From Podarcis vaucheri (taxonomy: Eukaryota): a stretch of 64,000 nt of DNA. The position numbers and the translations under genes were made by a program. Shown in pieces: positions 1-64,000 of the stretch. Numbering within the stretch: position 1 is the stretch's first letter; each line of letters opens with the position of its first letter. Location: NCBI GenBank assembly GCA_965113315.1, contig OZ220371.1; one strand, given 5' to 3'. The notes beneath the pieces are model-generated. The model ran no database searches. It saw only the letters and a program-made list of their open reading frames with translations, and was not told the DNA's origin.

Positions 1-1015
1 GAAAACTTTAATAAAGGTAATTTTAAAAGATCCAGGGGAAAACAGATGTGTTTGTTCATGTGTCTAGTTTGGATCGGTATTTGGGTTGTCGGAATGAGCA
101 ATCTTTTGCCCTTTTTTTTTAAAAAAAGTCCCACCAGTTAGATCTTCATATAACAGAGGTGTGCAGGAGCTCATCACAGATAGCCATGCCTCTGCTGTGG
201 CTGTGAGAAACAAAAAAGGCATTTCTTTAAAAAAGACACCCCCCCCAATCTATGAAATTCTAGGAATTCTGTGTAAAAGAGAGTGTGGGTGGCCCTAGCT
301 ACTTCTTCACTTGGTCCTGCCCACTGCTGTCATGCGGCCCCTAGAAGGCTAGCATCAAAGTAATGTGGTCCTTGGACTGAAAAATGTAAACCCACTAATC
401 AGTTCTAGGTACAGGAACACCAGCAAAGAGCAAGGCAAAAGTTGGCAGTAACAACTGATTGCTGCTTATACAGCTTCTTTAAAATAATTTTTTGATAAGC
501 CACAGTTGCCCTCTATTCTAAGGCTGAGTGGTGTTTCTCTTGCATTGCTTATCTCTGCTTCTTTTCCCTTGTAAAGGCAACGCAATTCATTTCTGTAGAA
601 TCACCTTCCCAGCCCTGTGAAAACTCCCCTCTTCCCCTGACGGATACTCTCCTTCTCTGAGACCCTCCTTCACGAAAACAGAAAAAATGTCACCCTGGCA
701 GTGAGAAATCTTTATCAGCGCTCATCTTCTCAAGGTCAGGACATCAAATTTGTAGCCTAAGATGCAGAACCTCGTTACACTGAACACCCACATACAGTTC
801 TGTCTAGCGGGTAAATCGTCATACATGTGACACTATGTATAATACAAAAATTAGCCCCCACACCCCTGTTTTGGCCAGTGGTGATCATTATGCAACAATT
901 GTTTTGCCTCCATTTAGATTTTAGAAAGATTGTTTTACTGATAGCAGGATTTGAACTTCCAACATACGGTAACTCTTCAGTAGCCCTGTGAATTTCAGGC
1001 TTCACCCCCTTCCAT

Positions 1016-1259
1016 TTATTCAGTGACAGGTGTACATGGCCTTATTTTACTCCCAGAAAGAGCCAGTTCCTGGTATTTTTCTACCACCTCTGGGTAGATG
1101 GGGCTGCTGTTCTTCAGGGCAAACTTGACAGCTGCCTCCTGGTAATGGGGTTGGAGGTTTGGACAAGGGTGATCCCAGCAGTCCCTAGAAGCAGGTGTGA
1201 CAGGCCGCAGTTGGACGCAAAGCGAGGCTGGGCTTTTCCCTGGAAGCAGGCGCTTGTAT
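1016..1259 (-). CDS. TEX52: TEX52 last coding exon
   Basis: Acceptor ttttgtacag|A at 1260. Phase 2 join with the upstream exon gives R-YKRLLPG...PCPNLQPHYQEAAVKFAL, matching the TEX52 C-terminus (PCPNPLPHYQE). Stop at 1016. Confidence 0.85.
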
Positions 1260-2298
1260 CTGTACAAAATTAAGAAAGCAACATAAATGATCATGCTTAT
1301 GTGGAAGATTTTGAGGACTTGAAATGTATAAACAGTGCATGATTTCACTTTGATGATGGGCATTGAAGCTCAAAAGAAAAGAAAAGAAGACCTTAGGGTG
1401 GGTCTACACACCAGGGGGCGGGGCGGGGCGGGGCGGAAGCTATTAATAAGTCAGAAATCATTATAACAAAAGGGGGGAAATGCTATGGAAAATTGCATTG
1501 ATTTTTTTTAAAAAACTCTCCAGCGCCATCTGGTGTTGCATGTTTGTAACACATTCAAAACGCTCTATTTTTCTTTTTTTTTTACTAATGTAGCTGAGTC
1601 CTTGTGTGTTTGAGGCTGAGGTGAAATTTGAATTGGGGATTTCATATTAAGTAGAAGGTAATATTCTTGTTATTTCTAAGGGGCATTTCCTGCTTAGCTA
1701 GTTTTCCAGAAATGTGTGGATTTTGTGAGACTGCAGCTTAGTTGGGGATGAAAAAAAAAGAAAGATGATGCCATGCGGGTGTTCTGGGAGTTGCTTGCCG
1801 GTGGGGGCAAAGCCACAGCAATAGCCCTCTAGCAGTGGTGCCTCTGCCACTAACCAGGATGGACATGGGCTTGGGGCTCTGTGGGAGCACAGAATTGACT
1901 CCACACTTGTGCATCATAGTATAGTTCAAAATTATTCAGAGTGTCATCGAGTCCAAGCCCCTGCCATTCAGGAATCTCAACGAAAACATCCCTGGCAGAT
2001 GCCCACCCAGTCTCTGCTTGAAAACCTCCAAGGAAGGAGAGTCCACCACTTTCTGGGGGATTCAGCACCTCCCAAAACAGTAAGTGAACTAAATGGCAGC
2101 TATCCTTTGAACTTTGCACTTTCCAAGTTCTGCAGTGCTGTTCTCTAATTTAAAAAAAATGTATACAGCAATATATTTTAGGAAATGTACATAAAAAGGT
2201 ACTTGTGTGAAAATAACATACAAAAATGCACATTATGCCTGTCCCAATATGCATATTAGGAGAAATGTGCCCTAAAAAACTCACTATATATATATATA

Positions 2299-2760
2299 TA
2301 GGTAGCCGTGTTGGTCTGCCATAGTCAAAATAAAAAAATTCCTTCCAGTAGCACCTTAAAGACCAACTAAGTTAGTTCTTGGTATGAGCTTTTGTGTGCA
2401 TGCACACTTCTTCAGATACACTGAAACAGAAGTTGCCAGATCCTTCTATGTAGTGAGAAGGTGGGGAGGGGTATTACTCAGAAGGGTGGTGGGAATGGGA
2501 GATTGGCAGATAGCTGAGATGAGCCTGTTGACGACTCTTAACGACTGTAATAGGTCTTACAGGAAAAGGCAAGGGGTGAGAAGGTGAGAAATGGCTTAGT
2601 CATGTATAATGAGATAAGAATCCAATGTCTCTGTTCAGACCAGGTCTCACTATATAGAAGGGTCTGGCAACTTCTGTTTCAGTGTATCTGAAGAAGTGTG
2701 CATGCACACGAAAGCTCATACCAAGAACTAACTTAGTTGGTCTTTAAGGTGCTACTGGAG
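2299..2760. mobile_element. Penelope-like element remnant with inverted pLTR arms and hammerhead motif
   Basis: About 2346-2445 is the reverse complement of about 2657-2758. Flanked by (TA)n on both sides. The arms contain CTGAAGA...GAAA. The same family occurs at about 11.3-11.5 kb and 36.0-36.5 kb. Confidence 0.7.
2684..2721 (+). ncRNA. Minimal type I hammerhead ribozyme
   Basis: GTAT-CTGAAGA-A-GTGTGCATGCACAC-GAAA-GCTC-ATAC: both conserved core boxes, a self-complementary helix II, helix I GTAT/ATAC, and a CUC cleavage triplet. Confidence 0.75.
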
Positions 2761-2789
2761 GGATATATATATATATATATATAATATAA

Positions 2790-3600
2790 AATTTTTATTA
2801 AACATTTCCTTGTTTATAAAAGCTCTTTCTTCAGGTTGTGTTTTCTACAGATCAGTTACATTTGTTGTGAGGCATTGGTGTTATATGCAGCATAGGGTTG
2901 GGAAGAAAAGGGGGGGACAGGAGAGAGGGGGTGGTGTGGTGAAGCTTATATTCTTTTACTTAGTATATGGGGGGGGGGTTGTGTCAGCGTCACTTGGGTA
3001 GGTTCTCTTTCTCTTCGCTTGTTAGGTTTCCTTGGTGAGAGAGGTTGTGGTGGCCTAGGGTGTTGGGTCTTTGGTTGGCTGCAGTGAGATTTGTTTGTGC
3101 ATGGGGGGGTGGGCTGTTGGGTCAAGTTAGCCATAATGAATCGTATGCTGTCGGTGGGTTCATGTTGTTGTCTTGTTGGGCTGTGTATCTGATAAAGGGG
3201 AGCCATACCAGAGTGAAGGAGTCCTATTTCTCCCCATGCCAGTTTCAGTCTATAGGTTCGTAAGGCTGTTCCCCATACTACTTGATACCAGTGTTCCATG
3301 TTTATCCCTCCAGTGTCTAGCTATGAGGATTCTGGCTACTGAGAGTAGGTGGGGTATGAGCTCCAGGTCCCAGAGCTTTGTTGGGGTGCTTTCGGTCCTG
3401 GTGGGATCGAGATCATCGGACGGCGGTGGTGGGGACTCCATGTGGCCTCTTCGCTTGTCATTTTGGACTCCCCTTTGATGGTGGCGGTGATGGCAGCGCG
3501 GGCACCAGACAGGCAACTTGGTTGGTTCTGGTGGTCCCTAGGAGTTTGGTGTGGCCGTTGTGCTCGCCATCTTGCCTCGCCCAAGGCAGCATCACTCACA
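2790..3600 (-). mobile_element. L1/Tx1-type LINE 3' fragment
   Basis: Degenerate ORF2 C-terminus (HMxW-type zinc-finger region, LLSVARILIARHW, WYQVVW) with an A-rich end. Boundaries approximate. Confidence 0.6.
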
Positions 3601-3704
3601 ATTTTTTTAAAAAATAAATCTTTTTAAAATTGTAAACTGATGTGGAAATGTGGCAAATTGAATTTAAGATTGGAAAAAACTGAAACTGGTGGTTTTGCCT
3701 ATCC

Positions 3705-4037
3705 GGGTGGCGCTGTAGGTTAAACCACAGAGCCTAGGACTTGCTGATCAGAAGGTCGGTGGTTTGAATCCCTGTGACGGGGTGAGCTCCCGTTGCTCGG
3801 TCCCTGCTCCTGCCAACCTAGCAGTTCGAAAGCACGTCAAAGTGCAAGTAGATAAATAGGTACCACTCCGGTGGGAAGGTAAACAGTTTTTCCATGCGCT
3901 GCTCTGGTTCGCCACATGACCCGGAAGCTGTACGCCAGCTCCCTTGGCCAATAAAGCAAGATGAGTGCTGCAACCCCAGAGTTGGCCACGACTGGACCTA
4001 ATGGTCAGGGGTCCCTTTACCTTTACCCATAGGGATA
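3705..4037 (+). mobile_element. Sauria SINE
   Basis: gggtggcgctgt...ttaaaccacagagcctagg...ccctttaccttta; 16-bp TSD gtggttttgcctatcc at 3689 and 4038. Confidence 0.85.
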
Positions 4038-4254
4038 GTGGTTTTGCCTATCCCACCTCAGGAGTGATACCTTACCTCTTCCTAATTATATGGGAAAAGA
4101 CCCACAGAGTCGCCCCCACCCATATGACAGTATTATCGCAGCACCTAGCCGTATAGGATCCAGTCAAGGAAAAGCTGCTCTCATGTGGTTGGGGCTTCAT
4201 CTAAAGGGCACCTGGAACAGTTGGTAGAACAAAGTGTTGAGGAGTATATCTTAC

Positions 4255-4772
4255 CGAATGAAACCTTTCGGAGGCATAATATTTCCTTCAACGTCCAAAG
4301 GAGGAGCTCGGCACTCACTCCTCAGTTTGAGTTGATCACATCGTTTCATTTCATTCTTTGTTCGGGTCAGAACTCTCTCTTTATGTCTCCGATCCACAAA
4401 CAGTGCGTCCCCTTCAATGAACTTAACGTAGGTGTTCCCATCCAACTGCGAAGGAGGTGGGACTGGTGGCACAGCCATGAATCCTTTCCTGGGAGCAGTG
4501 ATCCATCGCCAGGTGTTGCTATCAAAAGGCTTATCCGGTCTTGGGCGATAGATTGCTGGCAACCTCCCTACATCCAGCCATGTATGGTATCCCCAGACGT
4601 GCCATAGGCTATCCTCTTCCACTGGGCAGCGTATTTTGTGGCTGACACTTATTTTGGCATCTGTGTGGGGTGGTCTTTCAACAGCCAGTTTATGGTAGGG
4701 TCTTGGAGAAAACCCTGGCCATGACACATATTTGTCTGCACAGAGGAAGTGCCTCTCTTTCCATGTGGTCAT
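4255..4772 (-). CDS. TEX52: TEX52 main coding exon
   Basis: Motifs WPGFSPRPYHKLA, WGYHTWLDVGRLPA, PDKPFDSNTWRW and LKLRSECRAPPLDVEGNIMPP match TEX52. Donor CG|gtaag at 4254; acceptor ttcaag immediately before 4772, so an upstream exon is possible. Same position next to FOXM1 as in mammals. Confidence 0.88.
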
Positions 4773-7700
4773 CTTGAACAGGAATTCAGATTAACCCTAG
4801 GCAGGGGGAAAGAAGGCCGTTCAGAGACATCAGAAGCCCCAGTATTGGCCTACAAGATGATGCCCTGCTGCAATACCCAGATTCAGTTTGTTGAAGATCC
4901 TAAGGCATAAGAAATGTAAAATACCCATCGTAACATAGTCCTACCTATGGAATCCTGCTTCCACATGTCCCAGTCCCATGTTCTCTTCCTTCAATCCTTG
5001 GCAACCATATAAGACAACAGTTGCAGCTAACAAGGAGATCTACGATTTAGGAATCCTTTACAAGAAAAACACTTTGCTACCCTTTCCTGCATTTCATTTG
5101 CTGTCTCCCCAACAGTCAATGTTCAGATTGTAAGCTCTAGGGAGCAGGAGTCTAGCGTTTTTCATTTATGACTCTGTTTAGTGCTGTCACAAAATGCATC
5201 TGCTCCTGGTGAGTGTTCTCTCTCCTCAACAAAGATGAAGTGTGTGTGATCATTTACTGTGCATAGGCCAAGAAACCGAGAATAAGGCATCCCATAAAAT
5301 GGGGAACAGCTGCTTCCTCTGCCTCCTTGTCTATTTTCCAGTTGCGATTCTGTGAAGAGCACAGAGAGATGAGCAGGAAGGCTGCACAGATAGCAAGCTA
5401 TTTGATAATAATCTCAGCCACAATATTTACATTTTTTTAAAAGAGTTTAATGAAGAGGCTAACTATTACAATGCTGACAGAGAAAGATGAAGAAAAGTTT
5501 AAACATATCTCTAACTCATTATGGAGCTGCAGGAATAGTGCAGACATTAAGAGGAACGGAAGCTGAGGAGTTACCAGCCACTGTGCATGCTCACCACGAA
5601 TGATGGAAAATGTGCACCTCATTATTCTACAAAGAGGGACTTGTGCAAATTTCCCAGTCGGTATACAGAATCCAGGGGCAAAACTAGGCTTTATTTCACC
5701 CGGGTTAAAGATCCAATCTGGCACCTTCCCACATGCAATTGAGTCCACACACAGAGTGGGAAGCCTCTGGAGGCTTCGCCTGGGGCAAAGAACCTGGCTA
5801 TCACCCCGGTAGTTGCAGCACTGCATAATCTCCAACAGGCTTTGGAAAATGTGCACATGTTGACTGAATTTTGTACATTCCTGACCATTCTGATCCCCAG
5901 CAGGTTTTGGGGAATGTGCATTTCCTTCACTTTGTCCCTGCCAAGGACACATAATAAGGCTTGTCATACCTTACAGTGGCAAACTCGCTGTCCTTCCCAC
6001 AGCAGGAACGCAGAGCAAAAGAGGCACATGAACTGCCACCTGAGACTCCTGTATATCTTGGAACATAACATTTCCAGAGAGATATCAAAGCAAGTATTGT
6101 GTCACCTTGAAGACTAAGCAATTCATTATGGCCATAGCTTTCCTGGATTCAATCCCATGTCATCAGCAGTTGAGAGGTATATAAAGAAGTCGAGAGAAAA
6201 CATTTAAGTGATAATCAGAGCTTAAATATATGCTAAAAAGGCACATCTTTCACTGTACCAGATTGGTGATAATTTACTCAGCATTACTAAAATGATTATA
6301 TTAACAGAGAACCATTCAAAAGGAACATTGGCAGCAGATTTATCCTGGAATTGGTCAGCTCATTAGCATGTGCAGTGTGGTGAAAATGATGGAAAGGCTT
6401 TGTCTCTAACTCTTGTCAGGCAGGGGTGGCAACTTGAATAAAATATTGCGGGGGGGGGGCAGGTAAGCTCCACCCTGCAGAATTGGTGACATGACATGGC
6501 AGACACACACCATTTTTATGGCAATGCACATCAACTGGGGGGGGGGGCTGGCTCCCTCAAATATTAGCTCCTATGGGGACAGCACTGAACTTTTTGGTGA
6601 ATTGAAATTCATCTGTTTCATGTTGTAATCTTCCTTTGAATGGTCACCTTAAGGTCAGTTACGGAAGATCCCAATAGGCTGAATTGTTCTCCCACTGATT
6701 TATGGTTATTGCCATTTTTTATTTCACATTTGTTCATTTATTCTTTTGTACGGAAACTGACCAGTTGCCCTGAGTACAATTGTAGAATGCAGTAGAATGC
6801 ATTGTACATTGAATCTGTGTAGAATGCAGAAGGGAATTGGTGGCAGATGATGGGATAAATGATACTGGAAGATGAGCAGGTGATTTCGATTGGTTTTATA
6901 CCATGGTCTTCCCCCCAAATAACTGTAGTTTAGTGAGGGTGCTGAGAACATTCACCTTGAGATTCTTTGCTCTCTTTCCCAAGTCTCCCTGGGAAGATGA
7001 AGTGTCTGGAATACACCAGTTTAAGTCTATGCTGAATGTGACCAAATTACTGAGCTCCTCAGGCAGATGTTCCCTATGCTATGCTGCCATTGAGATGGGA
7101 AAAATCACATTTGCCCCTGGAGAAGATGCCGGGGATTTGCTTGCCTTTATTCTTCCTAAGGGCTCCTTTTCCTTCTGTCTGCAGCTGTGTTCTATTCCAT
7201 TGTGTGCTTTGATGTTTCCAAGCTGGCTTCCTGGCTCACACATGCGTGATAAATTCCCACAGCAACTAGTTGTGATGTCATGTGCCAGGAACTGTGACTT
7301 CAGGCAAAGTTTGAAGGTGACGGTGGCATATAGAAGGAAATTAAGAAAACAACCCAGGCTCTTGATGAACAGCTTCTGCTTCTGAATGAATGGCTTGGTG
7401 ATCCTAAAATCCTCATAGGAATTGTTGAGAAAAATCCATAGGAAGGAAAATCAATCTCTAAGAATAGAGGAATGGGGACACCAATTCACAAAGGCTAATG
7501 CTGGCCCCTTGCAGACTCATGAAAGATGCTAAGGAAACACACTGCTCAGAATCACACTTTCTACTCTGGCTTTATTGCATAGGTTGTTAGAAGAAACACA
7601 AACACAGAATGTGGCTGAAGTACTTCTATGCAGGGGTTATTGATTCATTTATTTTTTAAGGCCAGACAAATCACATTTCACACAATTGCTTTCATTTCTT

Positions 7701-8703
7701 TTCACCCATATGATATAAGAGAAGGGAAACAAGGTTTTAAAATGTGTGCTTGAAGTTTGATCTCCTGCTTAAAAGTGCTCCCTTTCCCCAAATGAAGATT
7801 ACGGGATCAGTTTTTGAAGCACTTCCCCATTTCTCTAATTGCTGAAGGTTACATCAAGTGCTCAAGTTGGGAAGCTAAGTGGTGCCTGGGTTGGATCTGG
7901 TTTGGCTCTCCAGATGTTGCTGGACCCCCATCACCCCTCACTTTTGGCCCTGCTGGGGCTGATGAAAGCTGGGTCCAACAACAGTCAGAGAGCCCCACTT
8001 TAGCCAACCATTCTAAAACTTTGAATAGCATGTCCCCATAAAGGAAGCAGCATCTGACCTGGTTTGACTACAGTGGCAGGCATTCCTACCTGGTAGTGGC
8101 CATGTTTTTTCCAACCCTGCTTGCACGAATCACTACTCGGAAGTGGTACCTGTCAGTGTGGCTGTGCTAGATTAGAAGTTACTTTTGCCCTACTGGGAGG
8201 ATTTTAGAGCATCTAAGCCGCGCCACTGCTCTGCTGGGCATTTAAGCACCAGGTGTTTCAGGAAAAGTGACACCAGCAGCGACAGTGAGATTTAAAACGC
8301 AGCAGCTCCAAATCCCACCCAAGCATATTTAAAGGTTGTCTCTATGGCAATCAAAATCTCCCTTTTTTGATTGATTGGAGACATTTCAATCTGCTGGTGT
8401 ATGAATTCTGAATAGGTTTGCCAATGTATTCTTTTCCTGGCCCTACTCCTGGTCCTTTAACAGGAGCCTGGAATAAAAAGTTGCGCAGCTAAAGCTTTCT
8501 CTTCATATGGACATAGAAATGGGAAATGCTTTGGCTGCTAAATTCCTTCATGCTAGGTTCCTATTAAAGGCACAAAACAAAGAATAGTTATTTGTTGTAG
8601 TTATTTCCATAAGTGGAAATAAGTGACCTAAGGCTACATAGGATTTCAGAGCACTTGCATTTAATGTGTAGTGTAACAGAAAACGTTTGGCAGATTCATC
8701 TCT

Positions 8704-8709
8704 TTTATT
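8704..8709 (-). terminator. Probable FOXM1 polyadenylation signal AATAAA
   Basis: AATAAA on the minus strand about 430 nt downstream of the FOXM1 stop codon. Confidence 0.45.
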
Positions 8710-9133
8710 TACAAACAGAACCAGCTGATGTTCCCTCTGCAGTTATTAAACATATTAAACATACAAGAATCTCATCTTCTTTTGCATTTAGTCACCATCT
8801 TTATACTTTAAAAGGCACTAAAATAGACAAATATATACAAAGGCCAACATATGTACATTAGATGCTCTATCAAATAGGAGGGCTATTAAAAGGGATTTTC
8901 ACTATATTTTGTAAGTAACAGACTTAGATGTCATTGATTGTCCAGTGGATTGGCTCTGTCCAATCAATAGCAATATCCATTAGGACTCCAAGCAGCTTCT
9001 GGATCATTCTATGACCAGCTATATGATAGGATCATCCTAATGTGATAACAGCTTGGGAGTCAGTTAAAAAACAACCCACCAACTGCGTCCCTTGGTGGTT
9101 TGCACTAAACCAGAATCTATAAACAAAATGTGG

Positions 9134-10192
9134 TCATTTCCGTTCAGGAATTAACTGTGACCAACTGAGATCAGTACCCAAGTTGTCATCCTCAAGGCCA
9201 GAAAAACTGACATCTAGTAGGATTTTGCTCAAACTGTCATTCATGGTGTCCAGGACTAGGCCTTCCAAGAATGAATGGTTTTCAGGAAGAGCAGAGGCCT
9301 GAAGCTCTGGTGACGACTGTTTGCTGGTTGCAGGAGAGCTGGTCAAGGGCCCAGAGACCATGTCATTGGTTTCTGCATTTAGGAGTGGCAGCTGTGGAGC
9401 ATCACATAACGATGGCCTTAAGGGAGTGCTGCCAAGTCCCAGGATGTCCAAGTTCCCCTGAAGGGATATTAATGAGGTTGGAGGGGTTCTCACAGGACTG
9501 CAAAGCAGACCACTAGTTTCCTTGACAAAAGGTGCCAATCTCCAGGGGTCAGTAGTTGCCAGGAATGGTGCTGGCGTGGTTATGGGGGCTTTACTAGGTA
9601 CGGAAGAAATGGGCAGCTTGCAGAACATCTCTTTTATTGCAGATTTAAAAGGAATGACTTCTCCCTGAGAAGATGTACTTTCCAGAGGATGCGTATCCGT
9701 TGCAAAGGGAGGGTCATTTCCCACCGTGCATGACTCTGACCTACTGGTGGGTTGCAGGAGGAGGACTGGTTCTTCAGAGGAAGGCAGGGCTAAGTGCTGT
9801 TTCCTTCTGGATCTGCCCATTACTTGCCTCTCTTGTCTCTTTATAACCAGTGTGTCCAACTTGCTCCGGGATGGTGACTTGAGAGCTGTAAATGGTCTCT
9901 TCTGCTTTGCAGGTGGGGCTGGAAGGACTATGTCTGGTGGTTCACCCAGTTGCTCTGGCTCTGCCTTTGTAGACGCTGTGGGGAGGAACTGAGGGGCCCA
10001 TGTGTTGGAATGAAAGTTGTCACTCTCCTCTTTTATATGCAGGGCTGGGGCGAATGATTCTTTGCTGATCCAACAGGCGTCCTGCTTTATGGACTGCTGG
10101 GATGTAAATGGAGATAGCTCTCCGTCACAAGTCTCCTCCTTGATGGGGATGGGAGCTGGGAGCAGGGTTGCCTCTTCACTGGACAGCAACAC
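9134..10192 (-). CDS. FOXM1: FOXM1 last coding exon (transactivation domain)
   Basis: Acceptor tattgcag|GTG. Contains RSRRKQHL and EGLVLDTMNDSLSKILLDVSFSGL...SWSQLIPE; TGA at 9134. Confidence 0.95.
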   Translation of the reverse strand: MLLSSEEATLLPAPIPIKEETCDGELSPFTSQQSIKQDACWISKESFAPALHIKEESDNFHSNTWAPQFLPTASTKAEPEQLGEPPDIVLPAPPAKQKRPFTALKSPSRSKLDTLVIKRQERQVMGRSRRKQHLALPSSEEPVLLLQPTSRSESCTVGNDPPFATDTHPLESTSSQGEVIPFKSAIKEMFCKLPISSVPSKAPITTPAPFLATTDPWRLAPFVKETSGLLCSPVRTPPTSLISLQGNLDILGLGSTPLRPSLCDAPQLPLLNAETNDMVSGPLTSSPATSKQSSPELQASALPENHSFLEGLVLDTMNDSLSKILLDVSFSGLEDDNLGTDLSWSQLIPERK

Positions 10193-11292
10193 CTGCAATA
10201 GGAAGACAGAATGAGAGACAGTAAAGTATATTTGACAGCAAGATATTGGTAAAAAAAAAAAACCTCACAAATCAAGGAAATAACAGAAAAGCTAAGGACA
10301 TTACAGTAAGATACAGATGTGCATGTATGTGTGTCTTGATGGGTGCTCTGCTTTAACCATTTGTAACAAGCTTTCCACAAATGTTCACTGAGGAGAAATC
10401 GTTTCCTGGCAATTGATAATATGAAGATGAGGGCAAAGCAATAGGTTGCTCTGTCTCTCTTAGTATTGGGGAGCAGTGTCACTCTCATCCCCTGAAACAC
10501 TCCAGTACTTGGGGGACGACATGCCAGAGGCAGGTATAGCCAAAAGGTCCAACAACATCTGGAGGGTCAAATCTTCCCTGTCCCTCGGTTACACAAGCAG
10601 CACACCTTCAACAGGATCAGCTGTGAAAGAAATGCTGCCTTTTACCCCCAAGTCCAATCAGCCCTCGTGGGCAGCTGGTAACTGGAAGCTAGTCAGCTCC
10701 TTATTTAAAGCTCTCTGAATCCTGTAGGACTTGTTCAGAGCACTGTGGAACTCCCTCCTCAGACAGGTTCCATTTTAACCCTTTAGGCCCCAAAATTCAT
10801 CCTTTTCTTTCAAGCTTTTAATCGTATTTTGGATCCCTATATGCTGGCTTTAGGTTTTCAATCCTATCTGGGAGTAAGTCCCCTGAACCCAATGGGATTG
10901 CCTTTTGAGTAGATAATGTATACGGTTGTGCAGTAAATGTATTTTATTTTTTATTCGTTACTAATTAAATTTGTACATCACCTTTCATCCAAAGATCCCG
11001 GGGTGGTTCACAACAGAAAAATACAAAACGGGAATGCAAAATACAACTTGTCTTTTTTGCTCCTCTTCTTCTACTGGTGTATACTGGTAATTAATTTGTT
11101 TTGTAAGCTGCTTTGAGAGCTTTTAAAACCATTTAAATAATTTCATAATTTTGGAGGGCTTCTTTATGGGTCATTAATGTATTGCTTTTATTTTCTGCTA
11201 TGCCTTTTTGGTTCTCAATCTTTTTTAGGTTGCTTAAAGATGTGATGTATAGTATACAATAAGTGACGCATACATCTGATGATGATAGTTAC

Positions 11293-11500
11293 AGGTAGGT
11301 AGCCGTGTTGGTCTGCCATAGACTACGGCAGACCAACACGGCTATCTACCTGCAACTAGAACTATGGAAGCCACCACATTGAGCCGCATGAAATGGAAGT
11401 CCATCAACAAGCTATCTGAAGAAGTGTGCATGCACACAAAAGCTCATACCAATAACAAACTTAGTTGGTCTCTAAGGTGCTACTGGAAGGATTTTTTTTT
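11293..11500. mobile_element. Penelope-like remnant with fold-back and decayed hammerhead
   Basis: Hairpin aggtaggtagccgtgttggtctgcc...ggcagaccaacacggctatctacct at 11293-11350. The motif ctgaagaagtgtgcatgcacac-AAAA-gctcatac at about 11416-11449 has GAAA mutated. Confidence 0.65.
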
Positions 11501-11735
11501 TATTTTATATGATGATGATGATAATGATGATAGTGTCTTGGGTGATTGTGGCGATTATACCCAATGAGTGCAATATCCTTTACAAAACAGCACTATCAAA
11601 TCAAGGCCTCAGTACAAATGTGGAATGAGGGGAACCACTCTGGAAGTGGGAAATGCCTGCCCCGACAGCCAGGCTGCAAATTTATTCTCATTCTCAGGCA
11701 CAAGCATGGAGTTGGGTACTGATACACAGTCTGAC

Positions 11736-11905
11736 CTTTGGAGCAATGCACACGGGTTTGCTGCTCTGCATGGTCTCTGAGACACCCTGGGATGCAGGAA
11801 GAGGCATCTTTGAAGAAGGTTGAAGGATGACGGACTGACTCAAAGGAAAGTGAATTGGAACTAGGTAGGAGTTGACACGTGGCAGCAAGGGCTTCATTTT
11901 TCGGC
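11736..11905 (-). CDS. FOXM1: FOXM1 coding exon 7
   Basis: RKMKPLLPRVNSYLVPIHFP...IAPK; AG/GT boundaries, phases consistent. Confidence 0.93.
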
Positions 11906-12152
11906 CTAGGAAGGAAAAAAGAGGTCTTAGCCCAGGATCTATCAAAGGTACTTCCTCAATTTTAATTGATCAGCCACCAGAGCCTTCCCAGTTTTGTACT
12001 GGGAAATCTCTGCTTTCATCTCAGTTGCATCAGTGTCCTCCTTCGATTCAAAACTGCACACAAGAGTAATTCCTTGCTGCTTTTCTGGGAATGGAAGCAC
12101 TAGACTGACTATTGTGAGTATTCTACTGACAGCTTGTTCTGGCTTGGGAAGT

Positions 12153-12710
12153 ACCGTATTTTTCGCTCTATAGGACACACCGAACCACAAGACACACCTA
12201 GTTTTTAGAGGGGGAAATCAAGAGTTTCTCGGGGCTGCCGGGGAAGCCCGGGTCCCCCCCCCCAGCCCCAAAGAGCAAAGAAGCCAAGACAGTGAGCGGG
12301 ATCCATCCCGCTGGCTGTCTTGGCTTCTGCCATAGCCGGGCAACCTCTCCAGCCGGGAGCTAAACCTCTCCAGCGTGGCTAAAGAAGCGTGGCTAAAGAA
12401 GCCAAGGCAGGGAGCGCGATCCACCCCGCTCGCCGCCTTGGCTTCCTCTTTAGCCTTGCACAGCCTTTCCCGGCTGCAGAGGCTGCGCGCGGCTATGGCA
12501 ATTCCCCCACCTCCTGCAAAAGCCTACAGGAGCTGAGCACCCTTTAAGGAGCGCGCAGCTCCTGCGGGCTTTTCTACGAGGAGGGAGAAGGGACTGACTG
12601 GCCACGTCAGTCCCTTCTCCCTCCTGGGAAAAAGCCCGCAAGAGCCGCACAAAGCTTGGGGGCTTTTCCTGCCTGCCTCCCCCCCTTCGTTCGCTAGATC
12701 ACTAGCACCA
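12153..12710. mobile_element. GC-rich non-autonomous DNA transposon fragment (pogo/Tigger-like end)
   Basis: Starts ta-ccgtatttttcgctctataggacacaccg; CpG-rich interior with short internal repeats. Right end not resolved. Confidence 0.45.
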
Positions 12711-13348
12711 TGCGTTATGGTTGTACATAGACCTTTTATTTCAAACCTGGGAATTTTTCAGTGTCTCCACATACACGGAAAGTCCCAGTCCTTAGCCCGT
12801 TAGTGGTTTGTATTATACCCAGACAGACGCTGGGGAAGAAGCTTGGAAAGATCTTGAATAATGAAGCTGCCTTCTGTCGAGTTAACCCAGGATCCTGCCA
12901 GATCAGTGCTACTCTGATAAGCAACAGAGGCCTTTCCCTGTACTTCTTTAAGTGGAGAAGTAAGGATTGAACCTGGGACTGTCTGCAAGTAAGCGTACGT
13001 GCTCTCATGTAGCAGGTACTGCCAGGTATTGCTGAGTGCCTGGAGGCTCTTCTGCGGGGCTGCAGTTTCACACAGGCGCTCACCTCCAGGCTAAGAATTC
13101 TGCCTGGCCCTTACGGAGGACTGACATTTACCCCCTGAACTTTGCTTTGCTGGTCTCTGCTTCCTGCCTTGCTTTGCCTTTTCCGTTACAGCCCTCCAGC
13201 CCTCACATGCACACCAGGTGAATACCTCCAACATGTGTAGAAAACGCCCTTGTCCCAGTTCCCATTAAATCCACTGTTGGGGTTTCGTTAGGGAGAAGAA
13301 TTATGCCACTTTCCCTGGGATTGGTAGAGGTGTAGAGTATACACTCAC

Positions 13349-13427
13349 GTGCAGTCTGTGGCTCACTTTTACGACCGCTAGTGCCTCCCATACTCTTCTG
13401 TAGATCTGGAATGTGCCGTTTTTGCTG
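13349..13427 (-). CDS. FOXM1: FOXM1 coding exon 6
   Basis: tag|CAGCAA (NAGNAG acceptor) QQKRHIPDLQKSMGG...TA-R, donor C|gtgagt. Confidence 0.85.
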
Positions 13428-14374
13428 CTACATTAGTTTTAGATTAAGAGAGACAAGAAAACAAAAGTTAGAGAAGCTGCAATTTCCCAGCTGCTTTGTA
13501 TGGATCCGGAGGGCAGTGCTGAACTAATATAAGGAATTTAACTGCCACAGAGCTATGGGGCAATATGTGTCACCTCCTGCTGCAAGCAGACACCCTTGTA
13601 TTTGCTGACTGTCACCCCACAAACCCCACAGAGCCTGACAGAGGTGGCACAACAGAACTCCTTCCACAGCTGTCCTTCAGGCAGGAAGGGGGGTGGAGAG
13701 AGAAAAGAGCTGAGTTTGATAACTCTCACTGCCTGAAGAAATAAAGATAAAAAGATTAATTGTGCAGTGTGTTTCGTTCTACCCAAGTTCAACATGCTTG
13801 AGCACAATGGCAGAAGAAAAGGAGCAGCAGCAAGCAGAGACAGCGCCAGTTGATACACGGAGTCAGTCATACTAGCTATTTGCAAGATTATGGAAAAGAG
13901 CTTTTAGTTTCAGTCCTATCAGCATTGTTGGCTGCTGTCAGGATGCAAGCGATGATGCCATGAGCCTGCCCTCCACTCACCCCCCCATTGTGCTCTCTCT
14001 CACCGTGTTCTAGAAAGATATATTAAGAGGCTTCATTTGCTCCTTTAAACCAAGCATTACAACAGAAATAATCTAAAAATGCACTTGCAGGTGTGCTTTT
14101 TAAAATGTACTGAAAACCCACCATTTGACCAAATATTTCCTTGTGCCCCAAATTAATAGGCGGTGAATAAACTTAAGTATCCACTCATCGGTCCGAGTAG
14201 CATGACTGTAGGTAGCCAAGGCGGCCCCTGCATTTTCCACACGCTTGAAGGAGGCACAAAAGGGGAAGCTGCAGGGGGATCTCAGCTCTGACTAGTAAAG
14301 CAACCTCTATACATCTGCAGGCACCGAAAGAGGGAAGAAAGAAACCCAAGCCCAACCAGGAGGGAAGGTCTTAC

Positions 14375-14419
14375 TGATTCCAAGAGCCCGGGTGATGCTG
14401 GTGACTGCACATCCAGTGG
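14375..14419 (-). CDS. FOXM1: FOXM1 45-nt exon (equivalent of alternative exon Va/A1)
   Basis: cag|CCACTGGAT...TTGGAATCA|gtaag encodes PLDVQSPASPGLLES, homologous to human PLDPGSPQLPEHLES. Confidence 0.85.
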
Positions 14420-15282
14420 CTGGTGGTGGCCAAGTATACAAAAGGAATGAAAAGGAAATTGTCAGCTAAACCGGAGAACAAAGGAACATTTGGGCACAGC
14501 AGACAGTACAGAACAATCTGTGAGTCCTCAGTGAGAAAGTATGCTGAAAGTTTTGTACAATACCAAACGCTTCCAGAGCTTCCAGTGATCAGAAGGTTAG
14601 CCCTGTTTGAGGCTAGATTGGGGGAGAACAAGGAACAGGCTCTTTACAACTAAAACTTTTAAAATAACCAGGCCAAACCACAAAGCGGGTTTCCAGGTTC
14701 ATGCAACCCTCCGCCCCCAAACATAACTTTCTCTTAGCGAGGAAAGAAGTGTGGGTTGTCCATAACAATCCATGGAGAAATGGCAAAAATTAGCCCCTTT
14801 TCTTCTTTACTTAGGGTCTTGAGTCTTGAGGTGTGTGTCATTTTTAAAATTTTGCCAACCTTTATACACACAACTCATTTGCATCTACAAGGCACTGGAG
14901 TGCAAGGCTTCTGTATGCAAATAAGCTGTGGATTTGGCTTAGAAGAAACCTGAGACATACTTTGTACGGAGGTAATCCAAACCTCTGCCTAACCTCCAGC
15001 CTGAAGCATTAACAGGCTGCCTCTCTGTCAGCCAAGCCCTTTACAAACTGCAATGACAGGTAACGATCTGGATTTGACATTTTTTGAACATTTGTGAAAA
15101 ACAAACTTTTCAGATGAACGCATTTTGCCTGAGGGTAGACATACTGTTACCCATTGACTACTATGTTAATATATCGGATTTCTCCATTAATTCCTAGTTT
15201 TCCCAGTTTTCATCCCAATGTTTAAAAATGACTTCTCAATGGCGACCAGGAATTCATGTGTCTAGTCTATAGAGGTGGGGAC

Positions 15283-16110
15283 CATAGAATCATGGCAGAG
15301 TTGGAAGGGACCCAAAGGATCACCGGGTCCTATCCTGCAATGCAGGAATCACAGCTAAAGAATTCCAGACAGATGGCCATCCAAGCTGTTTAAAAACCTT
15401 CAATAAAGGAGTCCACTACCTTCCAAGGTAGTCAGTTCCACTGTCAAACAGCTGTCAGATAGTTCTCCTGCACACATTCTAGCTTGTCATTATCCTTCTT
15501 AAATTGCCCAGAACTGGTTGAAGTATTCCTGGTGGGGTCTGACCAAGGCAGAATAGAGTGGGACTCTTCCTTCCCTTGATCTGGACACTAGACTTCTGTT
15601 GATGCAGCCTAGAACAGCATTAGCTCTTTGCTGCTGCATCATGCTGTTGAGTCATGCTTGTGGATCCTTTTCACATGGCAAACCAGTTGTCCCTGATCTT
15701 ATACTTGTGCATCTGGTTCTTCCTGCCTAAGTGCAGAACCTTTCATCTGTCCTATTGAAATTCATGTTGTTACTTTTGGCTCAGCTCTCCAATCTGTTAT
15801 CCTGATTCTGTCTTCCGCACCCAGTTTGGTGTCTTCTGCTAATTTGATAAACATGCCTTAAATTCCTTCATCCAAGTTGTATATAAAGATGGAGAACAAC
15901 AACGGGCTCAGGACAGAACCCTGTGGCACCCCATTTGTCACTTTTTTCCAGGATGATGAGGAAATATTGGTAAACACTCTTGGGGTTCGGTCAGTCAACC
16001 AGCTACAATTCCACCTAACAATAATCTTCTGCAGCCCAAATTTTACCAGCTTCTCTGCAAGAATTTCATGGAGGACTTGTGTCAAAAGGCTTACTGAAAT
16101 CAAAGTATGT
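15283..16110 (-). mobile_element. CR1 LINE 3' fragment
   Basis: RT motif [17 protein letters not shown] and the CR1 3' end (catagaatcat...gagttggaagggacc). Confidence 0.8.
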
Positions 16111-16464
16111 TAGCTCCACATCCTGTGGCCCTCTGGATACTCCTGGACTACAATTCCCATCATCCCTAACCGTTGGCCATGGGAGTTGAAGTCCAGCAAC
16201 ATTTGGAGGGCCACATGTTCCCCACACTTATCCAGACAATGAGATAGCATTCCTTAACCCTTTTAAAAGGTTTATAGCCACACCAGTACTTAAGACTTTC
16301 CTTTCTGTGAATTCAAGTGATCCATTTCCCTTCTAATACCAAACCTAGGTGATCCAATGCTCACCAGCATGTCTTCACCTGCCTCCTCAGAATGGAAATA
16401 GCCAGGTGCTTGAGAAATCAGGAATTGGTAGGGCAATCTCCTTTTCTGCATGAAAGGTACTTAC

Positions 16465-16593
16465 TTTGAAAACTCGGTCCAGTGTCAAATAGCGGTTGGC
16501 TTCAGGGTGAATGGTCCAGAATGAGATTTTGCCATTGGCAGATGTCTCTCGAACGAACATGTCATGAAGAGAAAGATTGTGCCTTACACAGCT
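16465..16593 (-). CDS. FOXM1: FOXM1 coding exon 4 (second half of forkhead domain)
   Basis: catccag|AGC TGT GTA AGG CAC...TTC AAA|gtaagt, 129 nt, encoding SCVRHNLSLHDMFVRETSANGKISFWTIHPEANRYLTLDRVFK. Confidence 0.95.
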
Positions 16594-18225
16594 CTGGATG
16601 GGAAAGGAGAAAAGCTTGCTGTTTTTTTGTTATCAGTGGATTCTTCAGATGAAATCTTGATAATTCACAAAGACCTTGGCTTTGAATCCTCTGTATCTAC
16701 AGGGGCTGTGCCCCTGCCACATTCCCCACTTTAACCCCCTAGGGCTTCCTCTTCCCGCCCCATGCAACTGCTGAGATCACTTTTCACCTTTCCAACCCAA
16801 TTTTCAAGCCACTTCTCTTCTGTAGCCCTACTTTGCACCCATTTTCACCTTTACCCCCATGTCCATGACTCCTCCTCCTCCTCCTTTTGTGCAAGCTCCT
16901 TTGCACACAAACCAGCCCCATGGCAACCTGATGCATCTTGCTCCTCCCACACATTGTACTACTAAGCACCCTTTTTGCCTTCTGCTCAATTTTGAAGTGA
17001 CCACCCCAATATTCTTCAGACCATTTCATGCCCCTGCTTTCATCTTCACTCCCATTCCTCCCTCTTTGCTCTCATATTTTCATCTCCACTCCCCTTTTCC
17101 GTTCACCCTCCTTACTTTTCTCAACTCTCCCTTGCACCGACCACCCCGCATTTCCATGCCTTATCCTCTCCCCTCTGGCACAGCCCCATCTGCCCACACT
17201 CCCCAATGCTGATATCTGTTACTGTACCTTTAAGACGAATGGCTTCTTAAGAGCAAGCCTTTGAGTTGGCTTGTTCAGTGGGAGAAGATTAAATTCAGTT
17301 GGTGAATGTTGTGTTTATATGGAACTTTGCTTGTTAATAAAATATCCCGTCTAAATTACTGTATTGAATCTGGAACTGGTACCAGGAGTGAAATACATTA
17401 TGTGAAGGTACTGTGACATATTTGAGGGCTCTGCATCTTTGATCTCTCTTGCACAAGGCAGTTGAGCAACAGGGCAAAGTTTAAAAGAGCCCTCGTTCAG
17501 TGCTTCTCCCTCCTTGCTTTATTCAGACAAGAAGTCTGAGTAAAGTTGAGAACTATTCCATTTAAGGTAACATCTGGTGATACGGGGGTTCTGTTTGTGG
17601 TGATTATTAAGTGGCGACTTCTTTCTATATGCAAACAGATGCTTGGTTTTGGAGTCAGGAACTGATGAGCATGCATGTCTGAACCAGGAGATTTTGCTTC
17701 CCAATTTAAGTAAGCTGTTTTGTGGTTCATTTCATATTCTGAATTCACTTCCATGGCCCCAAGGCCAGTTAATACTTATAGTCATCACTTCACGGCTGCA
17801 GTACAAATGGATGTTTTCCATATAAATGTGAACAATCCATCAGAAGTCAAGCAGCACATATAATATGCTGCAGTAAAGTCGCTTCACACAAACCACTGGA
17901 CCCACAAATGCTAAATGATCAAGTGATGCACACTGATGTGTGCCTTTCTTACATGCAATTGCTTCCACAATAATTTAGAACAGCGTAACACAGATGGCAG
18001 GTATATACACTCTCTCCCCCAGGAATTTGTGGGCAAGGCATTGTAAATATACAGTATGGCAAGAGACCATAAATGAGTGAATAGAACCTCACATGCATAC
18101 TAAAAACACCAGGCTCATCAAGATTGTTAATTTCTGCAATAATGCAATTCCACAAAGGGTTCACATCAATGCCTGTTCATATCAAACTGCTTTTCATCCT
18201 CGTTTCATTAGCTATGTGCATATGA

Positions 18226-18260
<35 letters not shown>
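18226..18260. repeat. (TG)n microsatellite
   Basis: Direct reading. Confidence 0.9.
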
Positions 18261-18268
<8 letters not shown>

Positions 18269-18700
18269 CTGCAATTCTGCACAGGTATCAAGAAAGCACA
18301 GAAAGTGAAATAAATTGTACAGCAAAACTTCCTGAGAACCTCAATTTTCTTACAAACGAAACAAGAAAAAATACACAACCACAGGTTTGTAGCATTTCTG
18401 GCTGAAAAGATGTTCACCCACTTGGAAGGAAAATGCCTGCAGAAATCTCAGAAGCACAGGTGTGGAATAGGAGTGCATAGCTCCTTACCCCTCCTTGTGA
18501 TAATACACTCGAGGAATTATTCACAATATGGACCTATAACAAAACACTGCAGTGCAGGCTGCTCCTTTTCAGTGCTTCCATTAGTTGGCAAGGCTCCCCT
18601 CCGTTCTACCTGCCTTTGTCTTCCCCTTGACCTCACAGTCAGCATTACATGGCTACTGAGAAACCCCCCGGCCTGTAGTCTCCCCCCAATGTTTTTTGTA

Positions 18701-18938
18701 CAGTGGTATCTCTACTTATGGATGCGATCCGTTCCAGGGTGCCGTTCGCACCCCGAAAATGTCCATAAGTAGAGTGCCGCTTCTGCACATGACGCAATAG
18801 AGTGCTCCTGCGCATATGTGAAGCGTGCAGAACTCTTCTGCCTGTGTGGCAAAACTCGGAAGTATACACTTCCAGGTTTGTCGCGTTCGCAACCTGAAAA
18901 TACACAACATGAACCTAACACAACTAGAGGTATGACTG
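18701..18938. mobile_element. Tc1/mariner (Tigger-like) MITE
   Basis: TA|cagtggtatctcta...tagaggtatgactg|TA terminal inverted repeats with TA TSD. Confidence 0.7.
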
Positions 18939-19238
18939 TACTTCTCCAAACCTTGGGGTGCCCCCAAGCCTGCTACAGACTGAACATAAGAAACAGGGGG
19001 AATCCTATTCAAAACAAGAAAAACAGAATTCTGCAAAAGCAGATGAATTATGTTAATGTGCTTAATTTCTATGGTTAATGTAAGTTGCAGGGTTCTGCTT
19101 TTCTTGGAACAGCATTTTAATTTTTTTCCTGCAGAATACACATAGCCCTGGTAACATTTGCACCTGAAGGGAGAAAACTGACAGTTGTTTGCGTAATGCA
19201 CTTTCTCCCCTGGCTTTTCAGGTCACGGTGTTTGCTAC

Positions 19239-19439
19239 CTTCCAGCCGGGCTTCGCTGCATGCTTGAAATAAGGGAAATGGTCCTCAATCCAGGTGTAGA
19301 TATCTTTCAGCATCATGCGCTTCTTCTCAGTGCTGTTGATGGCAAACTGGATCATGACCATATAGGAGTAGGGGGGACGTTCAGAGAAGGACTCCTGCCA
19401 TGAGGTCGTAGAGGAAGGCGCTGCAGAACCTTCCTTGGC
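19239..19439 (-). CDS. FOXM1: FOXM1 coding exon 3 (first half of forkhead domain)
   Basis: SWQESFSERPPYSYMVMIQFAINSTEKKRMMLKDIYTWIEDHFPYFKHAAKPGWK; boundaries tcag| and |gtag. Confidence 0.95.
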
Positions 19440-21285
19440 CTGACAAGAAGACAAGAAGACAAGAAGAAGGGTGCGGGGCCTGTAGAATGTTAGTTATATG
19501 AAGAGCTTCTGGATTTTGATGTACCAAACAGTGAACCTCTGAATAGGTTAGGGTTAGCCATTTTAATGGGCAAATATTTAAAGTCCACGGGGCTGCTTCC
19601 CTGCTTGCCAACCCCCACTCGTGAAGCCCCCCCCCCCCCCCGCTCCTCAGAGAAAGGAAACCTTTTTGGCTCCATGAGTGAGATCTTTACTTTGATTGGC
19701 CCTCTTGGCCAAATCTGACAGGTGGGTGGGGCTAAAACAATGGGAGTGGGCAGGGGATACAAACCCTGCTTGAATCAGGAGCGGGCTTGGATGGAATCCT
19801 AGCAAACTGAGCAGGATTAAACCTCCATTCATCTTGAATGCTGATGACATTGAAATGAATTGCAGGGGCTCTAGCAACAAGGTAAAATGTAAGATTGGAT
19901 TAATAATAGATAAACTAATAGGACACGAATTTGCTGAATTAATTATTAAAAGGGATACAAGAACGGGAGACGTGAGGAAGTCAGGAAAATAAGTTAACTA
20001 AAGATGAAATTAAGAAAGAGGGAATTTTTGTTTTGTTTTTTCTATATGTGTTTTTCTTTTTCCGTGTTTAAAGTGTGTATTTTTGTATTATGTAACTTTG
20101 TATTTTCTCTGTCTTTGTATTTTTCTGAACTTTTTTATTGTTAAAACTTAATAAAATATTGATTAAAAAAAATAAAAAATAAACCTCCATTCATCAAAGG
20201 ATAAGCAGGGGTGAAATCCTGCTCAGTCTGACTGTGAACCCATGTTCTTCCTGTGCATCTCACCCAGACAGCACTTCTGCCTCAGGAGCAGGGAGGTGCA
20301 GAGTGGTGGCAGAACAGGACGGCTTTAGGGAAGCTGCCCCAGCCTGCTCTAATACTTCTTCTGCCTGCATCTCCCTAGTCCTCTTCTCTTCTCAAGGTCC
20401 ATTAGCAAAGCATTTCACAGAAGTCTGTTGCAATACTGTAATTCACAGGCCTACCTGTGGCCGCCAGCCAAACTGCAGCATGGCAACGGTCTTACCTTCT
20501 TATGCTATGTACGGTTAATTTAGCAGAAACATATCATTGAGGCTTACATTAGGAAAACCCAGGTTTCCTTAGTGTGTTTGTGAAACTACATAGTCTGTGT
20601 GCTGCAGTGAACAGAATGTGGGGCATGAGTCAGGTTTAAATTCCTCCCAAGCAACAAAGCTGCTCACCGCATGACCCTGCACCAGCTGTTCTCTCCCTGG
20701 TGAACGTCAAGGTGGGATTGCGATGCAATAATTGCAATCCATTATTATTTATAGCATTATGCAAATATGAATTAAAGCAACCCATACGCTGGGAAGAAGT
20801 AGCCTGCCGTTGCTATCAGGTGAAAGAAAGGTGCACTTAAGAATGAAGGTTCCCATCTAAGCAAGGACATTTCATGGAACATTTGGCACCATAAATATAA
20901 ATATCTGCAGTGTTCAGCCAGTTTGCAGTGAGCCTCCTTGCCCATACAGGGTTGCAGTTACCAATCCAGAGATCTCCTCTGCACTTTAAATTGTGAAGTG
21001 CCTGAAGATAAAAAGTCGACAGCAGCTTATCCCACGCTAGAAGCACTGCTGGTCCTTCTGTCTACCTCCTTCCCTCCCTCCCCTTAAGTCCTGCTCACTA
21101 CAATGGGTAGAAGGGGGCAGGCAGACCAACACTGGGACATCAGCAGATGAGAGGGGTCTCTGCAGCCTGGTCTCAAGAGAGCGCAGGTACAAGAGGAGTC
21201 TCTGAATTGCAGCCTGGCCCTATGCACAGACAGCTGGCCCGGCTTCTCTTTCCTTGGCTGTTATTTGGCTGCACACCTTGCTTAC

Positions 21286-21419
21286 CTTAACAGCTTTCTG
21301 CTTGGGGGTCTGGTTCTCCTTCTCTGTCTCCTTTTTCACACTGCAAGGTTTCAGTCCACTATAGCCCATATTGCCCAGCCACAGAATGTTAGTCAGACTG
21401 TTGTCTGCCTCCGCACTGC
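21286..21419 (-). CDS. FOXM1: FOXM1 coding exon 2
   Basis: DNSLTNILWLGNM...KKETEKENQTPK (KEN box); ctag| and |gtaag, phase 1 to phase 0. Confidence 0.9.
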
Positions 21420-21653
21420 CTAGATAAATACAAACTCTTAAGTTCTCATTCTGTAGTCCTAGATTCCCAAAAGAAGGCTTCCAGCTTGAGCCTTAAGCAG
21501 CAGAGTTCAGAGTTTTAAGTAGAGAGAGGCCCACAATGGAGTTTGGGAAGCAGCACTTGAAATAAATTGAGCTTCACATACTGTCGCTGCTCAGTCCCAT
21601 GCACAGTTATGGTTGCCAACATGTTACTGGTCCTGCTTCTGTGCCTTGAAGTA

Positions 21654-21945
21654 CAGTCTGACAGACAGAAATTTAAGAATGTAGATATTATCGTTGAAGG
21701 AGAACAGTCAATCTCGGTTGTCGAACATAATCTGTACTGGAAGACCATTCAACTTCTGAAATGTTCAGCAACTGAGGCGCAGCTTCCGACTGGTTGCAAG
21801 AGCTTCTTGCACTCAAGCAGAAGCTGTGTTGGACATTTGGGTTCCAAAAAACGTTCGAAAACCAGAACATTTACTTCCGGGTTTTCAGCGTTCGGGAGCC
21901 GAAACATTCGAAAATGGAGCCGTTTGAGAACCAAGGTTTGACTAT
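21654..21945. mobile_element. Tc1/mariner MITE remnant
   Basis: CpG-rich interior (ttcgaaaaccagaacatttacttccggg) related to the element at 37159-37390; end ccaaggtttgacta. Confidence 0.5.
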
Positions 21946-22473
21946 ACTAGATTCTATTCCCATTATTATATGTTGTAATTCCTGGAATGCAAGGGGTTGG
22001 ACTAGATGGGTCCCCTCCAACTCTATAATTCTATGGTGCTATGATTTTACCAGTCTTTTATGAATCTTTAGTAAAAGACAATATATAATTTAAAGATTGG
22101 AAACTGACATCCACAGATTTAAACCATAAGCTCCCCCACTTTTGCTATGTTATCTTTAAGGCTGCCTCGTCCCTTGCCTGGAAAGATTTGTTCTAATTCC
22201 ACCACAATTTTTCCTGCCTACCACATTCAAAGTAGCAGAATTGTGACCTCCTCCATTTACTATACTCATTCCATAATAATAATAATAATAATAATAATAT
22301 GCCCCTGTCTTTGCTCTGAACCCGGTGCAAAGAAATCCATTTCCCCAGCAGAGGAAATGTAACAAACACCTTCCCCTGTACCTCTGCCTTTCCTACCCAG
22401 GCTGTCACAGCAGATTATATAGTACATGGTGCAAAGCACCATTCGGTCACAGCCTGCTGTCATTTTCATATTA

Positions 22474-22817
22474 AAAAGGTAGAGGGACCCCTGACCATTA
22501 GGTCCAGTCGTGGCCGACTCTGGGGTTGCGGCGCTCATCTCACTTTACTGGCCGAGGGAGCCAGCATACAGTCATGTGGCCAGAATGACTAAGCTGCTTC
22601 TGACGAACCGGAGCAGCGCACGGAAACGCCATTTACCTTCCCGCTGGAGCGGTACCTATTTATCTACTTGCACTTTGATGTGCTTTCAAACTGCTAGGTG
22701 GGCAGGAGCAGGGACCCAGCAACAGGAGCTCACCCCGTCACGGGGATTCGAACTGCCAACCTTCTGATCAGCAAGTCCTAGGCTCTGTGGTTTAGCCCAC
22801 AGCGCCACCCGCGTCCC
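22474..22817 (-). mobile_element. Sauria SINE
   Basis: Reverse copy of the SINE at 3705; TSD tcattttcatatta on both sides. Confidence 0.85.
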
Positions 22818-23472
22818 TCATTTTCATATTACTCGCACATAGAGACACTTCTACTTTAATTGCCAATTACAGGGTAAATTGAATGGGGCTATATATCTCT
22901 GGCCTCATGCTCTGCACACTTGCCACTCTCAAGTGGCAACTTTAGAGATGGGAGACTATGAGGAGTGCACTTTGCACACAAAAAGAGCACTTTGTACAGA
23001 ATAGCAATCTGTTGTGAGGACAGGCTAACGCCTCTCTGCTTAGAACAGGTTCCCTGCTTCAAGACTCCAGGGCACAAGCACCCAACAGCACCCTCCACTC
23101 CACCAACCAGGGGCGCCAGGACAGAGCACTGCACACAGGTAAACAAGGGAACATATAATACCTGGTACACTTTCCACCACCACCCTCTTTGCCATTTTGG
23201 AATACTGTATTTTGCACCAACTCCTCTCTCCTAAAAGCAGTGCTTTTGGGGTTAAAAAAGAGATGCTAGTACTCGCATCTTGATATATGCATTGTTGGTG
23301 CCAGCACAAAAGAGGTGATGGTACTCCATACTGGTGAGTAGACCCAAAATGCACTGCCTAAAAGCCACCCTTCCCCCCCCCCCGAATAGGCCCTGTCCCT
23401 CCCCCCATCAACTAGCAGCAGTCAAGCAAAGAGAGGGCTGCCCCATGTGTCATAAGAAAAAGAACTACATAC

Positions 23473-23863
23473 TGTTTTCTTCCGGTTCTCGTCCATCCAT
23501 AGACAGCAACTCTTCCATTAATGCAGAGCTTTGCCCAATGTGCTTTTCATCCTCTCCTGCCTTGTCGTGGGCAGTGCTGTGCTCCTCATCAGATTTGAAA
23601 AGATTCTTGAACTCTCTTCTCTCCACCTGGGCATCTGACAAGGTCGGGTGGTCTATTATCTTAATCCCCCCCACAGGCACTTCTCGATTTCCGGGTTCCG
23701 TTTTGTTTGTACCGTGCTCCTTAGGATTTGCTTCTTCCTGCTTAGGAGACCCAACATTCTGGCCACTTGGCTCATCTCCTGCTAAGGTGCTCGCAGCATC
23801 GCTATGTGGGAAAGACAGCTTCCGTCTCTTGAGAATCAGGGGCCTGTGAGGGCTGCTCTTCAT
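23473..23863 (-). CDS. FOXM1: FOXM1 first coding exon (N-terminal domain, shortened)
   Basis: ATG at 23863: MKSSPHRPLILKRRKL...GGIKIIDHPTLSDAQV. Donor A|gtatgt at 23472; exon acceptor at about 23910. Confidence 0.93.
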
Positions 23864-25055
23864 CCTTGACCTGTGCAGTCAATCTCCATTGAGGACAGAA
23901 TGAAGGAACCTGAAAAACACAAAGAACAACATTTCTGTCCAGTTATGAGAACATGTGACAAATTGCGAGGGAGTGTCTTGAAATCAGCTGCTAGGTTTCC
24001 TGCAATATGCTTTTTAAATAAATGAATGGTGTTCTACAGTAGGAATCTTCAACCTTTTCAAACCTTGGGTCCACATTTAACCCAAACATGTTTTTGAGGA
24101 TCCATTTCTTGATATTGTGCCCCACCTTGAACCAGTGGGTCTCGCCCCGCTACTCTACCTCAGGATCAAATAGTAAATGCAGTAAACACAGTAAATGCAG
24201 ATATGCAAAATAAGAGCTGATTAATGATACATATGCAACATCAAAGTTTCAGAAACAGTACATCTCTGAATATCATTCGATGGGGAGCAGCACAAAGGCT
24301 ACTGCCTCCCAGGCCCTGTTGGTGGCTTCCTAAAAGCATATGGTTTGCCACTGTTGTTATGCATGGACTGGGTTGCCTATGGTATGATAGCTAGATCAGG
24401 CAAGGAAAGTTTTCTAAACTGCAGTTTAGAACTGGATTCCCCTCTCCCTTTGGGAACATTAATGTGCTAGAAATGACCAGCCCAGATATGAACAGTCAGG
24501 CAGCTACTAACTTTTCATTTGGACCAGTAACTTTTGTGGTTTGTGTGCAAGACTTAGCAAAATTAAGGAAATAAAGAAATTAAAGCTCAGAATAAGACTA
24601 ATTTCCTTATTGTTGGAGGGAATGTGCTATCAGGCTTTCTCATTACCATAAAAAATATGCTGCTAACTATAAAAGTTTAGATGGGATGTGAGCAAATAAA
24701 CTGCAGCTGAATTCAGAAAAGATGGAGGTAAAGTTAGTGGGTAATTCAAAGGACTGGGCAGGTGGCATTCTGTTCTGGATGGAGTGGCACTCAAAGCTTG
24801 AAGGTGCTGTTTGATCTGGCATGAATTGCTTTCCACCCTGTTGGACAAGTACATCAAGTGCAATTCCTCCTGGACAGCCTAGAGGGCCCCATCTGCCTGC
24901 CCTCCTGAGGTCCCAGACCTAAAGAAAAGCAAGCGGCAAAGAGCAGGAGATGGGCCTTGGAAGCGCTGGTTCAATTACACCCAAGTGCCTGACACTTTTG
25001 TCTTTAAGCACTAAGATTTTAATCCTATTGCCAATGTGTTTTTACTGCTCTACTA

Positions 25056-25308
25056 CAGTGGTGCCTCGCAAGACGAAAAGAATTCGTTCCGCGAGTCTTT
25101 TCGTCTTGCGATGCTTTTCGTCTTGCGAAGCACGGTCCGTCGCAACTGCGCCTCTTCAAGCGGCTTTTTAAAAAAAGCGCAAGACGTTTTCGTCTTGCGA
25201 AGCAAGTCCCTAGGGAAATTCGTCTAGCGAAGCAACCCAAAAACGGAAAACCCTTTTGTCTAGCGAGTTTTTCGTCTTGCGAGGCATTCGTCTTGCGGGG
25301 CACCACTG
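25056..25308. mobile_element. Tc1/mariner-type palindromic MITE
   Basis: TA|cagtggtgcctcgcaagacga...tcgtcttgcggggcaccactg|TA, with internally repeated ttcgtcttgcga. Confidence 0.8.
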
Positions 25309-25439
25309 TAGTTTAAACTGTTTCTGAACTGTTTAATTTTGATTTTTTTAAAAAAATATATATCTTCAAGCTGCTCTACATCTGCGAGCACTAATACTGA
25401 GGGGTAGGATATCAATCTCATATCTAGCTTATTAACTAA

Positions 25440-25655
25440 CTAAGAGAAGACTCCCTGGAAAAGACCCTGATGTTGGGAAAGATGGAGGGCACAAGGAGAA
25501 GGGGACAACAGATGACGAGATGGTTGTATAGTATTCTCGAAGCTACCAGCATGAGTTGGACCAAACTGCGGGAGGCAGTAGAAGGCAGGAGTGCCTGGCG
25601 TGCTCTGGTCCATGGGGTCACGAAGAGTCGGACACCACTAAACAACTAAACAACA
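25440..25655 (+). mobile_element. RTE-BovB 3' end
   Basis: ctggaaaagaccctgatgttgggaaagat...gtccatggggtcacgaagagtcggacac...aacaac. Confidence 0.8.
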
Positions 25656-26119
25656 AGATATTTTCATGATGAACTCCCAGTGTGCAGTGTTAGAAATTGG
25701 GATAGAAAAGCTAGGAGCCAAATGGCTCCTGGGACCTGGGTTGTGGGCACGAAAACAGAAAGTCTAGTTGCCATTTCTGGGGAGGGTCAGCAACACTTTT
25801 TATTTATTATTTTGTTAAGCATGAACTAATATGCAATTCACAAAAGTGACACATTGTTAATATCACACAAATTAAAAAAGTATGAACGGAAATAGTTAAT
25901 ACTTGTTTAATTTGGTGTTTACAATAAAAGTGCTGGTACCATACTTCAGTTTTCAAAACACACTACTCTTTATTGTTAAACTCCTTAACATATTGCCTAT
26001 CCTTAACATATGCTTTGAGGCTTCAAAGCACATACTGGTACATTTCAGTAATCCTTGAGTGTCAGCCAGGCGCAGAAAATGTCACCCAGACCTTTTGAGG
26101 TGCTCACAAATGGATCATT

Positions 26120-26530
26120 TTTAGGCGCGAAATGCACCTGGCGCCCTGCTAATTTCAAACCCTGCCAGTTTGGTAGGCTCTGCTTTCATTGATGGTGAGC
26201 CTCCACTCCCCATTGAGAAGAGGCAAGCACAAAAGCTGGCAAACCTTGATTTTTGCACCATGGGGAGAGAAGGCTCCAGCCTCTTTCCAGATTCAGAAGC
26301 TGAAGTCATTCTTGCCTTCATAATTTTGAGTCTAGATTACTGAAATGTTCTCAACGTAGGGCTACCCTTAATGATAGCTCAGAAGCTTCAACTAGTACAA
26401 ATGGAGCAGCCCACCTTCTGATGGGAATGGGTTAGCAAGTGTCTGTTAAACTGGGCGGGCTCCTGCTTGTATTCTGGGCACAATGCAAGGCACTGGTTAT
26501 TATTACCTTTAAAGCCATAAATAGACGGAA
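26120..26530 (+). mobile_element. Old L2 LINE fragment
   Basis: Degenerate remnants (ctagattactg...gggctaccctt...ctcagaagcttcaactagtacaaa) similar to the L2 copies at 31.5 kb and 60 kb. Confidence 0.5.
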
Positions 26531-27544
26531 CTAAGAGTTTCATTGGTTTTTACTAGTCTATTATCTGAGGTTTTCCCCATTTCCTCCCGTAAGTACTGGA
26601 AACAGCTGGCAATGTCCTGGCAACTACTTTTTCCCTGGAAAAAAGCTGATCCTGCAAGGAAACGAGATAAAATCCTTCACAATCCCGGTATTTATTTATT
26701 TTAAAATAAATTTCTTAATTTCATTTTGCAGTATATAATAAACAAGAACTGTTACAAGCGTCTTGAATGTCTTTGCATTATTCACTCATAAGAGCATTCA
26801 GAATATAATGAATGAAAGGAAAATACTTTGTCACACCATACAAATTACAACATCAGAATATACTCTAATCAAGAAGTCCTTTTGTGTTCTTCCTGTCTCA
26901 TGTAAGATAAAAACTCTTGCTATGCCATGTAAAAAGAATTCGAGTTGTCCGCATTTCATCCCGTAAGTACTGGAAACAGCTGGCAATGGCTTTGCCACTA
27001 CTTTTTCCCCTGGAAAAAAGCTGATCCTGCAAGGAAATGAGATAAAAACTTTCATAATCCCAGTATCACCCAAAGAAAACTGTATTGGCTGCCTCCATAA
27101 GAAGTCTTTGCACCTCAGAACATGGCCAGCTCTTGGTTCATGTAAGGCTTTGGCCAAGCTCATCCTGCTTTGCCAAAATTCACTTCAGAACGCATCCCAA
27201 ACACTCCTGCAACCATATATACCAAACAAGGGAAGAGCAGCAGTGATGAGCAAACTCTGCCATTATGGTTCCTCCCCAGTTCACTTTTGAAAACCTCTGC
27301 CCCAGAAGAACTGGCGGGGAAAGTCCCACATTGAAATAACAAATAGAAGAAGAGGGGAAACATGTTCCTGAGCTGAATGACAACCATTTGAGAAAGCACA
27401 GGCCATTCTTCAAAAATCTATCCAACTGTCGTTTCTTGAAATCAGAAATCTTTGCTCCTGTGGCTATTCTGGTGAACATATAAAGCAACTGATCAGATTT
27501 AATGGAGGACAAGAGGGACGTATACATTTGTCTTATCTCCATGG

Positions 27545-27898
27545 TAAAGTTAAAGGGACCCCTGACCATTAGGTCCAGTCGTGGCCGACTCTGGGGTTGC
27601 GGCGCTCATCTCGCTTTACTGGCTGAGGGAGCCGGCGTACAGCTTCTGGGTCATGTGGCCAGCATGACTAAGCCGCTTCTGGCGAAACCAGAGCAGCGCA
27701 CGGAAATGCCATTTACCTTCCTGCCGGAGCGGTACCTATTTATCTACTTGCACTTTTGACATGCTCTCGAACTGCTAGGTGGGCAGGAGCAGGGACCGAG
27801 CAACAAGAGCTCACCCTGTCGCAGGCATTCAAACTGCCAACCTTCTGATCAGCAAGTCCTAGGCACTGTGGTTTAACCGACAGCACCACCTGCGTCCC
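27545..27898 (-). mobile_element. Sauria SINE
   Basis: Full reverse copy; TSD tatc(t/c)ccatgg. Confidence 0.85.
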
Positions 27899-28425
27899 TA
27901 TCCCCATGGAAATGAGGCCCAAATGTTCAGGAATAACTAAACTGGAAGCTATTTCCCAAGGGAGCTAGCTCAGCAAGCTGCTAATGATAGAGTAATTAAT
28001 AACAACATTCTCTCACCAAATGGAGCACAAAAATAAGATGAACTCATCTCATCAAGGTCCTATGTGACAGACCTGCCCCTCCACAGTCTCCATGTAGCCG
28101 TTAACAGAGGCCAACCAGTAGGAATGCCCAACATTCCATGGAGGTTATTATTACTCTCCCTCCGGCATCAAGCACATAGGAGCTACACAAGCTTTTCCCA
28201 GCATCACAATGAGCAGTCTTTAAAATATGGCTAACATTCATCCCTCTAAAAATCTTAGCTATTATAATCACCCCATGTGAAGGACTTGGTAACTTTGTAA
28301 ACACTTGTTGCAATTGACATTGATGATTGAGCAAAAGGACTGGGTAGTAACGACCTTCTTTGCCCATCCATTTGTTTACACATGAACAGTTTATTCAAAG
28401 TTGCCTATTCATGTAGCTGATCATA

Positions 28426-28670
28426 CAGTCATACCTCGGGTTACAGACGCTTCAGTTTGCGTTTTTTTGGGTTATGGACCCGCCGAAACCCGGAAGTACT
28501 GGAACGGGTTACTTCTGGGTTTCGGCGGTCATGCATGCACAAAAGCGCTAAATCGTGCTTTGCGCATGCACATAAGTACCAATTCACAACCTGCACGTGC
28601 GCAGACGTGGTGCTGCAGGTTGCGAACGTGCCTCTCGCACGGATCACGTTCGCAGCCTGAGCATCCACTG
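28426..28670. mobile_element. Tc1/mariner (Tigger-like) MITE
   Basis: TA|cagtcatacctcgg...gagcatccactg|TA. Confidence 0.7.
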
Positions 28671-29081
28671 TATACATCATTGTCTGAAGTTCATTAGAAC
28701 ATACTTCCAGGTAAGTGTATGTAGAATTGCAAACCCAAAGTGGGTGCATTTATTTATTATTTAGTACTAACTCCAGAACTGCTCAAGACTTAGCACTTCT
28801 CCCCAGAAGTTCAGCATGGCTGATCAGCCAGAAGGAAAAGGAAAATGCTTTTAATATTTATTCTACTTATTATACAAGTGATGCTGATTCTTTCTTTTTT
28901 TGCCAGCTTAAGAGAATGTTAGTTGGTATCCACTTGTCTCAGGAGACAATGGAAGACTGTGCTTTTGGAGGTAAAGACAAACCATTGGAGAGTTATAGCA
29001 CATGGTGTGTCTCTAGACCAGTATGGGAAAGACTTGTTTTGGATGCAGTTAGGGCAGATGAAGGTGTCTGGTTGTGCTGGT

Positions 29082-29604
29082 CATAGGCGCCGACTCCATG
29101 GGGCCTGAGGGGGCTCGAGCCCCCTCAAAAAAATTTTTGGGGGGGCTCAGCCCCCCCAATAATCTTGGGCGCCCTTCCAGCAGAGCGCCGCCGCCGTCCC
29201 CCGCCTCCTCCCCACCTGCTCCCTCGCCAGCCAGCCAGCCAGCCGCGCGCCCTAGTCGGAGAGCCCCGGCCGTCCCCCGCGAGATTAGGGAATCCCGAGG
29301 GGGCGGGGGCTCCTGCCTCGCTGCTTCGCAGCACCACCGCCACTGCCAAGGCACTGCCGGGGGAAATTTCCTTCCTCCTGGCGGTTTCAGCGGTTTAGGG
29401 CCGGAGCGGAGGGGGCTCGCCCTCTCTTCTCCGGCTAGCCCCACGTTTCCCGCATATCAGCTGTTCCGGAGCTGATTAATAGGCGCAGCACGCTCTCCCC
29501 TATTCGCTCACGAGGAGGCGGTGCCACTTTATTTGCATATTCATGAGCTTATTTATTATTCATGAGCTTTCCCCCCCAATATTTTTTATAAGTCCACGTC
29601 CCTG
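29082..29604. mobile_element. hAT-like non-autonomous element, CpG-rich
   Basis: 8-bp TSD GTGCTGGT at 29074-29081 and 29605-29612; imperfect termini cataggcg...cgtccctg. Confidence 0.7.
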
Positions 29605-30699
29605 GTGCTGGTGCACGTGTACCATGTAGCCTCTGTCATAGTGTTTTTTGGACAAATTGCTGTCATTTCCTGCCTTCATGAATACTGGTCCATAGGAAGC
29701 ACCTCAATCTTGCTTTGCAGCATGGTTGCATTCTTTTATAAGAAAACTGTGGGATAACTAGCCTCATATAACCTGCATGCTTAAGTCTAATCAATGCACT
29801 AAAGTATTAAAATCACAGAATAAGCTGTCACCCGCTAGGCTTTTCTCACCTTGGGAGGGACTAAGTAATCAAGCCTTTGTTCACCTTCAGGCTACCAGAG
29901 AAGTTCAAAGTGTGCAAAGGTTTTGAGCTGGTTGCTACAGCTCAGACTGCATGGCTCTCACAAGCCATTATTGTGTTCCTATACTAATAATTTAGGAACT
30001 TCCACTATTGCAACTAAATCAGGTTTTACGGCCTGTGCAACATTTTCTGACTGCTGTATGGAAAAGCATATGAACTTGGTCTTTGGAGTTTATAAATAAA
30101 ACATTATTACCTTACTTTTTTTCTAAGCTAGGGGAAAAGGGAAACTTTAGAAGGAATTTAGAAGGGCATATTTTAAAGGTCTAACAGCTTATACTTCCTT
30201 GCTTTGCTGCACATTCTGCGATTTAAAATCTGTCCTGGGGTTCTTGCACCAAAGAGTACTGTACTTGCCCAAACTGGATCTTGACATCTAGGAATTCTCC
30301 TGTTTACATACCATTTTTTTCCTTGCCACCAACAAAAACAATAATAAGCAATAATTGCACCTCACTGCTGCTTCCCATAAAACACCCTCATATTCCCAGC
30401 CTTGCCCAAGGTGGGGGGGAATGAAGCAAGGGACAGAGTCAGGCAAAAGCTGGAGATTCAATAGCAATTACTGTACTGTTAAGCTTTTCTCTCTCTTTGT
30501 TGTTATAGGAAAACCATATATGAAAGGGCTGGTGCTGTGCAGTTTTTATTGTAGTTACTGGTATGTTTTAAACAGATTTTATACGTGTATCTGGTTTTAA
30601 TTCTATCAGTGTTTAGGGTTTTTTATTTTTGGTTTTTCTACGTTTTTAGCAGCTCTTTAGCAGAGAAAAAGCTGGGGTATGAATATAATAATAGTAACA

Positions 30700-31340
30700 G
30701 TAGCACCACCACCACCAGCTGCGCCTTTCTGGGGCTCCTGGCCCCGGGGCGAGTTCGCGCAGGACTAGCGCCTTAACTGAAAGCGCCGTTGAGACGCCGA
30801 GCTTACGTCACCTTCGGCAGCGCCGCCTCGCTCGCTCGCTCGCTCCCGGCCGGGAATCTCCTCCTCGGGCTTCGCCGCTCGGCTCCGGGGCGGGAGAGGG
30901 ACCCCGTTCCTGGCTCCGGGGCGCCTGCCGGGGCGCGCGTCTTTGGCAAGCGCCGCCTGCCTCTTCGCCCCTCGCCCGGCTCCGCCGCCGCCGCCTTTTC
31001 CTTCGTCCGTCCCGGTTGTTTGAATTTGGCGCCCGGAGAGCTCGGTCCGCGTCACGTGACGCGCCGGGACCAATCGGCATCGGGGCAGAAGAAGAGCGGA
31101 GAACGTCAGGGTGCCTAGAGCGGGGGCGGGGCTTCGGCGGGCTGTGGGCGGAGACAAGGCCGCGCTCCGGAGCGGGGGCTTCGGCGGGATCCCTCCGAGA
31201 TCGCGGTGCGTCTGGCGGCGCTGCCCCCAAGCGGGGGGGCGGCCCTCGGGGAGGGGGCCGCGGCAGGACCCTCTAAGGAGGCTGCGGGCCACATGCTCAG
31301 CCGAAACAAGGAAAGGGGCCGGGAGAGATCAGGGGGTTTG
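30700..31340. promoter_or_regulatory. CpG-island bidirectional promoter of FOXM1 and RHNO1
   Basis: Very GC/CpG-rich and lies between the divergent genes. CHR TTTGAA (31019-31024) abuts an E2F-type TTTGGCGC (31025-31032); palindromic E-box GTCACGTGAC (31051-31060); CCAAT (31070-31074); GC boxes at about 31122-31150. Confidence 0.85.
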
Positions 31341-31347
31341 GGCTGGG

Positions 31348-32438
31348 TGGCCATCAATATACGCAGTGGCGTAGCGGGGGGGGTGCAGGGGGGGCGGGCT
31401 GCACCGGGCGCAACATCTGGGGGTTAGGATTAGGGGGCGCAAATCCACGGGTTAGGGGGCGCAAATTACTTGCCTTGCCCCGGGTGCTGACAACCCACGC
31501 TACGCCACTGAATATACGGATGGTACCCAGCTCTACCTCTCTTTCAAATCAGAACCAGTGAAGGTGGTGAAGGTCCTATGTGAGTGCCTGGAGGCAGTTG
31601 GAGGATGGATGGTGGCAACCAGATTGAGGTTGAATCCTGACAAGACAGAAGTTCTGTTCTTGGGGGACAGGGGGCGGGCTGGTGTGGAGGACTCCCTGGT
31701 CCTGAATGGGGTAACTGCCCCTGAAGGACCAGGTGCGCAGCCTGGGAGTCATTTTGGACTCACAGCTGTCCATGGAGGCGCAGGTCAATTCTGTATCCAG
31801 GGCAGCTGTTTACCAGCTCCATCTGGTACGCAGGCTGAGACCCTATCTGACCACGGACTGTCTTGCCAGAGTGGTGCATGCTCTGGTTATCTCCCGCTTG
31901 GACTACTGCAGTGCGCTCTGTGTGGGGCTACCTTTGAAGGTGACACGGAAACTGCAATTAATCCAGAATGCAGCAGCTAGACTGGTGACTGGGAGCGGGC
32001 GCCGAGACCATATAACACTGGTCTTGAAAGACTTAAATTGGCTCCCAGTACGTTTCCGAGCACAATTTAAGGTGTTGGTGCTGACCTTTAAAGCCCTAAA
32101 CGGCCTTGGTCCTGTATACCTGAAGGAGTGTCTCCACCCCCATCATTCTGCCCGTACACTGAGGTCCAGTGCCGAGGGCCTTCTGGCGGTTCCCTCATTG
32201 CGAAAAGCAAAGCTACAGGGAACCAGGCAGAGAGCTTTCTTGGTGGTGGTGCCCACCCTGTGGAATGCCCTCCCATCAGATGTCAAAGAGAAAAATAACT
32301 ACCAGACTTTTAGAAGACATCTGAAGGCAGCCCTGTTTAGGGAAGCTTTTAATGTTTAATAGGTTATTGTATTTTAGTGTTTTGTTGGAAGCCGCTGACT
32401 GGGGGGACTCAGCCAGATGGGTGGGGTATAAATAATAA

Positions 32439-32440
<2 letters not shown>
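31348..32440 (+). mobile_element. L2 LINE 3' fragment
   Basis: RT C-terminus (TQLY, LRLNPDKTEVL, SLGVILDSQLSM, SRLDYC, LxWLPVRFR) with a frameshift; followed by a (TTA)n tail. Confidence 0.85.
31364..31510. mobile_element. hAT-type MITE
   Basis: TIR cagtggcgtagc/gctacgccactg; 8-bp TSD AATATACG. Same family as 58455-58600. Confidence 0.85.
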
Positions 32441-32470
<30 letters not shown>

Positions 32471-32563
32471 CATCATCAGCAGGGCTGCCAGGGAACCGAG
32501 GGGGGCAGATGGCTTGGAGAGGAGCCCCCCTCGGTTTCTTTTTAAAAAGTTAAGAATCGGGAG

Positions 32564-32653
32564 CATAGCTGTCAACTTTTCCCTTTTTTAAAGGGAAATT
32601 CCCTTATTCCGAATAGGATTCCTCGCAAGAAAAGGGAAAAGTTGACAGCTATG
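32564..32653. mobile_element. Short MITE
   Basis: TIR catagctgtcaacttttcc / ggaaaagttgacagctatg; near-perfect 8-bp TSD a(t/c)cgggag. Confidence 0.7.
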
Positions 32654-32904
32654 ACCGGGAGCATCAGAAGGCAACCAAGGGAGGGGTGTCCACCATATTA
32701 AAGATAAATTCATTTTTGTGGAGATCGTTGTGCTTGAGCTAGAATGCAAGAAGATTTCAAGCAAACAATTGATGGCAGAAGCGCACTGTTTTTCTCTCTG
32801 CAGGTCTACAAGCAGATTGTCCCACTCGTAAGGAGTGCCATTCGGTTTTTCCCCGCTGACATTGGGGGACACCATGAAGCTGAACATTTTATTCGAAGCT
32901 GTTG

Positions 32905-33069
32905 ATGCCTCCAAAGAGGAGGCGTCTGAGCAAAGGATGGAAAGGAGAGCTCTTGTTCACTGAGGCCCCCAAAGAGGGGCTTGTGTACCCCTATGGGACG
33001 CCACTTCATCCAGGGAGCAGTCCAAGATGTGTACCCACCAAACCAGTAAATCAGATTGGGAGTACTTGG
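32905..33069 (+). CDS. RHNO1: RHNO1 first coding exon
   Basis: MPPKRRR...LLFTEAPKEG...RCVPTKPV...TW|gtatgg matches the RHINO N-terminus; head-to-head with FOXM1. Confidence 0.88.
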
Positions 33070-34151
33070 GTATGGTCTTCTTGTCTTTTCCTTTATATTG
33101 TGGGGATGTACTGTTAATGCACAACTGCAGCGCTTGCTTGGTGTCCTCACTGTTTTCTGTGCTCTATGTTCAAAAGCTCACTATCCTGCCCTTGCCTTGC
33201 AAAATAAGACCACAAGTTATTCTTCTTCTTTTTTTTAAAGCTTGCCTGCCCATATTTCCTTGGAAAACCCAGCTCTTGTTAATTATTCTTATCTCTCTTT
33301 ACCTGTACAACTATCGCTTTAGATTATTTTGGCCTACAAAATAGTTTAAAACTGTTCATACCCCCAAATTCTCTTTCAGTCCTGGAGACAGTTATTTCAG
33401 TGGAATTCTGTTTTTTTATGGTGCTGTGGGACACTGATTTTGTAACTGTCTTTCTGGAAATTGCCAACAGAAGACAAGGAAGAGCTCAGCTTGCAGCTAT
33501 GAAACCATTACGGTGCTTATTTTGCTCATAATTCTGGCAGTTTGGTGCCTTACTTCTCTTCATGAGAGGGAAATAATAAATAAAATAATAAGGTAACAAT
33601 TGCATGCACATTTACTTGGATGTAACCTCTTGAACCCAGTGAGTCGTACTTTTGAGAAAATACGCATAGGATAACTGTAAATCACATGCATGAGATTTGG
33701 TTTTGTTTTTTAAAATCTGGATATTTAGAAAATGAATATAAATACAATATAATGTTTGCACAACCCTTTCTAGCAATTTCCAAAGAGGGTTTGGCTATCA
33801 ATGAGAAAATGGTATCGGTCATCGGAGCTGATAAGCCAATCCCTACCTCTGCCCACTTATTAATGGCTCCACTCTTGTACTTCCATCTTGTGACTGAGTA
33901 ATTCTTAGTCTTCTTACATGGGCCCTGGGGGTAGAAGGTTTCGAAACCCTTGATTTAGAATATGCATAGCAAAGGGTTAAATGAAGCATTTATCCATCAT
34001 CTGCTAATTTCTTACACTGCCTTCAACTGTAATATGGGGATAATACAGACTTCTGTTGCAGAACTATTGCAAAGATTACTAAGAGTGTACATTAAGGTAT
34101 TTGAAATAGGGATGCTTGTGTTAGCTTATTATTATTGCTTATTTTTCTCAG

Positions 34152-34823
34152 ATAATTCCACAGTTTGAGAGTGCCAGATCACTGGGTCTCCAGAGGTGGT
34201 GCCACGGTTCCCCAAACGTGAAAATAAAGGATACCAACCATGCCATCCCTGTGGTGGCAGGAAGGCGTTGGAGGCCTGCAGCCTACAAGTTTTCTCCACT
34301 AATGTTTGAGAATGCAAAAACAGAATCCTGTGCTGTGGGGACTTCACAACACCCTTTGGACTTTGGTGGACAAGCAGGAAACTTTGAGACATGCTGTAAC
34401 CAGCCAAGGGCTCTTTCTACTCCAGCTTCCGTCAGCCCTACAAGCAATTCTAGGGCTGGGATGGAAAATCTTTGTCCCTGCCCCTTATCTCCTTATGCTG
34501 ACCCAGTTGCATTCAGCCCCCCAGAGAGATGCACTCCAGAACAGCCCTCCGTTGAGGCCCATAATTATTGTCTGCCCCAAATGGATAGCTTTACTCCTGG
34601 CCCATTTAGTAATCAAGTTGGTGAGGATATTTCTAATGACTTTGAGGCTACATCTGTGCTGGTCAAGGACACTCCTGAGGACGAATATGGAGTTAAGGTA
34701 ACATGGCGGAGTCGATCTCTCTTAATGAAATACCTCAGAGAAAAAGGAATGCTGAGCACCAGGGACGTCTTAGTGAAGACACAAATGAGTCCAGTGCTTA
34801 GTGGGGCTGAAGATAGCCAATAG
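34152..34823 (+). CDS. RHNO1: RHNO1 second coding exon
   Basis: ttctcag|ATAATTCCACAGTTT completes W-IIPQF. Also KFSPLMFE and VLVKDTPEDEYGVKVTWR...YLREKGML. TAG at 34823; about 278 aa in total. Confidence 0.9.
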   Translation: MIPQFESARSLGLQRWCHGSPNVKIKDTNHAIPVVAGRRWRPAAYKFSPLMFENAKTESCAVGTSQHPLDFGGQAGNFETCCNQPRALSTPASVSPTSNSRAGMENLCPCPLSPYADPVAFSPPERCTPEQPSVEAHNYCLPQMDSFTPGPFSNQVGEDISNDFEATSVLVKDTPEDEYGVKVTWRSRSLLMKYLREKGMLSTRDVLVKTQMSPVLSGAEDSQ

Positions 34824-35990
34824 TTTTGAAAGATCGATCTCTATTTGTGGTGTGTTCATCCAGTCCAAACAGATTTTGCAGGTTTTTATAGTTTAAAAAA
34901 TGCAAACGTGTTTGCCTAGAAGTGACAGCCGGATACCAAAAGCAGCAATGCCTCTGTCAAAAACTGCTTTCAGTACTTCTAAACCTGGAGTGGAAAAATA
35001 GATTGAACAAAAGGTTTTTGTGTATGATAAACTGTCTAAATAATTTGAGAAGGTGGTATACTTGCAAGATAAAGCACAGGGGCATTTTATAAATCAATCA
35101 AACCAAAAAGGTCTGGTGTTTCTGGAAAGACATTCCTTATCGTACCTCCCCTAGTTTAAATGAATACAGTACCAAGTTATTTCTGTATTCCATGACTTCA
35201 CTAATGATCTCTGCCATGACTTCAGTATGGAGACAGCCAGCAGTGTTGTACAGTCTTTACTGCCTCTATTATGCTTCATGTAGGAAATTACCCTGATTTA
35301 CTTACAGCAGTGCTGGAAGGAATTACTTGTTCATGCTTTTGTGCCTTTGCTGCTCTTGGAAAGAGGGAGGGCATGGGGGAAATGCCTCTTTATATTTTTC
35401 ATTAGACCAGTCAACACAGACATGTTTTGGGTTATCTCATTCTTTGTATATATTCACAGAGGATGCTTCATGCAGATTTTCTCTATAAAAGCTATTTCAT
35501 TTTATGATTAATTGCTTCATCCTTCAGCAAAATTAGTCTGTGGGACAATATGGTGTAAAACAACATAGCTTTTGGTTCTGGAGGACATGAGTTTGCATGA
35601 GTTGTGGGAGCCCAGGCACCTTTTATTTATTCAGTCGGGGGCAGGCGGGCAAGGAGTCAATATGAACTTAAAACATGGAACCCCATCCCACATATTTACC
35701 ACTCCCTATAACATCGTACAAAGCTTAGTGATTATTTTGTGTGTTTTTAAAAAATACCCTAATAAAAGCATTGTCCTGTCAGTGTGGTTATTAAAAAATG
35801 CAGTGACAAACATTTTATTAATAAAGCAGTTTGCTTTACAACTTAATTTTTGTGGCCCTTTAAATCACAAAATCCTAAATTATTTCCTCAGGCCAAGTGT
35901 TCGGCATTCTGCTTTATGGTGGTGAGTCATCAGTAACTTACATTCACCAGAAGCAACAGCTAAGTGCCTTCCACATGCACTGCATCAGGA

Positions 35991-36515
35991 AGCACCTTAG
36001 AGACCAACTAAGTTTTTTTATTGGTATGAGCTTTCGTATCTGAAGAAGTGTGCATGCACACAAAAGTTCAATAACAAACTTAGTTGGTCTCTAAGGTGCA
36101 GGTGGCACTGTGGGTTAAACCACAGAGCCTAGGACTTGCCGATCAGAAGGTCAGCAGTTCGAATCCTCGGGACGGGGTGAGCTCCCATTGCTCGGTCCCT
36201 GCTCCTGCCAACCTAGCAGTTTAAAAGCACATCAAAGTGCAAGTAGATAAATAGGTACCATTCCGGCGGGAAGGTAAATGGCGTTTCCGTGTGCTGCTCT
36301 GGTTCGCCAGAAGCGGCTTAGTCATGCTGGTCGCATGACCTGGAAGCTGTACGCCGGCTCCCTCGGCCAATAAAGAGAGATGAGTGCCGCAACCCCAGAG
36401 TCGGCCACGACTGGACCTAATGGTCAGGGGTCCCTATACCTTTTTAAGGTGCTACTGGAAGGAATTTTTTTTATTTTGTTTCGACTACAGCAGACCAACA
36501 AGGCTACCTACCTGC
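35991..36515. mobile_element. Penelope-like remnant with inversion, interrupted by a SINE
   Basis: Inverted arms joined inside the hammerhead motif (gtatgagctttcg|tatctgaagaag); ends ...cagaccaacaaggctacctacctg. Confidence 0.65.
36100..36444 (+). mobile_element. Sauria SINE nested in the Penelope-like element
   Basis: Full SINE with TSD taaggtgc on both sides. Confidence 0.85.
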
Positions 36516-36539
36516 ATCAGGAAGATTTGGGGCACCACA

Positions 36540-36830
36540 TGGTAGGATAGAGTCTCAAAGAAAGATGTGCTCTCCTGAGCCCAGATTCCCAGTATGTTCT
36601 CACTTCTGTCTCAGCAATGTCTATCCTGGCTGGGTCATGTCTACAGAATAGAAGATGGCAGGATCCTGAAGGATGTGCTCTATGGGGAGCTGGTTTCATG
36701 CACCAGGCCCGTTGGCAGATCAACTCGGTGTTACAAAGATGTCTGCAAACGTGACATGAAGGCTGGCAACATTCACCTTGCCATGACGGAATCCCTTGCA
36801 GACAATTGTAGTTCCTGGAGGCAGCCAGCT
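36540..36830 (+). mobile_element. RTE LINE 3' fragment
   Basis: WLGHVYRIEDGRILKDVLYGEL...GR...RCYKDVCKRDMK. Confidence 0.7.
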
Positions 36831-37158
36831 AAGGTTATTGGCAGAATTAAGAAGACATCTACTGAATCCTCAAACTTGCCTTTAGCAATAGAAGGTTGCC
36901 CCACATTAGTTTGAAGGAGTGGCTTTAAGAAGGTGTAGTTTGAGGAAGTGGAGGCGCCCAAGGGCCCCCAGAAACCAAGAGCTGGCCACAAATTTTGTGT
37001 AAATCAAATTTGACGTATGTGGGTTCATATTTTGTAAATAATTAACTTGGGGAGGGTAATGTAGAAAATCCTAGGTACAATCCCTGATGTTGCCAGTTAG
37101 AGGTGGGGATGAATCCTGCCTGAAACCCCAGGGAGCCACTGCCTTTTAGTGTCAATTA

Positions 37159-37390
37159 CAGTTGTGCCTTTGTTTTCGAACAGCTTAGTTCATGAACAAC
37201 ATGGAATTTGAACACCGCAAACCTGGAAGGAGGTGTTCCAGTTTGCAAATTTTGTCTCGGAAGCTGAACGTCCAGCACGGCTTCCGCAGCTTCCATTTGG
37301 CTGCAGAAAGCTCCTGCGGCCAATTGGAAGCCGTGCCTTGGTTTCCGAACATTTCTGAATGCATTCTGTTAGAAAACCAAGGTATGACTG
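37159..37390. mobile_element. Tc1/mariner MITE
   Basis: TA|cagttgtgcctttg...ccaaggtatgactg|TA. Confidence 0.65.
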
Positions 37391-38289
37391 TATACTGAAT
37401 TAGACAGGCCAGGAAGATCCTGCCTTGGGACTTTATGTTGAAGGGTGGGTAAGAAACTGAATTCATGATGTTGGCAGCTATAGCTGGTGTCTGGTGGACC
37501 TAGCAGTGGGGGTTCATGGGTCACAGGGATGTGGTCAGTTCTGGTTTTCTCCCTTGCAGAGTTGCTGTAAACATAAAAATAATGTAAACATTATAAAAAT
37601 AAAATAAACATAAAAATAAACACCTTGCCAGAGTTTCACGTGTGGATTCTTGTCAAAGAAGCCCTATATTACTCAGAAGTAAGCCCTGCTGAATTCAGTG
37701 AGGCTTGTTCCCTAATAAGGGAAACAGGTAAAAGGTGGATCCAGGTTATTTTAAACGGATCCTCGTGAATTCATATGATTTTTTCATTCAAATTAAATAA
37801 AACTGCCATGATACTGTAGGTCATGTCTTAGTCTGTGGGCAGCATTAAAAAAATTATGCATCCACTGTTTAGGGAAGTTTTTAATGTTTGAGGTTTTATT
37901 CTGTTTTTTGTGTTTTGCTGGGGAAACCCAACCAGATGGGTGGGGTATAAATAATAAAATTATTGTTATTATTACTATTACTATTCCTGCTGGAAGAGTT
38001 CATGACAGCTGGGATAACCGCAGAGGCCTGAACAATAACAACAAGAACAGACAAAGCCTACCTGAACTGTGCTCATACCACAGCCTCAGCGTCACAAACA
38101 TGGTATGCTCTACCAAGGCAAAACACTCAGTGCTCTGCAAACATCTTAGATCTCAGGTCACTGGCAGCAGCTGAACTGGATTGTCACCAGGCGATTGCAC
38201 TGAACTGTGTTAATGCCACACGGAGCCACCGCAGCACTGACTGCGACATGGTCACTCCCTGGTGGTGAGCAAAGAGGACCTGTAGCCAA

Positions 38290-38465
38290 TCTAACGTTCT
38301 GCACTTTGGCAGGAAGAACCAACTGCACCAATAGAAGATGAGGGACACCTGGTTTGCTGGTAGGAAAAAGGATCTAGGGATCTTAGTGGACCACAAGCTT
38401 AACATGAGTCAAGCTGAGAGTGATGCAGCAGCAAAAAATGCTAATGCTATTCTAGGCTGCAACAG
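38290..38465 (+). mobile_element. CR1 fragment
   Basis: KDLGILVDHKLNMSQ...AAKNANAILGC. Confidence 0.7.
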
Positions 38466-39288
38466 CAAAAGTGTCCAGAAGACAATGAACACAATGAAAT
38501 TTATTGAGCATTTATTCAAAATCCATTAAAAATATTTATTTTTATTCCATTCTCTTCCAGTTCTTCTTGACATGTGGAGTTACACAGGGAGTAGATCATA
38601 TATCCTAAGGAACGGAAAAACCCAAGATTCCGTGAGATCTTTTGAGGCAAAATAATGTTAACAATTTTCGGATCTCTCTCTGTCCCCTGCCCTGTCCTGT
38701 CTTTTGCCAAAACAGAGGTGTCAACCCTGTGCCCAGACAGAAAGGCCCACCCCCCTCAGCCTCCCTGAGGTGGTCCAGAGGAAAGAAGAGCAAGGCACAA
38801 GACACCAGCTGGGCTGCAGGAGTTGCCAGAAGGAGGCCTACAAAATGCCACTCAACCATCTTAGGGACTCCACTCTTCTCCCAAAGCCATCCTACGAGGC
38901 AGCGGAGGTTTAGAATCAGAGTTCTCCTCGACGGGCTCCTCCCTTCCGGGGGGATGAGCCCCATCGGCCCCTCACTTCCCTCTACGGCACGTGCACAAAC
39001 AGCTCCCTCTGGATCTCGTCCACTCCATCTGCCGGAGCCTGTCTTCTGACACAGGGGAAAGTCCCTCACTCACTGAGGGTTTGAGACCCATTGGCTCCCC
39101 TCCCCTGGTTCCCCGGCCTCTTCTCCCTCTGACTGCTTCTCCTTGTCCCCCCTCCACTCCCTGGGCTCTGAGACGTCTTCCCTTTCTGGTTGTCCAGCTG
39201 CTTCCTCCCACCATTCTTCTGTGCCCAACCAGTCCATGAGATTGTTCCACCCCTTGGCCTCTGTCCCCACAAGGCAGCTTGCCCCTAC

Positions 39289-41639
39289 CTGATCTGGTCC
39301 CACAGCCACTGCGTCCCTTCTGCCCCCATGAAAAGATGGAGAAGGAGGTCTTGCCGGCATCATTCTGTCACCTGCAAGAGAAAAAAGGTAAGCAGGATGC
39401 CAGGAGTGCCTGCTTCTCTCACAGATGAAATAGGGCATCTCTAACTACAGATGGGCTTCTGAGAAAGTCTTACCTGCTGAGTGCATTTGGCGTCCAGTGG
39501 AGCCCGAGGTCCGCACTACCTATAAATCTTCAATGATGGTGTCATCTAGATGGAAGAGAATGAGAATGAAAATGAAAATGAGATTTTCCAACAGGCCTTT
39601 AGTCAAAGGGTGCTGTCTCCAAGGTGTGGGGCTTATCTTCTTTCGGCTTCAGGCGGAAGCAAGCCAGGTCCGGCCAAACTACTGTCATCTGCAGAGGAAA
39701 GAAAAATCGGGGTCAGATGGGAGCAAGAGAGCACAGAAGCAGCGCCAAGCCAGGAAGGACGGATCTCCCTCTGTCTTGGGCCCAATCCCTTGTTCCAGAG
39801 GACCTCCCTGGGCCCTGTAGCCTCCTGGGCAGAGGTGGAAGGGCAGCAGCAGGAAAGGGGGCAGGAAAAGCCTCTAGCCTCATCCTGGCCCCCAGGAACA
39901 CACACCACATCATTTGCCTTAAAGATCATTTGGGGATGTGATCTTGGGGGGATGGAAGTAACCAAAGAAATGAATAGAAGAAGGCAAGGTACTTACTCTG
40001 AGGTTGGGGAATTTCCGGGCAACGGCCAGCAGCAAGGAAATGCTGCTGGCCGCTAGTTCTTGAGCTTCCCCACTTTCCCCCAGGGCATATCCTCAGAGGT
40101 CCTGCAGGAGGAAAGAGCGTCTCAGAGTCAGGGGCCAGTCTGGGCCAAAGCGGGCCCCCCACTGCCCCCACCACGGAGTCCCTGGCACTTCTGCACCATG
40201 AGGTTTTGCCAGCTTTTGTCTTGGGCCAAATTGGGGGCCAAACAGGCTCTGTGCCCCAGAAATGGGGCAGACCGTTGGGTAAGGGATGGGAGGGACAACC
40301 CTAAAACCACCCCGATGCCATCGGGACACTTACACTGAGAAGCTGGAGGAGGGTGGCAGGGTTGGGGGCTTCCATAAGGAGACTCCCCAGCAGGAGCCGG
40401 AAGTGCCTCTTCAGTTCCTGCGGGAAAAGAGAGAAGAGAGTGTGAATGCTGGGTTGGATTCTGCAAGTGTGTGACAAAGAAGAAGAAAGAGCCTGTGAAG
40501 GGAAGTCAAAACAAAGGACATACTTCTCTCTCCTCCTCCTCCTCCTTGGCCCCTTTCAGCACGGCCTCCAAGGTCCTGTGCAGGATTGCACTGATCATAT
40601 CACAGCTGACTTTGGGCCTCATGGTGCTGCAGAGATGAAAGGGAGAGGGTTAGGGTCTCCCTTGCCCCCTTCTCCCTCCTGCCTGCTCCCTAGAGTTCTG
40701 CCCCCCACCCACAACCCCATCCACGCCAAAGACCCCACTCACCTTAGCTGGAGGAGGGCCTCCAAGGCAAGGGCCAGGGGGCGATCCCTGAAGTGCTCCA
40801 GGGGCCCCAATATGTCCTAGAAGAGAATAGAGGAGGAAAATCAGCTCCGACCCCAAACACCAGGCTTGGCTTTGCATGGGAATGACAACCCCATGCCCTA
40901 AGCCGCAGGGTCCTCCTCTCCGCAGATGCACAACCCCTTCCCCCCACACCCCCCATCGCTCACCAGAATGGCTTGGGCTGTCTCCTGCTTGGAGCACTTC
41001 AGGGATCGGAGCCCCCTGAGCTCAGCTGCCTGGCAGCTCTGGATGACCCCCAGGAGGTAGATCTGTTCATCCTCCAGCAGCTGAAATGGAAAAGTCAGGC
41101 TGTCAGTTCCTCGTGAGGGGAGGGCTTCTCCGCATTTGAGAGTGCAGAGTGGGGGGGCAAAGAGCCCGGGCAGCGGGGGGCAGGTCTGAGGGATCCAGTC
41201 CCTGCTCTTGTTTTCTCCAATACTCACCCCTGGGGCTGGGATGCGGAACCGCAGCAGAACTGCAAACAGAAGGACATGGGGACAGGTGAGTCCGTCCCTG
41301 AGCACCTGGCAAAGCTATTCCAAGAGTTCTCTCCTGGATTCCAAGTCCTACTACAGGGATGGGACACCCCAGGCCTTGGGGGCCAGTCCTGGCCTCCTTT
41401 CCCCAGAATGTGGCTCCCCAGGGAAGGTGCCCCTCCCCCTGACAACTGCCACCCAGCCATGCCCCGCAGCCCAGCTCCCTGCTTCCTTCACTGGACCCCA
41501 CAAAACAGGTTGGCCCATTCCTGCCCTCCTCTGTTCGAAAAAGGAGGGCCGCTTCCTCACCTGGCGCCACGGGCTGCTGTGGGTCTGCTGGGAGGCCACA
41601 CTGTGGCAGCGTCTGAACAGGCACCTTAAGCACCTGATC
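39289..41639 (-). pseudogene. Multi-exon MROH (maestro HEAT-like repeat)-like pseudogene fragment
   Basis: Phase-compatible AG/GT exons: 41228-41347, 40964-41080, 40743-40816, 40524-40626 (STMRPKVSCDMISAILHRTLEAVL), 40334-40417 (ELKRHFRLLLGSLLMEAPNPATLLQLLS) and 39997-40101 (AQELAASSISLLLAVARKFP). These resemble sauropsid MROH7-like proteins. In-frame stops at 41315-41317 and 40093-40095. Confidence 0.6.
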
Positions 41640-42356
41640 CTAGAAGAGATGAGAGGAGAGAGCGACTCAGATGCCGGCAGCCCCAATTCTTGGGGGGGGG
41701 TTGTGTGTGAGGAGGGGCATCTGGAGAAAACAGTGAACCTTCCGAATTGGCAGAACAGAAATACATATGTGGAGCCTAATTGATCTTTGCCAGCCCATCA
41801 TGACCAATTCCTTCCATCTCTCTGCAGTTCAGTGACCTGAAGGGGCATCATCAGAGCCTGAAAGAGGCAGCCCAGAGCATGAAGGGCTGGCAAAGAGAGA
41901 AAGGAGGTCCCAAGTGGTCTGGGTTCAAGAGCTATGGCCATGCCAGGACCCAGAGAGCCTGGCCCTCCATTCATGCAGTCAAGCAGTGTATAAATTTCAT
42001 GAATCAAATGAAAAAAACAGGGAGAGGGGAGAGCTTTGGGTCATTCTTAACATTGTTACCGGAATTTTTGGAAAGGGTGGCGGGGGGTTTCCCCCTCCAG
42101 AAGGCACCATACCCCCCCTGACTGTACCCCAAATCAACACCTTCACTTCTGCAGATGTCCCCACAAAACACATCCTGACACAGTCCTTTCCTTTTTCTAT
42201 TCCAAAGGCTCCCATAAATAAGGGTAGAACATTTGCCCTAATGAAGGCTGAGCCTTTCGCTCACAAGGCACTCAACCAATCCGCTCAGGCTATCCAAAGA
42301 ACTGTCCAATAACAACCAGTGAGCGCCACGAAACAGCAGTCTGTCTAGAACAAAGC

Positions 42357-42540
42357 ACTGAGGGCACAAAGAGAAGGGGATGACAGAGAACGAGATGGTT
42401 GGACAGTGTTCTCAAAGCTACCAACATGAGTTGGACCAAACTGCAGGTGGCAGTGGAAGACAGGAGTGCCTGGTGTGCTCTGGTCCATGGGGTCATGAAG
42501 AGTCGGACACGACTAAACGACTAAACAACAACAACAACAG
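42357..42540 (+). mobile_element. RTE-BovB 3' end
   Basis: Same family as 25440; ends gagtcggacacgactaaacgactaaacaacaac. Confidence 0.8.
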
Positions 42541-43118
42541 AACAAAGCACACAGGCACTGCAGCTGCCGACCAGCCGCGGCCTCTGCTCTACAAGTAGGA
42601 ATTCCCACTGAGAAAAGGGGAAAGTCAGAACCAGCCATGAAAACCATTCTTGGTCCATTGAAACTAGTACCGGTATTTTGTGTTTCAGTCTAGGCTCTTG
42701 TACTACCAACCCAGCTGTACGCTTGTGAAACATGGACCACTTATAAACGCCATCTCCAACTCCTTGAAATATTCCATCAATTGTGGGAAAATGATTGCTT
42801 GTACATGAGAGCATGAGCAAAGTTCTTATTGTTGCAGGGTGATTTCATAGCTAGAAGCATCTTTGGAGCATGAACAGCGCGTGAACAGCTCGTGCTGTCC
42901 TATATGATTGGCTAACGTAGCATGGCCTGATGCTCGAACGGTCTAGTGCGAAGGTCCTTATCTGCTGGCTGAGAACAAATTGCTTGCTTGTATTTTGTAT
43001 CTTTCACACAATAAAAGCTGTGCTGCATTAGCCCTAGGAGCAGCCATATTTCGGAACCTATCATGGTGTGAGACTGATTTTTCTTTGGATGCCGAGCTGC
43101 AACTCGACATTTGGTGCC

Positions 43119-43487
43119 CGTTCTCATTTGACCTTTAAGACCCTTCTCAACAAGCAATTGGGAGGTCGATCGCCTACTGTATCTGAAATACCTAATGCTG
43201 TACATCAAGTATTGTTTATTCTAAATCATCTCTTGTATCCCCACAATAAGGATTTTACACCTGCTGAACTTCATTTCCGGAAGGAAGAAGTATTGCAACG
43301 CCCTTTAGTGTCTTACAGGTTGCTTCCAGATCCACAGTGGAAGGGTCCAACTTCCTTGATTTCCTGGGGTTGCGGATTTGCGGCAATTGACGTAGACGGA
43401 GTTCCCCGATGGGTTCCAGCCCGCTGCGTTCGACCTTGGCGCTCTTCTGTTGCCTCGTCTTCACCCAAGGAGACACCAGCACCTTGA
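43119..43487 (+). pseudogene. ERV integrase C-terminal remnant
   Basis: RSHLTFKTLLNKQLGG...VLFILNHL...TPAELHF...WKGPTSLISWGCGFA...PRWVPARCVRP, a betaretrovirus-type IN tail. Confidence 0.8.
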
Positions 43488-44049
43488 AACCGTATTTTAC
43501 GCTGTTTGCCGGTGATGACCTCTCACCTGACCTCAACCCGCATTGCAGTTGGAGACATCGCCATATTGATGTGCCCTGGATGAAGTCACCTTCCACAGCT
43601 GTTCCAGTGTTTCCTGGCACGTTGAAAGGCCATCTTCAACCCTATCGCGTTGGCCCCCCTTCCCCCTGGGAAGCTACCGTTTCTACCACTTATCGTTACA
43701 GTTTTGCCGCCTCTTGTCTGGGAAATGAACCTGGCTTTGAAGGATGCCCTCGTCAGACCGGCATCGCTTGGGTTTTGCCCCCTAATAGCAACCATCCCAT
43801 CTGTGTCATCACGTTTCGTTGGGCTTGGACTTTTGACTCAGCAGTACAAGGAGCAATACATCAGACCTATTTACAGCAAATGGGCTCCTGTATCTGCAGA
43901 AATGGCTGTGTGGTTTCTTCTGGATTGTGGTTTTTACATGCCAATAATCGAGCCACGAAATATCACGCAGGTTGCTCAGAAACAGCCATTGGACTAATTT
44001 ACCATTCTCATCCTTATTGGCATCACTTGGATTTTACCCCCCAGATATT

Positions 44050-44390
44050 TTTTTTTTCTCCTCCCTCAGGAGTCCTGCCTTATGATGTGTTCCCCTGAGC
44101 ATGTACAGAGGGCTGTCTTGGAACTATTGTGGACTCTTGGCAAGGGAGGGGGTGAGGGATTTTAGTGTGTTCCAGTTGTTTCATTCTTGTGCTTTGGCAT
44201 GGTTCCCGGACAGAAAGTTGCAATATGGTTCTTTAGCAAGGCCTGTGGAGACAATGGGCTCTGTTTTCGACCTTGTTGCAATCTTTCAGTTACAGCAAGC
44301 GGAATATGCTTGGCTAGTGCCTTTTAGCTGCTGAGAAAAATGATTTTAAAAAGCTTCTCAAAGCTTTGAACCTTTTTTTGGGTGGTGGTA
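44050..44390 (-). mobile_element. Partial foreign LTR fragment inside env
   Basis: Aligns by eye with 53880-54210 of the LTR inserted in the Gypsy gag. T-run at the left junction; no TG/CA ends. Confidence 0.7.
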
Positions 44391-45258
44391 TTCTAGCATT
44401 CCTATAAATGCTTCATATAAGATTAGCAATAATATGAAGGACAATCGCATAAGTTTACCTCCTGTATTTCTATTGCTTGTAGAATTAGCTCCTTATTGTT
44501 TTCATTTTAATCACAATAGCAAAAAATTTTTAGGTCATTATCCATATTGTAATTGGACATATGAATACATTAATGGATCTTCTTGTTTTCTTAATGTTAC
44601 AACCATGAGTGGCAGACCAAAGGTTTTAGTTAATAATGTCACAACTTACATGACCTATGAACAACAAGCTGCGTGTAGAGACTTTTATGTTTGGTTCGAC
44701 TGGATGAGAAAGAGCAGCAGAACTACATGTTTGCTTCAATCTGATTTATGGTTATTTTGTGGCACACATGCCTACAAAGAAATCCCCTCTGCCTTTTTTG
44801 GTACCTGCACGTTAGGTATAGTGGTACCCTTGGTGTATAAAATAGATAAGCTCCCAACGGTCCGTTTGCGTAACAGAAGGGAAGTACAATCACCTATTTC
44901 TCAATCTCTAGGTCCCTTCTGCCTTCTTTAGGTGCAGCCATGAATTACCGTGATCTGCATAAATTGGCAAACTGGACAGAAAATTTGTTCAATTCCACCA
45001 TCTTGGCTTTAAAAATGATTAACAAAGAAATGTCAGAAATAAGAGAAGTTGTTTTATAAACTTTTTATGCTTTAAATGTAATCTTTGCATCTAAAGGTGA
45101 AATTTGTGCCTTAATTCATTCTCATTGCTGTATGTATATAACTGATCAATCGACCAATATCTCTGCTACTATTGATTATATGGAACAAATGATAGCCCAT
45201 AATCCTTTGAATCCACCTGAAGGTTTTGATCCATGGGATTGCTTATTTTCTTGGTTGC

Positions 45259-45657
45259 TGTCAGGGGTTCAGGAGCAGAGACGCAGAGAAGGGAGGAAAC
45301 AGAGAGCGAGGGGGAGGAATACGAAGGAGGGATGAGTGGGGATGACGACCCGAGATCCCCGAGCCTGTCCAGTGAGTCCGGGGATTCCCAGAAGGGAGCG
45401 CCAGCGGTCAGAGCAAGGGGGGAGAGCAGGGGGAAACCCCAGGCAGAAGGACCCAGAGACGTTAAGGAGAGGCGCAGGAGATGGAGCAAGGCTAGGGTAT
45501 TAAGCTGGTGTGCTAGAGGCGGAGACTCAGACGGATCTTCGCCGGCCTGACATAGAAGACGTAGGGCTGCACATTGCAGTTTGGAAATGGAACCTGTATA
45601 ACGTGAACGCTGGTAGCGTGGTCCTATGTGAGCTGGGACTGGGTAGCAGCCCTGACA
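45259..45657. mobile_element. Solo LTR inserted in env TM
   Basis: TGTCAGGG...CCCTGACA termini; 5-bp TSD GTTGC; env reads FSWL|PNGLW across it. Confidence 0.85.
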
Positions 45658-46505
45658 GTTGCCTAATGGATTATGGTTAAGAAATATATTATTGATTGTA
45701 ATTGCATGTATTGCTGGCTTCATTATGGTGTGTTGTTGCATTCAATGCATACCCTCTTTGATTTCCCAATGCACTGCATGGTGGTACCGACCACGGCCCA
45801 CCACAGGGGTTACAAGAGGAGTTTATGTTGCAAAGTGTAGACGCTTAGGCAATGAAGTGTACGATTTGGAATGATGGTCCCTCTTTTCCTCTAATAATAT
45901 AAACAAGAAAAGGGGACATGTGGGAAAATGATTGCTTGTACATGAGAGCATGAGCAAAGTTCTTATTGTTGCAGGGTGATTTCATAGCTAGAAGCATCTT
46001 TGGAGCATGAACAGCGCGTGAACAGCTCGTGCTGTCCTATATGATTGGCTAACGTAGCATGGCCTGATGCTCGAACGGTCTAGTGCGAAGGTCCTTATCT
46101 GCTGGCTGAGAACAAATTGCTTGCTTGTATTTTGTATCTTTCACACAATAAAAGCTGTGCTGCATTAGCCCTAGGAGCAGCCATATTTCGGAACCTATCA
46201 TGGTGTGAGACTGATTTTTCTTTGGATGCCGAGCTGCAACTCGACAATCAATGGTTTCTCCGAAAAATGTAACACACCACTTGGGAAGGCAGGCAAACTA
46301 ATACCAGTGTCCTGGAAGAAGCAAAGATCACCAGTGTTGAAGCAAGGATTCTTCAACACCAACTTGGTTGGACAGATCGTGTGATTCGGATGCCTGATTA
46401 TCGTCTTCCAAAGCAACTATTCTATTCCAAACTTAAAAATGGAAGGCATAATGCTGGTGGCCAACAAAAGAGGTTTAAAGACTCTCTCAAGGCCAATCTA
46501 AAAAC

Positions 46506-48360
46506 ATGTTGTTGTTTTAATTTTCAAATATCTTTATTTAAACTTAACATATATAACATAATAACCAAAATTCCCAATGATTCCCTCACATAAAATATAA
46601 TATCTAAATTACAACAGTTGCATAATTATACACTTACTTATAAAACCCACCACCCACCCTCTACTTCCCTCCACAGCAATTTGGCTTCTTTATATTTCTT
46701 TCTACCTTTTTTCCTTGCATTCTATAATAAATTATTTTTGTTAAATTCTGATTTTTCCTTCTTTCTATATTTGTTTTGTTATTGCTTACATTTTTTATTC
46801 TAAGCCTATTAACATGTCATTTTTAGAACAATATTTTGACAATATTTTAGAACAATATTTTGATTATATATCTTCGAAATACTTCCAGTCCATTCTTAAC
46901 TTTTGATTTGATTGGTATCTTATAATTGAAGTTAATTTTGCCAATTCTATATACTCGCTTAATTTACAAATCCACTCTTCCTTTGTTGGTATGTCCTGAG
47001 ATTTCCATTTAATTTTTTTAAAAAAAAAAATTTATTATTGCTTTTTTTAAATACAGATATAAAGTCAGATCTAAGACAGAAATAACAGAAAGAAGAAAAA
47101 AGAAGAAAGAAATCCAAATTTCCAAGACATTTTTTCATAACCAATTGAACTTCCCCACATCTCCCTCACCCTGCATTCTTAACAATAAAAATATCAGCAA
47201 ATTATTACCTTGTTTCGCGTTTCTTTGTACTTTCCAAATATTATATTTTAAGTTTAAGATACTTATTATCAATATGCTTTTGCCATAAATTAAATATAAT
47301 ATTACATTAAACTTTAGCTCTTTCATAATTTATAACTTAGTTTCCTGTATCTCCAAATCTTGTTGCTGAAGCTGGATTTTCCAAATCATGCAAATTCTTA
47401 ACATTCATATAACTTATAATATTTTTGTAAATAGTCCTTAAATTTTTTCCAGTCCTCTTCCATTGTTTCTTCTCCCAAGTCTCGGATTCTGCCAGTCATT
47501 TCCGCCAATTCCATGTAATCCATCAATTGCGTCTGCCACTCTTCCAGCGTGGGTAAATCTTGTGTCTTCCAATATTTTGCAATAAGTATTCTTGCTGCTG
47601 TGGTTGCATACATTAAAAAAGTTCTATCCTTCTTTAACATTTTCTGGCCAACAATGCCAGAAATTAATTAATTAATTTTGTAATGAAATGATTTTATAAT
47701 GTTTTATCATTTTACTGTTGTCAGCCGCTCTGAGCCCAGCTTTGGCTGGGGAGGGCAGGATATAAATAAAATTTATTATTATTATTTATTATAGTAGCAA
47801 TCACTACCCTGGCAGCTGTTGTTGCATATAAAAATATTGCTTTTTTCATATGTGGTATGTCTTTGCCCACCAACCCTAACAGATAAGCTTCGGGATTTTT
47901 TATCAAGGTTCTTTTTAGCATTTTCTTAAGTTCCGCATGTATTATTCCCCAAAACTTCTTTATTTCCTTGCAACCCCACCACATATGAATTATCATCCAG
48001 GTTCTTTGTTACATTTCCAACAAAGGTTGGATTTTAATTTATAAATTTTGGCGAGTTTAACTGGTGTTAAATACCACCTGTAAAGCATTTTTTTAAATTT
48101 CCCCTTTGTCGTATAGCAGGCAGTAAAGCGAATATCCTCGCGACAGAGTTTCTCCCATTGTTCTAAATATATAGTATGGCCGATATCTTGTGCCCATTTG
48201 ACCATTGTTTCTTTTACCTCTTCATCCATCAAATCATAGTCCAATAATAGAGTGTACATTTTTGATAATAATTTCCTATTGGTTCGCAATATAATGGTGC
48301 TAAATAGCAATTGTTCTTTGGCAAAACCTTTTCTTTGATCTGCCTTAAACACACTTTTCT
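46506..48360 (-). mobile_element. Cluster of L1/Tx1-type LINE 3' fragments (with a short L2 tail at about 47720-47790)
   Basis: YRWYLTPVKLAKIY...CWKC, HMWWGC and YATTAARILIAKYWK motifs in several stacked copies. Confidence 0.75.
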
Positions 48361-49290
48361 GTTCAGAAGGAAAATGGCGACCAGAGGAGGCACTTGGGAC
48401 ATGGCTAGGGGCAGCCATCATCCCTGAAGCATGAGACCACGTACACAGCAACCCTTCTGCCTGGGTGATAATCACTGCCCTCCTGGTCTCTGGGTGCCAG
48501 ACAGGTAGCCATCTCAAAGACAAGAGTGGATCCAACCTACATGGATTGGGGACTTGGCCAGGACAATAGGGGGTACTCAACTTGGCTGAGAAACAGGACC
48601 ATGTATATATTTTCCTTTGTTTTACTGAATGGGTGTAAGGTGGAGGTCAAGGGAGGGACAGGGACAAACCTGATACTCAGGTTTCCGCCAGAAAAACCTC
48701 CCAGTTTGTGGTATTGAATGAAGACCAGGCCTTTACAGAGAGCCAAGGCTGTGCAGGGGACCCCAAGACTCACCCCGCCCCCAGAGATGAAGAGAAAGCG
48801 ATGCTACTTACAGCCTGCCCATGTTGTCCACAAAAAGATCCCATCCTCCTATCTAAAGTAACTATCTAAAATGCCCACCCAAGCCTAAATTTGACCCCAA
48901 CCCCAACCCCTGCCCTAAGTCTATACCTAACCCTACACTTAACCCTAACTACTGCTCTATGTAAAAAATAAAAATATACAAAATATATACAGAATATGCA
49001 CAGATGTGCACAAAAAAACAAAAATATTAAAACAAAGAACAAACAATGAAATAAATAAAAGTGTTAAAATAAAATAAAATAAAATCAAAATAAATCAAAT
49101 CAAATCAAATAAATCAAATAAAAGTAATAAATGAAATCAAAATAAGAAAACGAAAAAAGAACAATTCACTAATCCTCCGCCTACTGTCCACCAACTGCGC
49201 CACCTCCTCTCTCCTCTCTCCTCTGACCTCTCCACACTAACCCACAATGGCCGCCTGCAAGTCAGTGGCTTTTAAAGGAGAAGCAAGAGA

Positions 49291-49430
49291 TCATAGAATC
49301 ATAGAATCATAGAGTTGGAAGAGACCACAAGGGCCATCGAGTCCAACCCCCTGCCAAGCAGGAAACACCATCAGAGCACTCCTGACATATGGTTTTCAAG
49401 CCTCTGCTTAAAGACCTCCAAAGTAGGAGA
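49291..49430 (-). mobile_element. CR1 3' end
   Basis: (atcataga)n tail followed by gttggaagagaccacaagggccatcgagtccaacccc. Confidence 0.75.
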
Positions 49431-49860
49431 TGTCACAAAGGAGGGCAGGTCCTTGTTGTGGGATGTGAAACACAAGAGTAGTCAAGTACAACATTTCTAG
49501 AGTTCCTCTGCATGTAACTAGAGGCGGGTGTGGCCTCACCTGTGCAGGTAATGACAAAAGCACAGGGCAGGGCAGCCATCTCTTTCTCTTTCACTGCATG
49601 CATTGAAGAAGCAACATCTGCTTAGCCAAAGATGCCCCCTTGGCTCCAGCCAAGAGAGGACAAAGGGACTGTCTTCTTATGGAATCATTTCCAAGTGTAT
49701 TTTACTTTTCTAAGCTAAGTCTGCCTTCTGGGATCCGAATGTGAACAGAATGATACGTGAGTAAACCTTTTTATACTTTTGTAGAAGACTGTGTCGTGTC
49801 TTATCTTTTATGAGCGAATAGGGGGGAAATACCAGAACAGTTATTATAGAGGCTTTAGCG

Positions 49861-49996
49861 CAGGCTTCTTCAACCTCAGCCCTTCAGATGTTTTTGGCCT
49901 ACAACTCCCATGATCCCTAGCTAGCAGGACCAGTGGTCAAGGATGATGGGAATTGTAGTCTCAAAACACCTGGAGGGCCAAGGTTGAAGAAGCCTG
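49861..49996. mobile_element. hAT MITE
   Basis: TIR caggcttcttcaacct/aggttgaagaagcctg; 8-bp TSD CTTTAGCG. Confidence 0.85.
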
Positions 49997-50759
49997 CTTT
50001 AGCGAGCCTGAGCAAACGCATCCGCTGCAAGTTTAAAAGGGGGAATGTTACTCTGGTAAAATTGTAAACTTATTAACACAAGTTGGAAAGGGTATTATCA
50101 GGCAATATATCCTCTCCTGCATCCCTGAACATTCCCCCACTTGTCACCGTGGCAACCCCCCCCCCGGACCAGGCTCCACCTGGCCCCTGCTGAGTGGTGA
50201 TGCTCCTCTGTCAGGACTCAGAGGCACCTGCTGTTCCGCCTGCAGCTGGGCTGCATCTTTATTTCACATCCTTCTTCCTGCAACCCTATTCCCAAAGGAA
50301 GACCAGCCCCACACCCTTCCAGGCAGGCTAGGCATCTCCATAGCGCAGGATTGGACCATCTGCTTGGCAGGCAGGTCTTGCGTCCTGGGCAGCATCTCGG
50401 GGAATGCCATAACCACTGGAAGCGGCCAATTTTTCTGTACAGTTCCCTTTGGGAGTGACAGAATGACAGCTTGCCCATGTATGTGTTGGCTACTTCAGCT
50501 GGATGGCCAAGATTCTTAGAATGAAAGTACCGGTAATTATAGATCAGTGGATAAAAAATGCAGCAGTTTTTTATTTGTCTAATTCATCAGTCTCAATAAG
50601 CCAGGGAGTTCTTTTGTATGAAGCATGAGTTCAGCCTATTAGAAATTACTCTGAGCCTTCAGGAAGTCATGGGCAATCCAAACCATATCTCTATGCAGTG
50701 GCCTTACAAAAGCAGCGTGGTCCCTTGGAACCAGCATGTTCCATTAAATCATTTGTTCC

Positions 50760-50860
50760 CTTGGAGCCCCAGCTTCAGGATCTGTCCTTCCAGTGAGCAC
50801 TCAGGGCTGATTTCCTTCAGAATGGATAGGTTTGATCTTCTTGTAGTCCATGGGACTCAG
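50760..50860 (-). mobile_element. BovB fragment
   Basis: ccttccagtgagcactcagggctgatttccttcagaatggatagg. Confidence 0.6.
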
Positions 50861-52660
50861 CATATGAAAGTTGGAATATATTAAATTCAAAACATGCAAA
50901 TCAATAAACCAGGTTGCATATTCATCACTCTGTGACTGCATGTGTAAACCAGCCCTTATACTTCTCTGAAAGGTTTCTATGTGATGTGAACACAATCTGT
51001 GTGCTATCTTTATTCCTTTACACTAGAACAGATGTTCCTCCTCTTGCTACAACAGGATTAACTCAGGGTTAAAGAACTTGAGGTCTACAAGGAAAACTGA
51101 GCAATCCTCAAGTGACCACGTGCTTTTAATTTAGTGTTTACCCAGTTTTGCATAGTTGGATATTAATCTTTAGCCACAATGTTTGTGGACTACCCTATAA
51201 CAGAATATGCACTTCAGCTGGGCTGCTCCGTGCAAGGAGCAAGGGAGCAGGAAAGTGGGTGGGGGAGAGAATATTGAGGGGCCTGTTCCCCCAGAATAAA
51301 ATTATTGGAGGGGCCCAAGGGACCCCGGCCCCGTTGGTTCCTATGGATATGACTCGCCCTTTTAATGGCTGGAATGGAGCTGGCTGCACATTCAGAGCTG
51401 TCTATACACACATGCACGTCTCCATCTAGCCAAGCAAGACACATTAACAGAATCCAAGGACATGTTGCAGACAGGAATGGGAACGCCAATAGGCAGGGCC
51501 AGTGAGGGGTCTGGCCTGGGGAGAGTTGGGAGGCATCATTTGGCCCCCGAACCTCAGGTTCCCAATCCTTGTTTTGGGCCGTCTCAGGCTGTTATTGTAT
51601 TTATAAAGGAGAAAGATATTGCTTGCCTCATTTCAAAGGGGCTTCATGTAGCAAGTGGAATTAGCCCAAGGAGCGCGAATGACCTTCTCTTTTGATTCCC
51701 AGTAGCAGTTTCCATCTTGGGATTACCTGTGTCTTTTAATCAAACTAGTAGTGAAAGGGGAACTTATAGGTGTACGAGGAACACATGCCTATATGTGATA
51801 TTGATGCATCTCTCTCTTAGTGTGCACAGCTGGACAGATTAAAAAGACTCCCTTCTTCTGTCCTAAATGCACCCAAAAGGGGGCAAACAGATGGTGCAGG
51901 TTTACTTCACAAATGCAGAATCTGAACCCTGCAAGGGGAAACAGATGTACTGTATGTATTGGTGGCTGGGGAAAGCTGAAAATTGTGGGGGAGGTAGAAG
52001 AATTAGAGAGGAAAATAAGACTAAGAAAGTAAAGAGCAACAATGTTTGGAATGCCATAAAAGTTTGTGTCTGAAATAAAATACACTCTTCTTTATTAATT
52101 GAGAATCTGACTGAAACTGAAATGATTTTACCAGGGAGGACCTGGTTGGTGGCAGCGGATTAGAGGTGTATGGGTCAATAGTCCGTGAGACGACTGGGGG
52201 CTCTGTATGAATGCCACAAAATTGGCGGCAGGGCAGGATTCGATAAGTCTAAGAGCCTGTGAGGGGAAGCAATACACCTGGAGAGGGGAAGGGTAAATCG
52301 GTGAAGTGATTACCTGGCCCGAGAGTGTGGTTGAGGATAAACCCCAGATTGCCGCGAGGCTGAGATAACAATAAGAGCAAGAGATCTCAAAAGACTGCTT
52401 AGGCTCAGGGTCAGAGGAAGTAAGCTTGAAAGGTTAGAGGCAAAAACCTAAAGCTATACTTTGGGGACCAGGGTCTTGAAAAGCCAAGCCGGGAGGAACA
52501 GTGCTGAGAGTAAAAGTCTCTTATTTAATTAATTAGTGAAAATACTGACTCACCCATAATGCCACCCAAGAAGACCAAGCACCCAGTGAGAGAAAACCCA
52601 TACGAAAGCTCTGGGGAATAGAATGGGAATCCCCAGGGGGAGGAAACGAGAAGAGAAGAG

Positions 52661-53653
52661 ATGACTAAAACCCCACCTGAAGTAGAAGTTCCACAGTTCT
52701 CAGAGGATTTTGAAAAGTGGAAATTAGTACAAGAATATAACTTGGAATTAGAGCTTGAGAAAAATACGCTTGGAAAAGAAAAAATTAGGCTTGAGGAAGA
52801 ATTGGAAAAAGAAAAATTGAGGGCTGAGCAAGAATTGGAAAAAGAAAAAGTGAGGGTAGAGCAGGAAAGGGAACAGCAGCGGTTTCAGTTAGAGATGAGA
52901 CAGTTGGAATTAACGGTTTTAGAAAATCCTAATACTAGTAATAACACCGATGGACAGAATCAAATAAAGATAGATTTAAAACGCTTCCCTGAGTTTAGAG
53001 ATAAGGATACCCCAGAACCATTTCTGGTATCCTTCAAAAGAGCCTGTCACGATTTTCAAGTGAGAGATGAAAATAAAATGATGATCTTGAGAGCTAGAAT
53101 AAGTGGTCCTCTAGCCGAAATATACACTCAAATGACTGAGGAACAATCCCGAAAATTTGAGGTGTACAAGCTGTTAATATACACACACTTTGGGATTACC
53201 TCAGAGCAGTTGAGGGAAAAAATTTAGAAGTGTGACAAAGGTGAGGGAGGAAACCTATGTGCAGCTGGGTGCAAAGATAAAAACCTACCTCAGGAGATGG
53301 TTAGAGCAAGAGAATGCAGACACGGTACCTAAGATTAGAGAAGTGATAGCGTTGGAGCAATTTTACAACACAATAAATGGCCAATTGAAGTACCTGATAA
53401 AGGAAAGGAACCCCAAGACAATAGAGGAAGCAGCTGGTTTAGCCGATAAAATAAATGAAATCAGAGACCACGGATTTGATGAGCCAAAAATTGGTGGGAG
53501 ATCTTGGGAAACAAACAAGAATAAATTTCAGCAAACCAAAGGAAAGATTACCTCAGAAACCGATGAGAGAAGTTGCCCCTCGTCAAAAAGCCCACATGAG
53601 AAGGCAGACACCCATACAGAGTTTACTGAGGGAAAAGCCAATAAAACAAGTTA
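52661..53653 (+). pseudogene. Gypsy gag with coiled coil and SCAN-like capsid domain (frameshifted)
   Basis: ELEKEK repeats; ETYVQLGAKIKTYLRRWL...EVIALEQFYNTI...LKYLIKERNPKTIEEAAGLAD. Confidence 0.75.
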
Positions 53654-54252
53654 TGTTGTAGCCTTATGAGGCTTTGCCCTCGGGTGGGAAAAATATTGCG
53701 CCTGGGAAAGGGAAGTGGGAGTCAACAGACACTCAAGGAATAGTTTCGGAGAAAAGGCTTTTTATTTCTACCATCCATGAACTGGTAGAAGGAGCAAGTG
53801 TGATAAGTCACAAAAAGCATGCACGAAGTTCACAGTCCTGTGCACAAGCATATATAGCCCTTTCCAGTTCCCTCCTCCTTTCTCCTCCCTCAGGAGTCCT
53901 GCCCCATGTTGAGGTTCCTGAGCATGTACAGAAAGCTGTCTTGGGACTATTGTGGACTCTTGGCAGGAAAGGGGGTGAGGGGGTTTTCAGAGTGTTCCCG
54001 TTGTTTCATTCTTGTGCTTTGGCATGGTTCCCGGAGAGAAAGCAAGTTGCAACGTGGTTCTGAGAAAGGCCTGAGAAGACAATGGGCTCCGTTCTCTACC
54101 TTGTTGCAATCTTTTTAGTTACAGCAAGTGGAATGTTTCTGATGCTTAGCTGCTGAGAAAATGATTTTGAGAAGCTTTGAGAAGCTTTGAGCTTGCTTTG
54201 GTGGGGGGTGACTTCGGGCCTAGGTGAGATCACTTGTCCTCACTTTCCTTCA
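53654..54252 (-). mobile_element. Solo LTR inserted at the gag zinc-knuckle region
   Basis: TG...CA ends; minus-strand TATA (about 53850) and AATAAA (about 53761). TSD not clear. Confidence 0.6.
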
Positions 54253-54891
54253 TTGCAGGACCCAAAGACATTTCATGCTGGAGATGTGGGAAATTAGGTC
54301 ATAAAAGTTTTGATTGAAAACCTGGAAAAGAAACGTCTAGTTACAGCACCACACAGAAGCAGACATATTGTATGCAGCCTGTGGAGCAGGGCCCAACTAG
54401 TCAGGTTGTCAAGGAAACGGCCATGCCCACTAGGCCCGAGCCTGCTGAGGTAGTAGAAGCCAAAGTCCTGCACTGTTATGCGATTCAACAAGATAATCTC
54501 TTGTTAAAGAAGGCTGGAGAGTATATCTGGATAGACGGAAAAAGATATTTCGGGTTAAAGGACACGGGATCACAAGTCACTATGGTCCACCCTGAGATAA
54601 TCAGGGATAATTCCAGGGAAATTAATGAAATTAAAAGGAATTTCGAAACAAGCAGAGATCCTAAAGGTGGCGGAAATAGATGTCAGGTTCAAAAACTGGG
54701 CAGGGAAGTGGCAGGTAGCCCTTTCGGAAGAAATTCCCGCCCCTGTGCCCATTGGTTGGGAGATTTTAGAACATGTGCAGAGTGCTTTCATAGTTAGCAG
54801 AGCAAAAGGGAGCCCACAGTCACCTAATCCTGAGGGGGTGGATACAGTAGCAGAGGCAGACAATGCTGAAGGACAGCAAGGGGATGATCAG

Positions 54892-55594
54892 TGTGAGGAA
54901 AGAAAAAACGCCTTTTTGTTTCCTTTGACTTGTTGTAAATAAAAATATGCCCTTTTCCCTTATGGGGTATCCAAGAGCCCATATAGAGTCCTTACATAGG
55001 TTCCCTATTGGTAGGAGAAAATAACAGAGGCCAACCAGAGAATATTGAGAAGCAAAGCAGCTAGTAAGCTTGATCTTTATTGATCTGTTGCAACAGGGTG
55101 CTCCCCTCACACGCAGGAGAGGAAGAGGACCCAGAACAATGGCCTGCAAGGCCTTATAAAGACTTTTGAAATTCCCCTTCTCTAGATCAGGACCACCCCC
55201 AGAAACATTATGCATACATCACAGAAGGGGTGTAACCTAAGACCACCCCTCAGATACATCCCACCTACATCACAGAAATTTAAATGTTGTTTTTCTCTTG
55301 TCCTTGTTTATCTCCTGTCTAGCAGGTTACTTGATTGGATTTTCTGGGGAGCCTGGCCATTCTTTTGTAATGCTAAAATACTTATTTCCTGGGCCAGGTC
55401 ACAGGCTCACACCTTATTCAAACACAGATTAAAGGAAGAGACAATGGGGAGGCTTTTCCATTTTTAACCTTGCAGAGAAAGGATTTGGTCAGTTTAGGAA
55501 TCAAAATAGTTCCAGGTTGGTTTTCCTGTGCTGATCTATGTATGTGCAGTTATGAACATTACTATATATCTAAGACTATAAAATTCCTATCACA
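54892..55594 (-). mobile_element. LTR-like insert between protease and integrase
   Basis: TGTGA...TCACA termini; minus-strand TATA and AATAAA. No clean TSD. Confidence 0.45.
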
Positions 55595-57000
55595 GACTAA
55601 AAGTCAAACCCCAAGTTTTGCCAAAAAGCAAAAAGAAGACACTGAGTTACAAATGTACTTTGAGGCAGCCGAGTCGGAGAGGGCGTTAGCTCCTGAGTGC
55701 CCAGAACGGTTTGGTTTGAGCAGGGACCTTTTCTATCGAGAAGTCCTTGCCCCAACATGTAGGGGGGGGGGTGAAGAAGTGAGAAGACAGTTAGTAATCC
55801 CACATGAATACCGAGGCAAAATCCTGCAGCACGCTCACAACAGTGTATTTGGAGCGCATATGGGTATTACACGTACAAAACAGAGTGGCTCAAAAAGTTT
55901 ATTGGCCAGGAATGGGGAAGCAAATAAAACAATATTGTCAAGCCTGTGACATATGTCAGAGAAGAGGCACCGGTCAAGACAAAACAAAAGCCAGATTGTG
56001 CCCATTGCCTATCATATCAACCCCTTTTCAATGGTTAGGGCTGGACCTGATAGGGCCATTGCCTAGAGCAGGGGTCTGCAACCTTTTAAGACAAAAAGAG
56101 CCACTTGGACCCGTTTCCGAAGAAAAAAAAACGGGGAGCTGCAAAACTCGTCCTTATAAAAATAACTTTTTTTGTCACTTTTTTATTATTTCTTTGTTTG
56201 ACCCCTCAGAATTACTCCTCCTCATAGAAATAAACGTTAAATTAACAAGTTGCCTTTTTTTGTGTGTGTGTTCTTCACTCCCCTTCAAAATAGTGACCAG
56301 CGTACATGCCCCCTTTCAATGCAGTGACCAGCGTACATGCCCCTTACAATGTAGCGGGCGGGCGGGCGGGAAGGTGACATTGGGACGGTGCGTGACTAAT
56401 GCACGCACCACCCCCATGCGACGTCACAGCCAGTACAGCGCCCACCACAGTGGGGAGTGTCGGGGCGCACAATGCGCCTCCTCCCCTCGCTAGTATCCGC
56501 CCCGGAGCCGCAGCAAAGGTGTAAAAGAGCCACATGCGGCTCCGGAGCCGTGGGTTGCAGACCCCTGGCCTAGAGCCAGCAGGATACATCCCCACCATAG
56601 TGGATTACGCAACCAAATATCCAGCAGCCATTCCATTACAAATCATTGAAATAGAAACGGTGGCAACCGCTTTAATTAACTATATGAGTAGATTGGGCTT
56701 TGCCAGTGAAATAGTCACTGGCTTGGGTTCTTCTTTCACATGAAGACTAATGAAAAGACTATGGGAGGGGTGTGGTATTAAGCATTTAACATCAACACCT
56801 TATCACCCTGAAACTAATGGATTAGTTGAAAGATTCAATGGAACCCTAATGAGAATGATTAAAGCCTATACCGCAGAAAATCCCAATGATTGGGATGACA
56901 CGATACAACCACTACTTTATGCCTATAGGGATGTACCCCAAGAAAGTACCGGGTTTAGCCCATTTGAATTATTGCTGAGATGTAAAGTAAAAGGGCCCCT
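55595..57000 (+). pseudogene. Gypsy integrase remnant
   Basis: HAHNSVFGAHMG...CQACDICQ (H2C2), LDLIGPLP, IVDYATKYP, YHPETNGLVERFNGTL; frameshifts and stops. Confidence 0.85.
56069..56567. mobile_element. hAT non-autonomous element inserted in integrase
   Basis: 15-bp TIR caggggtctgcaacc/ggttgcagacccctg; 8-bp TSD GCCTAGAG. Confidence 0.9.
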
Positions 57001-58091
57001 GGGAAAGGCAGTTGGTAATAGAGAGACAGGGCTGTGGGTTCTTGAGTGAGGGGAGGTAGAAGAGATAGAGAGAGGAAAATAAGACTAAGAAAGTAAAGAG
57101 CAACAACGTTTGGAATGCTGTAAAAGTTTTGTTTGTGTCTGAAATAAAATACACTCTTCTTTATTAATTGAGAATCTGACTGAGACTGAAGTGATTTTAC
57201 CAGGGAGGACCTGGTTGGTGGCAGCGGATTAGTGGTGTACGGGTCAATAGTCCGTGAGACGACTGGGGGCTCCGTACGAACGCCACAGCGACCAACTTGA
57301 CTCTTCGGGCTTCGAGCAGAGGTCCATCCAGGAAATTTTGATTAGTCGTACTCATGCCAGTGTTCAGGGGTGTAGGAGGGAGAGGGCAAGGGCAGAGCTG
57401 GGGTGGGGTGGGGGCAAAAAGGGTCTCTTCGAGGGGGGTAGGGGACATACTTTGGGAACATTTTCAATCAGCTTTTCCTTGAGAGACATCTTGTAGCTCT
57501 GGGTAAGTCTAGCAAAGCGTGGGCGCAATGACCGGGCTGCAGTACTGCCTTCAGAAGGGAACTGTGAACCCAAGATGCGGACTCTAAGTAAAGTGCATGA
57601 AAGGAAGCCTGCTGAGCTAATTAGAATATCGTGGAAAAGTTCCTTTATTTCAGTAATTCAACTTAAAAGATAGACTGATTATATGAGATAGATTGATTAC
57701 GTTCCTGTAATCAGATGTTTATTGCTACAGCTTAGTCATCGAGGTGTCAGAATCAGTTGTAATAGAATTGCACTGAATTAACAAGTAGAATAAGGAAAAT
57801 TAAAATTAAATTTTCTTTAATTTTAATCACAAGTGGACTCTTTATTACTGCAATTGCAGTTGTTCAAAATAAAATCTAGTTTTGGAATAGCTTAGTTCCT
57901 AAATGTTTTGGCTCCTGAACGCCGCAAACCCTTTCCTTACCATCCTGCAGGTGTTCCTTATTAATCTCTATACCACAAAGTAAAAGATGTACTTGGAAAT
58001 AAATGCTGCTATTTTCAAGAAAGCTCATCAAAGCACTGCTGCTACTTGTTTTGGCAACCCAGATATTTTCCTGCAGGACTCTGCTCTGAAG

Positions 58092-58129
<38 letters not shown>

Positions 58130-58454
58130 GGCACTACCTTCAATCAGAAAATGAAAGCTAGTCTGGGGTGAAAATGCGCAGTCTAGGATACAAAAAATGT
58201 TTCAGTGAGTAAGACTGACCAGACCTGAGTTGAGTATAACAGTGACAAGATCTTTCCAACCTTTTTGGAAAAAAGATTTTCCAACCTTTTCTTACCATCT
58301 CTTCTTACTATCATCAGCTAACCATGGCAATATAGCAATATATCACAATGTCTGAAAGAAGGATGGGTGAGACTGGGCTGAGGAGGGAGGGAGCAAGCAG
58401 GAAGCACGACCAGGAGAAAGGAGGCAGCCCGCTTGCCCCAGCGAAGGTGTAGGC

Positions 58455-58600
58455 CAGTGGCGTAGTGTGGGTTGTCAGCACCCGGGGCAAGGCAAGTAAT
58501 TTGTGCCCCCTAACCCGTGGATTTGCGCCCCCTAACCCTAACCCCCAGATGTTGTGCCCGGTGCGGCCAGCCCCCCTGCACCCCCCACGCTACGCCACTG
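58455..58600. mobile_element. hAT-type MITE
   Basis: TIR cagtggcgtag/ctacgccactg; 8-bp TSD GTGTAGGC. Reverse copy of 31364-31510. Confidence 0.85.
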
Positions 58601-58764
58601 GTGTAGGCAGGCAGGTGCCCAGGTTCTTGGGCGCCCTCTGCCAAGACAACAACCCGTTGGGCTGTCATACTTACCAACAAGTGAAGTTCAGTCATATTCA
58701 GCCCAGTGCTCCGGGGTGTAGGAGGGCAAGGGCGGAGCTGGGAGGGGGACAAAGAAAGGTCTCT

Positions 58765-59075
58765 TAGGGGGGGGGGGACATAGGGAAGGATCTTTTCCGG
58801 GAGGGATTAAGGGGGGGGGAAGGGGGCAGCTTCAGGGAGAGGGAGCAGAGGAGGGGGACAAGGTCTGAGGGGGACACTGGGGGGAGGGGGGAAGGAGGGA
58901 GGGGGATGTCCTCGGGGAAGATCTCAGGGGGGAGGGGGCAAATTCGGAGAGGGGGGAAGGCGGGAGGGGGATATCTTCAGGGAAGATTTCGGGGGGGAGG
59001 GGGCATATTCGGGGAGGGGGCAGATTGGGGGAGGGGTTCAGGGGGGAGGGGGGCAGGGAGGGATGGCTGGGGTCC
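58765..59075 (+). repeat. G-rich degenerate minisatellite (G-quadruplex-prone)
   Basis: Many G4-G10 runs with the recurring unit gggaagat(c/t)tc(a/g)ggggggagggggca(a/t)attcgg. Confidence 0.6.
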
Positions 59076-59855
59076 TGGGCACTGGGAGCACTGGCGCCTG
59101 CAGCAAGACATCTCTCTATCCGTCTGCAACTGCCTTGGAGTTCTCTGGCGTCTCCAGGGACACTGGAACCCTGCCATTGTGACACACATGGCTGCAAATC
59201 CCAGGCAACCAAACGGGGATCCTCCAATTTGTGGGTCAAAGTCAGCCTCCCCAGAGGTCTGTTTAACTCGGCCCACAAGGCCATTTTCCCAGCGTCACAC
59301 CCACCTGGTCCATTGGAGATGATGAATTGGGCAGGAGTTTCGGATCCATCTTCAGTTAGCTGCATAGACTCAGGATCCGGTCACTGTGTGCTTTCTCTAA
59401 CTCCACTGATTCCCTCATAGATTTGGGGGCATTTGGGGACAGCACTCCACTGCTTTCTCTTCCTCGGCCTTCATTGGTTCATTGGCTGAAATGTCAATTT
59501 GCTCGGAGCCCCCCACTCCACCCCCTTTTAAATCCTTTCCCCCCTGGAAGTGAAAGGACAGTAAGGGGGGGGGTGCTATCTCAGCAAGAAGTCCCATTCC
59601 TTCCAAAGGGAAGCAAAACAAGCAAAACAAGCACACCAGCTCCAAGGCTTTCTGTGGAACCAAAGCCTTTTGCCTTCCACCCCTGGCAACCCCCCAGAAT
59701 GGCTCCTTGATGGCCTCCCAGCCAGAACAAGAGGCCCTCTGCCTTCAAGAGCAGGTGTCCCTCTTTGCAGGTGAACGTCCCTCTCCTGATAGGCTGGAGG
59801 AACCGGATGCTACCTATTTTAAGGCCTGCCCTATTCTTCCGACTGTAAATTGTTC

Positions 59856-59895
<40 letters not shown>

Positions 59896-60650
59896 TTATT
59901 ATTTATACCCCGCCCATCTGGCTGGGCTTCCCCAGCCACTCTGGGCGGCTTCCAAAATAATATTAAAATACTGTGATACATCAAACATTAAAAGCTTCTG
60001 TAAACAGGGCTGCCTTCAGATGTCTTCTAAAAGTCTGGTACTTGTTGTTCTCTTTGACATCTGGTGGGAGGGCGTTCCACAGGAAGGGCGCCACTACTGA
60101 GAAGGCCCTCTGCCTGGTTCCCTGTAACTTGGCTTCTCGCAGTGAGGTAACTGCCAGAAGGCCCTCGGTGCTGGACCTCAGTGTCCGGGTAGAACGATGG
60201 GGGTGGAGACGCTATTTCAGGTATACTGGACCGAGGCCGTTTAGGGCTTTCAAGGTCAGCACCAACACTTTGAATTGTGCTCGGAAACGTACTGGGAGCC
60301 AATGTAGGTCTTTCAAGACCGGTGTTATGTGGTCTCGGCGGCCGCTCCCAGTCACCAGTCTAGCTGCCGCATTCTGGATTAGTTGCAGTTTCTGGGTCTC
60401 CTTCAAAGGTAGCCCCACATAGAGCGCATTGCAGTAGTCCAAGCGGGAGATAACCAGAGCATGCACCACTCTGGCAAGACAGTCCATGGTCAGATAGGGT
60501 CTCAGCCTGCGTACCAGATGGAGCTGGTAAACAGCTGCCCTGGACACAGATTTAACCTGTGTCTCCATGGACAGCTGTGAGTCCAAAATGACTCCCAGGC
60601 TGCGCACCTGGTCCTTCAGGGGCACAGTTACCCCATTCAGGACCAGGGAA
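59856..60650 (-). mobile_element. L2 LINE 3' fragment
   Basis: Peptide almost identical to the L2 at 31.5-32.4 kb; (TAA)n tail at 59856-59895. Confidence 0.85.
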
Positions 60651-60724
60651 TCATCCTTGAAATAATCCTTCTTGTTTCAAGGTTGCATTTTTATATTGTT
60701 GGAACCTCCCCTCGGACTGCGTGG

Positions 60725-60930
60725 TGAAGGAAATAAATTTCACAAAGCTTTGCCAAAATATACAAGTCAAAATCCAATTTTTGCTGGAAATGTAAGGAGG
60801 CGGAGGGTACTGTGATGCACTCATGGTGGGGCTGCGGAAGAGTTAAAAATTTGGGGGGTTGCATTCATGAGGAATTTAAAAAGATGCTCAAAATCTCTAT
60901 AGGAAAAAACCCAGAGGAAGTCACATGGGT
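60725..60930 (+). mobile_element. L1/Tx1 fragment
   Basis: LAKIYK...CWKCKEAEGTVMHSWWGC. Confidence 0.6.
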
Positions 60931-61973
60931 GTAGGTAATTTTAATTTTTTGTATGTTTAAGTAGGTTGTTCTTCAATGTTTCTATTATTTTTTTCTTGGT
61001 ATGTAGATTTAGTGTGTTTTTATTTGGAAATAAAAGTTTTTTTAAAAAAAAGAAAAGAAAAAGAAATTTAACAAAAAAACAGCCAAAACCAATAGGGACT
61101 CCGACATCTTGTTTTAATAATAGCACTTTTTTGGGGGGGGGGCAATAAAACAAGTCTGTTTCTACAATACAAAAGAAAAACAAAAAGTTTAAACAGTAGT
61201 ACCCAGCTGCATCAAAGGTGTGTAAAATAATCCCTGACAATGGAATTTGCACCATTATAGAAGCAAACTCATCCCCTCAGAAGCCTCCCATTTGGGCACC
61301 TCAAGGGAGACGTGAAAGAGCCTCAGAGGGCAGCGAGGCGGGGATGAAGCAACAAGCCACACCAAGGGGAATGCTGCCGTCCTATGGGCCTCGCTCCCGC
61401 ACTCGCCCACCACTCCCAACCACGGCTGCCAGCCAGAGCGGCATCGGAGGACGCCAGCGGGGGGATTGGCCAGCCACGAGTTGTGTTTACCTCACAGCCA
61501 TTCCTCAGTCAGTGAGGCGCTTGCGTTACTTACCTTGCAATGTGAATACAGTTGCCCCTTTAATAAATATTTAGCAGGTCTACTCAGAAGCCCCACTGGG
61601 TCAAGACAGTAGCAACTTCAGCTGCTACACACCCTACATCTAAGGGCCTCCACCCTCGCAGAACTACAATTCCCAGCACCCCTAGCAAACTACAGTTCCC
61701 AGGCTTTGGGGAGGGGGGAACCCATGCGCTTTAAATGTATGTGGTGTGTTATCAAGCCAGAACTTTTATAATTCAATGTTTTAAATCCAATTTCGACCAA
61801 GTAGCTCTGATCGGCATTCGTCGTGGTTCTCTCCTTCCTGCCCATTTTACCCGCACCACCATCTTGTGAAGCATAGTTCTGTGCAATGTCTCTACACGTT
61901 AGGGATTGAATAACCCTTTTTTGAGTTTTGGCACAAGTGTATTTGAGACCCCGACACCAACGGAATGAGAAAG

Positions 61974-62222
61974 TGTTAAGTTGTGGGTTGACATAGCAGA
62001 CGACACAGCGATTTCTCCAAAGCAGCTCTTTATCTTGTAAGCTGGAACAGAACTAAGCTGAGGAGCTCAGTCAGCCTGCTTATATAGAGCTACAGAACAA
62101 TTGTAACTGTTGCAACGTTCTAAAACTATCCAATCACTGAATGTCACTTTTCGATCCTTCATTTGCATAACTATCTACAGTATCCCCCTGCTGGCCCAGG
62201 GTGAGAACTTCAGTACATAACA
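61974..62222 (-). mobile_element. Solo LTR
   Basis: TGTTA...TAACA termini; 5-bp TSD GAAAG; minus-strand TATA box. Confidence 0.8.
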
Positions 62223-63339
62223 GAAAGGAATACGAAAGAGACAAACTGGGGCATCAAGAAAACCATCAAGAGAACCACGAGTTCCAAGCAGGCGTCTGGT
62301 CTCATCACGTATAACGTAGTAGCATAGATATATATGGGATCAACCTAAGGGACAGTGGTCTTTTGGGCGACAGCCACATTCTAGAGTTTCTGACTCTGGC
62401 GTCATGATTGTCATCATACCGTTCAACTTTGCAGCCCAATAAACCAAATGCTTTGTTTCCGTTGAAGTCTTGAGTCTGTAGTTTTCACTGGTTATGCTTC
62501 CTTCCTTGTTTCGGTGGGTTAATGGAGGACCAGGTTAGTGCTGGTGTTTTGGCATGGGATGTCCTGACCTCGACTGGATCTCCAACTTTAACATGATTTT
62601 ATTGTCATATTATTTTCTAATTGATGCCTTGTGATTCGAAGAAATCAGAAAGAGACTTCACTGTTCTCTAGTTGTTACATTTTATGAATTATAATAGAAT
62701 ATATGGCGGCAACCAGGTAATGGAAACGATTGACTGACTTGGCTTTCTTCGCAGCTTCCCCCGACTCTGAGCAGTGGCTGAGTGGCCTGCATTGAGACAG
62801 TCTGAGAAGCGTGGGTTAAAGGAGACAGCTTTAGTTTAAAAGATTTAGAGAATAAGGCACTCATTTCAGTCTGCACATCCGCTCTTGTATGGTAAAAGTA
62901 TCTCTTTCCCATCCAACCCAAAATTGTTTTAATGCATTTCACTTTATAATTGCACTACATAAATGGCTTTCATCTTCTTATTTTCTCTATACAGGGAGGT
63001 TTTACAAAAATTTTGAACATTGATGTTACTCATAATGCATGTTCTCATGTCATCTAAGGAAATTGATGTATTGGAAAAGGAAGTATTTTAGGAGTAGCTT
63101 AAGTTGTGTGGTTGCTTTGTTTATGTATTGACCTGCTTTCATGGCACATTTCTGTCCTTAAAGACACAGTTTGGTTTTAAGCTACATCTTACCAATAACA
63201 TCCCTGAATGAGGGTTCATGTGCATCATTATAGTCTAGTTTCAAAGAGAGCCTTGGCTCCTTCATGAGAAGGAAAAGATTTGGTCTTTATTTCTCTTTCC
63301 TTGTTATATTTATTGTTAAGAACAATTCAAATAGTATTA

Positions 63340-64000
63340 ATTAATGAGGTTACTCGGGTTGGAGATGAAATGACAAGAGACCAACCAGATAGAATTCAAA
63401 ACACAGCAGTGGTTACACCTGATCCTTTATTGCAAAATACAGAGTGCAGTTGCAACAGGGGTTGCATTGTATACAGCCAGCCCTCTAGGTAAGTTTACCT
63501 TTCCACTCACCTACGTTCCCAAGGTCCCAAATGCAACCAAAGCAATGAACACAAACACCTTGGAGGACGGAATCAGTGTCGGAGCAGATGCATGTGAAGC
63601 CGTACGTCCAATGTTCAAGATGCATAGCTTTGGTGGAACCCTCCCACAATCCCATACCTACTTCAGCACTATCCAAATGTCTCACAGTCTTTCCCCATTG
63701 AGACAAAATGTAAGTTCTGTTATGGCAAGTGAGGCGGTTCCACTGAAGAAAGCCCGTCCCATGGTGAGATAGGTGTCAGTTTGTATTAACAGTTCCCATA
63801 CTTGAGTATTCTGTCACTTGGGTCGAAAGGGATGGCGAAGAAGGGACCAGTTATGCCTGATGCTTTATTGCAAAATATAGAGCGCAGTTGCAACAGGGGT
63901 TCTCGCTCCTAATCATCCAATGTGGTATGGAGAAAGAACCCTGAACAAAAGGAAGGCACAGCATTTTATACTTTTCTTACAGCACCATATGTTTCTAATA
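63340..64000 (-). mobile_element. LTR-like sequence with internal duplication
   Basis: ctttattgcaaaata(c/t)agag(t/c)gcagttgcaacaggggtt occurs at about 63425 and 63864; runs off the window end. Confidence 0.4.

What the first reader, a model, noticed from the sequence alone, without database searches (positions are those of the whole stretch)
9134..23863. An apparently rewired FOXM1: autorepression module, its CDK release sites and the DNA-recognition helix are all altered in an intact ORF
Seen: eight coding exons with canonical splice sites give an uninterrupted 735-aa ORF. It keeps the TAD (EGLVLDTMNDSLSKILLDVSF), the N-terminal RPLILKRR, the KEN box and a CHR/E2F promoter. It lacks the NRD core, three S/T-P sites and the helix-3 Asn (see separate findings). 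Established: the FOXM1 NRD binds and silences the TAD until CDK/PLK1 phosphorylation releases it; NRD-deleted FOXM1 is constitutively active; FOXM1 can reach CHR promoters through MuvB. Inference: this may be a natural constitutively active, MuvB-tethered FOXM1 whose lesions are coordinated. The alternative is a duplicate copy under relaxed selection.
Basis: partly seen in the sequence, partly recalled or inferred. Interest (0 to 1): 0.85.

Follow-up and report, generated by a model that had tools for sequence, protein, structure and literature searches.

The report
Wall-lizard FOXM1 missing its autoinhibitory core
The single FOXM1 cell-cycle gene of one Podarcis wall-lizard species has really lost the core of its self-inhibiting domain, and the assembled copy also changes residues that no other examined FOXM1 changes; the pattern looks like lifted selection rather than a planned rewiring, and whether the protein still works is untested.

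Summary
The sequence observation holds. On the minus strand, eight AG/GT-bounded coding exons give an open 735-codon FOXM1; without the alternative 15-codon exon Va it is seven exons and 720 codons. The gene lies between a DUF4532/TEX52-like gene and RHNO1, so it is the orthologous locus, not a stray duplicate. An ML tree places it inside Podarcis.

Compared with P. lilfordi, P. muralis, P. raffonei, Lacerta, Zootoca and 13 other reptiles, this copy alone:
- lacks 41 residues of the NRD (strand beta2, the helix and strand beta3);
- lacks 5 residues in exon 2 and 4 in the last exon;
- reads SCV for NSI at helix 3.

It carries 25 derived substitutions against 1 in P. lilfordi. About half fall on deeply conserved columns, as unconstrained change would.

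Public contigs show the 123-bp NRD deletion in the source sample and in a second individual from another study. Two sister species keep the segment. The exon-2 deletion and S183P are absent from the second individual, so the lesions differ in age. No second FOXM1 copy was seen.

Best reading: a real loss of autoinhibition followed by relaxed constraint, in a frame that is still open. Expression is untested.

The parts
23473..23863 (-). FOXM1 first coding exon (ATG at 23863; aa 1-130 plus 1 nt). It keeps RPLILKRR and strand beta1 (GIKIIDHP...AQV).
   Evidence: donor ACA|GTATGT; an acceptor for the 5'UTR part lies upstream near 23912.
23623..23625 (-). Junction of the 123-bp (41-codon) in-frame deletion that removes NRD strand beta2, the helix and strand beta3. 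The two flanks share 3 nt (TGG).
   Evidence: table 8: contigs of organisms B and C split here with 120 extra letters, while contigs of X1 and X3 run through. Searches show the protein gap.
21286..21419 (-). Coding exon 2 (aa 131-175) with the SLTNI(L)WLG motif and the KEN box. It carries a 15-bp deletion (TSSVL) between 21405 and 21406, plus T135A, Q143L, S149G/S150Y, K154 and I174V.
   Evidence: In one search, table 4, the 15 letters are present in X3 and X4 and absent from the window and X1.
19239..19439 (-). Coding exon 3 (aa 176-242), the first half of the forkhead domain, with E177K, S183P, A203V (helix 1) and V236A.
   Evidence: (Pfam Forkhead positions 1-48). In one search, site 19418 reads S in X3, X4 and X7.
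16465..16593 (-). Coding exon 4 (aa 243-285), the second half of the forkhead domain. Helix 3 starts SCVRHNLS (codons 16593-16585) instead of NSIRHNLS; also Q282R.
   Evidence: (Forkhead positions 50-85). Not covered by the laid contigs.
14375..14419 (-). Alternative exon Va (15 aa, PLDVQSPASPGLLES), identical to other Podarcis.
13349..13427 (-). Coding exon 5 (QQKRHIPDLQK...).
11736..11905 (-). Coding exon 6 (RKMKPLLPRV...).
9134..10192 (-). Last coding exon with the CDK-site region and the TAD (9265-9203). Also the lacertid-wide FKSAIKE (9649-9629) and SSVPSK (9607-9590), and the copy-specific DAPQLP (9406-9386), a 12-bp deletion (QFSC) inside 9682-9659, SFSGLED and IPERK. Stop codon at 9136-9134.
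30750..31300 (.). CpG island between FOXM1 and RHNO1, the likely shared promoter, with CHR-like TTTGAA plus E2F-like TTTGGCGC (31019-31032), CCAAT (31070) and CACGTG.
   Evidence: These are motifs only; no transcription start was shown.
34218..34823 (+). Main RHNO1 coding exon (upstream neighbour, divergent orientation).
   Evidence: 96% identity to P. muralis RHNO1; Pfam RHINO, 1e-25.
4251..4772 (-). Exon of a DUF4532-family gene (downstream neighbour). That this is the TEX52 family is from my own memory.
   Evidence: PF15046, 2e-58.

Best explanation
This is the single, syntenic FOXM1 gene of a Podarcis wall lizard; the tools code the species name as 'organism A'.

Shown:
- A 123-bp in-frame deletion, flanked by a 3-nt repeat, removed NRD strand beta2, the helix and strand beta3.
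- The deletion is in the assembly, in contigs of the same sample, and in an independent individual from another study. It is absent from two sister species and from every annotated FOXM1 examined.
- The assembled haplotype carries later lesions at sites otherwise invariant in squamates: a 15-bp deletion next to SLTNIQWL, eight changes in the forkhead domain including NSI to SCV at helix 3, and loss of an SP site that is conserved in all 15 other squamates compared.
- These changes are placed as expected if purifying selection on the conserved core had stopped.
- All splice sites, the reading frame, the TAD and the promoter motifs remain.

Inferred:
- The protein can no longer fold the NRD-TAD lock, so its TAD would be free without CDK/PLK1 priming.
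- After that first lesion, selection relaxed on the now useless release circuit and on the central and DNA-binding region.
- The result would be a deregulated FOXM1 that binds forkhead motifs poorly. It is still kept open, so it probably still does part of its job.
- It is neither a coordinated redesign nor a duplicate.
For: - Gene model and open frame.
- Orthologous locus: DUF4532 gene and RHNO1 on either side.
- Placement: inside Podarcis with 100/98 support; end branch 0.039 against 0.004-0.024 for the other Podarcis.
- NRD deletion in public contigs (table 8): the X1 contig runs through it. X3 record 16 spans 22774-24099 in one piece, 1307 against 1326 letters. The X4 and X7 contigs hold 120 extra letters at 23623-23625.
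- Exon-2 15-nt segment: present in X3 and X4, absent from the window and X1. S183P: only in the window and X1.
- One contig per run lies on exons 1 and 3, and no exon-exon joints appear among the 15 joints shown (193 hidden).
- Relative rate: 25 window-derived against 1 P. lilfordi-derived substitutions, p=2.5e-6.
- Conserved columns: 12 of 26 unique changes fall on deeply conserved columns, equal to the 49% share of such columns. Other lacertid tips show 10 of 62 (Fisher p=0.006).
- Forkhead exons 3 and 4 are identical among six other lacertids and Rhineura but have 8 changes here.
- Motif survey: 134 of 135 FOXM1 read NSIRHNLSLH, 137 of 137 with the SLTNI.W motif have Q there, and 128 of 128 have the NRD motif.
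- Open frame: all 3 indels are in frame, and P(no stop) is 0.19-0.39 for 25-45 random substitutions.
- Literature: the NRD core residues, and NRD deletion or I88A giving constitutive activity (PMC6538375); N283A weakens DNA binding (PMC4492089).
Against: - No RNA run of this species was found, so expression and splicing are untested.
- Helix 3 and exons 4-8 were not checked in reads.
- The table of differences was cut (269 rows hidden), so several lesion sites could not be scored in the other runs.
- Derived changes are over-concentrated in exons 2-4: 13 of 25 in 21% of the length, p=6e-4; as events, 10 of 22, p=0.015. Plain relaxation does not predict this. It could mean positive or compensatory selection, or clustered mutation.
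- In the neighbouring RHNO1 the window also has the most unique changes among the four Podarcis (5 against 1-3). Part of the long FOXM1 branch may therefore be time rather than rate.
Confidence: 0.55

Rival explanations
1. Adaptive or compensatory rewiring. Loss of the NRD made a constitutively active FOXM1. Selection then favoured changes in the central region and the forkhead helix that tame it, or shift it to protein-tethered (MuvB/B-MYB, NFY) recruitment.
For: - Derived changes are enriched in exons 2-4 beyond a uniform neutral expectation.
- With a per-lineage neutral divergence of 1.1-1.5%, the 10-13 core changes exceed expectation, with P between 0.0003 and 0.06.
- The frame stays open and all three indels are in frame.
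- DBD mutants of human FOXM1 still bind LIN9, LIN54, B-MYB and PLK1 (PMC4492089).
Against: - The enrichment shrinks once adjacent changes are counted as single events, and it disappears at 2.2% divergence.
- The lesions are not contemporaneous.
- The deleted N-terminal region is part of the reported LIN9/B-MYB contact region (PMC6568178).
- R286A or H287A FOXM1 loses most binding sites and target activation.
- There is no expression or functional evidence.
Confidence: 0.15
2. A unitary pseudogene in the making. FOXM1 function is already lost in this species, and the open frame is what remains by chance.
For: - Substitutions fall on conserved columns at the chance rate.
- The forkhead domain, invariant in the relatives, has 8 changes.
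- Further lesions are polymorphic.
- Zebrafish foxm1 mutants are viable adults (PMC10108034).
Against: - There is no stop, no frameshift and no lost splice site in 8 exons.
- Three of three indels are in frame (about 0.04), and P(no stop) is 0.19-0.39.
- The TAD is kept except for a P-to-S change just after it, and the N-terminal degron region is unchanged.
- Zebrafish foxm1 mutant males are infertile, so a null allele should not fix.
Confidence: 0.18
3. A canonical FOXM1 exists elsewhere in this genome, either an old duplicate or a transposed copy, and frees this locus from selection.
For: It would explain relaxed constraint on a gene that is essential in mice.
Against: - The window keeps the ancestral neighbours.
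- In two individuals only one contig lies on each of exons 1 and 3 at 88% likeness or more, and no intron-less joints were shown.
- The annotated lacertid genomes returned one FOXM1 gene each.
Confidence: 0.07
4. Assembly or haplotype artefact.
For: All four runs insert AG behind 21520, so the assembly is not letter-perfect. The X1 contig differs from the window at two exon-1 sites.
Against: - X1 contigs match exons 2 and 3 with no differences.
- X1 and the independent X3 both carry the 123-bp deletion.
- A three-codon change is not a typical sequencing error.
Confidence: 0.02

Closest known systems
Engineered NRD-deleted or NRD-core-mutant human FOXM1 (delta-N, I88A, V76A; PMC6538375 and work cited there)
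   Same: The NRD-TAD fold is lost while the TAD (the LVL...DSLSKILL hairpin and both PLK1 serines) is intact. In human cells this gives CDK-independent, constitutively active FOXM1.
   Different: - It is natural and species-level, not engineered.
- Only residues equivalent to strand beta2, the helix and strand beta3 are removed. The first 80 residues, strand beta1 and the KEN box stay.
- It is combined with forkhead-domain changes and the loss of a conserved SP site in the CDK-site region.
- Its activity has never been measured.
Canonical Podarcis and lacertid FOXM1 (P. lilfordi P0170, P. raffonei P0173, P. muralis P0177 and P0055, Lacerta agilis P0054, Zootoca P0056)
   Same: Same locus, exon structure, alternative exon Va, lacertid-wide FKSAIKE and SSVPSK, and TAD. 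Identity to P. lilfordi is 96% over aligned columns.
   Different: Three in-frame deletions (41, 5 and 4 aa) and 25 derived substitutions. Thirteen of these are in exons 2-4, which are almost invariant in the relatives.
Human FOXM1 helix-3 point mutant N283A (PMC4492089)
   Same: The same Asn position at the start of the recognition helix is changed. N283A raised the Kd for the forkhead consensus from 1.1 uM to above 5 uM.
   Different: Here the change is Asn to Ser, with the next two residues also changed (SI to CV). Arg, His and Ser of the helix are kept. No binding data exist.
Zebrafish foxm1 loss-of-function line (PMC10108034)
   Same: It shows that a cold-blooded vertebrate can reach adulthood with defective FOXM1.
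   Different: That line is an induced null with male infertility. The lizard allele is an open frame present in two sampled individuals.

Membership tests
FOXM1 orthologue | Forkhead domain split over two exons at KPGWK|NSIRHN | tested here: met
   Pfam PF00250 on exon 3 (profile positions 1-48, 9.5e-16) and exon 4 (positions 50-85, 4.5e-7); the boundary is at 19239/16593.
FOXM1 orthologue | FOXM1-specific C-terminal region and TAD | tested here: met
   The last exon finds only FOXM1 proteins. The TAD motif is at aa 693-713.
FOXM1 orthologue | Ancestral neighbours (RHNO1 head-to-head, TEX52-like downstream) and placement inside the host clade | tested here: met
Autoinhibited (NRD-locked) FOXM1 | NRD core: strands beta1-beta3 and the amphipathic helix (human I64, V76, I78, I84, I87, I88, L91, F106, L108) | tested here: not met
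   Only the beta1 equivalent (IKII) remains. The other eight positions lie in the 41-aa gap. The NRD peptide has no match elsewhere in the window (best E 1.2).
Autoinhibited (NRD-locked) FOXM1 | TAD hairpin residues and the PLK1 serines (human L709, S715, L716, S724) | tested here: met
   EGLVLDTMNDSLSKILLDVSF is kept.
Autoinhibited (NRD-locked) FOXM1 | CDK sites whose Ala mutants lower activation (human T596, S678) | tested here: not met
   FKTPIKE reads FKSAIKE in all lacertids. DSPQLP reads DAPQLP in this copy only. Matching these motifs to the human residue numbers is from my own memory of the human sequence.
Canonical forkhead recognition helix | Asn at the first position of N-S-I-R-H-N-L-S | tested here: not met
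   The window reads SCVRHNLS. All 135 comparators keep the Asn.
Canonical forkhead recognition helix | Arg, His and Ser of the helix (human R286, H287, S290) | tested here: met
   The RHNLS part is kept.
Unprocessed pseudogene | Stop codon, frameshift or lost splice site | tested here: not met
   The 735 codons are open, all 14 internal splice dinucleotides are AG or GT, and all indels are multiples of three.
Unprocessed pseudogene | Neutral pattern of substitution | tested here: inconclusive
   The placement of amino-acid changes fits neutrality. No codon-level test was possible, and the open frame argues for some constraint.
Unprocessed pseudogene | No expression | not testable with these tools
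   No RNA run of this species was offered.
Duplicate (paralogous) FOXM1 copy | A second FOXM1 locus in the same genome | tested here: not met
   One contig per run lies on exons 1 and 3 at 88% likeness or more, and no retrocopy joints were shown. Older or more diverged copies are not excluded.

The most novel reading that the evidence does not exclude
A wild vertebrate species carries, in both individuals sampled and with no second canonical-type contig seen, a FOXM1 that has lost its autoinhibitory lock and conserved CDK-site motifs. The burst of changes in the central region and the DNA-recognition helix would then be compensatory selection that tames a constitutively active proliferation factor. 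That would be a natural experiment in how an oncogene-like deregulation is buffered.
Probability: 0.13. Interest if true: 0.8.

Novelty: new variant of a known kind. Interest (0 to 1): 0.55.

Why it matters
FOXM1 is a master activator of G2/M genes and one of the most consistently over-active factors in human cancers. NRD-deleted forms were, to my knowledge, known only as laboratory constructs or cancer-cell products.

A natural NRD-core deletion in a healthy species, on an otherwise open gene, offers two things:
- It tests whether vertebrates can live with an unlocked FOXM1.
- If the later changes are compensatory, it shows which residues buffer the deregulation.

If the gene is instead decaying, it would be, to my knowledge, the first case of FOXM1 erosion in an amniote, and it would raise the question of what replaces it. 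Separately, the lacertid-wide loss of two conserved TP motifs in the CDK-site region (FKTPIKE, SSTPSK) bears on how general the CDK-to-PLK1 priming model is.

Tried and rejected
No DNA of relatives could be fetched, so there is no codon-level dN/dS, RELAX or McDonald-Kreitman test.
- No RNA run of this species was offered.
- The single read-laying run covered 18100-24099 only. Exons 4-8, including helix 3 and the DAPQLP site, are unchecked in reads. Its table of differences was cut, so Q143L, S149G, E177K, A203V and V236A could not be scored in X3, X4 or X7.
- Exact look-up of three window ORFs in the protein collection found nothing.
- A tblastn search of the 41-aa NRD core against the whole window gave only chance hits, so the segment was not moved nearby.
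- An alternative acceptor that would restore the Asn was looked for and not found.
- The RHNO1 relative-rate control has counts too small to decide.
- PMC3554121 (Chen et al., MuvB recruitment) is not held. The N-terminal LIN9 contact is therefore cited second-hand from PMC6568178.
- Complex prediction and structure prediction were not used. My claim is loss of binding, which a 'no support' result could not show.
- The joined spliced protein was never sent to a search tool. Searches were done exon by exon by reference, and the joined model was used only in local scripts for alignment, counting and the tree.

Full report
**What is there.** The window has no N. On the minus strand, open stretches with FOXM1 motifs are bounded by AG acceptors and GT donors:
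- 23863-23473 (holds the ATG)
- 21419-21286
- 19439-19239
- 16593-16465
- 13427-13349
- 11905-11736
- 10192-9134

These seven exons give 720 codons plus a stop. Pfam finds the forkhead domain split over exons 3 and 4. The ATG exon has its own upstream acceptor. The likely promoter is a CpG island about 7 kb upstream (30750-31250), where TTTGAA is directly followed by TTTGGCGC, with CCAAT and CACGTG beside them. No transcription start was shown.

**Whose gene, and is it the orthologue.**
- The last exon finds only FOXM1 proteins.
- A tblastn search of squamate FOXM1 proteins against the window shows lacertids as the closest group.
- An ML tree puts the window inside Podarcis with 100/98 support. 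An earlier scan note also calls this genome a wall lizard.
- Downstream lies an exon of a DUF4532-family gene. Upstream, in divergent orientation, lies RHNO1, which is 96% identical to P. muralis RHNO1. From memory, this is the ancestral TEX52-FOXM1-RHNO1 arrangement.

So this is the orthologous locus.

**What differs.** I aligned the window protein with P. lilfordi, P. raffonei, two P. muralis versions, Lacerta agilis, Zootoca and 13 other reptiles. The window alone shows the following:
- It lacks 41 residues after ...SDAQV.
- It lacks TSSVL in exon 2 and QFSC in the last exon.
- In exon 2 it has T135A, Q143L (inside SLTNIQWLG), S149G, S150Y and I174V.
- In exon 3 it has E177K, S183P, A203V (YMAMIQ to YMVMIQ) and V236A.
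- In exon 4 it has NSI to SCV and Q282R.
- In the last exon it has S648A (DSPQLP to DAPQLP), P714S and L734R, among others.

Among the FOXM1 proteins fetched:
- 134 of 135 read NSIRHNLSLH after KPGWK, and the exception keeps NSI.
- All 137 with the SLTNI.W motif have Q there.
- All 128 with an N-terminus keep the end of the NRD helix and strand beta3.

The 41-aa peptide has no match elsewhere in the window.

**Are the lesions real, and how old.** The look-up of sequencing runs gave coded runs:
- X1 and X2: organism A, probably the source sample.
- X3: organism A, a different sample and study.
- X4: organism B.
- X7: organism C.
- No RNA run of organism A was offered.

I laid Logan contigs of X1, X3, X4 and X7 on 18100-24099:
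- **NRD deletion.** An X1 contig runs through exon 1 without a gap. It differs from the window at two sites, one synonymous and one S91C. X3 record 16 covers 22774-24099 in one piece (1307 against 1326 letters), so it also lacks the 123 bp. The X4 and X7 contigs break at 23623-23625 and carry 120 extra letters there. The two pieces overlap by 3 nt, so this is a 123-bp deletion with 3-nt microhomology.
- **Younger lesions.** The 15 letters that encode TSSVL are present in X3 and X4 and absent from the window and X1. S183P is seen only in the window and X1. At codons 150 and 154, X3, X4 and X7 all differ from the window.
- **Other variants.** X3 has its own M148T, and it shares P155L with organism B.

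So the NRD deletion is a trait of organism A seen in two individuals. Several other lesions are younger and are not shared by both.

The long laid pieces differ from the window by roughly 1.0% (X3), 2.2% (X4) and 3.1% (X7). I computed these, table 8. Only one contig per run lies on exons 1 and 3. No exon-exon joints appear among the 15 joints shown (193 more were hidden). So no second FOXM1 copy, at 88% likeness or more, and no retrocopy was seen. Contigs drop rare variants, so heterozygosity cannot be excluded.

**Pattern of change.**
- With the other lacertids as reference, 25 substitutions are derived in the window and 1 in P. lilfordi. Tajima's relative-rate test gives p=2.5e-6.
- The window's end branch is 0.039, against 0.004-0.024 for the other Podarcis.
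- Of 26 window-unique changes, 12 fall on columns conserved across squamates. That equals the 49% share of such columns (p=0.85). The other four lacertid tips show 10 of 62 (p=1e-7 against the same share). Window against the others gives p=0.006.
- Forkhead exons 3 and 4 are identical in six other lacertids and in Rhineura, but have eight changes here.
- The changes are even over-concentrated in exons 2-4: 13 of 25 in 21% of the length (p=6e-4). Counting adjacent changes as one event gives 10 of 22 (p=0.015). Whether this exceeds neutrality depends on the unknown branch length. P(10 or more events) is 0.009 at 1.1% divergence and 0.29 at 2.2%.
- In RHNO1 the window also has the most unique changes among the four Podarcis (5 against 1-3), so part of the long branch may be time.
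- RHNO1 is nearest to P. muralis while FOXM1 is nearest to P. lilfordi, which hints at a mosaic ancestry.
- Against full decay: all three indels are in frame, and no stop arose. P(no stop) is 0.19-0.39 for 25-45 random substitutions.

**Mechanism.** Three findings come from the literature:
- The human NRD-TAD complex is a five-stranded sheet plus one helix. Its core is made of I64, V76, I78, F106 and L108 (strands), I84, I87, I88 and L91 (helix), and TAD residues L709 and L716. NRD deletion or I88A makes FOXM1 active without CDK. PLK1 phosphorylation of S715 releases the TAD after CDK priming. Ala mutants of T596 and S678 lower activation (PMC6538375).
- N283A weakens binding to the forkhead consensus (Kd above 5 uM against 1.1 uM). 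DBD mutants keep LIN9, LIN54, B-MYB and PLK1 contacts but lose most genomic sites and target activation (PMC4492089).
- The LIN9 contact maps to FOXM1 residues 1-367, and the 1-138 peptide competes with LIN9 and B-MYB binding (PMC6568178).

From these I infer the following for the lizard protein:
- It keeps only the beta1 equivalent, so the lock cannot form.
- Its TAD and both PLK1 serines are intact, so the TAD should be constitutively exposed.
- The SCV helix should bind forkhead motifs less well.
- Tethering through MuvB is not secured, because the deleted region lies inside the reported contact region.

Zebrafish foxm1 mutants are viable adults, but the males are infertile (PMC10108034). 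This makes a weakened allele plausible and a fixed null unlikely.

- The idea of lost autoinhibition is well founded.
- 'Coordinated' lesions and a MuvB-tethered design are not supported. The lesions differ in age, two S/T-P losses are family-wide, and the substitution pattern looks like lifted constraint.
- The 'duplicate' alternative is rejected on synteny and contig evidence, but 'relaxed selection' is right.

I rate a real loss of the lock followed by relaxed constraint, with the frame still kept, at 0.55. The rivals are a dying gene (0.18), compensatory or adaptive rewiring (0.15), a hidden second copy (0.07) and an artefact (0.02).

**Limits and procedure.**
- The single reads call could not reach exon 4, and its table of differences was cut.
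- No RNA of the species was available.
The joined model was built and used only in local scripts and was sent to no search tool.

Noticed in passing
window 9590-9649 (aa 565-584): All lacertids examined, not only this copy, read FKSAIKE and SSVPSK where most other reptiles compared read FKTPIKE and SSTPSK. From my memory of the human sequence, the first is the T596-equivalent CDK site whose Ala mutant lowers human FOXM1 activation, so the whole family appears to lack it.
   Followed up: partly
window 21520: All four runs, including the probable source sample, have AG inserted behind 21520 (intron 1). This is probably a 2-bp assembly error or a rare allele.
   Followed up: no
window 23592 and 23678: The X1 contig (same sample label as the best holder) differs from the window at two exon-1 sites: S91C and a synonymous change. 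The sample is therefore either heterozygous here or not the assembled haplotype.
   Followed up: partly
window 21347 (codon 155) and 21368 (codon 148): X3 (organism A) shares P155L with organism B, and has its own M148T at a Met that all compared proteins keep. In addition, RHNO1 of the window is nearest to P. muralis while FOXM1 is nearest to P. lilfordi. Together these hint at shared polymorphism or introgression across this locus.
   Followed up: partly
window 19442-19449: An 8-bp unit of the polypyrimidine tract just upstream of the exon-3 acceptor is present in the window, X1 and X7 but left out in X3 and X4.
   Followed up: no
window 22300-22900; also 18700-19100, 19700-20300, 21700-22100: A very high-copy interspersed repeat, probably a SINE, lies in intron 1 (summed contig depth in the millions). 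Three lesser repeats lie in introns 1-3.
   Followed up: no
window 15858-16103 (-), 31558-32359 (+), 60212-60625 (-), 52661-57049 (+): There are reverse-transcriptase-like ORF remnants in FOXM1 intron 4, beside the CpG island, and near the right end of the window. A run of gag/pol/integrase-like ORFs spans 52.6-57 kb.
   Followed up: no
window 16585-16593 and 21361-21366: Two of the lesions are runs of adjacent changed codons (NSI to SCV, and SS to GY). Each needs three or more base changes within 7-9 nt. This looks like multi-nucleotide mutation events rather than independent substitutions.
   Followed up: partly

Follow-up and report, generated by a model that had tools for sequence, protein, structure and literature searches.

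An unbroken FOXM1 gene in a wall-lizard lineage lacks the core of the autoinhibitory domain and the DNA-contacting asparagine of helix 3

FOXM1 is a driver of mitotic genes and a cancer target, and its autoinhibition and its contact with DNA are both treated as core features of the protein. The autoinhibitory domain (NRD) of the human protein folds with the activation domain through core residues that include V76, I78, I84, I87, I88, L91, F106, and L108, and mutations in its beta2, helix, or beta3 elements lead to higher activity in cells (PMC6538375). In the forkhead domain, Asn283 of helix 3 is hydrogen-bonded twice to A(i+2), and the consensus is preferred only 3-4-fold over random DNA (PMC2910063). 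The N283A mutation weakens the Kd from 1.1 uM to >5 uM, and R286A and S290A abolish binding (PMC4492089). At the following position, the corresponding residue of FOXO1 and FOXA2 contacts the DNA backbone (PMC8501956). It is a matter of debate whether FOXM1 reaches its promoters by binding them directly, through MuvB tethering, or in both ways, and its recruitment to chromatin in human cells required a functional DNA-binding domain (PMC4492089); an interaction of LIN9/MuvB with the N-terminal domain has been reported (PMC10439915).

Forkhead proteins differ in the sites that they read, and FOXM1 is bispecific, recognizing both FKH and FHL sites (bioRxiv 2025.05.27.656303; PMC7062188). In the latter work, yeast Fhl1 is described as FHL-specific with Ser at the position of the helix-3 Asn, and this Ser is presumed by the authors to contact the guanine of FHL rather than the adenine of FKH. 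The same source reports that Ser318 of FOXN1, the next residue, packs on base 3 of FHL, and gives a PDGW loop as the mark of FHL-specific proteins (PMC7062188). For FOXH1, a distinct motif has been cited (bioRxiv 2025.05.27.656303).

The window, by which we mean the whole analysed stretch of 64,000 nucleotides, carries FOXM1 of a Podarcis-like lacertid on its minus strand, with RHNO1 as the neighbouring gene. Eight coding exons running from 23863 to 9134 (-) encode a product of 735 aa with no internal stop and a single terminal one. All seven introns are of the GT-AG type, and no frameshift, premature stop, or splice loss was found across the 8 coding exons and 7 introns. Both forkhead exons had FOXM1 as their top PDB match (E 1e-30 and 7e-23), the next FOX protein following at 4e-11 and 6e-6. 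When the genome was searched with each forkhead exon, one FOXM1 match per exon was recovered and the next-best locus was 54% identical; no second copy was found among the top-scoring candidates of these exon searches, and the window gene is the sole detected FOXM1 orthologue of this lizard genome. Exact look-up of five open reading frames of the window in the protein collection retrieved none of them (0/5). Human residue numbers used below were verified on an ape protein (P0094).

The reading that drew attention to the locus, made from the sequence alone, had claimed that the codons AGC TGT GTA follow the splice acceptor of the second forkhead exon (16465..16593, minus strand). This is what we found: minus-strand positions 16593-16585 read S-C-V, in place of human N283, S284, and I285, immediately preceded by a CAG acceptor and followed by RHNLSLHDMF, and the upstream forkhead exon (19239..19439, minus strand), which encodes the first half of the domain, ends in GWK|GT. 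Transcripts using another acceptor might have restored NSI. No such acceptor was found, as the other AG dinucleotides at distances of up to 62 nt either shift the frame or add LFSFPIQ before the same S-C-V, and intron 4, inspected for a duplicate helix-3 exon, contains no NS[IV]R. The RHNLS sequence after S-C-V is intact, so that the Arg, His, and downstream Ser of helix 3 (R286, H287, and S290) are kept. The loop before helix 3 reads AAKPGW, and the PDGW motif is absent. Two further substitutions in the second forkhead exon and its partner are Q322R (16474-16476) and V>A (19257-19259).

The three altered residues did not prove equal. N>S and S>C are common to four further DNA runs, described below, whereas I>V occurs in the window alone. 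Val also occupies the third position in 27 of 236 helix-3 motifs of FOX proteins, and I>V was consequently dropped as part of the signal. The near-invariance of the Asn was borne out, since N is present in 235 of the 236 helix-3 motifs obtained from 297 stored proteins, and the residue after it is Ser in 232 of them. Among 120 FOXM1 matches, 91 contain the helix-3 exon junction, and these read NSI in 87 cases and NSV in 4; the remaining 29 consist of fragments, isoforms that skip the exon, and read-throughs into the intron. Two oddities had also been pointed out in the preceding exon. The Val of YMVMIQ (A243V, 19356-19358) is indeed unusual, with Ala at this position in 120/120 FOXM1 matches. 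KRMMLKD, however, is present in 30/120 matches, every lacertid included, and was rejected as a lineage change because it is ordinary for squamates.

Within the same genome, the best 30 forkhead loci all read N-S (30/30). Eleven weaker loci were more varied: N in four, N-T in one FOXR-like locus, D in three FOXH1-like loci, S in one frameshifted FOXD-like locus, a degenerate WKDSI in one, and no motif in one. The FOXD-like locus (L042, G000:C31:66149400-66150400) is a pseudogene that reads WQSSIRH, with Ser at the position of the helix-3 Asn. Four FOXH1-like exons with WKDS[IV]RH lie in tandem within about 61 kb (L037-L040, G000:C27:93.93-93.99 Mb), and a degenerate FOXH1-like copy, interrupted by a stop, lies elsewhere (L041, on C29); we take L037-L041 to be FOXH1 from their WKDSIRH motif. 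Among stored proteins, one FOXM1-like entry (P0182) reads WKNCIRNNLS, with S>C and H>N, and has the NRD; judged by its sequence it may be a further instance of helix-3 erosion. Several annotated FOXM1 isoforms (P0001, P0002, P0007, P0030, P0090, and P0091) join GWK to QQKR and skip the helix-3 exon, in P. muralis, P. raffonei, Thamnophis, and Erethizon. Because these isoforms skip that exon, FOXM1 without a complete DNA-binding domain is predicted even in species with an intact gene.

A larger change than that in helix 3, overlooked by the sequence-only reading, lies in the first coding exon (exon 2; 23473..23863, minus strand, ATG at 23863). A 123-nt deletion with its junction at 23624/23623 removes, in frame, residues 81-121 of the P. 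lilfordi protein, and with them the equivalents of all eight human core residues from V76 to L108 named above. In the AlphaFold (AF2) model of intact P. lilfordi FOXM1, which has a mean pLDDT of 46 and values of 66-82 over residues 61-110, this region forms a strand (78-83), a helix (89-102), and a second strand (110-115). Placed on this model, the deletion removes half of beta2, the helix, and beta3 of the NRD. All 35 columns of the NRD core are absent from the window protein (35/35), against 0-7 in 42 other tetrapod proteins, one per species. The NRD helix and strand are also missing from 3 of 133 database FOXM1 models that have an N-terminus (P0064, P0066, and P0115; database models only), and no protein with a matching exon-2 deletion was recognised among the lacertid matches.

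The remaining exons carry changes of a lesser extent. The next coding exon (21286..21419, minus strand) has a 15-nt in-frame deletion at 21405/21406 and an SS>GY replacement, and keeps the KEN motif. Its conserved LTNIQWL, at 21375-21395 (-), reads LTNILWL by a Q>L change with the hydrophobic positions kept; this motif resembles the LXXLXWL motif reported for FOXN3. Downstream of the forkhead exons follow, all on the minus strand, an unchanged 45-nt coding exon (14375..14419, PLDVQSPASPGLLES), a 79-nt exon (13349..13427), and a 170-nt exon (11736..11905) with an unchanged conserved RRKMKPLLPRVNSYLVPI block. The last coding exon (9134..10192, minus strand, stop at 9134-9136) has a 12-nt in-frame deletion near 9670 and has lost an invariant S-P site by S>A near 9397. 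The activation-domain core EGLVLDTMNDSLSKILL (EGLVLDTMNDSLSKILLDVSF) is intact from 9265, and beyond it P>S and L>R changes are found near the C-terminus.

A comparison with related lizards, which had been proposed as a check, was made on contigs from 4 of 24 listed runs of one study: X2 (organism B), X3 and X5 (organism A), and X6 (organism C). In each run a single contig spanned the helix-3 exon, at 88% likeness, and the sole exonic difference from the window was 16587 C>T. It follows that all four runs carry N>S, S>C, and Q322R, and read SCI. Contigs over the first coding exon matched the span of the window within 0-19 gap letters, which indicates that the 123-nt deletion is common to all four as well. 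The 12-nt deletion of the last exon is common to X2, X5, and X6 by contig span and ambiguous in X3, and the 15-nt deletion of the second coding exon is private to the window. FOXM1 is intact in P. muralis, P. raffonei, P. lilfordi, Lacerta, and Zootoca. Divergence between runs and window was 1.2-1.8% over the contigs listed, which on sequence grounds would correspond to millions of years. The NRD deletion arose, like N>S, S>C, and Q>R, before the five genomes separated. Around the helix-3 exon (16040-17133) the contigs diverge from the window by 0.2-0.8%, in comparison with 0.6-1.2% for other exon-bearing contigs. A sweep or introgression could be behind this low value, which is biased because the runs were picked for their similarity there.

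We then examined how selection has acted on the gene, taking as conserved those columns with at least 90% conservation in 37 other tetrapods. Substitutions private to the window fell on conserved columns in 9 of 26 cases, as opposed to 1 of 74 in the five lacertids (p=1.4e-5), and the forkhead domain alone had 6 conserved-column substitutions against 0 in those lacertids. Since conserved columns make up 24% of the total, the window substitutions do not avoid them (9/26, binomial p=0.25), which shows that purifying selection is relaxed. The relaxation of constraint concerns the N-terminal half, which has 16 private changes in 285 residues versus 10 in 450 for the C-terminal half (p=0.02). Conserved columns were changed at 1/63 in the C-terminal half and 8/113 in the N-terminal half (p=0.16), a non-significant difference that is at most suggestive of constraint on the former. 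Between the window and X2, dN/dS over three exons was 0.48-0.63, with 13 non-synonymous and 9 synonymous differences, and did not fall significantly below 1 (p=0.07-0.19). Coding deletions were in frame in 3/3 cases, against 0/11 of the non-coding indels among those listed (12 of 59 indel rows; p=0.003). The coding differences listed for the four runs, 22 in number, include no stop, and the probability of having no stop by chance under neutrality is about 0.25. The helix-3 change is therefore not isolated, as it is accompanied by deletion of the NRD core and by relaxed selection on the N-terminal half.

RHNO1 lies head-to-head with FOXM1 at 32905..34820 (+), with exons at 32905-33072 and about 34152-34820, and served both as a marker of synteny and as a control of rate, a weak one because it evolves fast. 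Its private changes over 218 columns numbered 6 in the window and 3, 5, 3, 9, and 6 in the others. RHNO1 is not clearly accelerated, as far as so fast-evolving a control can tell, and a locus-wide acceleration is unsupported. Between the two genes, a GC-rich stretch at 31019..31074 (+) contains TTTGAA, TTTGGCGC, CACGTG, and CCAAT, and is likely to be a shared FOXM1/RHNO1 promoter. The TTTGAA sequence corresponds to the CHR consensus (PMC10439915), and we take the other three to be putative sites of the E2F, E-box, and CCAAT types. Downstream of FOXM1, DUF4532 exons are present at 1019-1369 and 4254-4790 (-), presumably belonging to TEX52. A GC-rich region at 38600-42500 (-) has several exon-like open frames with no Pfam match. 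A reverse-transcriptase fragment (RVT_1) is located at 15861-16109 (-) within a FOXM1 intron, and two retroelement-like open frames similar to it are found at 31715-32356 (+) and 60215-60676 (-).

What the altered helix 3 does to DNA binding can be predicted from human FOXM1. The sequence-only reading had proposed that direct binding is lost or changed in specificity. Loss of RYAAAYA readout is likely, judging from the two hydrogen bonds of Asn283 and the behaviour of N283A. Outright loss of binding, however, is not what the retained residues suggest: it is R286A and S290A that abolish binding, and since R286 and S290 are retained along with H287, the DNA binding of the lizard protein is probably weakened rather than lost.

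On the analogy with the human protein, we favour, with about even confidence, the reading in which window FOXM1 is a protein retained in frame and predicted to be a weakened, unbraked activator with little DNA sequence preference. With the NRD helix and beta3 gone, the activation domain would not be folded away and would stay exposed without release by Cdk/Plk1. With Asn283 gone, the weak 3-4-fold preference for TAAACA would be lost, and R286, H287, and S290 would retain some grip on DNA. These two losses would act oppositely on output and may offset each other, and residual function would keep the reading frame and the C-terminal motifs. The C-terminal changes (the lost invariant S-P site, P>S, and L>R) run counter to this, as does the need for a working DNA-binding domain in the recruitment of human FOXM1 (PMC4492089). 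The NRD deletion may also abolish tethering by LIN9/MuvB, since LIN9 is reported on the N-terminal domain, in which case nothing would be left to recruit the protein. Damage to both routes to chromatin, DNA and LIN9, would fit another reading, possible but rather unlikely in our judgment, that this clade can now do without FOXM1 and that the gene is a unitary pseudogene in the making, in neutral decay and with its frame still open by luck or shortness of time. Substitutions at least as frequent at conserved as at variable columns agree with such decay, as does its continuation at the tip (the private 15-nt deletion, I>V, and P>S) and the identical N>S in the frameshifted FOXD-like pseudogene of the same genome; homozygous zebrafish foxm1 mutants are also viable, although the mutant males are infertile (PMC10108034), a defect against which selection would be strong. 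Decay is harder to reconcile with three in-frame deletions out of three, with the lack of any stop or splice loss in the window and of any stop among the listed differences of the runs, and with the slower C-terminal half.

An adaptive repurposing was also considered, in which N>S would move the bispecific domain from RYAAAYA to FHL-type (GACGC/CATGC) sites and loss of the NRD would make the protein constitutive, with new targets. By analogy with Fhl1, the wall-lizard clade would then have rewired a G2/M master regulator into a kinase-independent activator of FHL-type sites through an Fhl1-like Asn-to-Ser change, a proposition that we consider doubtful. The Ser of FHL-specific Fhl1, the existing bispecificity of FOXM1, the occurrence of the NRD deletion and of N>S, S>C, and Q>R before the five-genome split, and the divergence of 0.2-0.8% near the helix-3 exon versus 1.2-1.8% over the contigs listed all speak for it. 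Yet the explanation offered for Fhl1 is a presumption of its authors (PMC7062188), the loop is KPGW and not PDGW, and the changes, instead of clustering, spread over helix 1, the linker, and the LTNIQWL motif. A single transition suffices, moreover, for N>S, which is found also in the dead forkhead L042, and the choice of runs biases the divergence near the exon downward. An assembly error, a rare allele, an alternative acceptor, or a hidden intact paralogue is very improbable and largely refuted: the SC codons and the deletion recur on single contigs of four samples that bear three species labels, no second copy was found among the top-scoring candidates of the genome, and no acceptor within 62 nt restores N. 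What can be said for such an artefact is that contigs can drop an allele, that all four runs come from one study, and that the NRD helix and strand are missing in 3/133 database models too. PMC12135187 and PMC9424243 added nothing decisive between these readings.

Whichever reading holds, wild lizards whose FOXM1 is without the NRD core and Asn283 constitute a natural experiment, for which close relatives with an intact gene provide the matched control. It implies that a vertebrate can live with a FOXM1 that is unbraked and sequence-blind, that the gene is dispensable, or that one residue can switch forkhead specificity. In the last case, the FHL rewiring would be a convergent specificity switch fixed inside a single vertebrate genus. 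That FOXM1 should be so altered is surprising given its embryonic requirement in the mouse, whose foxm1 mutants are described as having an embryonic phenotype (PMC10108034). A literature search conducted mostly on papers outside subscription, in their main texts, found no report of an NRD or helix-3 change of FOXM1 in Podarcis, lizards, or squamates, and no report of vertebrate FOXM1 loss was among the gene-loss literature matches listed.

Compared with the described systems, the lizard gene is an orthologue of FOXM1 in which two defining features, an intact NRD and the helix-3 Asn, are missing and which is nevertheless unbroken as a gene. With FOXM1 of other lacertids (P. lilfordi P0121, P. 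muralis, P. raffonei, Lacerta, and Zootoca) it shares the RHNO1 synteny, the KEN motif, R286, H287, and S290, and the activation-domain core. Its identity to these five proteins is 91.8-95.8% over aligned residues, highest with P. lilfordi, and the 95.8% between window and P. lilfordi is close to the 95.9% between P. lilfordi and Zootoca. It differs from vertebrate FOXM1, as represented by human structures (PDB 3G73 and 7FJ2) and the five lacertids, in being without the NRD core and in having six forkhead substitutions where the five lacertids have none. The residues affected are the same as in the engineered human NRD-interface mutants (PMC6538375) and N283A (PMC4492089), which separately gave raised activity and weaker binding; the lizard has both changes together, naturally and in the germ line of a clade, with Ser instead of Ala and with S284C in addition. 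Yeast Fhl1 is described as having Ser at the same position (PMC7062188), but belongs to another subfamily, and window FOXM1 is without the PDGW loop. The FOXH1-like forkheads with WKDSIRH, of which the genome has four such exons with Asp, likewise show a natural replacement of the helix-3 Asn; there, however, the residue is Asp rather than Ser, and the replacement is an old trait of a subfamily, whereas that of the wall-lizard FOXM1 is a recent change inside one genus.

Follow-up and report, generated by a model that had tools for sequence, protein, structure and literature searches.

A Podarcis FOXM1 gene that lacks the core of its autoinhibitory region and has an altered forkhead domain

We analyzed a window of 64,000 nucleotides from Podarcis vaucheri (contig OZ220371.1). 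Its FOXM1 gene has lost the autoinhibitory (NRD) core and has a serine in place of a base-reading asparagine in its forkhead domain. Judged by its sequence, the gene departs from canonical autoinhibited FOXM1 in two of the features that define it. Probably, though far from surely, it is a retained gene that encodes a de-repressed and weak-binding FOXM1, with the loss of DNA binding offsetting the lost brake. This reading rests on a deletion that related organisms share, on substitutions that cluster, and on the open frame and intact TAD. (Statements from published papers refer to the excerpts of those papers that were available.)

The FOXM1 frame is open for 735 codons in eight coding exons. 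All seven coding introns are GT-AG, and there is no stop, frameshift, or broken splice site, which argues against a unitary pseudogene. The parts of the gene are:

30800-31080, minus strand: likely non-coding exon 1 and promoter common to RHNO1, judged by motifs
23473-23909, minus strand: exon 2, the first coding exon (a spliced contig of the relative X15 spans 23472-23911)
21286-21419, minus strand: exon 3, with the KEN motif kept at 21321-21313
19239-19439, minus strand: exon 4, first half of the forkhead domain, with A249V and V282A (and E223K and S229P ahead of the domain)
16465-16593, minus strand: exon 5, second half of the forkhead domain, with Q328R
14375-14419, minus strand: exon 6 (45 nt)
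13349-13427, minus strand: exon 7
11736-11905, minus strand: exon 8
9134-10192, minus strand: last exon with the stop, and a 4-codon deletion near 9670 (seen in the assembly letters only)

The 30800-31080 region is CpG-rich and has CCAAT, CACGTG, GGCGCCAA beside TTCAAA, and a GTAAG donor near 30810. We take GGCGCCAA and TTCAAA to be E2F-like and CHR-like motifs. This region is common with RHNO1, and its motifs prove no FOXM1 expression. A very high-copy SINE-like repeat (by contig depth) lies at 22475-22818, in FOXM1 intron 2.

Exons 4 and 5 encode a forkhead domain of the FOXM1 type (PF00250) and are 93% and 89% identical to FOXM1 from Podarcis muralis (P0003). The gene is head to head with the RHINO-family gene RHNO1 (34125-34820, plus strand) and upstream of a DUF4532 gene, so that these two genes flank it. 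We regard it as the FOXM1 ortholog by descent. It might instead be a degenerating duplicate, with an intact FOXM1 elsewhere that is absent from the assembly: a pattern of this kind is typical of a freed duplicate, and contigs can demonstrate presence, not absence. But genome G000 has one match each for exon 2 and the last exon, and one match at 100% for exon 4 (the next best is 52% identical). Also, the gene sits between the RHINO and DUF4532 genes, and in four runs, 23558-24027 is covered by one contig per run (85% likeness). A duplicate is very unlikely.

The window also contains several repeat-like remnants. At 43038-44928 (plus strand), there is a retrovirus-like remnant with an integrase C-terminal domain (PF00552). 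The next two frames resemble env on visual inspection and had no match in Pfam. A broken LTR-retrotransposon-like remnant at 52622-56490 (plus strand) has an integrase zinc-binding domain (PF17921). Similar frames at 31715-32356 (plus strand) and 60215-60676 (minus strand) resemble a LINE reverse-transcriptase tail by eye, with only a weak unrelated match in Pfam.

We then examined the deletion in the first coding exon. As the first-pass annotation had stated, GGIKIIDHPTLSDAQV is joined directly to ERREFKNLFKSDEE (minus strand), and 391 nt of the exon are coding (23863-23473, with the ATG at 23863 and the donor after 23473). The window contains no N bases. The annotation had put the loss at about 37 codons, from a length of about 502 coding nt for the human exon; alignment to P0003 instead gives a gap of 41 residues (81-121), with flanks nearly identical to named lacertid proteins. 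The features around the junction are:

23623-23625, minus strand: junction of the 123-nt in-frame deletion (P0003 residues 81-121 absent), with a 3-nt microhomology
23627-23668, minus strand: NRD remnant (strand 1 plus the first part of strand 2)

The deletion most likely arose by microhomology-mediated joining or slippage.

A hidden or skipped exon is ruled out by a profile search for the lost segment in all six frames of the window. In agreement with the annotation, which had seen no such exon in the following intron, the search found nothing in introns 1 and 2 (its control gave E = 3e-26). Its best other match in the window (E = 0.009, at 13778) is downstream of the forkhead exons. We also rejected a lost cryptic GT-AG intron: in the register deduced from P0003 and the 3-base overlap, the sole GT-starting option closes with the Met codon that precedes ERRE rather than with AG, and the spliced contig from X15 retains the segment. 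Searching G000 with the intact segment and its flanks gave no matches, but this shows little, as the window's own flanks were missed too. A short-protein search found only one further lizard-like exon ORF, with the segment intact.

The deletion is also seen in sequencing runs. We examined contigs from 6 of the 20 listed runs (X1 from organism A, X3 and X5 from B, X6 from C, X7 from D, and X15 from H). In X1, X3, X5, and X6 (three organism labels, two studies), single contigs of about 930-1400 bases, with 2-13 letters that differ from the window, span 23623-23625 with no inserted letters. X3 is so near to the window that it may be its source. X1, X5, and X6, each of which departs from the window at several sites, are separate samples from one study, independent of it. 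In X7 and X15, from two close relatives that keep the segment, two pieces overlap at 23623-23625 with 120 letters between them, which gives 123 extra bases and a 3-base microhomology. (The X15 contig is spliced and has the intact allele; that it derives from RNA is a guess.) The first-pass annotation had raised an assembly collapse near 23620, but contigs from four of the six runs cross the junction without an insertion. An artifact of assembly or annotation, whether a collapse or a hidden exon, is already refuted by three samples with the same junction, since their contigs are distinct from the window at other sites; the 123 additional bases in X7 and X15 and the profile search also speak against it, and we give it almost no credence.

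To place the loss, we used 137 FOXM1 proteins of at least 700 residues, out of 141 fetched (P0041, P0044, P0053, and P0057 were dropped). The set is confined to reptiles and birds, contains isoforms, and draws largely on the best 120 of 951 matches. None of the 137 lacks 10 or more residues of the NRD core. In the window's FOXM1, the strand-strand-helix-strand motif of the NRD is missing (34 of 34 residues of P0003 81-114). Because P. muralis, P. lilfordi, and P. raffonei all lack the deletion, the loss is recent and limited to a sub-clade. In a protein tree, the window falls among Podarcis, but its exact sister has weak support (0.63). Among carriers, exon 2 (23552-23711) has six variants, of which three are synonymous and the others change the protein (D100N, S91C, and G65R in the window's numbering).

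What does the NRD lose? In an AlphaFold2 model of the intact P0003, we found strands at 68-71, 79-82, and 112-115 and a helix at 89-102. (Confidence is modest: these elements have pLDDT of about 55-69, and the chain is mostly disordered, with a mean of 39.7.) The elements agree with the NMR topology, in which three strands and a helix of the NRD and the TAD hairpin form one hydrophobic core (PMC6538375). The annotation's claim that the TAD-docking helix and strand are deleted is supported: the helix is gone, and so are strand 3 and the remainder of strand 2. Eight of nine NRD core residues and all five NRD residues named as TAD contacts in PMC6538375 are lost. In that paper's numbering, V76, I78, I84, I87, I88, L91, F106, I107, and L108 are all deleted (V81, I83, V89, I92, I93, L96, F111, I112, and L113 in P0003, offset by +5 according to spacing), and only I64 (I69 in P0003) remains of the mapped residues. 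NRD point mutations abolish TAD binding and increase reporter activity (PMC6538375), truncations in which any element of the motif is missing lose inhibition, and NRD loss makes FOXM1 constitutively active (PMC11662942). We infer that the lizard's NRD remnant cannot repress or hold the TAD.

The TAD itself is kept:

9137-9271, minus strand: TAD, with the hairpin, Plk1-site, and CBP-binding residues kept

Just 1 of the 33 conserved columns of the TAD, including the hairpin and the Plk1 site, is changed (the second-last residue), and the equivalents of V708, L709, M712, S715, and L716 are retained.

The first-pass reading of the NRD loss stands, but it was incomplete: it missed changes in the forkhead domain and two further in-frame deletions, which alter what the loss means. 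Across the 154 sites compared in exons 3-5 (P0003 173-331), 14-15 separate the window from five lacertids. The five lacertids differ from each other at 0-2 sites and from an amphisbaenian at 5-7. Exon 3 has a 15-nt in-frame deletion near 21406-21410 along with S195G, S196Y, and I220V, and its Q189L change falls in a motif that is invariant in 137 of 137 proteins. In the forkhead domain, six changes affect columns that are at least 95% conserved (A249V, V282A, N289S, S290C, I291V, and Q328R). Among the 137 other proteins, 115 have no such change, 14 have one, seven have two, and one has four. Three of the six are adjacent:

16585-16593, minus strand: recognition-helix changes N289S, S290C, and I291V, with R292 and H293 kept

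N289 corresponds to human N283, a base-reading asparagine, and it is asparagine in all 133 relatives with this exon. Of the Asn, Arg, and His of the recognition helix, the window thus keeps only the last two. X3 has the same recognition-helix and forkhead changes (16400-16897 has one difference, which is intronic; 19001-19641 has none; and exon 3 is ungapped). X6 has two other letters over 16400-17133 and so shares at least two of the four exon-5 changes.

As a control, we considered 52 forkhead loci from G000. The residue at this position is Asn in 45, Asp in 4, Ser in 1, and uninformative in 2; that the sole other Ser is in a broken-looking fragment counts against our best reading. (This fragment, at G000:C31:66149700-66150000, has an upstream stop and is pseudogene-like.) The four Asp-bearing exons lie within about 60 kb (93.93-93.99 Mb on C27 of G000), and we presume that they are FOXH1-like; a broken-looking fragment on C29 is similar to them. 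Two of the three helix-3 changes perfect a 4-base inverted repeat (TGTG...CACA) at 16576-16589 (minus strand). One might speculate that a single template switch produced both. Separately, FOXM1 from Paroedura picta (P0040) has Pro instead of the conserved Leu in the NRD helix and four forkhead changes at conserved columns, the most after the window. This is possibly a second lineage with an altered FOXM1, or else an annotation error.

How would the helix-3 changes affect DNA binding? They might redirect FOXM1 to other DNA sites rather than weaken it, given that three adjacent residues changed while R292 and H293 were retained, and that the presumed FOXH1-like loci with Asp show the position to be changeable in forkhead genes. 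But there are changes outside helix 3 too, and N283A merely lowered affinity (PMC4492089). We consider a new specificity improbable. Human N283 is one of three base-reading residues and makes two base hydrogen bonds (PMC2910063). N283A raises the Kd to above 5 uM (versus 1.1) and reduces binding and reporter activity, and a DNA-binding mutant of FOXM1 retains binding to LIN9, LIN54, and B-MYB (PMC4492089).

We then asked if the gene is under selection or is decaying. The deletions (41, 5, and 4 codons) are all in frame, which has a rough chance of about 0.002-0.04. (As a baseline, multiples of three are 2 of the 16 non-coding indel rows listed, repeats included.) Over the whole gene, 25 private substitutions are seen, versus a rough neutral expectation of 25.6 (from 1.6% per lineage, the intron-rich divergence of two X7 pieces). 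So the overall count fits neutrality, but its distribution along the gene is uneven. Conserved columns are changed at 8 of 106 in residues 122-331 versus 2 of 150 elsewhere (p = 0.018), and relative-rate counts are 13:0, 14:0, and 13:1 in 173-331 versus 13:17 and 16:17 elsewhere. Exons 3-5 have 13 substitutions versus 5.5 expected if neutral (P = 0.005), or 9 versus 5.5 if adjacent changes are counted once (P = 0.11). A caveat is that the regions for these tests were picked after inspecting the data. The rest of the gene also evolves faster in the window than in P. lilfordi when exons 3-5 are set aside (14:3, p = 0.013). Because the count matches the neutral expectation, the rate outside exons 3-5 is also raised, and the excess within them is not robust, positive selection is not established. 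GC-biased conversion does not seem to be the driver: changes between the window and X7 go in both directions about equally (29 from A/T and 27 towards A/T), although this is a weak test.

The main rival to a retained gene is gene-wide decay, in which this lineage can largely do without FOXM1 and the gene drifts, its frame still open through luck or weak selection. Besides the neutral-like count, 10 of the 25 changes strike columns that are invariant in eight outgroups (versus 4 of 63 in other lacertids), and half of the six exon-2 variants among carriers are non-synonymous. Also, zebrafish foxm1 mutants are viable as adults, but the males are infertile (PMC10108034). The three in-frame deletions, the lack of stops, and the canonical splice sites throughout do not fit decay, and conserved columns outside 122-331 are barely changed (2 of 150, though with P = 0.11 against neutrality). 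We think decay is a real but lesser prospect, doubtful on this evidence.

If the gene is retained, as we favor, the 123-base deletion would remove the autoinhibitory core. As the remnant could not hold the TAD, CBP/p300 would have access to the TAD with no need of the Cdk-Plk1 release step. N289S would reduce DNA affinity, and the de-repressed FOXM1 would get to G2/M promoters mainly with the aid of MuvB/B-Myb, while its promoter and its degradation would govern when it acts. Alternatively, the order may have been the reverse: binding may have weakened first, with loss of the brake compensating. Tethering may fail to rescue weak DNA binding, because helix-3 residues are required even at non-consensus sites and helix 3 matters at most sites (PMC4492089, where the change assayed is Asn to Ala, versus Asn to Ser here). 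More tentatively, an oncogene-like deletion that made FOXM1 constitutively active may have become fixed first, after which selection may have blunted the forkhead domain and so converted a sequence-specific factor to a tethered co-activator. If so, a wild lizard clade would run its mitotic gene expression without the Cdk/Plk1-gated brake or normal DNA recognition.

The lizard's gene resembles other vertebrate FOXM1 (NRD-TAD, PDB:6OSW; DNA-binding domain, PDB:3G73) in its exon order, forkhead domain, TAD residues, and neighbors, and its last exon is 93% identical to that of P. muralis. Unlike them, it lacks the NRD helix and strands 2-3, has Ser at the N283 equivalent, and has five more forkhead substitutions and two more in-frame deletions. 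The NRD-TAD interface is likewise lost, with the TAD intact, in engineered NRD-less FOXM1 (229-748) and in NRD point mutants, and these are constitutively or more active (PMC11662942, PMC6538375). In contrast to those forms, the lizard's allele is natural, germline, and common to several organisms; its internal deletion retains residues 1-80 and the KEN motif; and its DNA-binding domain is altered. Among the engineered helix-3 mutants (N283A, R286A, and H287A; PMC4492089), N283A changes the same Asn, but the lizard has Ser, not Ala, with two neighbors changed and the NRD lost as well. Tumor forms of FOXM1 can also lack the NRD, but in human cancer these arise by proteolysis or are isoforms that are probably not translated (PMC8235333), whereas the lizard has a genomic allele of a wild species. 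In a search of article listings from mainly open-access literature, we found no published report of an altered FOXM1 in Podarcis, lacertids, lizards, or squamates.

FOXM1 knockout is embryonic lethal in mouse (PMC11662942). If the lizard's gene is decaying instead, this would be a rare case of an amniote losing a core mitotic regulator. Otherwise, a lineage without the NRD core and the base-reading Asn is a natural test of whether an animal needs the NRD-TAD switch, and of whether FOXM1 must read DNA directly or can be tethered by MuvB, and close relatives with intact FOXM1 are a ready control.
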